DNA from: Eledone cirrhosa
Lineage: Eukaryota
DNA length: 64,000 nucleotides
NCBI GenBank assembly: GCA_964016885.1
Contig: OZ024761.1
Coordinates: 18,786,001-18,850,000 of the forward strand
Direction: 5' to 3'
Shown here: positions 1 through 64,000 of the stretch, one piece after another
How the letters are laid out: the number at the start of each line of letters is the position of its first letter
Numbering within the stretch: position 1 is the first letter of the stretch
Made by a program: the position numbers and the translations under genes
The notes under the pieces: generated by a model
The model's database searches: none
Told to the model about the DNA's origin: nothing
The model's input: the letters and a program-made list of their open reading frames with translations, nothing else

Positions 1-128
1 ACCTTCTCTACTCTATGCTGTCTCTTCTCAATTGACAACCACTTTACAGAGTGCACTGGGTGCAATTTATCATAGTGCAAACACTAAAGAATTCTGTGAA
101 GGTGGAATATACTGAGTTTGATACGTAC

Positions 129-3100
129 TTACAAAATCTCGATCACTCACAGCATCACAACTGTTTCCAGTAATATCGGAGAACCCCAGTTCTGGAAGAA
201 GATAAAAAGTCAACATTTTAGACAGAAATAGCAGACATCATGTAAAAGATTTTTTTAAGTGGTGGGGAAAAAAATTAACCCTTTAGCATTTACATTACTG
301 CGGTAAAGGCATCGAATTTATGAGATTTTGATATTTATTTTAAGAACAATACCTTAACATCAGTATGAGTGGCCATTTACAGCTGGTTTGAACGGAAAGA
401 GGTGAGAGAATCCTGGCCGAATACGGCTGGCTTAAACTTAACCCATTTGGTATCAAACTGCCTGAAACTGCCCTAGATGTATGGTACAAAACTCCCTCAT
501 TCTGAAAGGGTTGAGGGTTCAACCCCCCATGTGTGCTGATACCCATCTTTTCCCATTCAGTGGGTTTATATGCTCCATTATTAGACTATGATGATGATTA
601 TTTAATCAAAATGTTACGGTGAAGCTTCTATTTCTGTTTATTTAAAAAAACCTGACAGAAAAGTGCTTTTCTTTGGTTTATAAAGACCAGTAGTGAATTT
701 CATCACTTCTAAAACTTACTGTAAAGCTGTAAAAACGTTTAATTACATGAACATTTCATATATTAACAGACGTGTCAATTCTCCCCATCCAACGGGGAGA
801 TCTCTTGCCCACTTTGTGTAAATGGGTATAGCTTTCATTATGTAAAATCTTTCCCTCATAAGGCATTGGTTATTCAGAGTGCCATGTAATGTGATAGATC
901 CTACGTCAGTAAGAGTGCAAAGTGAAACGACAGCCAAGCCTACAACAGCTGAATTTAAAAAATCTCATGTCTATAGATTACATATACACAAACCAGAGGT
1001 ACATGAAGTAAGAAAACTGACCTTTAGCCAAAAAGTCTCGATCAATACCAAAAGGATGTCCAGCTATGGCTCCACTGAAAAAGTAAGAAATATTTTAAAA
1101 TCATTCCCTGATTCTATGATACAAAACTTTGTTTTCAAATGTTTCTATTTATCTAAAAAACTTTCAACATAATTTTCTATGTAGAATCTTTGTGTTCCAA
1201 ACACCAGCTTAATAATGATTTCTACTTTAGGCACAAGGCCAGCAATTTGGGGAGAGTCGATTAAATCAACCCCAGTACATTACTGGTACTTTATTTTATC
1301 TACCCTGTAAGGATGAAAGGCAAAGCTAACCTCAACGGAATTTGAACTCAGAATGTAAAAGGCCTTAACTCAATGCCACAAAGCATGTTGTCCGATGCTG
1401 TACCAATACTGCAAAGCTAAGTTAGTTATATTACTATATTAAACTGTTTGTCTTAAAGTGTTTCTATTTATCTAAAAACCTTTCGAGATAATTCTATGTA
1501 TGAACATTTGTTAAGTTATGTTCCAAACACACCATCTTAATAATAAGAAAGTTAGTTATATTACTATACAAAAGTTTGCTTTAAAGTGTTTCTAATTATC
1601 TAAAAACCTTTCAACATAGTTCTATGTAAGAACCTTTGTTAAGTTATGTTCCAAACAATAAGTTAATAACTAGAAAGTTTGGTATATTAATAAATCATCC
1701 AAATTCTTGATTATTTTGAAAATGATAAACAATATCTTTCATTAGAAATATGGTAACGAAATGGTTAAAGTGTTTACATTTATCTAAAAACATTCCATCA
1801 TAATTTTATGTGAGAACTTTTGTTAAGTTATGTTCCATCTTAATAATGAGAAAGTTATATTACTAAATCCTTCCAAATTCTTGATTATTTTCAAAATCAT
1901 TTGAAAACCATAGACAGTGTATTTCATTAGAAATATGGTAATAGAAAGGTTAAATAAATTTCTTTTCACACCAATTGTTATGGAATCATACAGACAGAAG
2001 TTAAATATACAAATGAATAGTGTTCTCACCTGCCTAAAGGTAGCTTGTCAACTCGTTTATAAAGTTGCAGAAAACGATCTACGTCTCGTTGCAACATCCA
2101 GGTAAAACTGCAACACAGAACAAAATTTTGTTATTAATTGTAGGTTTCACACCTGTACTATATATAATTGTATGTACATATGTGTGTGTATATATATATA
2201 TAGTCGTATGTGTGTATTGTATATGTATGTATATATATACAAGTCTGGCAGAATGTCGGTTGACAGTCTGTCAAACTACATCCAGGCAATGCAACCCAAC
2301 ATCACTAACACAAGAGAAGTAACACCACAAGAGCATGAGGATAGGGAGAAAACCCTCAACGCCCATATGATGATGTGGACAAACATAATGCAGCCCAATA
2401 AAAGGACTGCCAACAACTTCCAGGCCTGGAACAATGACGTGCCAGCGTTGTATGGGCTTCGAAAAGACCATAAAACGAGCAGTGACCCTGTCACGGGACC
2501 ACCAACACGGCCAGTCTGTGGAGCTAACATTGCTAGTAACTACAGACTTTCCCTACTTCCTCTCCCTGATCATACACCCCATCATTGAAATGTCCCCAGA
2601 TATATGTGACAGCACGGAGGACCTCCTCAGCAGAATCAGCAAAAGTAACCGATCTAGGGACCTAACAAACTGTATAATAGGTAGTATGGATGTTGTGTCC
2701 CTATATCCATCCATTGACGTGGATTTTGCTGTGGAGAAATGCGTAGAAATGATCAGTGAGAGCAATGTAATAGTAAATGTAAATGTATAGTAATGATTAT
2801 CTAGATACATATGACTTTAGCAACCTGTGCCCTACAAGACCAGCAAGAGGCAGACCACCTACCATTACCTCAATGACCAAGAAAACCCACACAGATAGAT
2901 GGATGGAACGGGTGAACCAGAGCCATACGGACCCCCGAAAACCACGATGAACTAAAGAAAATGATTGCACATGCGGTGGGGGCCAGTATAAAATTAACCC
3001 TTAAGGAACATATGTTCAAATTTAATGGAAAAACATATGCCCAAGAGGAGGGAGCAGCCATTGGTGTTAGCATTGCAGGTGACATAGCTAACCTATTCAT

Positions 3101-4340
3101 GGTATGGTGGGACAATAGATTTAAACTTTAACTTAAAGAACAATTAGAAGACAGCAACCTCTTAACCCTGATAATGTACTCCCGCTACATTGATGATATA
3201 AACATCGTAGTAAAAACACCCCCACTAGAGAACAGTCAGGAATTAGAGAAAAACACCATGGAAAGCATCCAGCAAATAGCTAACTCCATCCACCAGAGTA
3301 TTAGAGTTACTATAGACTACCCAAGCAAACACCCCAACCATCGATTACCTGTACTAGACACAGAGCTCTGGTTATATATATATATATATATAACATGTAG
3401 TTGTTTGTGTGTATTTTATGTATATATATATACATAAAATATATATATATTCGTATGTGTGTATTTATGTGTATATATATATAATTGTTTCTACTTTTGG
3501 CACAAGGCCAGCAATTACCCAGTACATTACTGGTACTTTATTTTATCGACCCCCGTAAGGATGAAAGGCAAAGTTGACCTCGGCGGGATTTGAACTCAGA
3601 ATGGGAAGGGGCGTAACTCTATGCATGAAAGCATGACATCCGACCCTCTACCGATACTGCCAATCCAACGCCCTTATATATACACCATGTGTATATATAT
3701 ATAATGGAGGTGTGTATCTACTACACTGTACTGGTACACTGTCAATGTTGTATGTAAAATGGAGATATAAGAAGTATATACAATTTGAGGACACCTTTCT
3801 ACTTTCCTTTGTCCCACTAATGTTAAAAGAACTTAATACTTACGTTGGGGGGAAAAAAAGGGTTTGGGGTGAAAAATGAAGCAACAAACCTCAGTAACCA
3901 TTGGCTCCATCGAATGGGCTGAGCTCTCTGCAAATGTGTATAGCCAGGCATCAGGACATCAATTTCACTGTAGGAAAATAGAGAATGGAGTTAACTCTTT
4001 ACTCTACATTTACTATTGTATTTTCATGGTAAAGGCTTTATCTCACATAATATCGAATCTATGAGATTTTGTTGATATTTATTTTGAGAACAATACCTTA
4101 ACATCAGTATGAGTGGCAAGTTATTGCTGATTTGAATAGAAAGAGGTGAGAGAATTGTGGCCGGATACAGCCGGTTTAAATGCTAAAGGGTTAAAGAAAT
4201 ATCATTTAATGTCTATTTTTGTCGTACTGGCATGGGTCCGACTTATAGAACAAGGGCGCCTTTAGTAAAATCAGCCTAATTTTGTCATCATGTGATCCCA
4301 AATAGTGGCTCCATAGTGGTGATTAATTATGAAATATGAT

Positions 4341-4395
<55 letters not shown>

Positions 4396-5838
4396 GATCG
4401 ACTTTCGTCAAATTGGACCGAGGAAACAATGTTTCCGTTGGTCTTTCCAATTGCTAATACTTTCTATCGGTCGCAACTCCAGGTAGAAGGAGCAACGTGA
4501 AATAAAGTGTCTTGCTCAAGGACATAACACATCGCCTGGACCAGGAATCGAACTTACAACCTCGCGATTGTGAATCAAATTCTCTTGCCACTCAGCCACG
4601 TGCCTTCACTTACAATTAATTATAAATATGCATTTTCATATCACAATGCATAATTACATTATAGATAATTGGTGGTCGAATAATCAGTATTAGCTAATTT
4701 GCTTATTTATACATCCTTAGATGATGCTACGAGCTAGAGAGGAGGGGGTAAGGAGAGAACGACCATCAGTCTTGCAGCAAGTGTGTGTGTATGTGTGTGT
4801 CACAAGGAAGAAAGGGGAGATAACCCACACTCGGATGTTTACCTTTCGGCCCGATTCAGGAAAACAGTAATGAGCTGTTTCAAATATTTTCTCTGCTGCT
4901 TAATGGCTTTCTTCATCCAGAGTCTTAGATCGGTGACAGCTTGATCATTCCTGCTTCGTCCAGTGTGTAACTTCCCAGCAGGTTCACCAATAAGTTCCTG
5001 AGAAGAAGCAAAAAAAAATACAAAAAAAAAAAATTGGTATAATGAAAATTAGAACGAGGCTCAACATACAACGAAAGCTACTAATTCAATTTTCATAGTT
5101 TAAGAATATTTAGAGAAGAACAAATGTGATGATATGAACTTACTTTCAATCGGCGTTCATTAGCTGTGTGAATGTCTTCATCATGGGGTTGCAGCTGGAA
5201 TTTCTTTTCCTTCCATTCTATCATAACCTGGAAGACAAAACACAATAACAATTAATGTACAAAGCTGAATTTTCAGCTCTATACTTGAGTACATCATCCT
5301 TTATTCTTATATATCTTCTTTAATCCAGTAACTCCTGAGAGAGACATAGGGGTGCCAAATTGACATACAGCGTTTCTAGGATATTTTAAAATCCTGGCAG
5401 AGATAATCTCTTCTCCAGGCCTAAATACAGCAGATTTCTTCCAGAGAAGGATAGAGAGAGTGGGAAAGAGATTTAGAGGAAGAATCGATCCCAGTACTTG
5501 ACTGGTACTTTTTTTATCGACCTCAAATCGATGAAAGGCAAAGTTGAACTTGGCAGCAGGGAGTGAGAACGGAGCATTCTATCCAACGCTTTAATGACTG
5601 TCAGTTTGCCACCTTGTATATATATATATAAGTATTGAAGTTTCCGTTGAAAATTGAAAAAGTCAGAGGAGTGAAGAGTGCTCTATGTAAGTTACAGAGC
5701 TAAATCTAATGTATAATAAACAATACAATATAATTACCTCATTACCAGAGGTTTCCCAAATAAGACGAATACAAGAAACGTCCACATTCGTTCGTCAGAC
5801 AAGGCAATGAGGTAATTATATTGTATTGTTTATTATAC

Positions 5839-5886
<48 letters not shown>

Positions 5887-6731
5887 AATAACAGGAGGCT
5901 GGACTGGTGTAAATCCTTGAAAGGTTTATTATACTATGATCATTTCAATGACCGGTTCTATCCAGTGGTGAACCAACAAACCTAAATATATATATATATA
6001 TATGTGTATTTAAAAGGTAAACAGAAATAACAACACAATCAGTACAGTATATGGAAGGAATATATTAGGTTAACGCTTGAAATAGCAGGAAGAGGGTCTG
6101 AACGTTTCGGGCACTAGTTCTTCATCAGAAGAAAGAATGAAGGGACAGATTGGAATTGGAAAAAATGTCTTTTACAATAACAATTGTCTAATATACAAAG
6201 ATGCAGGCATGGTTATGTGGTTTAAGAAGACGGACTTTAAATAATGACGTCGACAATGATGATGATAGTTGTGTAGTTGTATAGTGTACTAACCTTATGA
6301 AGTCCATCAATGATAAGGTCACACTCTTTTTCACTGATCAAACCAATCTTCTGGATCGCTTTTGCGTAAGCCAAACTGCCCTGTTAAGAAAATAGAGAGA
6401 TGTACAAAAGGGGTTACTCACATGTCGGAATAAAAAAAAATAAAAATGGAAACCCCCAAAACAACAAAAACGCTAGAGGTAAATTAGGTAAATGGTTATA
6501 GCTAAGTAGCCCATTTACACAAACGAAAAAACTATATATTTTCACCTGCCTTAAAACCCAGCAGTAAGAAGAAGGTGAGAACCATGTAAGTTTGAAATGC
6601 ATCGACAATTATCCCCCCTTGCTTCTGCTAGAGTCCACTCGGTAGCGCTGACTGTCAGACTTCTATTCATAGCTGAGGCTTTCTAAATGTTTATTTATCA
6701 AACATGCCATATATCTTTAGATATAGAAACT

Positions 6732-6768
<37 letters not shown>

Positions 6769-6878
6769 CGAAGGAAATGTGGTAAGGAACCAGATGGAAC
6801 CAGATGGACCATAACGCACCAAAGTCCAGAATTAGCTGTCGAAACGGCTTGAGCTCAGCCGTCGGGGTCCTACTGGTT

Positions 6879-6919
<41 letters not shown>

Positions 6920-6966
6920 ATAATAAATACAAAGACCCCAAAATCCAGAGAGGACTTGGTTAGGGT

Positions 6967-7011
<45 letters not shown>

Positions 7012-7593
7012 GATTGACGACTTGAAAGAAAAGAGTATACAAATTAGTGAACCTGCTGGGAAGTTACACACTGGACGAAGCAACAACGCAGCACGCCATT
7101 TTTCATTCCTATATTTTTTCCCCTCGCCGCGATCTGTCTTTTTCTATCACCTTACTGCTATCCTCTTTCTCTCTCCTTGTACCACTTATTTTCATTCACC
7201 CCGTCTGCTAGTCACACTCTCTCGGCTGGCCTCTTCCTCACACTTTCACTCACTCCCCCTCTCTCACTTCCCCCCGTCTGAACTGTGTGAAATCCTTTTC
7301 TCGCTCACATTTTGCAGGGTATGGACGCGTCTGTCGTCTTTTCGTCATTGATTTGCTAGAACTTAAGTTCACATGTATCATTGACTTGTTTTCTCAATTT
7401 CCTCTCTTTACGTTGCATTACCATTTTGTTTGTTTACATGTCCCTATTTCTCTACCCATTCTTTGTGTCCCAATAACTTATTTTAGTTATTGCTCGCACT
7501 GACTTTGAGGTATCTGGTCTTTAATGCGAAGAAATACTATGATAGTCAGAAGATCACTGATGATGGACAGTCCTGTTTCTTGGTCTATTTTTC

Positions 7594-7629
<36 letters not shown>

Positions 7630-7703
7630 GGTGTCCTGTATATATACACACTTCAACAGCATTCTAATAAATGTGTATACATTTTTGGGGACATCCTGTG
7701 TAC

Positions 7704-7736
<33 letters not shown>

Positions 7737-8582
7737 TATGTATATATTTATTAAAATAAATATTTTAATAAATATTTGCTCTAGGGTTCTTATATATTTG
7801 ATATATATTTATCCTTATCGACCCCTCTTTGGATTTTAGTCTTCACATTTATTATTATTCCTATATATATATATATAAGAGTGTATGTTTGAAATGGGGT
7901 AGCATTAGTTAAAATATTCAAACATTATTAACTGATTGAGCACTCAATACTTCTGGATAGAGTGTAAATTTGATTTTCTAAGTAGAAACGAGACAGTGAC
8001 TTTGAAGTTTCATCATTGATTCACCTTCATTGACAGGTGAGAACAACTTACCTGTAAGTCTTCTTCCCACATTCGTTTATCAAAACTAATGGAAGCATTA
8101 AACTTCTCCATGATGGGGTCCACGCTGCCAGAGAACCGACCACCCCACAGCTTGCCACCCTGAAATAATATAGACATATATAATAGATGGAATTAGGTAG
8201 ATATTGGTGGTGATGATGATGGTGGTGGTGATGGTGATGATGGTGTTAGTGGTTATGATGATGATGGTGGTGTTAATGGTGATGGTGATGATGGTGTTAG
8301 TGGTTATGATGATGATGGTGGTGTTAATGGTGATGATGGTGTTAGTGGTTATGACGATGATGGTGGTGTTAATGGTGTTAGTGGTTATGATGATGATGGT
8401 GGTGTTAATGGTGTTAGTGGTTATGATGATGATGGTGGTTATGATGATGATGGTGGTGATGATGGTGTTAGTGGTTATGATGATGATGGTGTTAGTGGTT
8501 ATGACGATGATGGTAATGATGATGCTGATAGTGGTGGTGGTAATGATGTTGGTGTTAGTGGTGGTGGTGACAATGGTGGTAA

Positions 8583-8616
<34 letters not shown>

Positions 8617-9947
8617 GTTAGTGATGATGGTGTCAGTGGTGATATTGATAGTGGTGGTGGTGTTGATAGTGGTGACACTGGTGGTAATGATGATGATGCT
8701 GATAGTGATGGCGGTGGTCGTGGTGGTGTTAGTGTTAACAGTGGTGGTGGTGGTGGTCAGTGGCGATGGTGATGATGATGATGGTGTTGGTTGTGGTGAT
8801 GGTAATGTCAGTGTTAACGTTGGTGATGCTGATAGTGATAGTGGTGGTGGTAGTGGTAGTGGTGGTGGTGGTGGTGGAGTTGGTGTCAGTGGTCATGGTG
8901 ACGATAAAAAATAAATAAACAAACAGGAAATCGAAATAATATTTGAAAAGAAATTGTCAATAAATATGAGCTATGAATTAATAAATTAACTAATTAAAGG
9001 TATTATGGAGGCACATGGCTTAGTGGTTAGAGCATTGGTCTTGCAATCGAAAGGTTGTGAGTTCAATTCTCAGACCGGGTGATCTGTTGTTTCCTTGAAC
9101 AAGAGACTTTATTTCACATTGCTCCAGTTTACTCAGCTGTAGAAATGAGATGATAGGACTGGAGTCCCTATCATTCCACTGTAAAGTGGTCGTGCCATGA
9201 AAAAAAATAAAAAGGACCCAGTACCCACTGTAAATGAGGTTGGTGTTAGGAAGGGCATCCAGCTGTAGAAATCAAGCCAGAATCAGTTCCCGTCCCACCC
9301 TTGCAAGCAGGGAAAAGCGGACGTAAAATGATGATGATGATGATTTGATTAAATTTTTACCTCAATTTTCTTATCGGGAGTTGGTGGTTGTGGTTGTGGT
9401 TGTGGTGTTGTTGTTGGTGGTGGTGGTGTCGGTGTTGGAGTTGGTTCCAAGGGTTCAGAGTTTCGTGGACGTTTAGCTTCGAGTGGCATAGTGTTCTCCT
9501 CGGAAGGATGTTTACCTGTATCAGGTTTCTCAACTGCAGGCTAAATCACAAACATTTGAAGAGTTAATTAGAGTTCTTAACGCTTACTTTACCTTACCTG
9601 ACCATATTTCTAATGAAATACACTCTATTTCAAATAATTATTGAAAAATGTTGAAGGATTTACTGAAATTATTAATTATTTCATTTCTTAGTAAGTTGAC
9701 ACATAATTCTTATATTAAATTATATTGGAAGAATTTTAATTTAAATAGGAACTTTGTATTTCAATTAATTAATGAAGAATTTTGAAGGATTTACTAAAAT
9801 TATTATTTCATTACTATTTTTAAGAAATGGATGGTGAGTTATGGAAGTAGTGGTGAGGGGTAAGAGGCAAGGGGTGAAAGATATAATTAAGGGGTATGGG
9901 TGACGGGTAGGGGGTAAGATTTAGAATTTACTTACTTCTGCAGACAT
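129..9947 (-). CDS. ASL: Argininosuccinate lyase, 5' part (gene continues beyond left edge). Coding exons: 9947-9936, 9540-9361 (probable cassette), 8159-8052, 6380-6294, 5227-5144, 4997-4843, 3967-3890, 2107-2030, 1074-1022, 191-129
   Basis: Spliced translation MSAE / [60 aa] / [36 protein letters not shown] / [16 protein letters not shown]... / ...[13 protein letters not shown] / [27 protein letters not shown]... / [25 protein letters not shown] / ...LPLGS / [17 protein letters not shown] / [21 protein letters not shown]. These are hallmark ASL motifs; all introns are GT-AG and phases match. Confidence 0.96.
2237..3372 (+). mobile_element. Degenerate Penelope-like element reverse transcriptase fragment in an ASL intron
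   Basis: Frameshifted RT motifs: [12 protein letters not shown]...[67 protein letters not shown]; flanked by (TA)n. Confidence 0.8.
3482..3675 (-). mobile_element. tRNA-derived SINE (family A); other copies ~1218-1415(-), 5480-5615(-), 10010-10195(-), 11005-11160(+), 12430-12585(-), 20870-21190(+, x2), 21237-21647(-, x2), 28318-28745(+), 38385-38990(+, x3), 51650-51836(+), 59148-59340(-)
   Basis: A box tggcagtatcggtaga, B box gagttcaaatcc, conserved central gcctttcatccttacggggtcgataaaataaagtaccag, (ATT)n tail. Confidence 0.88.
8204..8900. repeat. (GAT/GGT)n low-complexity trinucleotide tract in an ASL intron
   Basis: Degenerate atg/gtg repeats; yields an artefactual M/V-rich ORF. Confidence 0.9.
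9007..9343 (+). mobile_element. tRNA-derived CORE-type SINE (family B); other copies ~30955-31262(-), 33847-34182(+), 36021-36350(+), 37545-37870(+), 39628-40003(+), 52091-52437(-), partial 4490-4610(-)
   Basis: Pol III A/B boxes (tggcttagtggttaga, gagttcaattc), CORE-like ccttgagcaagacactt, and 3' tail ttaggaagggcatccagctgtag...(ATG)n shared with nearby RTE LINE ends. Confidence 0.88.
9361..9540 (-). CDS. ASL: Putative 180-nt in-frame (phase 0-0) extra exon of ASL encoding a Pro/Thr-rich segment with a KRPR basic motif
   Basis: Acceptor tgatttag|CCT and donor GAG|gtaaaa; stop-free 60 codons [60 protein letters not shown], lying between the MSAE and GGKLWGGRF exons. Confidence 0.7.
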
Positions 9948-11781
9948 GTTGGAGGTTTCTGGAAAAAAAATGTATAATAAAATTAATTTTTATAAAAATA
10001 ACAAATAAATAATTGTTTCTACTTTTGGCACAAGGCCAGCAATTATCCCAGTACATTACTGGTACTTTATTTTATCGACCCCGTAAGGATGAAAGGCAAA
10101 GTTAACCTCGGTGGGTTTTGAACTCAGACCGTAAAGGGACGTAACTATGCTAGAAAGCATGGCGTCCGACCTTCTACCGATACTGCCAATTCGCTATGGA
10201 AATTTATGTAAATATATATAGATTATGCAAATATATATATATATTTATATTATGGAAATATACATAAACTATGTAAATATATATAAACTGGGTTTAACAT
10301 ATGTTGAACAGTGTGTGTGTGTGTGCTTCACAATAAATGGATCATGTATGTGTGTATGCATGCATCTGTGCTTAACAATCAATGGAGCATGCATGTATGT
10401 ATGTGTGTGTGTGTGTGTGTGTGTGTTTATTTAACACTCAATGGAGCATGTATGTGTAAGTGTGTGCGTTTAACACTCAATGGAGCGTGTATGTGTGTTT
10501 GTGTATACAACAGATGTTGTTTAACCCCAGGACAACCCAGATCATGCCAGGTAAAGCATGAATTCAAAATCATTTCTACAACTATGTCAGGGTTTTTCAT
10601 GTACTTAGAACTACAGTATTCAACATGTCCTTCTTTTTTAAGATAGCTATGTTGGATTTGAGAGAGGTTTGGCTGCTATTTCTAGCCTGTTCCAGAAATT
10701 ACATGCAGCCAACCCTCACCCACATCCTCTGCAGTATTTAAACTTTTAACATCCTGTAATGATGGGTTTGTTAATTCAAATGTTTATAGTATCTTTACTG
10801 GAGGACATATGGTTGTGAAAATTTGCAGTATTATAGTAAAAACTTTGGTATTTAACCCTTTAGCATTTAAACTGGCTGTATCCGGCCAGAATTCTCTTAC
10901 CCCTTTCTGTTCAAACTGGCCATAACTGGCCACTCATACTTATATTAAGGTATTATTCTCAAAATTAATAATATCCAAATCTCACACTGTACACAATAAT
11001 TTCATTGCTTTGACGCATAGAGTTACGGCCCTTGCCATTCTGAGTTCGAATCCCGCCGAGGTTAACTTTGCCTTTCATCCTTACGCGGTCGGTAAAATAA
11101 AGTACCAGTAATGCACTGGATAATTGCTGGCCTTGTGCTTAAAGTAGAAACAATTATTATTCGATATTATGAGAGATAAAGCCTTTACCATGAAAATAGA
11201 ATAGTATATATAGAGTAATGTGATGCAACATAGTTCTCTTTTGTATTTTTTTAGTCTTGCTAATGTGGTTTGTGCATTAAAATGTTTATAGTATCTTTAC
11301 TAGACAGATCATTGCGTAAATTTGCAGTAATATAGTAAAGACTTTGGTATTTAACCCTTTCATGACTACATTTCTAATGAATTTCACTCTATTTTAATTA
11401 ATTAATAAAGAATTTTGAAAGATTTACTTAAATTATTAATTATTTCATTAGTAAGATAGTAACTTAATGTAGGGTTTTTATATAAAATAATGTTGGAAGA
11501 TTTTAATTTATATAAATTGGAAACCTTTAAAATGGATGACTTTATTTCATAGAACCAGGCCCCACTATTTAGCCTTAATAAAATGAATATATATTTAGAA
11601 TAAGAAAATGCGAAGTAGTTTTAGAAGTCCTTTCTGGATAAGACCATGATACATATTTCGATGTTGACAGCAGCCACACAATTCCACGTACCCAGTGCCA
11701 TGATATCATCAGACAGCTTCTTACATAATAAGGTTACGTTCCCTGGCAAAGGCTTCAAGAGCATCATTTTTCTCCGTTCGT

Positions 11782-12177
11782 TTGTTGTTTCACATATAAC
11801 AAAATATCGTTTTAAATCTGTAAAACTGGACATCTAAACTCCAACATCACCCACCCAGTTACGGTCTCTATATCTATTTGTCGAACTACTAAGTCACGGG
11901 AACAAATACCACATTGTTGTTTCACATATAACAAAATATCGTTTTAAATCTGTAAAACTGGACATCTAAACTCCAACATCACCCACCCAGTTACGGTCTC
12001 TATATCTATTTGTCGAACTACTAAGTCACGGGAACAAATACCACATTGTTGTTTCACATATAACAAAATATCGTTTTAAATCTGTAAAACTGGACATCTA
12101 AACTCCAACATCACCCACCCAGTTACGGTCTCTATATCTATTTGTCGAACTACTAAGTCACGGGAACAAATACCACA
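11782..12177. repeat. 132-bp unit, three near-identical tandem copies
   Basis: Copies start at 11782, 11914 and 12046 (ttgttgtttcacatataacaaaatatcg...gaacaaataccaca). Confidence 0.95.
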
Positions 12178-12849
12178 ACACCTTTTGTCCGGCACTCTTA
12201 ACGATTCTGTCAAGCCACATATGGTAATGGTATGGTCCCGTAACTTCTGAGGGAGTTGTAAGCGGCGCCGTATTGAAATACTCACACGCTATTTCTTGGG
12301 AAATTTAAAAAAAAAAAAAAAAAAAAAACCTGGTGGAGCCCATATCTCTATGACTGAGTAGAGCAGATTTCTTTCAGAGAATGATAGAGGCTGAGAGAAT
12401 GGACGGGAGAAAGAGATATAGAGGAGGAATCGACCCCAGTAATAGACTGGTACTTTATTTGTCGACCTCGAATAGATGAAAGGCAAAGTTGACTTCAGCG
12501 GGATTTGAACTCAGAGTGGAGAGTCGAAACAAATACCACAAAGCATATATCTGACGTTCTAATGGCTCTCACAATTCACCGCCTTAAGCTTAAGCTGTGA
12601 AAATGGACAGCTAAACTCCAACATCAACCCACTCCGTCATTGCCGGATTTAGGACAAATGAGGCCCTGTATTAGTTAAGTTATGAGGCCCCTTACTCGTA
12701 AAAAAACTTTTGGCAGGAAGATGGACCTATCCCCTGGCCAATGAGGCCGTGCTTAAGCACAATGGTAAACCCGACAATGCCCTCAGTTATGTAAATAGTT
12801 TTAAACCACGGATATCCACTAACACGTCGATATAATAGCTACACGAGTT

Positions 12850-13404
12850 CCGTTGTGTTATAACAGCCACATGGGTCCTGTTGTGTTAAAATAGCCACAT
12901 GGGTCCTGTTGTGTTATAACAGCCACATGGGTCCTGTTGTGTTATAACAGCCACATGGGTCCTGTTGTGTTATAACAGCCACATGGGTCCTGTTGTGTTA
13001 TAACAGCCACATGGGTCCTGTTGTGTTATAACAGCCACATGGGTCCTGCTGTGTTAAAATAGCCACATGGGTCCTGTTGTGTTATAACAGCCACATGGGT
13101 CCTGTTGTGTTATAACAGCCACATTGGTCCTGTTGTGTTATAACAGCCACATGGATCCTGTTGTGTTATAACAGCCACATTGGTCCTGTTGTGTTATAAC
13201 AGCCACATTGGTCCTGTTGTGTTATAACAGCCACATGGGTCCTGTTGTGTTAAAATAGCCACATGGGTCCTGTTATGTTAAAATAGCCACATGGGTCCTC
13301 TGTTATGAAGCTTGTTGTGTTAAAATAGCTACATGGGTCCCGCTGTGTTAAAACAACCACATGGGTTCCGTTATGTTATAACAGCCACATGGGTCACGTT
13401 GTGT
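12850..13404. repeat. 28-bp minisatellite, ~19 copies
   Basis: Unit acagccacatgggtcctgttgtgttata, head-to-tail. Confidence 0.95.
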
Positions 13405-15254
13405 TGATAGTTATATCCGCTGGGGACCATTTCTGCTTATTTTAATGTGCTTATATTTATTTGAACTAGCACAATAAATAATTTTATGTAAGAACCTTTG
13501 TTAAGTTATGTTCCAAACACAAGCTTGATAATGGTAACGTTAGGCTATATATTATTATTAAATTCTCTCCAAATTCTTGATTATTTTCAAAATTATTTGA
13601 AAATTATAGACAGTATCTTTTATTAGAAATATGGTAAGGGAAGGATTAAAGTGTTTATATTTATCTAAAATACCTTCCATTATTTTATATAAGAACTTTT
13701 GTTAAGTTATGTTCCAAAAAACATTTTAATAACGAGAAAGTTATATTACTAAATCTCTTTAAATTCTTGATTATTTTCAAAATTATTTGAAAATCATAGG
13801 CAATGTCTTTCATTAGAAATATGGTAACGAAAGGCTAAAAGTGTTCGTATAAATATATCATAATTTTATGTAAGAACCCTTGTTAAGTAATGTTCAAAAG
13901 ACCAGCTTAATAATCAGAAAGTTAGTTATATTAATAAATAGCACCAAATTATTGACGGTTTTCGAAACCATAGGCAGTGTCGGTCTTTCATTAGAAGATC
14001 AAATGCTGACCTCTAAACAATTATTTATTTTAATTTTGACTTTATTTTTCATTTCATTATTTCGTTCAAGTGCAGCATCATTAATTATAGATTTGGCTAG
14101 ACTTTGCAACGACACCAAGCAGGCTTAGCTAGCAAGCCAGCAACTAACGACGTTTGCAGTTTGTCAAGCAATTAAAAAGAGAAAGCAGGAAAAAAGACGT
14201 GTGTGGGTTGAGACAGACGGTTAAACAACACCATTATAATATATATAATAAAATGCAGAGTTAGTGTTATGTTACAAAATACTTCTGCAGAGAACTGACA
14301 CATTTAAAAAAATAAATATATATATATATATTATATAAAAATATATATATATATTTATATATATAAATATACAAGGCGGCAACTGACTGCTTGACTACAA
14401 GAAATAAGGAAGGAAGTCTATATCATAAATATTACAGCCGTTACATATAGAATCGGGACGTTATTCAATACTCCAATATATTGGAATCGAACGGTGGAAG
14501 TGGGAAAGTGATGTTCTGTTAGACAAAAATAAATTATATATATATATATATCCGTATATAGTTGACGACCGAGAGAAAAGAGTACCTAATACCGAAATAG
14601 AGTTTAAATATTCATTTTTATTAAGGCTAAATAGTGAGTCTTGCGACTCCAGAGTAACAAGACTCATCACTAGCGTCAATAAAATGTGTGCGTGTATGTA
14701 TGTATGTATGTATATATTGATGCTTCAGCAAAGCGAGTGTTCGCTTCGCTAAGCCACTTCGGGAAAGGTTTATGTTAGAAACAGCAGCTACACACAAAAA
14801 ATTACCAGAAATATTGAAAGAAAGACATAAAATTGCTCTAAACACCAGCCACACACCCTTAGACCCCATTCCCAGCAGATAAGATTTATATGAATTAAGT
14901 CAGGGTGACATATTTATTTTAAATCACATCAGTTTTGTCCATTAAAAAAGGTTGTGTGTTTGTTTTTCCAGTAAATCGGACCGTATGAGAAAGAGAAAAA
15001 AAATTTCTCCAACGAGATCCACAGTTAATGAAAATCCGTTAATAATATATTATTAATAGCTTTTCATAACATTGTTGTTGTTTTTTAATGTGGAAGACGG
15101 AACTGATACAATGCGTTTAGTACGAAGTCATCCATTTACTGTTTTTGAATTAATTATGAAGATTGGTGTGTTTATTTATTGATAACGGGCATGTGCGTGT
15201 ATGCGAGTGCGCGTTACCATTAATTAGTTATAGACCAGGTCAGCTCCGATGGAG

Positions 15255-15290
<36 letters not shown>

Positions 15291-15562
15291 GTGGTTGACG
15301 GACGAGAGAAAAGAGTACTCAATACCGGAGTAGAGTTTTAATATTCATTTTGTCTGATGTCCCTGTGATAAACAGGCGAAACTCTAGAGTAACAAGACTC
15401 ACTATTTAGCCTTAATAAAATGATTATATATATATATATATATAACAAAGGAATTGTGGTAAGGAACCAGATGGACCATAACGCACCAGAGTACTCAATA
15501 CTTAGGGTAGATGGTTGTTACGAAAGGTGAATAATTTTCGAAGATTTTTATATATGGCGAAA

Positions 15563-15614
<52 letters not shown>

Positions 15615-17604
15615 CTATAACAGAAGTCCGACAAGCTTTCGATTTCAGTGTCGGGCCAGACCGATAGAGATTGAACTTTGAGCTGATGAATCGCGAAACG
15701 CACGTCACTACTCAATAAACGTAATGAAGAACTAACGCTTCGTCCTTTTTATTATATATATATATATATATATATATAAAGAGATTGAACGATGTAGATT
15801 GCAAATGCACAAACGATCAATGTTGCTTTCTTTGAATTCTTATAGGAATTTCCCGATAGAAATCGCGGAGCGGGAGAATCAAAAGTTATTTTACCCCTGT
15901 CTACTGAAATATTTAAAACAAACGGACGAAATCAATAGAAATTAATTAGCGACAAAAATCACCCACTCCATACACACACAAAAACGTGTGAAGGCGGCCG
16001 GCGTACACACTGAATTAATTATTACAACAGGGGATGTTGGTGTTTCCTTCTAAATATTTTTGAGGCATGTCAAAATATTCACAGCATTGTCGTGGATAAT
16101 AGCGTAGCTGAGGTGCTAGAATAGCCAAGTACCCTGACCACGATCATTACTTGATATTTCAGTGAGATCTAAGACACTGGAATAGTCAAGCACCCTCACG
16201 AAGAAATAGCGGGACTGAGGCGTTGGAATAGCAAAGTACCCTCGCGATGAGATAGCATGGCAAAGAACTCCCATGATGGGATAGCGGGACTGAGGTGCTT
16301 GACTAGCCAAGTACCGCTTAAGTACTAATTAATATTGCCTGTACAGGTAATCAAAGTGTGTATACATTTTTTGGGTACACCCTGTATATATATATATATG
16401 TGTGTGTGTGTAAAAGTATCAAAGGAAACTTAATCTCCTTTCATCACGATATTGGATATATACATGTGTGTGTGTGTGTATAGCCTGATAATTCAGTAAT
16501 GCCAGATAGCAGGGTTAATGTACTGGAATAGGCAAACACTCTCATGAGGTGGTAACAGGATAACGACACCGGAATAGCTAAGTACCATCACGATTGAGCA
16601 TCATCGGGAGATAGCAAGGCACTGGAATAGCAAAGAACTTTTAAAAAGTCAATTATCATCATCATCAACAACAACAACAATAAACAATAACATTTACCGG
16701 TCGGCGAGTCTGACATCTTTCCTTCGGTACAAACAATAGTAGCAGCAACAACAACAACAACAACGACAACAGCAGCAGCAACAACAACAACTGCAGTAGC
16801 ACCTACAACATCAATTACTACTACAACAGCGTAATAGTTGAGAGTATTGTTAATGCTTTAAACGGTGAACGGCGAAAATGTGCTTCCTCTTGATAAAAGT
16901 GTTTTTTTAGTAGCACAACCACCGCTCTCTGAATTATATAGAGTACAGTAAGTAGTTGTTGAGTATAAATAATTCAATGTGGAGACAGATAGCAGGCGGT
17001 GAGTTAGCAGAGTCGTTAAAAACGTCGATTAGAATATTTTTGCGGTTTTCGATCCGGACCTTTGCGCCTCTGAGTTCAAGTCGCACCGAACCGAGGCCAA
17101 TTTTATCTTTTCTCCTTTCGAAGTCGATAAAAACTAAACGAGAAAAATACCAGTCAATCTCTGGGGTTCAATTCTTCCGCTATATTCCCCCACCCCTTTC
17201 TTTTTTTTTTTTCACTTCGTCTTTATCTCTCTCTCTCCTCTTTCTCTCTCCCCTTCTCTGAAGGAAATCGGCAGTGTTTAGATTTGAAGAGGGGGATGGG
17301 ATGGGCTCGGCTCCGCCACAAATTACGGGTTCATACATGTATACATAAACATTCTCTCCTGAGAGCAAACAAACACACACACATGCACACGCACCTTGCG
17401 GTCGTTGATATATATGTATGAGAGGGAAAGAATGTCTCTTCTTAGAACACGATGACCCTGTGATAAACAGACTAAACTCCAGAGTAACAAAACTCAATAT
17501 TTAGAGCCTTAATAAAACGAACACACACACCCACTCATATATATATGTATGTATACATTCGGGAAGGGGGGGGCACCTTATATATATATATATATACACA
17601 CTCA

Positions 17605-18362
17605 CATACACAGGGTGTCCCCAAAAAATGTATACACACTTCAACAGCCAAAAAAAGGCCTTAAAATAAATTCTGCTTTATGTATACATATATACTTGTA
17701 TGTATACATTTTGGGGGGACACCTTGTATATATATGTGTACACACATACACAGGATGTCCCCTAAAAATGTATACACATTTATAAATAAATTATGCTTTA
17801 TGTAATATATACATAAAGCATAATTTATTTTAAAGCATTTTTTTGGCAGTTGAAGTGTGTATACATTTTTAGGGGACATCCTGTGTATGTGTGTACACAT
17901 ATATACAAGGTGTCCCCCCAAAATGTATACATACAAGTATATATGTATGTATACATAAAGCAGAATATATACTTATATGTACATATATACTTGTATGTAT
18001 ACATTTTGCGGGGACACCTTGCTTTAAAATAAATTATGCTTTATGTATATATATGCTTATATGTACATATATACTTGTATGTCTTCATTTTGAGGGGACA
18101 CCTTGTATATATATGTGTGTACACACACACATACACAGGATGTCCCCTAAAAATGTATACATACTTCAACAGCCAAAAAAAAACGCATTAAAATATTAAA
18201 TTCAGTTTTATATACATAATTTAAATAATGTAAACATTTTTCGGTGTTTACATAGAATTGAATTATGTCTAGATAATTTTATTTTCAGGAAAGGCTAATA
18301 AATTCTAATAAATATTGCCTGTACAGGTAATCAAAGTGTGTATACATTTTTGGGGGACATCC
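17605..18362. mobile_element. Cluster of Tc1-like TIR remnants (CAGGGTGTCCC...ATGTATACAC) in mixed orientation; also 7626-7699 and 16330-16385
   Basis: Repeated cagggtgtccccaaaaaatgtatacacacttcaacagc and its reverse complement. Confidence 0.7.
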
Positions 18363-18596
18363 TATCCGTTTGAAAAAGCGACTACGGTTAGCGCGCACGA
18401 TACTACATACAATTGCCCAGTTCTTTATGTAGGTCAGTACAAGAAGTAGTGAAAGAAAAGAAAATATCTGTCTGTTCAGGAAACAAACGGCAGATTCTGT
18501 AAATATCCCCTGTAACGACTCGATTATATTTAGGGAGAGAGAGGGAACGACTGCCTTGTTTTTTCTTTATTTATTTTACTTTATATCATTTATATA

Positions 18597-18771
18597 CAGG
18601 TAAAATTCCGTTATAACGAATACCATTCTAACGAATTTTTCAGTATAACGAAATTTTTTTTAAATCCCGGCCACACGCTCGATGTGTTTGGTCGATCTCG
18701 TTATAAAGAATTTTTCGTTACAACGAATTTTGTTTACACCCCGTGAATTTCGTTATAACGGAATTTTACTG
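18597..18771. mobile_element. Tc1/pogo-type MITE (second, more diverged copy ~33639-33813)
   Basis: TA-flanked TIRs caggtaaaattccgttataacgaa / ttcgttataacggaattttactg. Confidence 0.8.
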
Positions 18772-19555
18772 TATATTTATTATTTAAAGTTTGATGAGGG
18801 TAGGGTCCATCGTCGGTTTCGGCGACGATGGACATTCACTGAAGAGTTCGGTCAACTGAACGTCCTAGCATTGCAAATTAAAACAAATATAATAGAAAAA
18901 GAAAAAAATTAGATTGAGAAGAAAGACTGGAGAGGGTAATGGGCTCTGGGCCCAGGGAGCTGTGATATTGGGGCTGCACCCCGCGAACAAGACTGCAAAA
19001 GCATTCCTGCAGACAGTGGCCAGTGACACCTACTGCAACAACCACACCCACACCCCACCTCGCGGGGCTCCTTCCTCAGGCAGCTGTATGGGGTCCAAGG
19101 ACGCCTGAGCTCTCGGCGGTGACTGGTGCGAAGAGGTTTTTTTAATATGTGGAACCTCAGTTCATGAACTTAATTCATTCCTGAAGGCCGTTTGTCACCC
19201 AAAATGTTTGTAAACCGAAACTATTTTTTCCCAGAGAGAAATACAGTGATAGAGAAAGAGAGACTGTGTATGGAAGACAGATAGATATCACCATAGTGAC
19301 ACTTTTCCACTGATACTCCCAGCTTGTCACCAACCGTTGTTGCCAGCTTGTGTGTTCATTAGTCAAGACAGCGTTCGTGAATCCAAACCTTATTTATGTA
19401 AAATTTGAAGTTGGTGAAAATTGTCAAAATATTGACCCAAAATATAAGCTGACCCCACCTCTTCTCCCACCAATTTTTTTTCATTTTTGGTTATGTATTC
19501 CTAGGCTTTATATTTGAGTATATACAGTATGTTGAATTAGGTTTTTAGATACATA

Positions 19556-20347
19556 CTAGCAGAATGGCCCGGCGTTGCTCGGGATTCTAAACATAGATCG
19601 GCATGTTTATCCCTCCTTTCTGAAACAATATTTGCTCTAGGGTTCTTATATATTTGATATATATTTATCCTTATCGAGCCTCGTGAAATAAATATGTTTG
19701 TTTATATTTTGTTATTGTTTATGCATAAATATCTGTACACGAATATATAATTATATATATATATATATTAAAATAACAGATTAAAGTTTAAGCAAAGAAT
19801 CGCTGCTTTCACCCTTAACGGGACCTTCTGAAACTAAAAAAAATCAATCTGTGAACGCAGAAGTAAATATTTCGAAAAACATTGCAACCGAAGGAAAACA
19901 AGAAGACGATACTTTGGCTCGTGAAGACGTTCCCTGGCAATGAACGGAAAATAGCAAAGATAATATCTCAGCAATGAGAACAATGTTTTCATAATGTCGT
20001 AATGCAGACAGCCAGACAGATATTATAAGGGCGCGAGGTTATAGCTATGTATCTATCTAAAGATAGCTGTTTAATTGCTGGTCACTCCATACACCCCTCC
20101 CCTAACTGACCTTCTCTTGTGTCTCTCCACCAGAGCTGTTTGTTAATTGACGGCCAACTAAGAAAGACAGAGAGATTGCTAACCAGCGTCTAATGCAGTC
20201 CCTAGGGCATTGAAAATTTGTAATATTTTTTGATCAAAACACTCACACGACCATAAGTATTACATGTGTAAAGTTTGAAAAAAATTGGTTGGGTGGTTCT
20301 CGAAATTTAGGGGGACAGACAGACAGACAGACATTCTCTGTTTTAGA
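19556..20347 (-). mobile_element. Non-autonomous Helitron-like element with (CTGT)n microsatellite and captured fragments, 57 bp downstream of the YDJC stop
   Basis: Minus strand: host A|TC 5' end at 20347, (CTGT)n near the 5' end, 3' hairpin CCCGAGCAACGCCGGG (19583-19568) 8 nt before CTAG|T (19559-19556); no target-site duplication. Confidence 0.75.
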
Positions 20348-20404
20348 TATAAATATAAACACTTTAAAGCAAACAGTTTTATATTGCAGAACCAGGTGAT
20401 AATT

Positions 20405-22186
20405 TCATGTGATTTTATGTGGAAAAAAGGTTTTAAAAGATGTCAGATTTATGTTATTTTTTTCATAAAAGTTCATCGAATTCATCTCTTTGAGAATGTT
20501 CATTTCATGTTGTCGATCCTTTGACTGGGAGAAATCATCAGGACCTTCCCCACACCCTCCGACACTGTTTGTTACATAACCAGGATGGACCATCAGCTCA
20601 CAAAACCATGGGCTCCTTCCAGCCGCAGTCTCTGCATTCTTCAACTGTTTATCTTTCAATGAGACCCGCACTGTATGGAATCGTTCCTCCAGGTTTCTGG
20701 CACTCATGTTGTATCCCATTGTACTCAAACCCAAGAATTCATCTGGAAAACTGGTAAAGAAACCACAGTGAAATATTCATTATTACTTCTTAACATACTG
20801 TCATGATTTAGCAGAAAATATCTAAAAACAAGTCTGTTAATTCATATGGTTATAGTATCATTATTAGTGGACTGGCCTTTCTGAGTTCAAATCCCGCCGA
20901 GGTTGACTTTGCCTTTCATCCTTACGGGGTCGATAAAATAAAGTACCAGTAATGTACTGGGTAATTGCTGGCCTTGTGCCAAAGGTAGAAACAATTATTA
21001 GTGGACTGGCAGTATCGGTAGAGGGTCGGACGCCATGCTTTCCACCATAGTTACGTCCCTTTACAATCTGAGTTCAAATCCCGCCGAGGTTGACTTTGCC
21101 TTTCATCCTTACGGGGTCGATAAAATGAAGTACCAGTAATGCACTGGCTGGGTATTTGCTGGCCTTGTGCCTAAAGTAGAAACAATTATTATGAGGGTCA
21201 GCTGAAAAGTTCATATACTGACCAAGACACTCTCATAATAATTGTTTCTACTTTTGGCACAAGGCCAGCAATTACCCCAGTGCATTACTGGTACTTTATT
21301 TTACCCCCCCCCCCATCCTCTCGTAAGGATGAAAGGTAAAGTTAACTGCAGTGCAGGGAGATTTGAACTCAGATCATAAAGGGTCATAACTCTATGCTGC
21401 AAAGCCTGTGTCTGAGTGTCTGATGCTTTACCGATACTGCCAAACCACCGCCCTCGCATAATAATTGTTTCTACTTTTGGCACAAGGCCAGCAATTACCC
21501 CAGTGTATTACTGGTACTTTATTTTATCGACCCCGTAAGGATGAAAGGCAAAGTTGACCTCGGCGGGATTCGAACTCAGAATGACAAGGGCTGTGTGTGA
21601 AAGCATAGTGTCCGACCCTCTACCGATACTGCCAATCCACCGCCCTACATACATACGAATATAATACCAGTCTAGTACTGAGGTCGATTCTTGCTCTCTC
21701 TCTCTCTCCCTCTCTCTGTCCTTTTCTGGAAGAAATCTGCTGTATTCATACCTGGGGAGGAGGTGGACTCTGTCAGGTTTAAAAATGCCCTAGAAACACT
21801 ATGTCAATACAGCACCCCTATGACTTCCTGCATGCAATTGAGAGGGATGACCCCACCACCACCACATAACAAAAATACTTACTAAATACCATTTTTCAGG
21901 CAGATGTCTTGAGATTGTAAGGAATCTCTGATTACACTTTGAAAGAAAGATGATGTCTCTGATAACCAGGAACAGGAAGTGAGATGTTTTTCATGGGGAA
22001 TTCTGGTGATGTTTATCTCATTAGAAGCCATTTGGGGAGCCAGAATCTTCATAACATCTATAAAAATCATAACCAAAAAAAAAAAAAAAAAAAAAAAAAA
22101 TTTAGAAATCAATGTAATTTTATTGAAAACATTCGATGTGTCAGGCTTTAGTGTCATTCTTCAGGAGTACAAAAATACAGACATGA

Positions 22187-22234
<48 letters not shown>

Positions 22235-25200
22235 TATTAAATAAAATACATGGTAAACTGGAGTATACCTTCCTCGTAAGTTGATCTTATTTTAAATAAT
22301 AATAATGAAATGATTGTGTACAGTGCTCAGGTGCACTACAACTCATCAAAGGTGTATGTATAGTACATAGAATAATATACAAACGTCAGGAAAGTGAACA
22401 GTGTATGAGTCATGATATACATGCGTGCATGTGTATGTAGTGGGGATATCAGGTGTAGTGTTGGCGAATTTCAAGAAGCATGGAGGTTTTAAAAGATGCA
22501 GTGTCTCGACAGCTAACAACTGATGCAGGTAGTTTGTTCCATGGAGGTTTTAAAGGATGCAGTGTCTCGACAGCTAACAACTGATGCAGGTAGTTTGTTC
22601 CATGGAGGTTTTAAAGGATGCAGTGTCTCGACAGCTAACAACTGATGCAGGTAGTTTGTTCCATGGAGGTTTTAAAGGATGCAGTGTCTCGACAGCTAAC
22701 AACTGATGCAGGTAGTTTGTTCCATGGAGGTTTTAAAGGATGCAGTGTCTCGACAGCTAACAACTGATGCAGGTAGTTTGTTCCATGGAGGTTTTAAAGG
22801 ATGCAGTGTCTCGACAGCTAACAACTGATGCAGGTAGTTTGTTCCATGGAGGTTTTAAAGGATGCAGTGTCTCGACAGCTAACAACTGATGCAGGTAGTT
22901 TGTTCCATGGAGGTTTTAAAGGATGCAGTGTCTCGACAGCTAACAACTGATGCAGGTAGTTTGTTCCATGGAGGTTTTAAAGGATGCAGTGTCTCGACAG
23001 CTAACAACTGATGCAGGTAGTTTGTTCCATGGAGGTTTTAAAGGATCCAGTGTCTCGACAGCTAACAACTGATGCAGGTAGTTTGTCCATGGAGGTTTTA
23101 AAGGATGCAATGTCTCGACAGCTAACAACTGATGCAGGTAGTTTGTTCCATGGAGGTTTTAAAGGATGCAGTGTCTCGACAGCTAACAACTGATGCAGGT
23201 AGTTTGTTCCATGGAGGTGTTAAAGGTTGCAGTGTCTTGACAGCTAACAACTGATGCAGGGAGTTTGTTCCATGGAGGTTTTATAGGATCCAGTGTCTTG
23301 ACAGCTAACAACTGATGCAGGGAGTTTGTTCCATGGAGGTTTTAAAGGATCCAGTGTCTTGACAGCTAACAACTGATGCAGGGAGTTTGTTCCATGGAGG
23401 TTTTAAAGGATGCAGAGTCTTGGCATCTAACAACTGATGCAGGGAGTTTGTTCCATGCTTCAGCATATCTGAGCGTGAAAAAATGTTTCCGAAAGTCATG
23501 GGAACTGTGCTGTTTTCTGACTTTGTGGGCATGTCCACGGGTGTTAGACACATGGAATTCAAAAAGTTGCTCAGGGTTGTTGTTGGCAAGATGGTTAATA
23601 ATTTTGTGGGTATTTATCAAGTCAGTTGCCAGACGTCGGAGCTTCAATGTATCCATGCCCAGGGAAGCAAAGCGTTCAGCGTATGGTTGTTCATCAGCAA
23701 TCAAAAAGTCACTGATGGAGCAACATAAAATTAAATGTCTTTGCTGAAGGACCACATTGCTGGGAATTGGGCTTGTGAGCTTAGAGTCATAAACCAAACA
23801 CATTAACCACTTAGCCACAATGAACAGAAAGTGTTGTATTCTCACCTGGTATGATGTGAATATGTTGATGTCCATCAATGTGGACTGGTTTCTGACCAGT
23901 GAGACTCCCGAATATTCTAATTTGGTGTCCAATCTCCTCAGAAATCTACAGAACACGCCGGAAAAGATGTCAGTAGAGCATCAAAAAATAAAATAAAATA
24001 AATAAACTGATGAGGTGGAATAATGACGAAATACATTACTATCATCATCAGTATCATCAACATCATCATCACCACCACCATCACTATCAACATCATCATC
24101 ATTTTATAGTCTACTGGGTGCATTCTATTGTGACACCAGCAATTCCACTTTACAGCATGGCCTGGGTGCTTTTTTATCGTGGCACCAGCACTATCACTTT
24201 ACAGCATGGCTTGGGTGCTTTTTATTGTGGCACCAGCACTATCACTTTACAGCATGGCCTGGGTGCTTTTTATTGTGGCACCAGCACTATCACTTTACAG
24301 CATGGCTTGGGTGCTTTTTATTGTGGCACCAGCACTATCACTTTACAGCATGGCTTGGGTGCTTTTTATTGTGGCACCAGCACTATCACTTTACAGCATG
24401 GCTTGGGTGCTTTTTATTGTGGCACCAGCACTATCACTTTACAGCATGGCCTGGGTGCTTTTTATTGTGGCACCAGCACTATCACTTTACAGCATGGCTT
24501 GGGTGCTTTTTATTGTGGCACCAGCAATTCCACTTTACAGCACGGCCTGGGTGCTTTTTATTGTGACACCAGCAATTCCACTTTACAGCATGGATTGGGT
24601 GCTTTTTATTGTGACACCAGCAATTCCACTTTACAGCACGGCCTGGGTGCTTTTTATTGTGGCACCAGCAATTCCACTTTACAGCATGGCCTGGGTGCTT
24701 TTTATTGTGACACCAGCAATTCCACTTTACAGCACGGCCTGGGTGCTTTTTATTGTGGCACCAGCAATTCCACTTTACAGCATGGCCTGGGTGCTTTTTA
24801 TTGTGACACCAGCAATTCCACTTTACAGCATGGCTTGGGTGCTTTTTATTGTGGCACCAACTCTACCACTTTGCAGTATGGGCTGGGTGCATTTTATTGT
24901 GGCACCAGCACTATCACTTTACAGCATGGCCTAGGTGCTTTTTATTGTGGCACCAACTCTACCACTTTGCAGTATGGGCTGGGTGCATTTTATTGTGGCA
25001 CCAGCACTATCACTTTACAGCATGGCCTAGGTGCTTTTTATTGTGGCACCAACTCTACCACTTTGCAGTATGGGCTGGGTGCATTTTATTGTGGCACCAG
25101 CACTATCACTTTACAGCATGGCCTGGGTGCTTTTTATTGTGGCACCAACTCTACCACTTTGCAGTATGGGCTGGGTGCATTTTATTGTTGCATGAACACT

Positions 25201-26851
25201 ACTACTTTACAGCATTTTTTGAGTGCTTTTTATCACATACAAATAAATATGTATGTTGGAACATCTATTTGAAGATTTTAAGGTAAACTTTAACATAAAC
25301 AAGGCATCCTTACTTCTTCAAAATCTATTTGTCCACTGGAAATGGCTTCTCGAAATCCAAACTTGCCCCGAAAGAATCCTTTTTCATTTGTTAGTGTGTC
25401 GTACGTGGAGCCAATAGGGCAGCCTTCTGTTAAGTTCAGGTGAAGACCTAAAAGTTAGAGAAAGTTAGTGTCTTAGTGATGGGCTTATTAGGAACCAAAT
25501 CACCCCTATTGTATTACTGGTATTGATTTTATTGATGCTCTGTAAGTGTTAGGAAGGGTTTGCCTGTGACACTGATTTATTGAAATACACCCAGTACACT
25601 CTGTAAAGTAGTTGGTGTTAGGAAAGGCATCCAGCAGTAGAAACCAGGCCATGGGCTGTGCTACAGATTTATTAAAATGCACCCACTACACTCTGTAAAG
25701 TGGTTGGTGTTAGGAAAAGCATCCAGCAGTAGAAACCAGGTCATTGGCTGTGACACTGATTTATTAAAATGCACCCAATGCACTCTGTAAAGTGGTTGGT
25801 GTTATACATATATATGTAGAAACCAGGACAAAAACCAAGAGATTTGACTATGCCATGGATCTAAGACAATAGTAACTTAGTTTTTTTTTAAAAATAATAG
25901 AATACACCCAGTGCACTCTGTAAATTGGTTAGTGATAGGAAAGGCATCCAGCTGTTGAAATCAGAACCTATGTAAACGAGATTTCACAACTCCGGCCTAT
26001 CAGGGAGGACAGTAACTTCTTAGTTTTTTTAATGACAAAATGTACCCAGTACACTCTGTAAAGTTATTAGTGATGGGAAGAGCATCCAGCTGTAGAAACC
26101 GTGCTAAAAAAGTGTTCAAAAGACTCATTAGTTTTATCAAGGTCACACCCCCCTGTCTTAGTGATAGTGACACAATAAAATGCACCTAGTACACTCTGTA
26201 AAGTCTTTGGTGATAGGAAGGACACCCAGCTGTAGAACCCATGCTCAAACCAGAACATATGTAAGCAGGATTTAACCGCTTTGGCTTGCCTGGGAGCACA
26301 GTAACCCTGATTAAGTACTGACTTGGTTTGTGATGACCTATCCAACCCATACTGGCATGGAAAAACATGTTAACTGATGATGATGACGATGATGGTAATG
26401 ATGATGATACGGGAAAGGGGAAACAAAAGCAGAGCTACTGAAACGTGTTCAACAGCATACTGTCTTCCCAATGGTGCAAGCAAGGTGTTAGTTGTACCTT
26501 ATCATGGTGCCTATTCCTAATTAGGCGTACGGAGCCAGCCAGAAACGTACAAATAAGTAAGTGCCTTGCCTCCAAGTGGAATACAGTATAATGCAGATGT
26601 CATTGTGCTACATACCGAGCGTCTCGCCACAAGCGATTCTTCAGACAACATTGAAAGATCGTTGGTAGTGAGCTATTCGGTAGAAAGCGATGGAATGACT
26701 TACGTGTGTGTGTGTGTGTGTAGGACTAGCGTCCGAAACGTTAAGACCCTCTTCCTGTTATTTCAAGCGTTAAACTAATATATTCCTTCCATATACTGTA
26801 CCGATTGTGTTGTCATTTCTGTTTACCTTTTAAATACATATACACACACAC

Positions 26852-26901
<50 letters not shown>

Positions 26902-27380
26902 GGTTGAAGTTCACGTGTATCTCGCTCTCTCTCTATATATACATACATACACGGGTTTTACACACACATACATCAACCAGTAAATTACAAATACAATAGA
27001 CAATTTAAAGATTGTTCCACCACCACCACCACCACCACCATATTATAATAAACAAATGTCAAATTGTTAAAATGAAATTAAAATATACGAGTATTGTTTT
27101 AACTTGTTTCTGTCAAACCAGGAAGTAGTAATAATAATAAAAAAAAAAACAATAAACTTTAGCGACTTATTAATGTACCGAGCGATATTTCATCAGAACG
27201 TGTTGTCACAACAGACTTAGCTGAGACAGCATTGACTAAAAGAGAGCAACTTGTCACAGATCCGCTGTCTATACACTCGACAATGCCTTCGTCTCTCGTC
27301 TGGCTGTAGCCGACATCGTCTGCATTGATGATCAGATTAAAAGCCGATGTTTTCCTTTGTGAAATGTTTAAGTCCATCAT
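20405..27380 (-). CDS. YDJC: YdjC-family carbohydrate deacetylase, complete. Exons: 27380-27179, 25447-25314, 23945-23846, 22057-21883, 20750-20405
   Basis: Motifs LIINADDVGYSQTRDEGI, GLHLNLTEGCP, GFFRGKFGFR, PVHIDGHQHIHIIP, ELMVHPGY, GGCGEGPDDFSQSKDRQHEM; GT-AG introns with matching phases (1,0,1,2). Confidence 0.95.
22290..23710 (-). mobile_element. 3' fragment of a CR1/L2-type LINE in YDJC intron 3
   Basis: YAERFASLGMDTLKLRRLATDLINTHKII...TRGHAHKVRK...RKHFFTLRYAEAWNKLPASVV is a typical CR1-group ORF2 C-terminus; ends in a short (ATT)n-like tail. Confidence 0.8.
22479..23455. repeat. 61-bp tandem array, ~16 copies, amplified from the LINE 3' end
   Basis: Unit catggaggttttaaaggatgcagtgtctcgacagctaacaactgatgcaggtagtttgttc; near-identical copies, no spacers. 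Confidence 0.95.
24105..25230. repeat. 48-bp minisatellite, ~23 copies, related to the SINE 3' region
   Basis: Unit gtggcaccagcactatcactttacagcatggcttgggtgctttttatt, with variant blocks; produces the spurious 420-aa ORF. Confidence 0.95.
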
Positions 27381-28904
27381 ATTGTTTTTTTTGTAATATA
27401 AAACCAGTACTGAGTTGCCTCCCTTAAGAACAGATTTCGATTTTGATTTTTCCTTTCTCTCTCTTAACTATTTTACTACTAATCCAGACCCAAAATCAGC
27501 TCTAGTTCGCTCTGTGTAAAATACCACCCGTTTTAAAGGGTTCCTGTTTAAACCATTTTGTTAACAACCCTGCCCTAATCAGCTTTGGTTCTCTCTGAAA
27601 AATTTCGACCCAATTTAAAGAGGTGGGGTGTACTATTTAACTCTTTTGCGACCAACCCAGTCCAAACCGCCACTGCTTCTATGAAACACATGCACCTATT
27701 TTAAAGGGTTCTTATTTAACCCTTTTGCTACCAACCGGGCCCGAACCATCACTGCTTCTATGAAACCAAACCCACCCATTTTAAAGGGTTCGTATTTAAC
27801 CCTTTGCTTCTAACCCATCTATGGTTCCATAAAACAAAACCACTCGCAAGTTCATTATCTAACGATCGTTTTCCTCAAACTTTTAAAGAGTTGCCATATA
27901 AATTAAAATATTCCAACATAATTTTATATAAGAACCGTATGTTAAGTTACTATCTAATTGATAATGTTAGTAAACCCTTCAGCTATTTTCCTTAATTAAC
28001 TGTAATGTCGGAGACGTTTGGTGGGGCTGGGACGCTGACAGCGAATTTCTTACCGAGGCGTCAGGTGATGCCCGTGAGGGTGCTTGGTTGTTTCAATGTC
28101 TTAGCCTCACCATTACCCGACCTTACCGAGGTGATGCGCGCGAGGGTGCTTGGTTGTTTCAATGTCTTAGCCTCACCATTACCCGACCTTACGTGAGGGT
28201 GCTTAGTTGTTTCAGTGTCTTAGCCTCGCCATCACCCGACCTTACCGAGGTGTCAGGTTGTGCCTGTGAGGGTGCTTGGTTGTTTCAGCATCTGAGGCTC
28301 GCCAACACCCGGCATATAGTTACGCCCCCTTTACGTTCTGAGATCAAATCCCGCTGAAGTTAGCTTTGCCTTTCATCCTTGCGGGGTCAATAAAATAAAG
28401 TACCAGTAACGCACTGAGGTAGGTCGGTTTAATCCCCCCCCCCCCCCAAAAAAAAGTATTGGGCTTGTGCCTGAATCGGTGGATTGGCAGTATCGGTAGA
28501 GGGTCGGACGCTATGCTTTGACGCACAGAGTTACGGCCCTTGCCTGTCTGAGTTCAAATCCCGCTGAGGTTAACTTTGCCTTTCATCCTTACGGGGTCGA
28601 TAAAATAAAGTACCAGTAATGCACTGGGTAATTGCTGGCCTTGTGCCAAAAGTAGAAACAATTATTACGGGGTCGATAAAATAAAGTACCAGTAATGCAC
28701 TGATTAATTGCTGGCCTTGTGCCAAAAAGTAGAAACAATTATTAGAGATGCAATAATATTACAGATATCCCACATATATATACATATATACAACTTATTC
28801 AGAAATATACAATGAAAAACTTATTTTATTAGCGATCATTTTAAAAATTTCACCCGACTTTGGTTTACTCAACGTTCGAGTCATGTAACCGTATAATCAG
28901 AACA

Positions 28905-29000
28905 ATTTGATTGGCTGAAATTCTGATTGGCTGTTCTCGATTTCTGATTGGCTGTTCTCATGTTCAAAATTAAGCGCGGCCATAACTCTTTAATTCAAAT
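28905..29000 (+). promoter_or_regulatory. Cell-cycle (G2/M)-type promoter of the kinesin-6 gene: three inverted CCAAT boxes plus CHR/CDE-like elements
   Basis: GATTGGCTG with ATTGG at 28910, 28926 and 28947; TTCAAA (reverse CHR TTTGAA) at 28963 and 28994, next to GCGCGG; lies just upstream of a candidate non-coding first exon. Confidence 0.65.
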
Positions 29001-29189
29001 GTCATAAATACGCGTACACTGTTTGGTTTCTGTTTTTAAAAAATTCAAAACGATTCTTCGCTTTTTTACATTCAAATTTTGACAAATTTTAAACGATTTA
29101 TTTTTAAACGATTTATTTTAAACAACTAAATTCGTCGTTTCTATAAAGAATTGTTTTCACTAAATTTCTTGGTCTGTTGAAGTTTTTAC
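29000..29189 (+). other. Probable non-coding first exon of the kinesin-6 gene (start approximate)
   Basis: Consensus donor AC|GTAAGT at 29190 downstream of the CCAAT/CHR cluster; the next exon (acceptor ending 31860) carries the ATG at 31871. Confidence 0.5.
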
Positions 29190-31435
29190 GTAAGTAACTC
29201 CTAAAGTTTTTATCGTCGTTAATATTTTTCTAATAATATAACATATGAACCAAATGTTTTTAAAACTTAACATTTCTAACCTAATATTATTTTCTAATGC
29301 CTTCCTTGTTATAATACCGAAATATATCTTTATATACATTTATATATATATATTTTATACTCTATATGTATTTATACTCTAACTAAATATGTAAGTGACA
29401 TCATAAAGAAAATGTTTTGCTGTAACGAAAAAAAAATGTATCCGTCTATCTACCTCTCATCTGTAATTAATAATGCAATATATATATAAATAAATCAATC
29501 AAAATGTATCTATTTATACTTACAAATACTTTGTTAGGTTAATGTTTATTTCTGTAACGAAATAGATATTTAAAAACTTTTATCTTGTCTGATGTCGATT
29601 TCTTGGTCAACACCGAACTATAGAGTATATAGTAGTAATCATATTTCGTTAGGGGAATTCGAAGACTATATCAACATGCAATAGTTTTTGACTCGACAGA
29701 TGTTTCCGTGTTGGTTAAACGTGGGTACAATGAAGGTAATTCCAGGAGTGTTTATATATACATACACGTGCTAGGCTAACGATATATTTGAATGGCTAAG
29801 AGATTTCGTAAGGAAAACGCATTTTGTTTTTTGTCAGTCTATTGTTTCATATTTGACTGTTTGGACAAAGATTAAACTGAAACAGGGAAATAGATAATAA
29901 TAATGATAATAATTAATTATTATTACTACTACAACATCCTTACAGGGTCGATAAAATAAAGTACCGGACTGGGGTCGATTTATTTGGCCTTTTCTTTCCC
30001 TAAAATTGTTGGCCTTGTGCCTGATTCAGAAACCATTATTATAGGCTCAATAAAATAAAGTACCAGTAACGCACTGGGGTCGGTCGATTTAATCGATTTT
30101 CTCTTCCTCCAAAATTGTTGATTTTGTGTCTAAATGAGAAACCATTATTATGGGGTCGATAAAATAAATGTTACTAATATGACCACTTTATAGTCTAGAC
30201 TGGGTACTTTCCGTTGTTACCAATACTTTATAGGGTAGACTGGGTACTTTTTGTTGTGTCACCAATATAACCACCTTGTAGGGTGGACTGGGTTAGATTT
30301 GTTTTGGAAATGGTAATTTGATATCTTCCTCCCTACCTCTCTCTTTTTTAAGGTGTCGCCAAGATGTTCAGTGGTCAAGCAGCGACTATATACCTATGTA
30401 TCTATTTTAAAACAACAAAACCAATTTGCTATCCATTTACCCACCTATCTATATACCTTTCTATCTACCTACCTACATGTCAAGTAGACAGACAGTAATA
30501 TATAAATAGGTAGGTAGATAGATATCTATATACCTACCTATTTATATATTACTGTCTGTCTACTTGACTGACAATCTATATTTACCAATGTAACCATATT
30601 TGGACAGCACAAATCCCAATAGCAATCTAAAGATGTGTTTCTTTATTAGCCACAGGGGCACAAAAGAAGGGGACAAATACAAAGGGGGAAGTTTACATAC
30701 AATAAAAACTGAATAGATAGATAGGAAGTCATCATAATTTAGTGATATATATTTGATAGCGATAAAAAAAAAATGGAAGTAAATTATTGTAATTGATTTA
30801 AATGAATATAAAATCAATTAAGATGACTGTCAAAGTGACAAGAGGGAGAACGTTGAGGAAAATAAAGGATTGAAGTATGTTTAAATAAAATATTGTAATC
30901 AAGGAATTATATTTTTACTATGAAGCCTATCATTTTTGACAGATACTATGTTAGTATCATCATCATTTTACATCTGCTTTTCCCTGCTTGCAAGGGTGGG
31001 ATGGGAACTGATTCTGGCTTGGTTTCTACAGCTGGATGCCCTTCCTAACACCAACCTCATTTATAGTGAGTGCTGGGTGCTTTTTGTGCCGTGGCACCTC
31101 CACGACCACTTTGCAGTGGAATGATAGATACCCCAGTCTCTATCATCTCATTTCTACAGCTGAGTAAACTGGAGCAATGTGAAATAAAGTGTCTTGCTCA
31201 AGGAAACAACACATCACCCGCTCTGTGTTGTTTCCTTGAGCAAGACACTTTATTTTACATTGCTCCTCCTTCCTGGATAGTGTTAGCAATTGGAAAGAAC
31301 TCCACTCCACTTGTTAAGCGAATGGGGTCTGGGATCTTGTTGGCTAGTGGAATTCTAGTGCTGCAGTGGCCCTTAAATTAAACTGCAAATTGTAATGTGT
31401 CTTATGTGTTATCAAATATGGGATATATATATATA

Positions 31436-31477
<42 letters not shown>

Positions 31478-31870
31478 GGAAGAGGCTATGTAGCCGGTAA
31501 GAGTGTCAGCTTGAGTTAAGACAATTTGAAATGTTTTCCACCATCAATTGTTAAAAAAACAAGTTAAAATCATTTAGTCATCCATTCGTGTTATACTTTA
31601 GTTACATACACACACATCTACATGTAAATACACAAACAGATACAGACAACAGAACTACAAACGTACATACACACATACATCTACTGAAACATTCATATAC
31701 ACGCATCTATTGAAACATTCATATACACACATCTATGTAATGATTGAAGAAGGAAGGGGCTGGTGAAACACTATAGCGATGTGTGTATTGCGTCCTTTAG
31801 GGTTTACTGGCTATGTAACATATTTGATATATAATCTGTATCTCCTGCATATATTAACAGAAACTACAAT

Positions 31871-34800
31871 ATGTCAAGTGGTGAAACCATTCCGGCAGAA
31901 GAGGAAGAGAAAATTGCAGATGGCTTGCGGAAAAACTTGCTGGATGACTTCTATCCGGAATCAACAGAGAACTTTGAGAAGTTAAAGGTTTACCTGAGGG
32001 TTCGACCATTCACTGCTGAAGAGAAGCAGAATAAACATCAGGTAGAGTTTATCTTTCTTGATTAACCTCTTGTGATACCAAACTGCTTGAAACCACCACC
32101 AGTTCTATGATAGAAAGCTGTTTGTTTTAAGGTTTTTATATTTGTTTGAAAGTCCTGATTATACACAGAATATGTAAAAGTGGGTTTGTCATTAATACAC
32201 CCAAATAAACCCCCTATGAGATATAACCTCATTGGAGGCCAGCTAAACCTACATAGGTGTTAGCTGTAACATGACAAGACTGGGGTCCCTATCATTAAAG
32301 CCCCAGGAAACCTGTGAGATACAACATTATAGGTCAACTAAACCTACATAGATGTTAGCTGTAACAACAGGATTGGAGACCCTATCATTAAAATACCCAA
32401 GAAACCTCCTATCAGATACAACCTTGTACTCGGCCAGCTAAATCTACAGAGCTGTAACAGGACTGGACTGGAGCCCTTGTCATAAACCCCAGGAAACCTA
32501 TCAGATACAACCTTGTACTAGGACAGCTAAATCTACAGAGCTGTGAGCTGTAACAGTAGAACAGGAAACCTACGAGATACAGATTTGTACTAGGCCAGTA
32601 CATTTGTACAGAGCTGTGAACTGTAAATTTAATTTTTCATTATTTCCAGTGTTTCAAGCACTAAAAATAACAATGAAAAGGGTCAGTGTTACCTCTCACC
32701 CTTCTAACTTTTATTTGCTTGTCTATCAAAGTTGTTTAACCCTTTAGCATTTACATTATTCTACATTTGCTATTGTATTTTCACAGTAAACACTTTATCT
32801 CACTTAATACAGAATCTATGTGATGCTGATGTTTATTTTGAGAACAATAACTTAACATAAGTATGAGGAGCTGGTTTAAATGCTAAAGGGTTAGTTGATG
32901 ACCAAATGATCAGTGCATACACCCTTATATTTTCTAGTGTCCACTGTCATCTGTCCTTTTGTCTATCCACCAGAGCTGTTTATTAATTGGTCAAATGGTC
33001 CCTGCATCCTTACTCCACCTTATATTTTTTGTCTGTCCAACATAGCTGTTTAATTGCTGGTCACTCCATACACCCCCTCCCCTAACTGACCTTCTCTTGT
33101 GTCTCTCCACCAGAGCTGTTTGTTAATTGACGGCCAACTGATCACTGCGTATGCCCCGAAAGACTCCAACACCTTTAAAAGCAGCACCTACACAGCCAAC
33201 AAGAACATCCAGTCGTTCAAGTTCTCCAGGATATTTGAGGAGCAGACCCAACAGAGTGAATTTTACAGTGAAACATGTGAGGGCCTTGTGAAAAACTTCC
33301 TCAGCGGACAGAACTGCCTCGTATTTGCCTACGGAGTAACCAACTCTGGCAAGACTTATACAGTACAAGGTATACATTCTTTTTCTATATTATTATATAT
33401 CATCATCATCATCATCATTTAACGTCCATCTTCCACGCTAGCATGGGTTGGACGGCTTTGCCGCACTTGAGGAAATATTGGTCGGGTAACCATGTCTCGC
33501 TCGTTCTGGCGGATTTTTTACGGCTGGATGCCCTTCTTAACCACATTTACAGTGCCTTTTTACCGCATCTCCTACACAACCACTTTACAGTTAGAGGATG
33601 GAGTAGGGGTGTGGGGTGTATATTGGGTTATATATATACAGGTAAAATTTCGTTATAAAGAATTTTTCAGTATAACAAATTTTTCTTTCAATTCCCGAGG
33701 TAATAAACAAACAAACGCTCGATTTCTTTTGGTTGATCTCGTTGTAAAGAATTTTTCATTACAATAAATTTTTTTTTATATCCCGTAAATTTTGATATAA
33801 TAGAATTTTATTGTATGAGTGTTGGTGTATTTGTGTGTGTGTTTGTGGAGGCACATGGCTTAGTGGTTAGAGCATTGGCCTTGCAATCGAAAGGTTGTGA
33901 GTTCAATTCTCAGACCGGGTGATGTGTTGTTTCCTTGAGCAAGACACTTTATTTCACATTGCTCCAGTTTACTCAGCTGTAGAAATGAGATGATAGGGAT
34001 TGGGGTCCCTATCATTCCACTGCAAAGTGGTCGTGGAGGTGCCACGGCAAAAAAGCACCCAGCACTCATTGTGAATGAGGTTGGTGTTAGGAAGGGCATC
34101 CAGCTGTAGAAATCAAGCCAGAATCGGTTCCCGTCCCACCCTTGCAAGCAGGGAAAAGCGGACGTAAAATGATGATGATGATAATGTGTGTTTGTGTAAT
34201 GATAATTAAATGTCTGACTAAATGCCAAAGTTTCTATAATTCATTGTTTTGAAAACTACTGCCATTGTGTAATAATTATTGTAGGAACTCCGAAGGAACC
34301 AGGTATATTACCCCGTACCCTGGAGACCATCTTCAATCATGTCTCAGGCAGATTATGGCATGGGCTCGACCTTAAGCCCAAGATGTACCTCGATGTGATC
34401 AAATTATCTCCGAAGATTGAATCTGAAGAGAAACAGAAGAAAGAGGAACTATTACGAGTAGCTTCCTTTGAGGTCAGTTCTTTTCTGAAATATAATTATT
34501 TATTACTAGATGAAGGCGACAGCATCTTCCTCTTTCTGTCTATTCTACAACATTTAGTAAGATGGCCAACCAGATGACCTTTAGTAATTCCAGTAATTAG
34601 AGCGAATACTGTGTAGAAAGAATGTTACTGTCTTTTTTTTTTTTTCAGTGGAATTCCATCAACCGTGGCCCTCAACAAAATCCAAGCACGACTTACATTT
34701 GAGTGCCACTCACACACAAACATTCTCACTCTCCATCTATGTATATCTCTTGGCCCTCTCCCCTCTCTATATATAGATGTGTGTGTCTATATATATATAT

Positions 34801-37473
34801 ATTTGTGCGTGTCTATATATATATATATTTGTGCGTGTCTATATATATATATATTTGTGCGTGTCTATATATATATATATATATTTGTGCATGTCTATAT
34901 ATATATATATATATATATCTGTGAATGTCTATATATTGCAGGAATTTGATAACCAGAGCACTTCTGCAGAAAGTGGCTGTGAGTCATGCACTTTGGATGC
35001 ACATGAAACTGGCCAAGGTGAGGAATGGTGACCTAGTGGTTAGGGTGTTGGACTAATGACCATAAAGTCATGGGTTCAATTCCTGGACTAGGTGGTTTTG
35101 TTGTTTTTTGAGCAAGACATTTCTTTTTATATTACTTTGACGATAGAATTGGGAGGGGGGGGGGGGGGTCCTATCATTAAAAAACTCCTGAAACCTCGTA
35201 TGGGCTACAAACCTCTCGGGACAGACTTTAGGACAGACATGTGTTAGTGTGTGATAGGACTGAGGGCTGCTATCATTAACCCTTTAGCATTTAAACTGGC
35301 CATATTTGGCCAGAATTCTGACCTCTTTCTGTTCAAGCTGATTGTAACCAGCCACTCTTATTTTATGGTATTCTCATAATAAATAATATCAATCTCGTAG
35401 ATTCGATTTTATATGAGGTAAAACATTTACCATGAAAATATAATAGTAAATATAGAGTAATGTAAATGCTAAAGGGTTAAAACCTTTGAGATGCAACCAT
35501 GTAGGAGGCTAGCTAAACCTGTAAATGTGTGTGTTTGTGTATATATATATATATATATAAAAGTATTGAAGTTTTCGTTGAAAAAGTCAGAGGAATGAAG
35601 AGTGCTCTATGTAAGTTAGGGCTAAATATTTAATGTGTAATAAACAATACAATATAATTACCTCATTACCAAAGGTTTCCCGAATAAGACGAATACAAGA
35701 AACGTCCGCATTCGTTCGTCAGACAAGGCAATTTAAAACATAGTGCTATATGTATGTATATATATATATATAAAAATGAAGAATTAGAAATAGAAGCCAG
35801 GACTATCCGTCATCAGTGGTCTACTAGCCATCATAAGTATTTCTTCGCATTACAGACCCAATACCTCAGGCTAGGGTGATGCAATAACTAAAATAAGTTA
35901 TTGGGATAAAAAGAGTTGGGTGGAGAGAGAGAGAGAGAGGTAAACAAACATGAATGGTGAGGCAACGTAAAGAGAGGAAAAAATGAGAATATCAAGTCAA
36001 TAATTCATATATATATAATAGAGGCACATGGCTTAGTGGTTAGAGGATTGGCCTTGCAATCGAAAGGTTGTGAGTTCAATTCTCAGACCGGGTGATGTGG
36101 TGTTTCCTTGAGCAAGACACTTTATTTCACATTGCTCCAGTTTACTCAGCTGTAGAAATGAGATGATAGGGACTGGGATACCTATCATTCCACTGCAAAG
36201 TGGTCGTGGAGGTGCCATGGCAAAAAAAGCACCCAGCACTCACTGTAAATGAGGTTGGTGTTAGGAAGGGCATCCAGCTGTAGAAATCAAGCCAGAATCA
36301 GTTCCTGTCCCACCCTTGCAAGCAGGGAAAAAGCGGACGTAAAATGAAATGATATATATGTGTATATATATATTTGTGTGTGTGAGAGAGGACTAAGGGC
36401 TGCTATCATTAAAGCCTCCAAGAAACCTCCGAGATGCAAGCATGTAGGAGGCCAACTAAACCATTTTATTTAAATTGTTTGATTTTCTGCAGATTCTGAC
36501 ATCAATGAGGAAGACTTGCTCCGTTCAACCCAGCTGGAGGACTCCATGTTTTCTGATCAATTGAAGTACTCGGTGTGGATCAGTTTTGCCGAGGTCTACA
36601 ACGAACAGGTTTTTGATCTGTTGGTCACTCAGATCCATAAGAAACGCAACATCTTGAAGCTGGGCCAGGACAGGAATGGTAACCATTATATTCGAGGTGA
36701 GTAGTAATACTTTGCTTTTAATATGGAGATTTATATAGTGGGGTGGGCAGGGAATATTTATATGGTGGTGGGGTGGTTGTTGCCATAAAATATACAAAAC
36801 AGAACACACCTAGTACAGTAAAGTGGTAGTATTGGTGTCTCAAAAATGCACCCAGTCCACTCTGTAAAGTGATAATGCTGGTGCTGCGAAAAAAACACAC
36901 CCAGTACAGTAATTTGGTAGTGCAGGTGTCATAAAAATGTACCCAGTACATTCTGAAAAGTCGTAGTGTAGGTACCATGATAAAATGCACCTAGCTGATG
37001 CTGTAAAATAGTAAGTGCTGGTGCTTCAAAAAAACACACCCAGTACACTCTGTAAAGTGATAGTGCTAGTTCTACGAAAAAACACACCCAGTATACCCTG
37101 TAAAGTGCTAGTGATGTTACCACAAAATACACTCAGTACTCTCTGTAAAGTTGTAGTGCTGGTGTCATCCAACCCATACTAAGCATGGGAAACAAATGTT
37201 GATGGTGGTTGTGGTGATTGTCTTGGACCATTGTCTTGATTTCTTTGTGTGTTTGTGTTCTAGGTTTGACAGAAGTTAATGTCACCACCATTGAAGAAGC
37301 CCAGAAATTTCTGCTTTTGGGCCAGAAAAACCTCCACAAAGCAGCAACAAAACTCAACCATAATTCATCTCGAAGGTCAGTGTTTACTTATTGATATTTA
37401 CATCTTATTCCGTTTGATGAAACTAATACTTCATGAAATTGCATCCTCTTTTTTACTCGGGTTTTGTTTCCTT

Positions 37474-37510
<37 letters not shown>

Positions 37511-40500
37511 TGGCATTGGCCTTGAGAGATATATATATATATATATGGTAGAGCATTGGCCTTGCAATCGAAAGGTCGTGAGTTCAATTCTCAGACCGAG
37601 TGATGTGTTGTTTCCTTGTGTAAGACACTTTATTTCACATTGCTCCAGTTTACTCAGCTGTAAAAATGAGATGATAGGGACTGGGGTCCCTATCATTCCA
37701 CTGCAAAGTGGTCGTGGAGGTGCCACGGCAAAAAAAGCACCCAGCACTCACTGTAAATGAGGTTGGTGTTAGGAAGGGCATCCAGCTGTAGAAACCAAGC
37801 CAGAATCAGTTCCCGTCCCACCCTTGCAAGCAGGGAAAAGCGGACATAAAATGATGATGATGATAATGATGAATCTGAAATCATCAATCCCACTTACATA
37901 ATATATCTCTCACCAAATTCAATTCATTTCTTTCTCTTCCTATTGTAGCCATTGTATATTTAATATAAAACTGTTACAAGTTGTTAACCGGAAGAATCCG
38001 AGTGTTGCTAAAGTCAGCATGTGAGTACTCTTACATTTCTCTTACTGCTACCATTACTCTTGCTCTCTCTCTCTCCTCTCTCTCCCTCTCCCTCTCTCCT
38101 CTCTCTGTATTCTGTTCCTGGTTTCAGTCATTAGACAATGCTGTGTTAACTTGTTTTATATATGGCGTCTGCCTCAGGAATTCTGATTAGCTGACAAGAT
38201 CTGTGTCAGATGTCTGTGATTACTGTGTATGGGCAGTGTCTGTTGACAGTTGTGGTTGATGCCAATGTATTTGGTGTCTCCTGTTGATATCTGTGAGGTA
38301 TTTGTGATTCGTATGAGTTTGCCCCTGGCCCCCAAAACTTTTGGCCTTCTGCCTAAATCAGAAACCGTTATTATTATTTTTGAAGGACGTTGGATTGGCA
38401 GTATCGGTAGAGCGTCGGACACCATGCTTTGCAGCATAGAGTTACGACCCTTTACGTTCTGCGTTCAAATCCCGCTGAGGTTAGCTTTGCCTTTCATCCA
38501 TTTAAGGTTGATAAAATAAAGTACCAGTATTGCACTGGGGTCGATTTAATCGACTTACCCCCTCCTCACCAAATTGCTGGCCTTGTGCCTAAAATAGAAA
38601 CAATTATTAGTTTGGTGGATTGGCAGTATCGTGAGAGGGTCGGACGCCATGCTTTGCAGCATAGTATGGCCCTTTGCATTCTTAGTTTCATTCTTACAGG
38701 GTTGATAAAATAAAGCACCAGTAGTTCACTGGCGTCATTGCTGGCCTTGTGCCAAAAGTAGAAACAGTTATTATTATTTTTACATTATTTATATAGGGTG
38801 GTGGATTGGCAGTATCGTTAGAGGGTCGGACGCCATGCTTTCTAGCATAGTTACGTCCCTTTATGATCTGAGTTCAAATTCCGCCGAGGTTGACTTTGCC
38901 TTTCATCCTTACGGAGTCGATAAAATAAAGTACCAGTAATGTACTGGGTATTTGCTGGCCTTGTGCCTAAAGTAGAAACAATTATTTTTACATTATTTAA
39001 ACTTTTTGTTGTTTGTTTTGTTTTTGTTTTGTTTAGGTTGTCACTGTGTGACTTGGCTGGCAGTGAACGGACCTGTAAAACCCATTCTACTGGAGACCGA
39101 CTGAAAGAGGCCGGCAACATCAACACCTCGCTGTTAACTCTCGGTCGATGTATTGAAACTATGAGAATTAATCAGATAAGAAAGTGAGTTGAGGCAAAAG
39201 TAGGACAGGAACCTTTACTAGCAGGGAAAGTGGATATTGAATGATTGTGGGGTAGATGTTGGGGTTGTATATATATTTATACATAGGGATTGTATTGTCC
39301 AGTTACTGTAGGTTCACCAGAGTGAGCACTTGATGTGTAGTTTCCAGTTGGTATATTAGTGTTGTACTAAGCAGAGTGTAATACTAATAAAAATAAAAAG
39401 GGCAAAGTGTTAGATCTTCTTTACGTTTATTGAGGTTTGATGCGCGTTTCGTGATTGATCAGCTCAAGGCTCGATCTGTATTGATCTGGCCTGACTCTGG
39501 ATTCAAAAGCTTGTTGAGCTTCTGTTATGGTAATGTCATTATATATAGACATACATATTTCCAACCCTTGCAACAGGGAACGTCGATGTTAAAACGATTT
39601 GTGTGTGTGTGTGTGCATATATATATAGGAGGCACATGGCTTAGTGGTTAGAGCATTGGCCTTGCAATCGAAAGGTTGTTAGTTCAATTCTCAGACCGGG
39701 TGATGTGGTGTTGTTTCCTTGAGCAAGACACTTTATTTCACATTGCTCCAGTTTACTCAGCTGTAGAAATGAGATGTTAGGGACTGGGGTCCCTATCATT
39801 CCACTGCAAAGTGGTCGTGGAGGTGCCACGGCAAAAAAAGCACCCAGCACTCACTGTAAAGTGGTCGTGGAGGTGCCACGGCAAAAAAGCACCCAGTACC
39901 CACTGTAAATGAGGTTGGTGTTAGGAAGGGCATCCAGCTGTAGAAATCGAGCCAGAATCAGTTCCCGTCCCACCCTTGCAAGCAGGGAAAAGCGGATGTA
40001 AATATTCAAAAAAAAAAAAAAATATCACTGTTTAATGTCCATTTTTCCATGCTAGCATGGGTTAGCAAGATGTATATATATGTATATACACCTGTTATGT
40101 GTCGTCAGTGTTTAATATAGAGGTGTGAGGTATTGTGTTAATGTGTGTGTGTATAGTATTAGTTGTGTGTATTATCAGTCTTTGTATAGTATTGTCTGGT
40201 TAAACTTGAGTATTTATTTATTTATATATACATTTTTTTGTAGGGACTTTCCGAGACTGATCCCTTACCGGAATAGTAAGTTAACCCGTCTATTCCAGGG
40301 TTTCTTCAATGGTCACGGCGAGGCCATAATGATTGTGAACGTAAACAAATGTAGCAAGGTGTTTGATGAGACCCTCCAGGTATTCAAGTTCTCCGCCATT
40401 GCCAAGCAGATAGTAATCCAGAAGGACCCACTGAAGGCACCGGCAGTAAACATATCTCCTGTCCTCCCTCTTCGACCCTTATCTAACCTTGAGCGGGTTT

Positions 40501-41200
40501 CAATACCTTGGGCTGAAGACGGTAATTAATTTTCACCACCTTTGCTTATATTTCAGTCCCCCTCCCCTCGCACTATCTGAACCCTCACCTTCCATGTTTA
40601 GAAAACAACTGGGTGACCCCTGTGGGAATAATTCTGCAGTTTAATTAGAATCAATCACAAAGTATTAAAGATCAATACAAATATATCATCATCACCGTTT
40701 TATGTCCGTTCTTCCACGCTAGCATGGGTTAGACGGGTTGTCCTGTTGTGGGCAGTGTCCGGTCGGCTAACCTTGTCTTGCTCATATGGGAACTGATTCT
40801 GGCTTGATTTCTACAGCTGGATGCCCTTCCTAACACCAACCTCATTTACAGTGTGGGCTGAGTGCTCTTTTGCTGTGGGAGGGTGTGGGGGCATATTGTC
40901 TATATGCTTCAGCTTCGGCTTGTACCCATGGGAGGGGTCGGGTCTTCTGTATTACTGCGTCACGCCAGAGGTCACGGTTGTGTGTCATCGCCTTTGAGAG
41001 GTGTAATTGGGTAACGTCGGCTTTTATCACCTCATCCCAAGTCTTCTTGGGTCTCCCCACTCCGCGGTTTCCATCGACTTCTAGTGCATTGCACCTTTTT
41101 ATGCAGCTGTCACCCTTCATATGCATCACATGTCCATACCAACGCAACCGCCTCTCCTGCACACAGCATTTGATTCCTCTTATGCTCAGTCTCTTTCTCA

Positions 41201-41243
<43 letters not shown>

Positions 41244-43688
41244 TATATGGTGGCTGCCAACTCGTTTTCGAGTACGGCCACTACTTTATATCCATGTAAG
41301 AGAACCCCTACCGATACGCTGAACAAGTGTGACTTTTTAGTCCAGCCAACGACTTGAAAACTGGTACAAACACTACACTTGTGACAATTATTGACACAGT
41401 GCTGGGCCCATGGTACCATGTGACGACAAGTGCAGAGAGATCTCCAGATATAAAGCAATGCCTGTGCCGTGAAGCTTTTATAGTGAGCAAAGGCACTGCA
41501 CAAAGCCAGTCCCACTCTCTTAACCAAGATGATATTTACCAAAAAGAAGAACAAGTCAACATCATTGGATACCATCAGGGTTGCAGGTGTTATATCAGAG
41601 TTTTCCTTCTCCTAGAATTCTGCCTTGACAAAGGCTAAGGGGTCATCTCTCCCGGTGATTTTGGATGGCCATTGACTCTTAAGAGCTCCTTTTCCCTTTG
41701 ACAGGTTTTGTTTTTAGTCCTGAAGGATGTCCAAAGTCACCCTCCTCACCAAGAAACCTTGGTGGGGTTGCCAGTTTAGTCGCCAACGACCCGACCATGA
41801 GACAGGTTGTACTGGTATATATATATATATGTATATATACATGCACATACAGTTCCACATTGTAAATGTGGTTGGTTTTAGGAAGGATATCCAGCCAAAT
41901 TTATAGTCCTTGCTGGAACAAGGTGCAACGTGGCCAGCATTGCTTCCTGGCATGTACGACTCGTCTAACTCGTGCAAACTTGCAAGAATTGACACTAAAT
42001 AGAAATTATTATAATGATGATATATATATATATATATATATATACAATTCCACACTGTAGACGTGGTTGGTGTTAGGAAGGGCATCCAGCTGTAAAATAA
42101 CAGCCTCCAGCCCCAAACAGTTCCGTTGGAGCAAAGTGCGGCGTGGCCAACTGTCTTATGTGGACAACCCATCTAAACCATGCAAGCATGGAAAATAGAC
42201 ATTAACCCTTTAGCATTTAAACCGGCCACATCTGGCCAGAATTTTCTCACCTCTTTCTGTTCAAACCAGCTGTAACCAGCTGCTCATACTTATGTTAAGG
42301 TATTGTTTTCAAAATAAATGATATGAAAATCACATAGATTCGATATTATGTGAGATAAAGTATTTACTGTGAAAATATAATAGTAAATATAGAGTAATGT
42401 AAATGGTAAAGGGTTAAACTGTGATGATGATGACCTCTTTCTCTCTGTTCCAGCTACATACAATGAACATGTCTCCATGGTAGATGAAACTTTTGATGAT
42501 GAACTTACTGACAGGGAGAAGGTGAATGTTTGCCTCTTTTTTTCTCTTTATTTTGAGTGTGTATACAGTGAATGTGTATATTATGTATATTTAGTGTGTA
42601 TATTGGGTATATTTAGTGTGTATAGTCTATATTTAATTATACATAAGTCTATATAGAGATATGGTAACGAAAGGGTTAAGAAGTGTGACTTATACACAAG
42701 TCTATATGGTATTTTGTTGTTGTCCGGTGTAACTTATACACAAGTCTATATGTAGATATGATAATGAAAGGGTTAAGGAGTGGTGTCACTTATACACAAG
42801 TCTATATGGTGAGGTGTGACTTATACACAAGTTTATATGGTGAGGTGTGACTTATACACAAGTCTATATGGTGACGTGTAACTTATACACAAGTCTGTAT
42901 GGTATTTTATTCTTGTCAGGGCTTGCTGAAAATCATTGAACAGTGCAAGACGAAACTCAATTGGTTGAAGGAAATGTTGGATAAGGAGAAGATGGATCGG
43001 ATACTGGACGAGATTAAAATCCGAGAGGAAGTGACCAAGGAGATGATGAAGCAGTTCGTCATTATAGAGAAGAGCTACAGGTGCGTGGTCAGAACTTCAA
43101 CTCACCCCACTCCCCTTTTTGGTTTTGATTTATTTTATAATGTTAGTTAATGAACACACAAGCCAATAACAACAGTTGCCAACAAGCTGGGGATGTCTTG
43201 GTTTAAATACAACAGATTTCTTCTCGAGAAGGATAGAGAGAGTGAAAAAGATATGATACAATTGAACCTTAGTTCATATATATACAGTTGAATCTTAGTT
43301 TATATATATGCAGTTGAACCTTGGTTTATATATATGCAGTTGAACCTTGGTTTATATATATATAGTTGAACCTTGGTTTATATATATATAGTTGAACCTT
43401 AGTTTATAGATATACAGTTGAACCTTGGTTTATATATATATATAGTTGAACCTTAGTTCATATATATACAGTTGAACCTTGGTTTATATATACAGTTGAA
43501 CCTTGGTTTATATATATATAGTTGAACCTTAGTTTATATATATGCAGTTGAACCTTGGTTCATAAATATACAATTGAACCTTGGTTCATAAATATACAAT
43601 TGAACCTTGGTTCATAAATATACAATTGAACCTTGGTTCATATATATATACAGTTGAACCTTGGTTCCTATATACAGTTAAACCTTGG

Positions 43689-43729
<41 letters not shown>

Positions 43730-45331
43730 ATATATATAGTTGAATGTTGGTTCACATATATATATATACAGTTGAACTGGATAAGATGACTCCCCAAAAA
43801 TAAGGCAGTACCAACTCCCCAGCCCTAGATGTGTTTGCCATTCTTTATTTGCACAAAATATAAAACATGGAAATAAAAACTAAATAGTTTTAAAATAAAA
43901 TATTATTATAATCTCTGTTAAATAAACTTAACAAATATGAGATTCAGTAGGAAATAATTGTGGTGGGCTGCTAGAGTTATGGTAAGTGGTGTACAAGTGT
44001 TAGGCAGGCAGTTTCACTGTTTACCTCTCATTGGTAAAGGTTCACATTTTATATTCGGCGGACAAGTCAACCCCTGGTTTTGGAGAGATATTTTTAGGCC
44101 TCAGATGTTGACTTGTATGCCGGCATATACGGTATTTGAAAATAGCAGGCAGTGTCTTTTATTAGAAATGTGTTAAGGAAAGTGTTAAATATGTACATAA
44201 ATGAAATTGGTGACCATTATATTATATTTGTTTTGTCTGGCGCCAGTGAAAAGCTGCGGGCCAATCACCTGGAGGCTGAAGAGAAGTCGGATAAACTGAT
44301 GTCGAAGATGCTAACCTCTGTAACCCATTCCAAGAAAAGATCTTATGAAGAAACTCAGTCTGAAGAGAGAATGGTGCCTCTACATTTATTTGAGGAACTG
44401 CAAAAGAAAAATGAGGTAAAGTTGGACATTTCTGGATTTCTCTGGTTGTTAGGGTGGTGGTGGTGGTGATGGTGTGTGTTGTGTTGGTGGTGCCACTACA
44501 TTTATTTGAAGAACTACAATAGAAGAATGAGGTAAAGTTAGACATGGTAACTCTGGTTGTTAGGGTGGTGTGGTGGTGGTGTTTGCGGTATGTGTTGTGG
44601 TGGTAGTGTTTGCGGTATGTGTTGTGGTGGTAGTGTGTGTTTATGGTAACTCTTTTGTTGTGGGAGTAGTGTGTTGGTGGTGGAGTGTTGTAGTAGTGAG
44701 TGCTGCTGCATTTATTTGAGGAACTACAAAAGGTGTATGAGGTAAAGTTAGACATGCTAACTCTAGTTGTGTGTGTGTGTTGGTGTGTGTGTGTGTGTTT
44801 ATGGTAACTGATTGTGAAAGTAGTGTGTGGTCGTGGTGGTGATGTGAACTTAATACAATGTATGATAAAATAGATTGTATTTACAATTTTATTCTCTCTT
44901 CCTTCTCTCTCTCACTCACTCCTTCCCTCTCTCACTCACTCCTTCCCTCTCTCTCTCACTCACTCCTTCCCTCTCTCTCTCACTCTCTCCTTCCCTCTCT
45001 CACACATCTTTATCTCACTCTCTCTCTCTCAGGAATGTGAGTTTAATCTAGAGAAACTCAACCAACAGCTAGAGTCTACAAAAGCTCAACTGCGCAGGAT
45101 AACCGTTGACCGTTCCATGTTACATTCAGAGAAGACTTCATTACAACTACAACTACAGGTTCCTGTGGTCTCCAAAACGGGGGTAAGTCTCAGACACCCT
45201 TGGTCACCCTATGAACTTTTCAACCAACCCTTGTATATGTTTATATATATTTTAGTCACCAATGTATTCAATATTGTAATGCCCCCATCCCTCCCTAAGA
45301 AATCCAGTATTAAATATGTCGCCATGTTCTA

Positions 45332-45376
<45 letters not shown>

Positions 45377-48173
45377 GTTACCTGTCCTATGATATATATA
45401 TATCATCATCATCATATATATATATATATTCATTGATATTAAATAAATGGAAACTATAAAATATAAAGTTTGTTTTATAAATATTGACGTATCCAGGAAG
45501 AATATCTTAACAGTTCAAGTTTTTCCTGGAAAAACTATCCAGGAAAAACTTGAGCCGTTAAGATCTTCCTGGATATGTCAATATTTGTAAAACAAACTTT
45601 ATATTTTATCTGATGAAAGCGTACCAAAGTTTTGGTACCCTTAAAATATATATAATAGAATAAATATGGTTTTATAAATATAGTTTTCCATTTATTTAAT
45701 ATCATTGAATATTATACTCCAGAAAATCTGTCGAGTGCTTTGAATCAGTTATAAACATATATATTTGTTGAATTACCAACAAATTAAATATCCCTTTTGC
45801 TTATATATATATATATATATATACGATATTAAACAAATGGAAACTATATTTATAAAACCATATTTATTTCATTATACATATTTCAGGGATACCATATTAA
45901 AAATATGGCATGCCTTCATCAGATAAAATACAATATATAACCAGTTTTATAAATAATTTTGACGTACCATAAATATAGCGACCATTAAGGTAGGAGGCTG
46001 GCTTGGTAGTAATATCGTATATCTACTCCAAAAACTTGAGTGCTTTATATCAGTTATAAAATATTTACTTGTTGTAACCCAACAATTTTAAATAAAACTT
46101 TTGCATATATATATATATTGTCACCTATCCTATGACATATTATGTATGTTGTCACTTGTATGTTATTTTTTTTTTTCAATCAGCTTGAAAGCAGCAATAT
46201 TGGGGACAATATTGAACAGGCCAATGTCTTAAACAAACTGACCAGTATGCTGAGGGAGACTCAGGAAAAGCTGGGAATTAAGGTTGGTTTTAAGTATTAT
46301 ATCATATTTGAAATATTGTCCTGGTGTAGGTGACTACAATAATATTTGTTGAGCATCATTAATAATAGTTGAAAATAATGGGGTAGGGTACCCCTGGAGA
46401 TGAAAAAAAAAAAATCCTGGACAGAGGCACTTCGGAAAAATAAAAACTTCCGTCAAACTTTTACTCTTTTATCTGTTCCAGCCATCCGACTGAGGCCATG
46501 CTGGGGCACCACCCTTTTACATATGTTTTGATATATATGTTTATTTATAAAATATTATATATGAGATATGATATTTGTTTATATATAGGATATCATCATC
46601 GTTTAACGTCCATTTTCCATGCTAGCATGGGTTAGACGGGAGTTGTCCCACTTGAGGCAAGGTTGCGCTCATATAGGACTATCTGGCAGGTTTTCTACGG
46701 CTGGTTGCCCTTCCTAACACCAACCACATTTACAGTGTGGAACTGGGAACTTTTTTTCCTTGTTACCTACACAACCACATTACAGTGTGGACTGTCTTTT
46801 TTGTTGTGACACCTACACGATCTCGATCTCATTTATTTGGACTGGATGTTGTGGTACCAACTTTACAGAGGGAGGGTGGTGTTGATGGGAGGATAGGGTA
46901 GTGGTAGTGGATTGGGGTGTATATATGGTTGAGAGGTGCCTACTGACTGTAGGTATCGCTTTGTACATAGGCAAGGGGGGTCTTCTGCATTACTGCGTAG
47001 CGCCAAAGATCTCGGTCCAGTGACATTGTTTTAGAGAGGTGCAAGTGTGTAAGGTCAGAATTTATCAGATCGTCCCAGGGTCCCAGGTTTTTCTGGGTCT
47101 ACCTACTCCGTAACTACCATCAATTTTGATCGCCCTGCAATTTTTTATGCAGCTGTCGTCTTTCATGCGCATCATGTGACCATACCAACGTAGTCTTCTC
47201 TCAAGTAAACAGCATCTGATCCCTCTTATTCCTAATTTCTCACTAAGGTCATTTATGCTTTGCCGTTCACGTATATTACTATTACACATCCAATGGAGCA
47301 TGCATGCTTCGTTCCTTTCCAGTCTGCACGTAATGCCCATGCCTTACTGCCATGTAGCATTGCTGTTCATATACAGGCATCATACAACCTGCCTTTCATT
47401 TTTAGAGAGAAACCTTTTGTGGCCAACAACGGTATAAGCTCTCTGAACTTTTTCTATCCCGTTCTGACTCCATAAAGATATATATTTATATATGCGATAT
47501 ATGTTTATATATAAACTATTATATATGTTTATATAGCTTGTGTTTGTTCTCGTTAGCTTCTGTTAGCTCTCATTAGCTTTCGTTAGCTCTCATTAGCTTT
47601 CATTAGCTTGTGTTTGTTCTCGTTAGCTTTTGCTTGATCTCATTAGTGTCGTGTTTGGCTCTTGTACACAAAAGTTGTTTTCATATTCCAGGAGTCTGCA
47701 GTGAATGAACTGGAAGAACAGCTTGAAGAAGCTGGAGACACTTTTAAAGAACAACAGGAGAGGATAGACCAGCTGGAGAAGGTGGTCAAACTGAATGAAC
47801 TGAAGGAGGTACGGGATATATTTATATGTTCTGGTTGTTGCTGATGTTTTTACTCTTGTGTGGGTCTTTGTGTAGTGGGCCTATTGTGTATGTGTTTGTA
47901 GTGAGACTATTGGGAGTGTAGTAAGGCTGTTGTGTATGTGTTTGTAGTGAGACTATTGGGAGTGTAGTAAGGCTGTTGTGTATGTGTGTAGTGGGACTGT
48001 TGAGTGTGTGTGTATGTGTGGGCTGGGTGCTTTTTGTCGTGACACCGACACGACCACTTTACAGTGTGTGCTGGCTATGTTTTGTTCAGTGTAAGGGAGG
48101 TGTTGCCAGGTGTGGGCATTGTCAGTAAGAGGTGCCTACTAGGTGTATGTTTGAGTCTGGGTGCATGGGAAGA

Positions 48174-48205
<32 letters not shown>

Positions 48206-49095
48206 CGAGGTGGGTCAGAAAAGTTCCAGGACTGATGTCACAAAAGATTTATTTCAAACCCAAACTTCACACTAAGAGTTTTCTCTTTCAAAGTAATCCC
48301 CTGGAGTCTAATGCACTTTTCCATCCTTTTCTGCCACGCTTGCATGCACTCCTGGAAGGATTCTTCCGGGATCCTCCGCAGTTCCGTCGTCTCGGCCTTT
48401 TTGATGTCATCCACATCTTCAAAACGGGTCCCTTCCGGGTCGTACTCGAAGAGCCATGACTTATCACCGGTGATGTCTGTCCCTCGCAAGTCTGATTCGG
48501 TTGAGGATGTCCTGGCACACTTGCATGCGTCGACTCTTCTGGTCATCGTTCAGCAGTTTTGGCACCATCTTTGTGCAGACTTTCCGTATGTCCAAATAAA
48601 TCTTCAGTGAGAATCTTCCAGACACTGTCCCGATTCATGCCCATCTCATTTGCCATCAGTCGAACAGTCAGCCGACGATTGCTACGCACCATCTGCCTGA
48701 CGCGCTCAACGTTGACCTCAGTCCTGGTTGTTGAGGGCCTTCCGCTCCTGGGGTCATCTTCCACGTCCTTGCGTCCTTCTTTAAACCTCTTGCACCACTC
48801 AAAAACAACACGTGAGCGTGACATCGTTTCATCTCCATACACTTGCTGCAGCAATCCCAGTGCTTCTGACGGAGTTTTCAAGTTTGTTCGTTGCTCTGTG
48901 CTCATTGCTTGACAACCTGAAACAGGGGACATGTATATAAAATTATAAAGAAAAAAGTTTGATCGCTGCAGAGAGCTAAGATTACAGTTACATACTCCAG
49001 GGGGATTACTTTGAAGGAGAAAACTCTTAGTGTGAGGTTTGGGTTTGAAATAAATCTTTTATGACATCAGTCCTGGAACTTTCCTGACACACCTC

Positions 49096-49161
<66 letters not shown>

Positions 49162-49793
49162 GTATATAATATATTTTTTCAATATTTTTCTTGTTTCAGA
49201 CATCGACAGAATGCAAGGTTTGTCTAGAAAGATCCGAAGCTGAGTTCCAGGCCAAGATAATGGCTGAAAAGCAACCGACAAAGAAGATACGTCCGGAAAG
49301 TTCTACAGGTACATTCGTTACTCTTCCTTATCAAGGCGCAGAGAAAAATCCGAAACATCTTACTAGGAGGATGGCAGCACAGAGCCAGCACAGCAAAACC
49401 GCCAACGATCTGACTACCAGAAGTGTCCGTGGTATTGTTGTGGAGAAAGCCGACCAGTCTCGAGTGCTACGGGTGTTGTTGAACAACGTAACCAACACGA
49501 GGGAGCTGGTCGCAACCCCGACCAAGACCAGCATGTTGCGCATGAAGAAGTTCTCTCCCGTGAAACAGTCCAACATTGAAAACAGCCCGCCGGCTCACTC
49601 CGCTGGTAAAGGGGGCCGAAAGAAGGAGAGCCTGAGGCATCGCCTGTTTGCGCCGATCTGCTCCAATATCCAGCAGTTTGGGGACAAGAGGAAGAAAGTG
49701 GAGCAGAAGACACGGCGCCGCTCTGGTTTGGCCTGCAGCAAACGGGTATCTCTGGAGATAACAAGGAAATATAACTTACGCACCAAAAGATAG
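31871..49793 (+). CDS. KIF20A: Kinesin-6 family motor (KIF20A/MKLP2-like), short isoform ~953 aa. Exons: 31871-32041, 33114-33369, 34285-34472, 34942-35017, 36493-36696, 37264-37375, 37949-38020, 39037-39183, 40244-40521, 42454-42521, 42920-43080, 44247-44415, 45033-45182, 46184-46282, 47692-47808, 49200-49793
   Basis: [11 protein letters not shown]-loop [11 protein letters not shown] (kinesin-6 type), long loop-6 insertion, [76 protein letters not shown]. All junctions are GT-AG and in phase; AATAAA at 50336 is followed by a GT-rich tract. A versus B orthology is not resolved. Confidence 0.9.
40690..41200 (-). mobile_element. RTE-clade LINE 3' fragment
   Basis: [24 protein letters not shown]...[15 protein letters not shown]...[10 protein letters not shown], followed by a 3' UTR and (ATG)n tail. 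Confidence 0.8.
42203..42417. mobile_element. piggyBac-type MITE (TTAA-CCCTTTAGCATTT...AAAGGG-TTAA); further copies near 275-445, 4000-4194, 10854-11220, 32736-32893, 35276-35480, 49851-50058, 59692-59905
   Basis: Shared internal sequence, CCCTTT/AAAGGG termini and TTAA flanks; termini match the piggyBac at 53897. Confidence 0.85.
43255..43780. repeat. Intronic tandem repeat gttgaaccttggttta(ta)n
   Basis: About 20 copies with a variable TA tract. Confidence 0.9.
45865..45930 (-). ncRNA. Type I minimal hammerhead ribozyme motif in a TA-embedded Penelope-type remnant
   Basis: Minus strand: tattttat-CTGATGA-aggcatgccatatt(ttt)aatatggtatccct-GAAA-tatgta-TA-atgaaata. Stems I and II pair; stem III is minimal. 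Confidence 0.65.
46592..47473 (-). mobile_element. RTE-clade LINE 3' fragment
   Basis: [14 protein letters not shown]...[25 protein letters not shown]...GRPRKTWD; same 3' UTR and tail as the 40690 copy. Confidence 0.8.
48206..49096 (-). mobile_element. Internally deleted mariner DNA transposon
   Basis: ~100-bp imperfect TIRs (cgaggtgggtcagaaaagttccaggactgatgtca / tgacatcagtcctggaactttcctgacacacctcg) flanked by TA; transposase remnants [35 protein letters not shown] and [14 protein letters not shown]; frameshifted. Confidence 0.92.
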
Positions 49794-50335
49794 GCAGAAG
49801 ACCCCCCCCCTCTTCCCAACATCTTCATAGCCTTTATTTTTTTTTTTTTACCCTTTAGTATTTACATTACTCTATATATACGATAGTCTTTTCATGATCA
49901 AGGCTTTATCTTATATAATTATCTCACATAATATCGAAACTGAGATTTTGATATTATATATTTTAAGAACAATACCTTAACATCAGTATGAGTGGCCGGT
50001 TACAACCAGTTTAAACAAAGTGAGAAAATTTCTGGCAGGTTTAAATTCTAAAGGGTTAAATAATTTCCTCCATTGCTTTCCATAACATAACATCATCTGG
50101 GGTTAACTGGGCTGGGCTGGGCTGGGTAGGGTTTGGTACTTGGGATATACCTGAATATATTAACATGTCATTTTCCTAAAATGGAATCATTTTCATGCAT
50201 CTAATTAACCCCCCCAGTCTTTTTTTTTATCTTCAGGGGTGTGTTGTGTGTGTGTATACAAATATATGTATGTATATATATGTATATATATATATATTAT
50301 GTGTGTGTGTAAATAATCATGATCCTCATTGTTTT

Positions 50336-50460
50336 AATAAAGTTTCACCTTAAAAAGACGTGTGTAGGAGTGTGTGGTTGTAATGGTGCTATTGGTGTGT
50401 ATGTGGTAGTGTGTATGTGGTTGTAGTGTGTGTGTGGTAGTGTGTATGTGGTAGTGTGTA
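50336..50460 (+). terminator. Polyadenylation signal and GU-rich downstream element of the short kinesin-6 isoform
   Basis: AATAAA at 50336-50341, ~540 nt after the stop at 49793, followed by a long GT-rich tract. Confidence 0.6.
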
Positions 50461-51831
50461 TGGGTAATTTGAGTTAAAGAATGTTTTTATCACATATCAT
50501 TGTACATAGTGATGATATTAGTGGTGGTGATGATGGCTGTGGTGTTGGCACTGATGGTGATTGTTGGTGTTTGCTGATGACGCAGTGGTGTTGCTGATGG
50601 TGGTAGTGTTGGTTGTGATATTTGTGTTGCTGATGATGCTGGTGGTGTTGGTGTTTAAGATGATGATAGTGTTGGTGTTGGTGGCGATATTTGTGTTGCT
50701 GATGATGGTGTTCGTGTTAGCTGATGATTGCTATGAATGAATGCATGAAAGTTTTTAGTAAAGTCATAAATTGATAGAAATAAATTTGTAAATACAATTT
50801 ATTGTTGTTTCTTTTTTTCCTTTTGTTGTTGTAAAGCTGTGAAGTCTTCACCTGAAGTCGTTACTTACCTTGTTTTTTGGTTTGATTTCAGGTGAAGACA
50901 CACACCCAGGTTGGTTTTACCGTCTTTTTTCTCTGTGTAATGTTGTCTTGCAATCTCAGCCACCAGCTGTCCTCAAGTGAAATACTTCCAAATGAAATGT
51001 TACAGCTCACACCTAATGCAGGAGGGTTTTTTTTTTGATGTTTTAATGATAGGGGGACCCTGCCCTATCACATTGTTACAGCTCACAGCTATGTAGGTTT
51101 AGTTGACCACATACAAGGTTATATCTCATAGGTTTCTCGGGTGTTTTAACCTGTGCTGGCCTTTTTTTCTTCAGTAAAATGACTATTTTTTTTTTTTTTT
51201 TAACTTTTATTACCAACACATATCTGAATGATAGACAAATGTCACATCAATAAACTAGTAACCCCATCTAGCTTTGATGTTATGAACTGTTGGAAAAGAG
51301 TTCAAACGGGTTATATCTGAATGATAGACAAATGTCACATCAATAAACTAGTAACCCCATCTAGCTTTGATGTTATGAACTGTTGGAAAAGAGTTCAAAC
51401 GGGTTAGGATGAGTTATCTTGTCCGTGGCACTGGAATGCATACATGTTAGGATGAGTTATCTCGTCTGCAGTTCTGAATACTGAAGAGATTAATAAGAGG
51501 CCCAGTTCTATCATATATATATATATATATATGATCAACCACATTTACTGTGTGGACTGTGTTAGGAAGGACATCCAGCTGTGAAAAAAACCTGCCAGAG
51601 ATGTTTCTGTGCGAGTGAGGCATGGTCTCCCCCACCATTCCCGCATCAAATGGTGAATTGGCAGTATCGGAAGAGGGTTGGACGCCAAGCTTTCTAGCAT
51701 AGTTACGTCCCTTTACAGTCTGAGTTCAAATCCTACCGAGGTTAACTTTGCCTTTCATCCTTACGAGGTCGATAAAATAAAGTACCAGTAATGTACTGAG
51801 TAATTGCTGGCCTTGTGCCTAAAGTGGAAAC

Positions 51832-51884
<53 letters not shown>

Positions 51885-53896
51885 TCATATTTTATTAATT
51901 GTTTGACCCGAATAGCTTGGTTGTTTCTATGGCTTTGCGGATAATGGTTTAACCATCGTCTCAGTGTGTTTGGCCTTTTAACGTACGTTGTTGCTCTAGT
52001 TCACTAGTTTCTATGGAGCGCTTGCCACACATCTCGGAAATTGTTTTTCGCTAATTTCCAAAAGCCGAAATGCGATTCTCACTAATTTATATCATCATCA
52101 TCATTTTACGTCCGCTTTTCACTGCTTGCAAGGGTGGGACGGGAACTGATTCTGGCTTGATTTCCACAGCTGGATGCCCTTCCTAACACCAACCTCATGT
52201 ACAATGAGTACTGGGTGCTTTTTTTTTTTTTTTTTTTTTTTTGCCATGGCACCTCCACAACCACTTTGCAGTGGAATGATATGGACACCAGTCCCTATCA
52301 TCTCATTTCTACAGCTGAGTAAACTGGAGCAATGTGAAATAAAGTGTCTTGCTCAAGGAAACAAAACATCACCCAGTCTGAGAATTGAACTCACAACCTT
52401 TCGATTGCAAGGCCAATGCTCTAAGCCATGTGCCTCCATTATATACATACATAACATCTCAATGAATAGAGATCACTAAAATAATCACATTCAGAGAAGC
52501 AAATAAAATAGAGAATATCTTATACAAAATCACTGAGGGGTAAATAACTATAAAGCATCTTTCCCTAGGGATAAAAAAAATTATCCTTAATGCAGTTTCA
52601 ACATCCAAAGAATAACATATAGCCTTTCAATAGATAGATATGGCCATATCAATTTCTTGAAGGGCTATCTGTCGGTTTAACTGCTTCCTATAGTCATTTA
52701 TTTCATAACTTTCTTTGGTGTTTTAATGATAGGGGCCCCAGTCCTAACATATTACAATTTACAGCTATGTAGGTTTAGCTGACTTCCTAAGGGGTATCTC
52801 AGATATTTTAATAATAGGGTCCATCCACACTCCTTCCACGAAAAGCAACATGAAATAAATTGACTGACTGAAGAACACACCTTCCAAAATTATTTGAAAG
52901 TCATAAACGTTTTTCCATTAGAAATATGGTAACATAAGAGTCAAAGTGTCTATATTTATCTAAAAACCTTCCATCATAATTTTATGTAAGCACATTTGTT
53001 AAGTTATGTTCCAAACACCATCTTAATAATGGGAAAGTTTGTTATATTACTAAATCCTTACAAATTCTTGATTATTTTCAAAATTATTCGACAATCATAG
53101 GCAGTGTCTTTCATAAGAAACAGGTTAACATGTTTCACTATCATTATTGTTTAACATCCATTTTTCCATGCTAGTATAGGTTAGACAAGTCCTGTTTGGG
53201 TGACCATGTCTTGCCCATACAGAACTCTTTCTGACTTGGTTTCTACAACTGGATGCCCTTCCTAACACCAACCACATTTAGTCTGGAATAGGCATTTTTT
53301 TTGTTGTGGCACCATAATGGCCACTTTATTTAAAAACTGTTCATAATTTTATTTAAAAACATTTATGTCCCAAATATCAACATAATGAGAAAGTTATATT
53401 ACTAAATCCTTTCAAATTCTTATTTTTAAATTTATTTGAAAACCCTAAACAATGTCTTCATAAGAATATGGTAATGAAAGAGTTAAATGGTAAATTTGAT
53501 CAGCCGTGGAGTTCATTGTGATATGGTAGGATCATAAAGTTGGGGTTTCAATTCCCTGACTAGATGGTGCATTGTTGTCTATTTCACATTGCTCCAGTTC
53601 TCTGGCAGTTGAGAGAGTTAGCCCTGGGGTGGACTAGCTTCCCATCCAGAGGAGTGAGGAACTCGCAGACACTTAGCACCATATAAAACTAGGATGAGCC
53701 CTATACACGGGTTTGTTTAGCCCTATAGGGTCACATTATATGAGATGAATGAAAAAAAAAAAAAATGTGGGTTACATTCTAAATTATGTAAACTTTTATT
53801 TACTGGTATATGATGGTGAGTTATCTATAGTAGATTTACTTGTGGATATATCATTGTGAACATTTGCAGTATTAGAGTAAAGACCTTAATATTTAA

Positions 53897-55245
53897 CCCT
53901 TTAGCATTCACAAACCGACATTTAATACCACACGGCGATCTCCTTCTAAAAATAGACATTGACATCATCGAGATTACTGCGAGATAAAGCCCTTACGCGC
54001 GAAAATTAACTATTAGTATAGTTAAAGAACTTGCGATAACATGTGTTTTTAACGTTGAAAGTGTAACATGGCTTCCGAAAGTAGCGACAACGAATTTGAA
54101 GGTTTTACATCTGACGACATTCGAGATTAAAAAGAAACAAGATAATATCAGTGATTTATCTTCAAACGAACCAGATATATTTATTTCTGATATATCTGAT
54201 AGTCAAATCTTCTCTTTCACTTTCAAAGTGACTGACACCATTGAAAAAACACCAATGTGGTTGAAAGAAACAACACCGATATATGTTTCGGATTTTACTG
54301 AAAATATTGGACCACAACACACATTACCACCCGATGCTAAAGCTCTGGATTATTTTTTTAAATTTTTACCAGAAACTTTCTTCGAAGTTGTGGCAAACGC
54401 TATGCACAACAAAAAAAACTCTAATATCGGAAAACCCAATCTGCCGAAATGAAAGCGTTTTTTACCATAAATATTATGTTTGGTATTAAACAATTTCCAT
54501 GACTGTGGAATTATTGGAGTACTGATATAAGGTTTGGTGACCCTTATATATCTAGTATTATGGCAAAAACGAGATTCATCAAATTAAACCAGTATTTGCA
54601 TCTGGTTGATACTTCAAATGCCCCTGGTAGAAATGAATCAAATTACAACCCACTGTACAAAGTACGACCATTAATTGAAATGTCAGAAAAATTTAAAAGT
54701 GTGTATAAGCTTATATATTGGGAACATTCTGTTACGTAAATTTACACCGTACATTTACAGAGTACATTGCCAATATTATTTTGACTGGTGAAAAGGTTTT
54801 ATACATTTTTTTCAATGAAAATATTTGCCTGGAATGTAGAGAAAGACTAAAACCTTGTACTGATTACACCTGCATTTTTAATTAATTCACCTGTTCGGAA
54901 AACTGCTAGAATTGATGGAAATCAGCATCTAGGTCATTATTGGATTTTTTTGCAACAGATCTTACAGATAAGGCAGATAAAGTTTAAATGTTTGTGTTTA
55001 TCCATAAAGTTATTACTTTTACACCTGCCCATAAAAGTCAAATTTAACAAAAAAAAATCAGGTAAAAATATATAATTGTAAATTATAGTTATTTAAACAT
55101 CTACTGACAACATTTCAAGTCTGCACATAGAAAATTAAAGTAATTACAAACAAATAAAATTGATAACCCTCTTGAGTATAATTAAGTGAAAATAATGCGA
55201 ATAGATGAACATGACATTTGACAATTCAATGTGAATAATAAAGGG
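53897..55245 (+). mobile_element. Defective piggyBac transposon
   Basis: TTAA on both sides; TIRs ccctttagcattcaca / tgtgaataataaaggg; broken transposase MASESSDNEFEGF..., ALDYFFKFLPETFFE, EMKAFF..., NYWSTD..., RFIKLNQYLHL, PLYKVRPLIE. Confidence 0.88.
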
Positions 55246-55474
55246 TTAATGTGATTCAGACACATTAAATATTAAAGCAACTTAGAATTGCTGAATGAGC
55301 TGTGCTTTCAGGCAGTTTGGTTTTAAAAAGATTAATCTTACAGCCTCATCTGTGCCTAGCTCACTCAAGGGGCCATTATGTAGGACTCAACTCTAAACCA
55401 TGTGGTTGCTAAACAGCAGCTATTTTTGTTTGTTGTTATTTGTGTTTTTTTTTGTCTTTTTCTCTTCTCCACAG

Positions 55475-58400
55475 ATGCCAACCAGCCATTGGAGGGTGTT
55501 GCAGAATTTGAACTGCGTGAACGTGCTTTGATTAATGGTTACAACGCTGAGATATCCAAATACAAGCTTCTAATTCGAGAACTTCGCCAACAGCTGGGCT
55601 TTCGTAACACCAGTCACCTCTCGCCTAGTAAATGTCTGCGTCCCGACTTTAACACAACCCTGGAACAGAACCAGCTGAAGCAGTATTTACTTCGACAGGT
55701 GAAGAAACTCCAAGGGGAACTAGACAAGAACTCCCAGTGTGTGTCCGAGGTACTTCACACCCTGGAAGTTAAGAAGGCCACAGAGGTGGATCTGGAACAG
55801 AGATTGGCCAAAGAAGCAAGGGACCATGAGCTTGCGAAGACTGTTGTGTCGGAGTTGAGAGAGAAGCTGAAGAAATTGAAAGAAAGGTGCCGTTCTTCAT
55901 CTTTCGAGGCAGAAAAAACTTATCTGACAATCGACAGCGAGTTGTCTAACAATGATAATCGCCTCTCTCTTTGTATGCTGGACAAAAATGAGGAATCTGC
56001 ATTGGGTGTCGGAGAATCCATTGAAAATCAGTCTGGTCCTAGTGATGTCGGCAAGAAGCAAGGTGGTAAGGAGACGGAGGGGTTAAAAACAGCAAAGAAG
56101 AAGAGGAAGCTTATGGAGCAAGAGAAACCTCTTACAAGTATTGAGAACCAAACGACTCCAAAGCTTCTGTCAGTGTTTGATAATGAGAACTTGATGGATA
56201 AGATAATAAATAAGAACAAGGAGTTGTCTAAATTGCAGGAGAAACTGCTTTCGTATTCAGAAGTAGATGCGAAACTCCAACAGAAAACGAAAGAAAACGA
56301 GGTACTTTCTGGCAAAGTTGAAAAGCATGGTCTTCTCGAACGTGATCTCCATAAGAAAATGAAACAACTGGAAGAGAAAGTAGAAAAGATAGCCGTGATG
56401 GAAGTTGAAATCGAGAGCCAAGTTGCGATCATTCATCACCTTCAAAGTGCAGTGGACGAGAAGTCTAAATTGTTGTCTGAGCTTCAGGCTCAGAATGCTG
56501 GGGGAGGAGGAGGAGAAAGTCCTGTCTTGAAACGGAAAATGGAAGAGATGCAAACTGTGATGGAAGGTCTGCGAGAAATGGTTGACGACAGCACCAAAGA
56601 ACTGGCGAAAAATAATGAAAAAATCTCTGATTTGGAAAGCAAAGAGACAATGGTGTCAGTTCTTCAGACTGAATTGGAAGCGTTGAAGTCTAACGAGAGT
56701 TGCCTGAAATCTGAAGCTAAGATTAAGACCGATTCTCTAGAAAAGAGACTTGATGAGTTGCAGGCCGAAAAAGACAAGGTTTGCAAAGAAAAAGACTATT
56801 TGGAAACGGAAGTAAGCAATCTTAAGGAACTTGTTGAGAAGAAGACGGAGGAAATGTCGCTGTTGAAATCACTGTTGAAGGCCAAAGAAATGGAGAGTGA
56901 GAAAGAAAACGAATTGGCATTCAACAACTTGAAGAATTTGTTAAGCAACACAGAGAGCGAACGGGACAACACTGTGATAGAATTGGCCGAAACCAAGGAG
57001 AAAATGGTAGTTAAAGACGAGGAAATTGATCAACTGATAAAAAAGATTGAGAATTACGAAGAAGAAATGGAGGACTTGCAAAATGAATCGAAAGCTGTCG
57101 AGGAAAAAAGTAGCATTGAAAACGAAGCTTTGAACGACGTTGTTAACGAGATGAATAGCGAGATAGCTAACATGAACGTACTGAAGGCAAAACTGAAGAA
57201 AGAAATAGCAAACATTGCTGAACATCTCAAATCTTTAAAGATTGAACTGGCTTCAGTTCAGCAACTGAGGAGCAATATGGACGACAACATAAAGACCAAC
57301 ATGGCAGAGCTGAAGTCTAAAGTCAACGAAATTGTCGATTTTACTGCTGTTGTTGCTCGCTGTGATCAGTCAACGGTGACTGACTTACAGTCAGAGATGG
57401 TGCCAGAACGGAAGAAGATTGAGCTTCTGAATTTGAAGATAATCAATGTTGAGAAAGAACTGCAAGACAATGTTGCGATTAGAGAAGGTTTTATGACTGA
57501 GATCTCACACATGGTGACAGTACTGAAGGATAAAGACCAACAGATTGAAGATTTAACCAAGAAAAATGACCAGCTTTCTCAGAGGAAATCTTCAGACCCA
57601 GAGGAAGAGACAAAGAAAAAGAAGGTAAGCCTTATTGGAAGTGAGGCAGAGTTTGCACAGTTGAGCAATAAGTTGTCACCTGAAAAACAGCCCCCTCTGG
57701 TGTCATCTGAGAAAGAGGACCAGCAGGAGTCAGTACCAAGGAAGCCACTCCGACAGTCAGTACCCCCATCAAAACCTAAAAGGCAGTCGCTATGTAAGAA
57801 ACAAGATGGCTGCATGCAGATATCACCTGAGAAGCAGGATAGAGAGGGGCAGGCAGCTCCCGAGAGGCAAGATGGTGACACACAGACATCTCCTTTGAAG
57901 CAGGATAGAGACAGGAAGACAGTTCCCGAGAGACAGGATGGTGACACACAGACATCTCCTTTGAAGCAGGATAGAGACAGGAAGACAGCTCCCGAGAGAC
58001 AGGATGGTGACACACAGACATCTCCTTTGAAGCAGGATAGAGACAGGAAGACAGTTCCCGAGAGACAGGATGGTGACACACAGACATCTCCTTTGAAGCA
58101 GGATAGAGACAGGAAGACAGCTCCCGAGAGACAGGATGGTGACACACAGACATCTCCTTTGAAGCAGGATAGAGACAGGAAGACAGTTCCCGAGAGACAG
58201 GATGGTGACACACAGACATCTCCTGAGAAACAAGATGGAGAAGTTACGAAGATGGAAACAAGTTGTGAGAGTTTGGCAGACAAGCAACACGTGGACCTGA
58301 TGAAACAGGAACTGGAGTCGTTGCAGAAATACTATGATGAGCAGAAGTCGTTGAATGATGCCATCAAGCTGGAACTGGATGGGGTCAAATTGAAACTGTC

Positions 58401-58684
58401 CGAGGTGAAATCTTCGTATGAGGCGGAGAAAAAGGTCACACATCGATTGCGTTACAACCTGGAGGATGTGAGGAGTAGCTTGAATGAGGTCCTTCATTCG
58501 TACGAGCAGTTGAACCTATCCCGAAACTCTGTTCTTGGTCGTGACGATGACAACAACAACAACAACAACAACAACAGCAACAGCATTGTCCAAGCAAGCT
58601 CAGATGATCGGCCTGAGGTTGACGAGCAAACGGTAAAGTCGTTAATTAACAAACTTACTCTGTCACAACAGGACATCGTTAAAG
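55475..58684 (+). CDS. 3.2-kb coiled-coil exon of the long kinesin-6 (KIF20B/MPP1-like) isoform
   Basis: Long polypyrimidine acceptor ...ctccacag|AT (phase 1), open frame of ~1070 E/K/L-rich codons, donor AAAG|gtaaat. The phase matches the internal donor ACAG|gtacat at 49308/49309. Confidence 0.85.
57802..58240 (+). repeat. Coding 66-bp (22-aa) tandem repeat QDGDTQTSPLKQDRDRKT(V/A)PER, six TQT units
   Basis: Period 66 bp (gatggtgac at 57871, 57937, ...); V and A variants alternate. Confidence 0.95.
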
Positions 58685-60141
58685 GTAAATACTTCATCGT
58701 TGCGTGTTTTTTTCTTTTCCCCCCTACCCCACCCCTATTTCTACCTTGGTATCTCTCTGTAAATGTCCTATTGTTTCTACCCCAGAATAGGTATACTGCA
58801 TCCCTGTGTGTCATAAAGTGCGACAAAAAGGGTTGATGCCAGGAGAGGCTGCCAGCTGTAAAACACTGCCTAAAGAAAAAAAAGTGTTTATATTTATCTA
58901 AAAACTTTCCATCATAATTTTATGTATAGAAACCCTTGTTAAGTTATGTCCCAAGCATCAGCTTAATTATGAGAATTATTTGAAAATCAGGCAGTCTCTT
59001 TCATTATAAGTATGGTAAAGAAGTGGTTATGTTCTAAATACCAACTTAATAATGTGGAAGTTAGTTATATTAATAAATCCTTCCAAATTCTTGATTATTT
59101 AAGAAATTATCAGAAAACTATAGACAGCGTCTTTTATTAGAAATCTGGTAATTGTTTCTACTATTGGCACAAGGCCAGCAATTACCCAGTGCACTACTGG
59201 TACTTTATTTTATTGACCCCGTAAGGATGAAAGGCAAAGTTAACCTCGGCGGGATTTGAACTCAGAATGGCAAGGGCCGTAACTCTATGCGTCAAAGCAT
59301 GGCGCCCGACTCTCTACCGATACTGCCAATCCACCACCCTTAGAAATATTATAATCTTATTAGAAATATGATAATGAAAGGGTTAAAGCCCTTAAGCTTA
59401 GATGTAGAAGCTCCTGCATCTTGAGACACATGAGGCAGCCAAAGTGCTCCAATGACCATGGTCAGTTGCATCTATCAATACATTGTTCCAACTTTTGTTG
59501 GCAGGTTTCAGGATTCTGTGGGTCGTCTGTCACCAGTTCATCTTGGGACATCCTCTTTGCTCCTTTCCAGGTATGTGGGGGTACCAATACAGGACCTGGT
59601 AAGCATGTCTCTCATTCGGGAGTCGTGTGACATGTCTCAACCAGTTAAGTCAATGCTTGTACATGATGTTAGACACATGTTGGTGGGTTTGTTAACCCTT
59701 TAGCATTTAAATCGGCCGTATCTGGCCAGTGTCCTCTCACCTCTTTCTGTTCAAACCGACTGTAACAAGCTGCTCATACTGATGTTAAGGTATTGTTCTC
59801 AAAATAAATAATATCAAAATCTCAGATTTGATATTATGTGAGGTAAAGCCTGTACCACAAAAACACAGTAGTATGTATGGAGTAATGTAAATGCTAAAGG
59901 GTTAAGAGACTTGTTGGTGATGAAGTCATCATCCCACTTGACGTCAAGAATTGTGTGCAGGTATTTGATATCAAAAGCATCTAATTGGTTCTCTTGGCTG
60001 GTCACCACACTCCACGTTTCACACCCGTACAGGAGCGTTGAAAGCCCTCACACCCCACCCCGGGTGTCATATTTTTTACTGTATTTCTACGTTTTATTGT
60101 ACTCATTTTAGTGTATATCCCCACCTTCTATTTCAATGTAG

Positions 60142-61790
60142 CCCTCCGAGAGCAGGGAGAAACTTGGAAGAAGAAGTACGAAGAGACATCAATGGAATTA
60201 GTGAAAGAACAACAGAAGCTTCTTGACAGTCAACAGTGTCGGTCGGAAAATTTCTATACCAACTACGAAAACAAGAAATTGAAGAAAGAGCTGGCATCGA
60301 TTGAAAAACAACTGAAAGAGCTCCAGTCCCAGCGCGAGATTCAGCAGATCACCATGGAGACGGAACAGATGACCAAGGATTTAATTGAGGAACGGAAGCG
60401 AAGCGAGGACCGTCACCTGCAGGAAGACCTGTCGAAGCTGCGACAGCAACTGCAACTGGCTAAGGAGAACAGCGAAAAGTACTCGCAGCTGAAAATCGAG
60501 GTGGAACGATTGAGAGAAGAAAACGTTGACCTGAAGAAACAGAAGTTAGATGTTGTGGGTGATGACGGCGATGACAAGAGTAGTAAGAAAGGTGATGATG
60601 ACAATGAAGGCGATGACGACAATGATAAAGGTGATAATGAATATAAAGGTGATGGCGACGATAAAGACGATGACGATGATAAAAATGATGATGACGATGA
60701 TAAAAATGATGATGACGATAAAGGCGATGATGATGATATTGATGATGGCAATGATTGTGAGGTTAATGAGGATAAACAAGACTGCATGTCTGGTGAGGAG
60801 GGCATGTGTTTAGACAGCAGGTTAAGGGTTGTTGTGGGGGTGAATTTGGGGGAGACGACAGATGCAGCAACAATAATAACAACAACAGCAAAAATCTCTG
60901 CTGCTACGCAGACAGACCCTGACATTGAGAAGGCGAAAACCTGTGACGCATGTGAACAGTTGAGGGCTGAGAATTCGAAAACCCTTGGCATGTCTGAACA
61001 GTTGAGGGCTGAGAATTCGAAAACCCTTGGCATGTGTGAACAGTTGAGGGCTGAGAAGACAGAAGCCCTTGGCATGTCTGAACAGTTGAGGGCTGAGAAG
61101 ACAGAAGCCCTTGGCATGTGTGAACAGTTGAGGGCTGAGAAGACAGAAGCCCTTGGCATGTCTGAACAGTTGAGGGCTGAGAAGACAGAAGCCCTTGGCA
61201 TGTCTGAACAGTTGAGGGCTGAGAAGACAGAAGCCCTTGGCATGTCTGAACAGTTGAGGGCTGAGAAGACAGAAGCCCTTGGCATGTGTGAACAGTTGAG
61301 GGCTGAGAAGACAGAAGCCCTTGGCACATGTGAACAGTTGAGGGCTGAGAAGACAGAAGCCCTTGGCATGTGTGAACAGTTGAGGGCTGAGAAGACAGAA
61401 GCCCTTGGCACATGTGAACAGTTGAGGGCTGAGAAGACAGAAGCCCTTGACACTGGCGAACAGTTGGGGGCCAATAAGACAGGGACCTGTGACACATGTG
61501 AACAGTTGAGGGCCGAGAAGCAACAGCTGACTGATAAACTGAAATTAAGTGAAAGAAAGGTCCTCGCTTTCGAAGAAGACACTGCTTCCAATTCCCCTGC
61601 CCTTCAAACGTCTTCATTATTGTCGAGCCGTGTAGGGAGCAGTCGACAGTTACGACGAGAGAAGATCCTGGCCGAAACTGCCAAAATGGAAGCTGAATTT
61701 GCCCTAAAGGTTGCAAATGAAAAGATTCTCTCATTGACCAAAGACGTAGAGACACTCCAAGAATCAAAATGCCAGGATCCTCCGCCAAAG
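60142..61790 (+). CDS. 1.65-kb coiled-coil exon of the long kinesin-6 isoform (Asp-rich tract, 14-aa repeats)
   Basis: Acceptor aatgtag|CC (phase 1, matching the previous exon), open frame, donor AAG|gtaaag (phase 0). Confidence 0.85.
60951..61520 (+). repeat. Coding 42-bp (14-aa) tandem repeat (C/S)EQLRAEKTEALG(M/T), 13 full copies plus a partial
   Basis: Period 42 bp from tgtgaacag at 60951 to 61497. Confidence 0.95.
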
Positions 61791-61829
61791 GTAAAGTTTT
61801 AACATTCTTCTTTTTACATTTAACTCTTT

Positions 61830-62350
61830 TTACTGGTTTCACTCTTTAGACCGTGGCCATGCTGGGGCATCAGCCACTTATTTTACTGGTTGCACTCATT
61901 AGACTGTGGTCGTGCTGGGGCACCAGCCACTTATTTTCCTGGTTTAGGTCATTAGACTGTGGCCAAGCTGGGGCATCAGTCACTTATTTTACTGGTTTAG
62001 ATCATTAGACTGGCCATGCTGGGGCACCAGCCACTTATTTTACTGGTTCCACTCATTAGACTGTGGCCATGCTAGAGCATCAGCCACTTATTTTCCTGGT
62101 TTAGATCATTATACTGTGGCCGTGCTGGGGCACCAGCCACTTATTTTACTGGTTTAGATCATTATACTGTGGCCATGCTGGTGCACTAGCCACTTATTTT
62201 ACTGGTTTAGATCATTATACTGTGGCTGTGCTGGGGCACCAGCCACTTATTTTACTGGTTCTGCTCATTAGATTGTGGCCATGCTGAGGCACCAGCCACT
62301 TATTTTCCTGGTTTAGGTCATTAGACTGCTGCCATGCTTGGGCACCAGCA
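61830..62350. repeat. ~59-bp intronic tandem repeat
   Basis: Unit ~actgtggccatgctggggcaccagccacttattttactggtttagatcattag, about 9 copies. Confidence 0.9.
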
Positions 62351-62435
62351 ATAGAGTATATTTTGTTAGAGATCCAGTCACGAGAAAGTGCTAAGTTTCT
62401 GCTGACATTTCAACATTAATTCTTTGCCACTTTAG

Positions 62436-62571
62436 GAAGTTTGTTCTGTGAGGAAGACATCCAGCAGCTGCCAAACTGACGAGATTACCATCGGCAAAGA
62501 TAAACCAAATGTCAAGAATTTGAAGGAGGAACTTGAAATGGAGAGGATCTGTCTTACAATTCTACAAGGAG
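62436..62571 (+). CDS. Exon of the long kinesin-6 isoform
   Basis: tttag|GAA phase 0; EVCSVRKTSSSCQTDEITIGKDKPNVKNLKEELEMERICLTILQG; G|gtaata phase 1. Confidence 0.8.
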
Positions 62572-62798
62572 GTAATATGTGATAATATTTCACAATTTCC
62601 AGACCAAACCCTATGAAACAGCCAATAGTTCTATGAGGGTTGGCTGAAAAGTTCATAAGCTGATCAAGATACTCTCATGGAATGACCAAATGAGGTTTAT
62701 TTTTCAACACAGTCCCTGTTGAAATTAATGCATGCAAGATTTCACAGCTCTAGCATCGCTTTTTCATATGCAGCCTATGAACTTTTCAACCCACCCTC

Positions 62799-62832
<34 letters not shown>

Positions 62833-63138
62833 ACAATATTTAAACATACAAAATTCATAGGCTGACCAAGATACTCTCATGAAATGATCAAATGAGGTTT
62901 ATTTTACAACATAGTCCCTGGAAAGAAACAATATAGTTATTAATAAGAAGAGTTGAAATTAATGCATATAAGATTTTACAGCTCTAGCATCACTTCTTCA
63001 TAGTCAGCCTAAGAACTTTTCAGTCGGCCCTCACATACACACACACACACGCACACATACACATACACACACACTCACACACATCGGTATATAGGTTGTT
63101 TTTCTCTATATTTTCACTCCCATTTTCTATATTTGCAG

Positions 63139-63264
63139 AGCTTAAGGATAAGTCTTCTTTGATTGAAACCCTAAAAATGTCACTGAAGGACCAGGACGAT
63201 GCCATTATAAAGTTGGAAAACCTGCTGGGTAGGAAAGACGATAGGATCCTCACCCTTGAAGAAG
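63139..63264 (+). CDS. Exon of the long kinesin-6 isoform (gene continues beyond right edge)
   Basis: tttgcag|AG phase 1; LKDKSSLIETLKMSLKDQDDAIIKLENLLGRKDDRILTLEE; G|gtatgt. Confidence 0.8.
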
Positions 63265-64000
63265 GTATGTAGTGAATGTGAGGTGTGCAGTGAATGTGTG
63301 GTATGTATGTAGTGAACAAGTGGTACGTATTTAGTGAACGTGGGGTATGTATTTAGTATGTAGTGAACGAGAGGTATGTAGTGAATCTGTAACAACATGA
63401 TAGGAGAGGGTGGGGGCTTTTGTTAAAACATCTGAGAAACGTCCTATGAGATACAACTTTGTAGGAGGCCAACTAAACCTACATAGCTGTGAGCTGTAAC
63501 TTGATATGACTGGGGCCCCTTATCAATAAAACATCTGAGAAACGTCCTATGAGATACAACTTTGTAGGAGGCCAACTAAACCTACATAGCTGTGAGCTGT
63601 AACTTGATATGACTGGGGCCCCTTATCAATAAAACATCTGAGAAACGTCCTATGAGATACAACTTTGTAGGAGGCCAACTAAACCTACATAGGTGTGAGC
63701 TGTCACAACAACAACATGATATGTCTGGAAGGGCCCTTATTGTTAAAACACGTGAAAAACTTCCTATAAGGTGCAATCTTATAGGAGGCTAGCTAAACCT
63801 ATATATAGGTGTGAGCTGAAATAACAACATGATAGGGCTGGGGTCTCCATAATTAAAACACCCCAGACACCTCCAATGAAATACAACCTTGCAGGAAGCC
63901 AGCTAAACCTACATGGGTGTGGGCCGTAAATCCCCCCACCCCCACCCCCACCCCCACCCCCACCCCCAACACCACTAAGAAATAAAATTAATTTTATATC

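Follow-up and report, generated by a model that had tools for sequence, protein, structure and literature searches.

A kinesin splice-acceptor copy within a Helitron behind YDJC in Eledone cirrhosa, probably a break-repair patch from the neighbouring gene

How does a fragment of one gene's splice site come to lie inside a transposable element behind another gene, and does it act from there? The question is raised by a window of 64,000 nucleotides from Eledone cirrhosa (contig OZ024761.1), the whole stretch of DNA that was analysed. Within it, positions 20063-20159 match positions 33042-33139 with no substitutions and one gap in a run of C (4 C against 5 C), an alignment with an E value of 2e-44 in the 64-kb window and far beyond chance. 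The first-pass annotation had described the two segments as identical save for one C, and had read the second as 72 nt of intron plus 26 nt of coding exon from a kinesin some 13 kb away. Both statements were borne out: the distance is 12,979 bases, and the 72 intron and 26 exon bases belong to a KIF20A-like kinesin whose exon encodes the PF00225 motor. The same annotation had proposed a recent local capture by a Helitron, lying in a YDJC transcript and possibly able to mask splicing or guide ADAR. We consider it likely that the 97-base acceptor copy was instead pasted once into an older, resident Helitron during repair of a DNA break, with the neighbouring gene as template, and that it likely has no function. 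The features on which the argument rests are collected in Table 1.

Table 1. Features of the window discussed in the text, with their coordinates, strand and basis.
Feature	Position	Strand	Basis and remarks
Older dispersed repeat split by the Helitron	19528..20440 (about 19528-19555 and 20356-20440)	.	41 matches elsewhere; 9/9 copies tested align across the join
Non-autonomous Helitron copy, large family	19556..20355	-	800 bases, insert included; ends from sisters; host repeat restored on removal
Helitron 3′ end, imperfect hairpin then CTAG	19556..19583	-	predicted DNA fold -6.2 kcal/mol, a value without shuffle control
Inserted kinesin copy	20063..20159	+	branch-point region, pyrimidine tract, acceptor, 26 exon bases; shared junction letters included; unshared core about 20067-20156
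ATTAAA hexamer in insert, candidate poly(A) signal	20070..20075	-	335 bases past the YDJC stop
Helitron 5′ end, family TC mutated to TA here	20346..20355	-	23/29 sisters
YDJC last coding exon	20405..20750	-	PF04794; spliced X4 contig joins 20750 to 21883 over a GT-AG intron; stop in older host repeat
YDJC upstream coding exons (about 27380-27177, 25430-25311, 23945-23844, 22059-21883)	21883..27380	-	tblastn with protein P0001
Candidate shared promoter between the gene starts, three ATTGG words	28837..29043	.	sequence; elsewhere only in three partial kinesin copies; putative promoter role
Kinesin first coding exon, ATG at 31871, acceptor AG before it	31861..32041	+	sequence, ORF; no Pfam match
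Older decayed duplicate of the same kinesin acceptor, in intron	32956..32989	+	31/34 identical to insert
Most likely donor	33042..33139	+	last 72 intron bases and first 26 exon bases of kinesin
Kinesin-6 (KIF20A-like) motor exon, second coding exon	33114..33369	+	PF00225, E 2e-17; KIF20A best of 29 PDB sequences; four genome copies

The duplicated segment and its candidate donors

Three two-copy duplicates of at least 40 bases at 95% identity were found within the window, the insert and donor pair among them. The other two (4952-4991 with 7043-7082, and 48182-48307 with 48994-49120) are likewise short and near-identical; both are inverted, with the copies 2 kb and 0.7 kb apart. When the insert was searched against the whole 3.0 Gb genome, 12 matches were returned at 5 places. 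The first-pass annotation had expected two hits genome-wide if the capture was local, and this expectation failed, for beyond the local gene there are three partial copies of the kinesin 5′ half, two on contig C1636 (from 254465 onward on the plus strand and from 377694 downward on the minus strand) and one on C18 (from 5902650 downward on the minus strand). Their counterpart in the window runs from 28837 to about 37500-41800. They comprise the upstream stretch and the 5′ exons, are 91-97% alike in introns, all lack window positions 29044-29772 and carry, in the first coding exon, the same two frame-preserving deletions of 6 and 12 bases. The two most extensive copies terminate in an inverted duplication or in satellite. 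All three retain the candidate promoter and could be expressed.

In run X2 the kinesin exon contig has a depth of 44 against 11.8 for single-copy YDJC, a 3.7-fold difference, and the partial copies are therefore real. We also considered that they might be haplotigs, an idea ruled out by the 3.7-fold depth, by an intron divergence of 3-5% in two of the four stretches compared, and by the two shared deletions.

Several further observations concern these copies. The same kinesin acceptor has been duplicated repeatedly, as a decayed copy in the local intron (window 32956-33129) and as arrays of 2-4 complete acceptors in the three partial copies (L002, L003, L005). In all three partial copies an internal piece (568 bases) of a decayed coding region of Helitron type lies some 450 bases upstream of the DNA derived from the kinesin (L086:4443-5010 and equivalents), which hints that a Helitron may have had a role in the partial duplication of the kinesin; no ends of the insert-carrying Helitron family were found near these copies. 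This decayed Helitron-like family (L107-L123) gave 1680 first-look candidates, the best of them 97-98% alike, and is found in clusters on C18, C20, C23, C24 and C25, where many members lie together and some stand in tandem with an 8.2-kb period on C23. One member (L108) contains a Pif1 2B domain by Pfam. Its coding pieces are presumably Rep-like, and 3 of 5 such fragments had no Pfam match.

Which unit served as donor is a separate matter. In the partial copies the acceptor forms a 120-base tandem unit, present in 4, 4 and 2 copies. Four units bear exon sequence, the local one among them, and a single difference separates each of these from the insert, whose 4-C run is present in 3 of the 10 distant units and absent from the local unit; thus the sequence does not name the donor. 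An attempt to name it by diagnostic sites failed, the four candidate units being equally close to the insert. Run X5 (organism B, a small share) holds one tandem unit with 4 C and has no cover on the YDJC exon.

The same kind of repair patch could accordingly have been copied from one of the three partial copies elsewhere, or from reverse-transcribed unspliced RNA. Such a reading draws on there being four real candidate donors, on a 4-C form that within this genome is confined to distant copies and recurs in organism B, and on human class 2 insertions, which are described as coming from distant and often transcribed donors (PMC5110952). Against it, a distant donor would have had to land 13 kb from its own parent gene by chance in 3.0 Gb, an event that we would take to be far less likely than a single slip in a C run; it is for this reason that the neighbour is favoured. 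As for an RNA template, a piece spanning intron and exon needs no RNA step, and the insert has neither a poly(A) tail nor a target duplication. We regard a donor other than the neighbouring gene as unlikely, and the neighbouring kinesin, judged by its proximity, as the most likely source.

The carrier Helitron and the insertion junctions

The carrier is a non-autonomous Helitron. Searches for its family gave 5584 and 2042 first-look candidates. In each search 40 were scored and 29 sister loci retrieved; the 58 sisters examined are therefore the best-scoring among thousands of candidates. Helitrons insert between A and T without target duplication, and excising 19556-20355 rebuilds the older host repeat at A|T, again with no target duplication. 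The joined flanks align without gaps over the join in all 9 host-repeat copies tested, in one of them by only 3 bases on the left. With the end set at 20347, in contrast, the three host-repeat copies tested align only rightwards from the join. CTAG stands at 19556-19559, and A|CTAG is found on the plus strand in 34 of the 42 sisters (of 58) that could be anchored at the 3′ end. At the other end, 23 of 29 sisters begin with TC at the position corresponding to window 20355; in this copy that TC has mutated to TA, and the TC at 20347 is internal, 8 bases inside the family end. Of the termini that had first been assigned, the CTAG and hairpin end at 19556 stands, whereas the 5′ end moves from 20347 to 20355, which is 49 and not 57 nt past the YDJC stop. 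The stop codon and last few codons of YDJC themselves sit in the old dispersed repeat (window 20356-20440), and the O. bimaculoides YDJC protein ends about 5 residues earlier than that of the window.

The alignment of sister copies that had been proposed as a check was carried out, and the insert is absent from all 58. The empty site could be seen in 57, of which 31 have the identical 16 letters. Family sequence flanks the insert on both sides, so that it is internal, about 200 bases from the Helitron 5′ end, and its left junction occurs once in the 3.0 Gb genome with at most one mismatch allowed. Between 0 and 7 host bases were replaced. At the right junction 3 bases are common to host and donor, and random joins give at least 3 in 5.6% of trials (chance 0.056). 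The left junction has a microhomology of 1-4 bases: 1-2 with the usual host sequence, and 4 if the host carried a variant that 2 of 57 sisters show. Under random joins the joint chance of both microhomologies is 0.026 to 0.001. Among the other full-length sisters none of 21 carries a unique insert; one of the 21 has a stretch unshared among the 58 sisters, and this proved to be a common repeat (at least 40 perfect matches, 574 candidates).

Compared with the family majority the element differs at 20 of 464 aligned sites, and compared with the local donor the insert differs at 0 of 97, a disparity with P = 0.014 under one clock. By this count the insert looks younger than the element, although the argument is weakened because the acceptor unit is nearly unchanged among kinesin copies whose nearby introns differ by 3-5%.

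These features bear on whether the Helitron acquired the fragment by transposing, either through end bypass or through a template switch followed by a jump, during rolling-circle transposition. The carrier is a Helitron by its family ends and its insertion site, and the uptake of host DNA is known for these elements (PMC6544945). End bypass as set out in that source, however, adds DNA at the 3′ end, by the donor, whereas this insert lies near the opposite end with family sequence on both sides, and end-bypass capture was ruled against on that ground. Moreover, there is one copy, it looks younger than the element and its probable donor is nearby. Capture in transposition is in our judgement very unlikely. 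We favour repair in place, since the fragment lies within the element, occurs once, looks younger than its carrier and has microhomology at its joins. The earlier proposal of a recent, local Helitron capture thus stands in so far as the acquisition was recent, single and most likely local, but not in so far as the element took up the DNA by transposing.

A chimera of the assembly or of a single read was weighed as well, for neither junction is bridged by an X1 or X2 contig among the 8 pieces listed per run, and the junctions rest on the assembly. The same contigs also miss plain element body, for example at 19950-19967, and the hole is therefore not specific to the insert. The insert also cleanly replaces the empty site of the family and matches none of the four donors exactly, and we hold an artefact to be highly improbable. 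In the RAD runs X6-X8 the insert has one read or none, and no junction is among the reads listed; these runs are uninformative on polymorphism.

The preferred reading, repair from the neighbouring gene, can be laid out as a sequence of events. A non-autonomous Helitron entered the older repeat behind YDJC at A|T. A break inside it would later have been repaired by template switching to the kinesin gene 13 kb away and back: one end may have primed on the kinesin intron through the 1-4 matching bases, about 90 bases would have been copied, and 3 matching bases would then have let the new strand join up with the other end, at a cost of 0-7 host bases. In this assembly the chimeric Helitron did not spread. 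Its antisense orientation to YDJC would be a one-in-two accident.

YDJC transcription and the antisense possibility

The placement of YDJC on the minus strand in the first-pass annotation was supported by PF04794 and by five coding exons recovered with tblastn; the stop is a TGA at 20405-20407 and the best database match is from Octopus bimaculoides (65%). Tandem arrays of about 61 and 48 bases occupy parts of its introns (22479-23457 and 24115-25233). YDJC and the kinesin face away from one 2.4-4.5 kb stretch, in which the ATTGG words are presumably reverse CCAAT-like. In run X4 a 696-base contig joins 20750 to 21883 at a depth of 11.7 and, as it is spliced over a GT-AG intron, YDJC is expressed in that run.

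A YDJC 3′ UTR would touch the insert at a length of 246 bases and span it entirely at 342. The X4 contig starts 11 bases beyond the stop codon, at 20394, with no overlapping neighbour contig, while X1 and X2 DNA contigs run to 20357. The stretch 20022-20237 has no X4 contig at 97%, and the depth at 20093 is 0 in both mappings. These are the contigs of one run, which cannot place an RNA end, and the DNA contigs also miss parts of the element and both junctions, so the X4 data lean against a YDJC 3′ UTR that reaches the insert, but weakly. The earlier statement that the copy lies in a YDJC transcript was accordingly not confirmed, and the mature YDJC mRNA probably ends before the insert. Whatever poly(A) site is used, nascent RNA that reads through may still extend across the tract.

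The insert does contain the sole AATAAA or ATTAAA from the YDJC stop to 19141, that is, within 1.2 kb. The chance of such a hexamer in a shuffled insert is 0.09, and the weaker hexamers TATAAA and AATATA lie 25-27 bases past the stop.

The rival reading is a working antisense RNA, in which YDJC transcripts would cross the insert, possibly end at its ATTAAA, pair with the kinesin pre-mRNA and mask the acceptor or attract ADAR. The orientation fits, a UTR of the lengths given above would reach or cover the insert, the hexamer is in place and the two genes diverge from a common stretch. A duplex of -196 kcal/mol is predicted, as is expected of any 97-base match. Elsewhere, editing from sense-antisense pairing was reported in 8 of 17 metazoans surveyed (PMC9989829), and in three species at least 30% of Pack-TIRs are in chimeric transcripts, one of them in a 3′ UTR (PMC8277862). 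However, the X4 contigs stop short of the insert, weaker hexamers are available much closer to the stop codon, the ATTAAA has the chance of 0.09 given above, and the insert is young and single and thus bears no sign of selection. The examples given in the available part of PMC9989829 come moreover from a ctenophore, a sponge, a worm and a sea squirt, and not from an octopus. We consider a working antisense quite unlikely, and for the splice-masking or ADAR-guide role that had been suggested we found no positive evidence, the X4 contigs leaning as described. In its boldest form one repair accident would have supplied YDJC with a poly(A) signal together with an antisense arm that matches perfectly over 97 bases. 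An isoform ending past the ATTAAA would pair with the branch point and acceptor of the KIF20A-like gene, which is transcribed from the common intergenic stretch, and would so tune the splicing or editing of a cell-division motor; this too is improbable. If a YDJC transcript did end in the insert, an antisense splice or editing guide would have been caught at its birth, in a group of animals known for heavy RNA editing.

Comparison with known insertions

Single-copy Pack-TIRs have been described as products of gap filling that needs no transposition (Tan et al. 2021, PMC8277862). According to that source 56.9% of 281 cases lie within 15 kb of the parent, the microhomology has a median of 2 bases, gaps are small and the median length is 224 bases. 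Its examples include an exon of ERP44 taken with flanking intron into the GTF2H5 3′ UTR, and a capture between neighbouring worm genes. The insert studied here resembles them in being single-copy, internal and short, with a small gap and short microhomology (PMC8277862). The kinesin, at 12,979 bases, also falls under 15 kb, but by sequence the three distant copies are no further from the insert. Unlike a Pack-TIR, the carrier has Helitron ends, no terminal inverted repeats and no target duplication, and it is not a member of that class. It differs further in that the insert is known from DNA alone, and in being antisense to the parent's acceptor, an arrangement not described in the available part of PMC8277862.

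Insect Hel1 Helitrons contain internal filler DNA of host origin, with junction matches of 2-13 bases to the source locus (Han et al. 2019, PMC6544945). The likeness lies in internal host DNA within a small Helitron and in the short junction matches; however, the filled Hel1 elements were amplified according to that source, whereas this insert has remained a lone copy close to its donor. Class 2 templated insertion polymorphisms and microhomology-mediated templated insertions (PMC5110952, PMC8421209) are similar in patching a break with a microdeletion and microhomology, without target duplication or poly(A), and those are heritable. They differ in having been described in humans, with TSIP donors that are distant and thought to be RNA-derived. 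Sense-antisense duplexes that attract ADAR (PMC9989829) would be comparable as a candidate intermolecular duplex between the transcripts of neighbouring genes; those described there arise from overlapping transcription at one locus, whereas here there is a pasted copy and no insert transcript in the X4 contigs. A narrow literature search found no report of a Helitron-borne antisense to the splice site of its parent gene.

By analogy, the insert appears to work like a further case of the known gap-filling process, in a Helitron carrier. Read in this way it provides one mollusc Helitron case of a process known from TIR elements and from Helitrons of insects. It would also illustrate that a Helitron can contain host DNA without having captured it in transposition, at a locus where donor, empty site and junctions are all visible.

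Follow-up and report, generated by a model that had tools for sequence, protein, structure and literature searches.

A KIF20-type kinesin-6 gene of Eledone cirrhosa likely forks at a composite exon into a short and a giant isoform

A single complete KIF20-type kinesin-6 gene of Eledone cirrhosa can, with high confidence, be assigned two products: a short form of 953 amino acids (aa), which is transcribed, and a form of 3,266 aa, which is very likely spliced, with competition between splicing and intronic polyadenylation the likely basis of the choice. Here, we describe the locus in a window of 64,000 nucleotides, the whole stretch of DNA analysed (GenBank assembly GCA_964016885.1, contig OZ024761.1, positions 18,786,001 to 18,850,000, forward strand); coordinates count from its first letter.

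Shared exons were set using tblastn of Octopus and Argonauta proteins, splice phases, and the open frame. The short model has 16 exons and the long model 28, both without internal stops; the long model encodes 2,499 aa within the window and is completed by eight exons in neighbouring genome stretches, up to 11.9 kb downstream. The original prediction, made from the sequence alone, had given about 953 aa and at least 2,499 aa, and both sizes are exact, as are its phase-1 donor at 49308/49309, the phase-0 donor at 47808, the acceptor at 55475 in phase with the former and opening a 3.2-kb exon (3,210 nt), and the 161-codon read-through to a stop at 49793. The features are as follows:

31871..47808, + strand: shared KIF20-type kinesin-6 exons (n = 15; motor, neck, first coiled coil; 756 codons)
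31871-32041, 33114-33369, 34285-34472, 34942-35017, 36493-36696, + strand: shared exons 1-5
37264-37375, 37949-38020, 39037-39183, 40244-40521, 42454-42521, + strand: shared exons 6-10
42920-43080, 44247-44415, 45033-45182, 46184-46282, 47692-47808, + strand: shared exons 11-15
49200..49308, + strand: 5' portion of the composite exon common to both forms, entered in phase 0 and ending at the phase-1 donor CAG/GTACAT
49309..49793, + strand: read-through that gives the short isoform its basic tail of 161 aa, with a K-Y-N-L-R motif at the end, then TAG (49791-49793)
49794..50800, + strand: likely 3' UTR of the short isoform (contigs of run X4, described below, to 49881 and at 50364-50777; probable end point)
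50336..50341, + strand: AATAAA, beyond which RNA-like cover extends
50757..50840, + strand: cluster of poly(A) signals in the intron, likely the main one (AGTAAA 50757, CATAAA 50765, AATAAA 50779, U-rich downstream element)
55475..58684, + strand: long-isoform stalk exon, 3,210 nt, with an in-frame 66-nt repeat (6.2 copies)
60142..61790, + strand: a further large stalk exon that carries an acidic tract and 13.6 copies of an in-frame 42-nt repeat
62436..62571, + strand: long-isoform exon, placed by phase fit and flanked by exons matched by Octopus long proteins
63139..63264, + strand: final in-window long-isoform exon; eight exons follow, the last with the KIF20B-type C-terminal motif

Exon 13 ends at 45182 in the final models; drafts of 945 and 3,258 aa had 45158, and trees, profiles, and pairwise scores were run on these drafts, which are 8 aa off the final models, outside the motor and tails. 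The short protein of O. sinensis and the long one of O. vulgaris have the same residues ahead of the fork. Tail exon and stalk exon are each single-copy in the E. cirrhosa genome, which rules out a second KIF20 gene supplying one of the forms; copies on contig C1636 (30 kb examined) comprise only exons 1-9 and an inverted repeat of three exons.

In the orthologs of O. sinensis and O. vulgaris, the motor domain (PF00225) occupies residues 48-470, and the window model (945-aa draft) shares 73% identity with the O. sinensis protein across 973 columns. The domain match spans 423 residues against a 327-position profile, with an insert of about 90 aa relative to KIF3-like proteins; kinesin-6 motors are characterized by a long loop 6 insertion (PMC5909929), to which the insert would correspond. 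The gene groups with KIF20A and KIF20B, not with KIF23/MKLP1, and the MKLP1 Arf-binding tail domain (PF16540) was located at six other places in the genome and at none in the KIF20 locus. The more careful tree (29 rows, with KIF23-like and KIF3-like outgroups from the E. cirrhosa genome) leaves out long-branch arthropods and the tunicate; a 62-row tree was run in quick mode only. The 29-row tree unites vertebrate KIF20A and KIF20B with a third short paralog in a single clade (100/100), backing the earlier suggestion that KIF20A and KIF20B were duplicated after the split from invertebrates, with the constrained alternative, invertebrate genes with KIF20B alone, not rejected (p-AU 0.0545). On the best tree, the E. 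cirrhosa gene would therefore not be a one-to-one ortholog of KIF20B.

At the stop frequency of the intron, 161 open codons have a probability of about 2e-5; among 26 other donors, one reads through 412 codons into a microsatellite and another reaches 103, so the length of the open frame is insufficient as proof of a tail. Sequence comparison indicates that it is conservation, not length, that decides that the read-through exceeds chance. The tail (37 K/R against 10 D/E) is conserved in O. sinensis (RefSeq KIF20A; 59% identity, 202 columns), Argonauta (40%, 165 columns), a cephalopod-like contig set, and six bivalve proteins, with three sequence blocks common to cephalopods and bivalves, within what is intron for the long form. 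A profile of bivalve tails scored all four cephalopod tails above all shuffles, and O. bimaculoides (P0004) keeps the blocks at the same place. The search of other molluscs proposed with the original prediction thus recovered the tail in cephalopods and bivalves and the stalk motif across molluscs: the motif that opens the stalk exon comes after the motor in long KIF20 proteins from cephalopods, bivalves, and gastropods, for example in a gastropod-like 2,380-aa protein, motor and stalk motif fused, on a 7,357-nt Logan contig.

Transcript evidence came from four runs of one study, of which three pattern as genomic DNA and one (X4) as spliced RNA; X4 is taken as RNA because of that pattern, its record carrying no RNA label. 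Letters 2478-3157 of an X4 contig of 3,157 letters align to 49198-49881, across the donor at 49308/49309, and its upstream length fits 2,268 nt of spliced coding sequence plus 211 nt; a single contig of equal depth (15) extends over exon 47692-47808 nearly to its end. The presumed RNA contig of 3,157 letters reads through the donor to the stop, as a composite terminal exon does. A further X4 contig (50364-50777) stops at the signal cluster, which is followed by a stretch of 63% U, and the DNA contigs run on to 51102. The short-form mRNA seems to end near 50780-50800 and not near 50350, a weak hint, since it comes from contigs of one study. The AATAAA at 50336, proposed as the poly(A) site, is present but probably not the main end, which would lie some 450 nt downstream of it. 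Short proteins carrying this tail were found in O. sinensis (RefSeq, 964 aa) and Argonauta (1013 aa) and, at 1000 aa, on Logan contigs of 3.3-3.6 kb. Contig depths were not used for ranking isoforms.

The fork, predicted for one animal, is broader than guessed, occurring also in other molluscs and in medusozoan-like animals. Pairs of short and long forms part at a Gly (G/GT read-through) in octopods, mussel, oyster, and two medusozoan-like species, and in amphioxus in an ab initio model only. The shared motor part is 99.8% identical over 870 aa in Mytilus edulis, 99.7% over 798 aa in Magallana, 100% over 828 aa in one medusozoan-like pair (both forms on transcript-sized contigs) and 99.9% over 772 aa in the other, and 92% over 890 columns in Branchiostoma belcheri. 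All nine short forms measured begin their tail with Gly, 60-78 aa past a shared anchor, the distance being exactly 73 aa in four; in these measurements, the fork points of two cross-species pairs were placed by eye. The amphioxus short form is a "hypothetical" model, absent from the RefSeq isoform sets, and the medusozoan-like short tails are only 11 and 15 aa long.

Among 30 clusters (counts rest on the members listed, at most 15 per cluster), both forms were present in 5, short forms alone in 3, long forms alone in 21, and short forms that retain the long C terminus in 1. No short form was present among the listed members of the echinoderm, tunicate, priapulid, crayfish, Acropora, scallop, and RefSeq amphioxus clusters, and no long form among those of Argonauta or of a 23-member cephalopod-like cluster, where only short forms appeared. 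The 727-aa crayfish proteins were rejected as short forms, being C-terminal fragments, and the short forms of Centruroides and Montipora as fork products, since they keep the long C terminus and so reflect a different mechanism. Long transcript-sized contigs are present in a gastropod and in medusozoan-like animals, and a long-stalk KIF20 with the KIF20B C-terminal motif occurs in cnidarians, molluscs, arthropods, echinoderms, and amphioxus. A literature search outside subscription journals found no report of two KIF20 isoforms in invertebrates.

The long form shares with vertebrate KIF20B/MPP1 a kinesin-6 motor, a very long stalk (about 2,480 aa after the fork), and a homologous C-terminal motif; it differs in being an isoform of 3,266 aa, whereas KIF20B is a separate gene of about 1,800 aa. 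An invertebrate-built profile of the motif scored above shuffles in 15/15 KIF20B, 0/12 KIF20A, and 0/18 third-paralog proteins and gave 30.9 bits at the E. cirrhosa long terminus (shuffle maximum, 5.9). The short form, at 953 aa and with a short stalk, falls in the class of about 900 aa; like KIF20A/MKLP2 (780-960 aa), it ends its coiled coil at roughly the same aligned point and continues into a basic tail that is short. In MKLP2, this region interacts with Mad2, controls microtubule binding, and contains a motif for lipid association (PMC5940148). Unlike KIF20A, the E. cirrhosa tail comes from read-through of a live donor, and homology between mollusc short tails and those of KIF20A or the third paralog was not detected, the KIF20A comparison staying at shuffle level in both directions: the mollusc profile matched 0/12 vertebrate KIF20A, 0/18 third-paralog, and 0/3 amphioxus and medusozoan-like tails, and the KIF20A tail profile 1/10 mollusc tails. 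The short form is therefore KIF20A-like in size and end point only. The original claim that one gene makes KIF20A-sized and KIF20B-like forms stands for the composite exon and the KIF20B-like C terminus but not for KIF20A-tail homology. A shared segment before the vertebrate fork, discernible by eye, found no profile support in KIF20A (a profile of the KIF20B segment before the putative fork matched 0/12 KIF20A and 3/18 third-paralog proteins), and the available part of PMC5794171 has nothing on the last KIF20A exon. The third paralog shares the anchor motif, with its tail Gly 66 aa past the anchor, and differs in forming a clade apart from KIF20A and in giving no match to the mollusc tail profile. 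It is labelled "KIF20A" at NCBI in sharks, gar, salmon, frogs, and turtle and possibly corresponds to zebrafish kif20bb. Drosophila Subito was outside the compared data.

Because bivalves and medusozoan-like animals share it, the fork probably has an old origin, with the long form as the likely ancestral architecture. Hints at the protein level make it plausible that vertebrates partitioned the short and long forms between duplicate genes. We give an even chance to the fuller scenario, in which KIF20 of the cnidarian-bilaterian ancestor made both forms through one conserved phase-1 composite exon and genome duplication in vertebrates then fixed the long form in KIF20B and left the short form to KIF20A and the overlooked third paralog. 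Fungal SKI7/HBS1 offers a parallel, an ancestral gene with two proteins by alternative processing and duplicates that each keep one; it involves mostly alternative 3' splice sites and has complementation proof, whereas KIF20 would have a composite terminal exon and a partition reconstructed by comparison (PMC3597508). A serious alternative, at somewhat less than even odds, is convergence, with an ancestor that had the long form only and short forms arising separately in molluscs, medusozoans, and vertebrates by truncation at a structurally favored point, where the first coiled coil ends; such a history fits two isoforms from the one E. cirrhosa gene and opposes partition alone. Tail profiles that fail to cross-match between molluscs, vertebrates, amphioxus, and medusozoan-like animals favor it, as do the poor matches of the KIF20B pre-fork profile, the clusters listed without a short form, and the p-AU for invertebrate genes with KIF20B alone. 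Set against it are the position of the fork (73 aa past the anchor in bivalves and amphioxus, 72 and 78 in the medusozoan-like pairs, always in phase 1), the Gly opening the third-paralog tail in 3/3 fish measured, and the comparable point at which KIF20B models part from one another.

At the locus itself, it is very unlikely that two genes are present, one for a KIF20A-like kinesin of 953 aa and, downstream of it, one for a motorless coiled-coil protein under its own promoter in the 6-kb gap, the donor being a relic. The original prediction called for reads through the donor and across 49308->55475; the former are covered by X4, and the latter was not seen in this species among 15 of about 1,880 joints listed. 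X4 cover is nil at 55484-55874, which is not counted as evidence against the junction, and four X4 fragments fall inside 56152-57647. In the O. sinensis RefSeq annotation, the locus is split into the 964-aa gene and a 1,925-aa "myosin-2 heavy chain-like" gene with its own first residues, and a 2,411-aa Dreissena isoform has the stalk motif at residue 469, not 948, so N-terminally shorter forms do exist in annotation. Nonetheless, exons are joined at the equivalent of 49308->55475 in the RefSeq model of O. bimaculoides and in that of O. vulgaris, the donor and acceptor phases agree, and the gastropod-like contig and RefSeq models of many molluscs have the stalk motif fused to the motor. A search of the intron for an alternative first exon of the O. 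sinensis kind gave nothing above background (best score, 14/31). Least probable of all is that only the long form functions and the short RNA serves no purpose, being a product of leaky intronic polyadenylation or of intron retention: long introns often leak, 21 clusters listed long forms alone, and the medusozoan-like tails are very short, but the three tail blocks are kept between cephalopods and bivalves, in the same position in O. bimaculoides, and the tail is found on many independent transcript-sized contigs of oyster and of a cephalopod-like species.

For the one-gene reading, we propose that skipping of the donor at 49308 would add 161 codons to a stop, with the RNA likely ending near 50780-50800, and that its use would remove a 6.2-kb intron with the tail and the poly(A) signal and add 12 more exons, about 2,480 aa, with the KIF20B-type C-terminal motif at the end. 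Splicing and intronic polyadenylation would compete for this choice: the donor departs from the 5' splice donor consensus GTAAGT at +4 and +5, and the poly(A) signal lies about 1.5 kb downstream. The composite terminal exons of secreted/membrane IgM and of lamin A/C likewise set an internal 5' splice site against intronic polyadenylation, read-through adding a distinct C terminus; these proteins are unrelated, and the KIF20 choice shifts length by about 2,300 aa. By analogy with vertebrate work, MKLP2 being the motor that brings the chromosomal passenger complex to the midzone, the short form is likely MKLP2/Subito-like, a midzone motor whose basic tail may bind microtubules or membrane, and the long form KIF20B-like, a long cross-linker at the midbody.

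Published accounts treat KIF20B, described as vertebrate-specific (PMC9581516), and its long stalk, said to have evolved in vertebrates (PMC5909929), as vertebrate innovations, one linking three kinesin-6 genes to the complex nervous system (PMC5909929, PMC9581516, PMC5374676). The presence of a long-stalk KIF20 with the KIF20B motif from cnidarians to amphioxus means that this idea needs revising, whatever the outcome on partition: the giant KIF20B-type form is likely ancient, and its conserved C-terminal motif likely marks a binding site in human KIF20B. If partition is true, vertebrates did not invent KIF20B, and separate promoters took over from a switch in RNA processing. The one-gene fork also explains why an invertebrate gene is named KIF20A or KIF20B, or split in two, in databases. 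The two isoforms have one motor and one promoter in common and can be targeted separately, and the conserved switch between a 161-aa tail and a 2,480-aa stalk would offer a testable handle on stalk function.

Two gene models, guided by Octopus and Argonauta proteins, were built over the window and adjacent stretches of the Eledone cirrhosa genome (3.0 Gb). They part in a composite exon (49200-49308): skipping its donor adds a 161-codon tail and gives a short form (953 aa, 16 exons), and using it would lead through a stalk exon (55475-58684) to a long form (3,266 aa, 28 exons; 2,499 aa within the window). Splice phases are consistent in both, and the sizes and phase-1 donor agree with the original prediction that one kinesin-6 gene encodes a KIF20A-sized and a giant KIF20B-like motor. 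Tail and stalk exon are each single copy in the genome, and it is very probable that both isoforms arise from one gene.

20405-27467, minus strand: YdjC-like deacetylase gene (PF04794), head-to-head with the kinesin
31871, plus strand: start of the kinesin gene (KIF20), modeled on Octopus/Argonauta proteins
49308/49309, plus strand: fork donor CAG/GTACAT, phase 1

The YdjC-like gene lies ~4.5 kb from the kinesin start codon, and a shared promoter region is possible. Decayed DNA transposons (Mos1-type HTH [mariner-like] and DDE_Tnp_1_7) lie in the introns on either side of the composite exon (48200-49080 and 53950-55100). In-frame tandem repeats in the stalk exon (57817-58224, 66 nt × 6.2) and the second stalk exon (60949-61520, 42 nt × 13.6) are absent or far shorter in Octopus orthologs, adding several hundred residues in the window lineage. 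A tandem array with recurring open frames (L003 to L008; unit, ~6.3 kb; ~21-80 kb beyond the window end) starts soon after the kinesin gene. Unplaced contig C1636 (254465-272086; L009 and L010) carries a copy of window 28.8-41.2 kb with KIF20 exons 1-9 (90-97% identical, introns included; short tandem duplications in exon 9), then an inverted copy of three exons; it is a truncated duplicate or rearranged haplotig.

The 161-codon frame past the donor has P ~2e-5 at the intron's stop frequency; its length is not proof, because one other donor reads further, into a simple repeat. Conservation, not length, identifies the tail as real coding sequence. Composite exon plus tail matched O. sinensis RefSeq KIF20A (964 aa) at its end, with 59% identity over 202 columns, and also matched Argonauta and 1000-aa proteins on 3.3- to 3.6-kb Logan contigs. 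A profile built from six bivalve tails only scored 4/4 cephalopod tails above all shuffles (window tail, 23.4 bits), so the predicted read-through frame is conserved in cephalopods and bivalves. In O. bimaculoides model P0004, a piece of the tail sits between composite and stalk exons. Mollusc short tails and long forms, otherwise dissimilar, both end in a basic L-R-x-R motif, possibly a short binding or targeting motif.

Contigs from four sequencing runs of one study were placed on 46100-57800; three runs were genomic and one (X4) RNA-like, presumably derived from RNA. One X4 contig (3,157 letters) crosses the donor, with its last 680 letters on 49198-49881 and an upstream length consistent with the spliced coding sequence plus 211 nt; exon 47692-47808 is covered by a single X4 contig of equal depth. 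Another X4 contig (50364-50777) extends past the AATAAA (50336) that had been proposed as the 3'-end signal and stops at a signal cluster with a U-rich stretch behind it, whereas the DNA contigs run on. By this RNA-like read-through the short form is transcribed, with the main mRNA end probably near 50780-50800 rather than 50350.

X4 contributed four fragments within the stalk exon, with no cover at 55484-55874, and the anticipated 49308-to-55475 junction was not among the joints listed. The main alternative is two genes, KIF20A plus a separate downstream coiled-coil gene, as in O. sinensis RefSeq, which divides the locus into KIF20A and a 1,925-aa coiled-coil gene. Against this, long cephalopod, bivalve, and gastropod proteins carry the opening motif of exon 55475 downstream of their motor, and a search of the intron found no alternative first exon. 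The partial 2,192-aa RefSeq model of O. bimaculoides and the 2,727-aa O. vulgaris model splice the equivalent two exons together, and a Logan contig of 7,357 nt encodes a 2,380-aa protein with both stalk motif and motor. A single gene, presumably spliced at the 49308 donor in E. cirrhosa, is preferred. The best 120 of 917 matches include long KIF20 proteins (1,780-2,970 aa) from molluscs, annelids, a nemertean, a priapulid, arthropods, echinoderms, a hemichordate, amphioxus, a tunicate, and cnidarians. Shorter Centruroides (P0178/P0188) and Montipora (P0140, P0288, P0290) models drop stalk sequence and keep the long C terminus, thereby shortening the motor in another way.

The fork recurs in distant animals. 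Near-identical short and long forms of Mytilus edulis share 870 aa and then split at one point; Magallana short (Logan contigs) and long (RefSeq) forms share 798 aa up to the fork; and Branchiostoma belcheri has a forked pair whose short form is a "hypothetical" model. Two medusozoan-like pairs (named for grouping with Sanderia malayensis) share 828 aa at 100% (both forms on transcript-sized contigs) and 772 aa at 99.9% (long form partial); their tails (11 and 15 aa) gave no profile match to mollusc tails. The first tail residue was Gly in all nine short forms measured, as G/GT read-through requires, and in the long partners this position is Asp, Glu, or Gly, every codon G-initial. The fork lies 60-78 aa past a shared anchor motif (at precisely 73 aa in amphioxus and three bivalves; two cross-species forks placed by eye). 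Among listed members of 30 clusters, 5 had both forms, 3 short only, 21 long only, and 1 another short kind, which counts against generality.

In a 29-row motor tree (outgroups, KIF23-like and KIF3-like kinesins from E. cirrhosa), vertebrate KIF20A, KIF20B, and a third paralog formed one clade (100/100), as an origin before their duplication had anticipated, and no invertebrate joined any single paralog (a 62-row quick tree concurs); a constraint joining invertebrates with KIF20B was not rejected (p-AU, 0.0545), outgroup branches are long, and amphioxus is not sister to vertebrates. The third, short clade (P0152, P0154, P0159, P0164, P0217, and others; sharks, ray-finned fish, amphibians, and a turtle) is distinct from KIF20A despite that database label; the literature sections covered give only three vertebrate kinesin-6 genes, KIF23 included. 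Elsewhere in the genome, L014 (C28:62368001-62374000) is an intronless 889-codon KIF23/MKLP1-like frame with an Arf-binding domain, probably an intact retrogene alongside its spliced parent gene; PF16540 has five other matches, one close to another kinesin exon on C2. L017 (C10) and L018 (C2) are intronless kinesin frames (765 and 720 codons), KIF3-like by eye.

An invertebrate long C-terminal profile matched 15/15 KIF20B, 0/12 KIF20A, and 0/18 third-paralog termini (window long terminus, 30.9 bits), a motif clearly common, by sequence, to invertebrate long forms and KIF20B. Profiles in both directions detected no short-tail homology between molluscs and vertebrates. Hints of an equivalent vertebrate fork come from the third paralog, whose tail begins with Gly 66 aa past the anchor (3/3 fish measured); from KIF20B, where G, A, or V follows a PP..KK-type motif in 60/61 (motif absent in 5/66) and alternative models part at that site; and from KIF20A isoforms, which part where the composite exon begins in the alignment. 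Against these hints, a profile of that KIF20B segment matched 0/12 KIF20A and 3/18 third-paralog proteins.

In IgM and lamin A/C, donor recognition competes with cleavage at an intronic signal, and the KIF20 fork may work likewise. By analogy, the short form would have an MKLP2-like role and the long form a KIF20B-like one; Mad2, microtubules, and lipid are bound by the tail of MKLP2 (PMC5940148), and KIF20B affects abscission timing (PMC5909929). One kinesin-6 is listed for worm, against two for fly and three for mammals (PMC5374676). An alternatively processed gene later becoming two genes is a general pattern known from fungal SKI7/HBS1 (PMC3597508); the literature sections searched contained no such report for KIF20. 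Both KIF20 forms are already in databases under differing names, without description as a switch. KIF20B has been termed vertebrate-specific, and its long stalk is said to have arisen within vertebrates (PMC9581516 and PMC5909929); a long-stalk KIF20B architecture predating vertebrates is strongly supported here, and that the switch was inherited and partitioned among vertebrate paralogs is about an even call.
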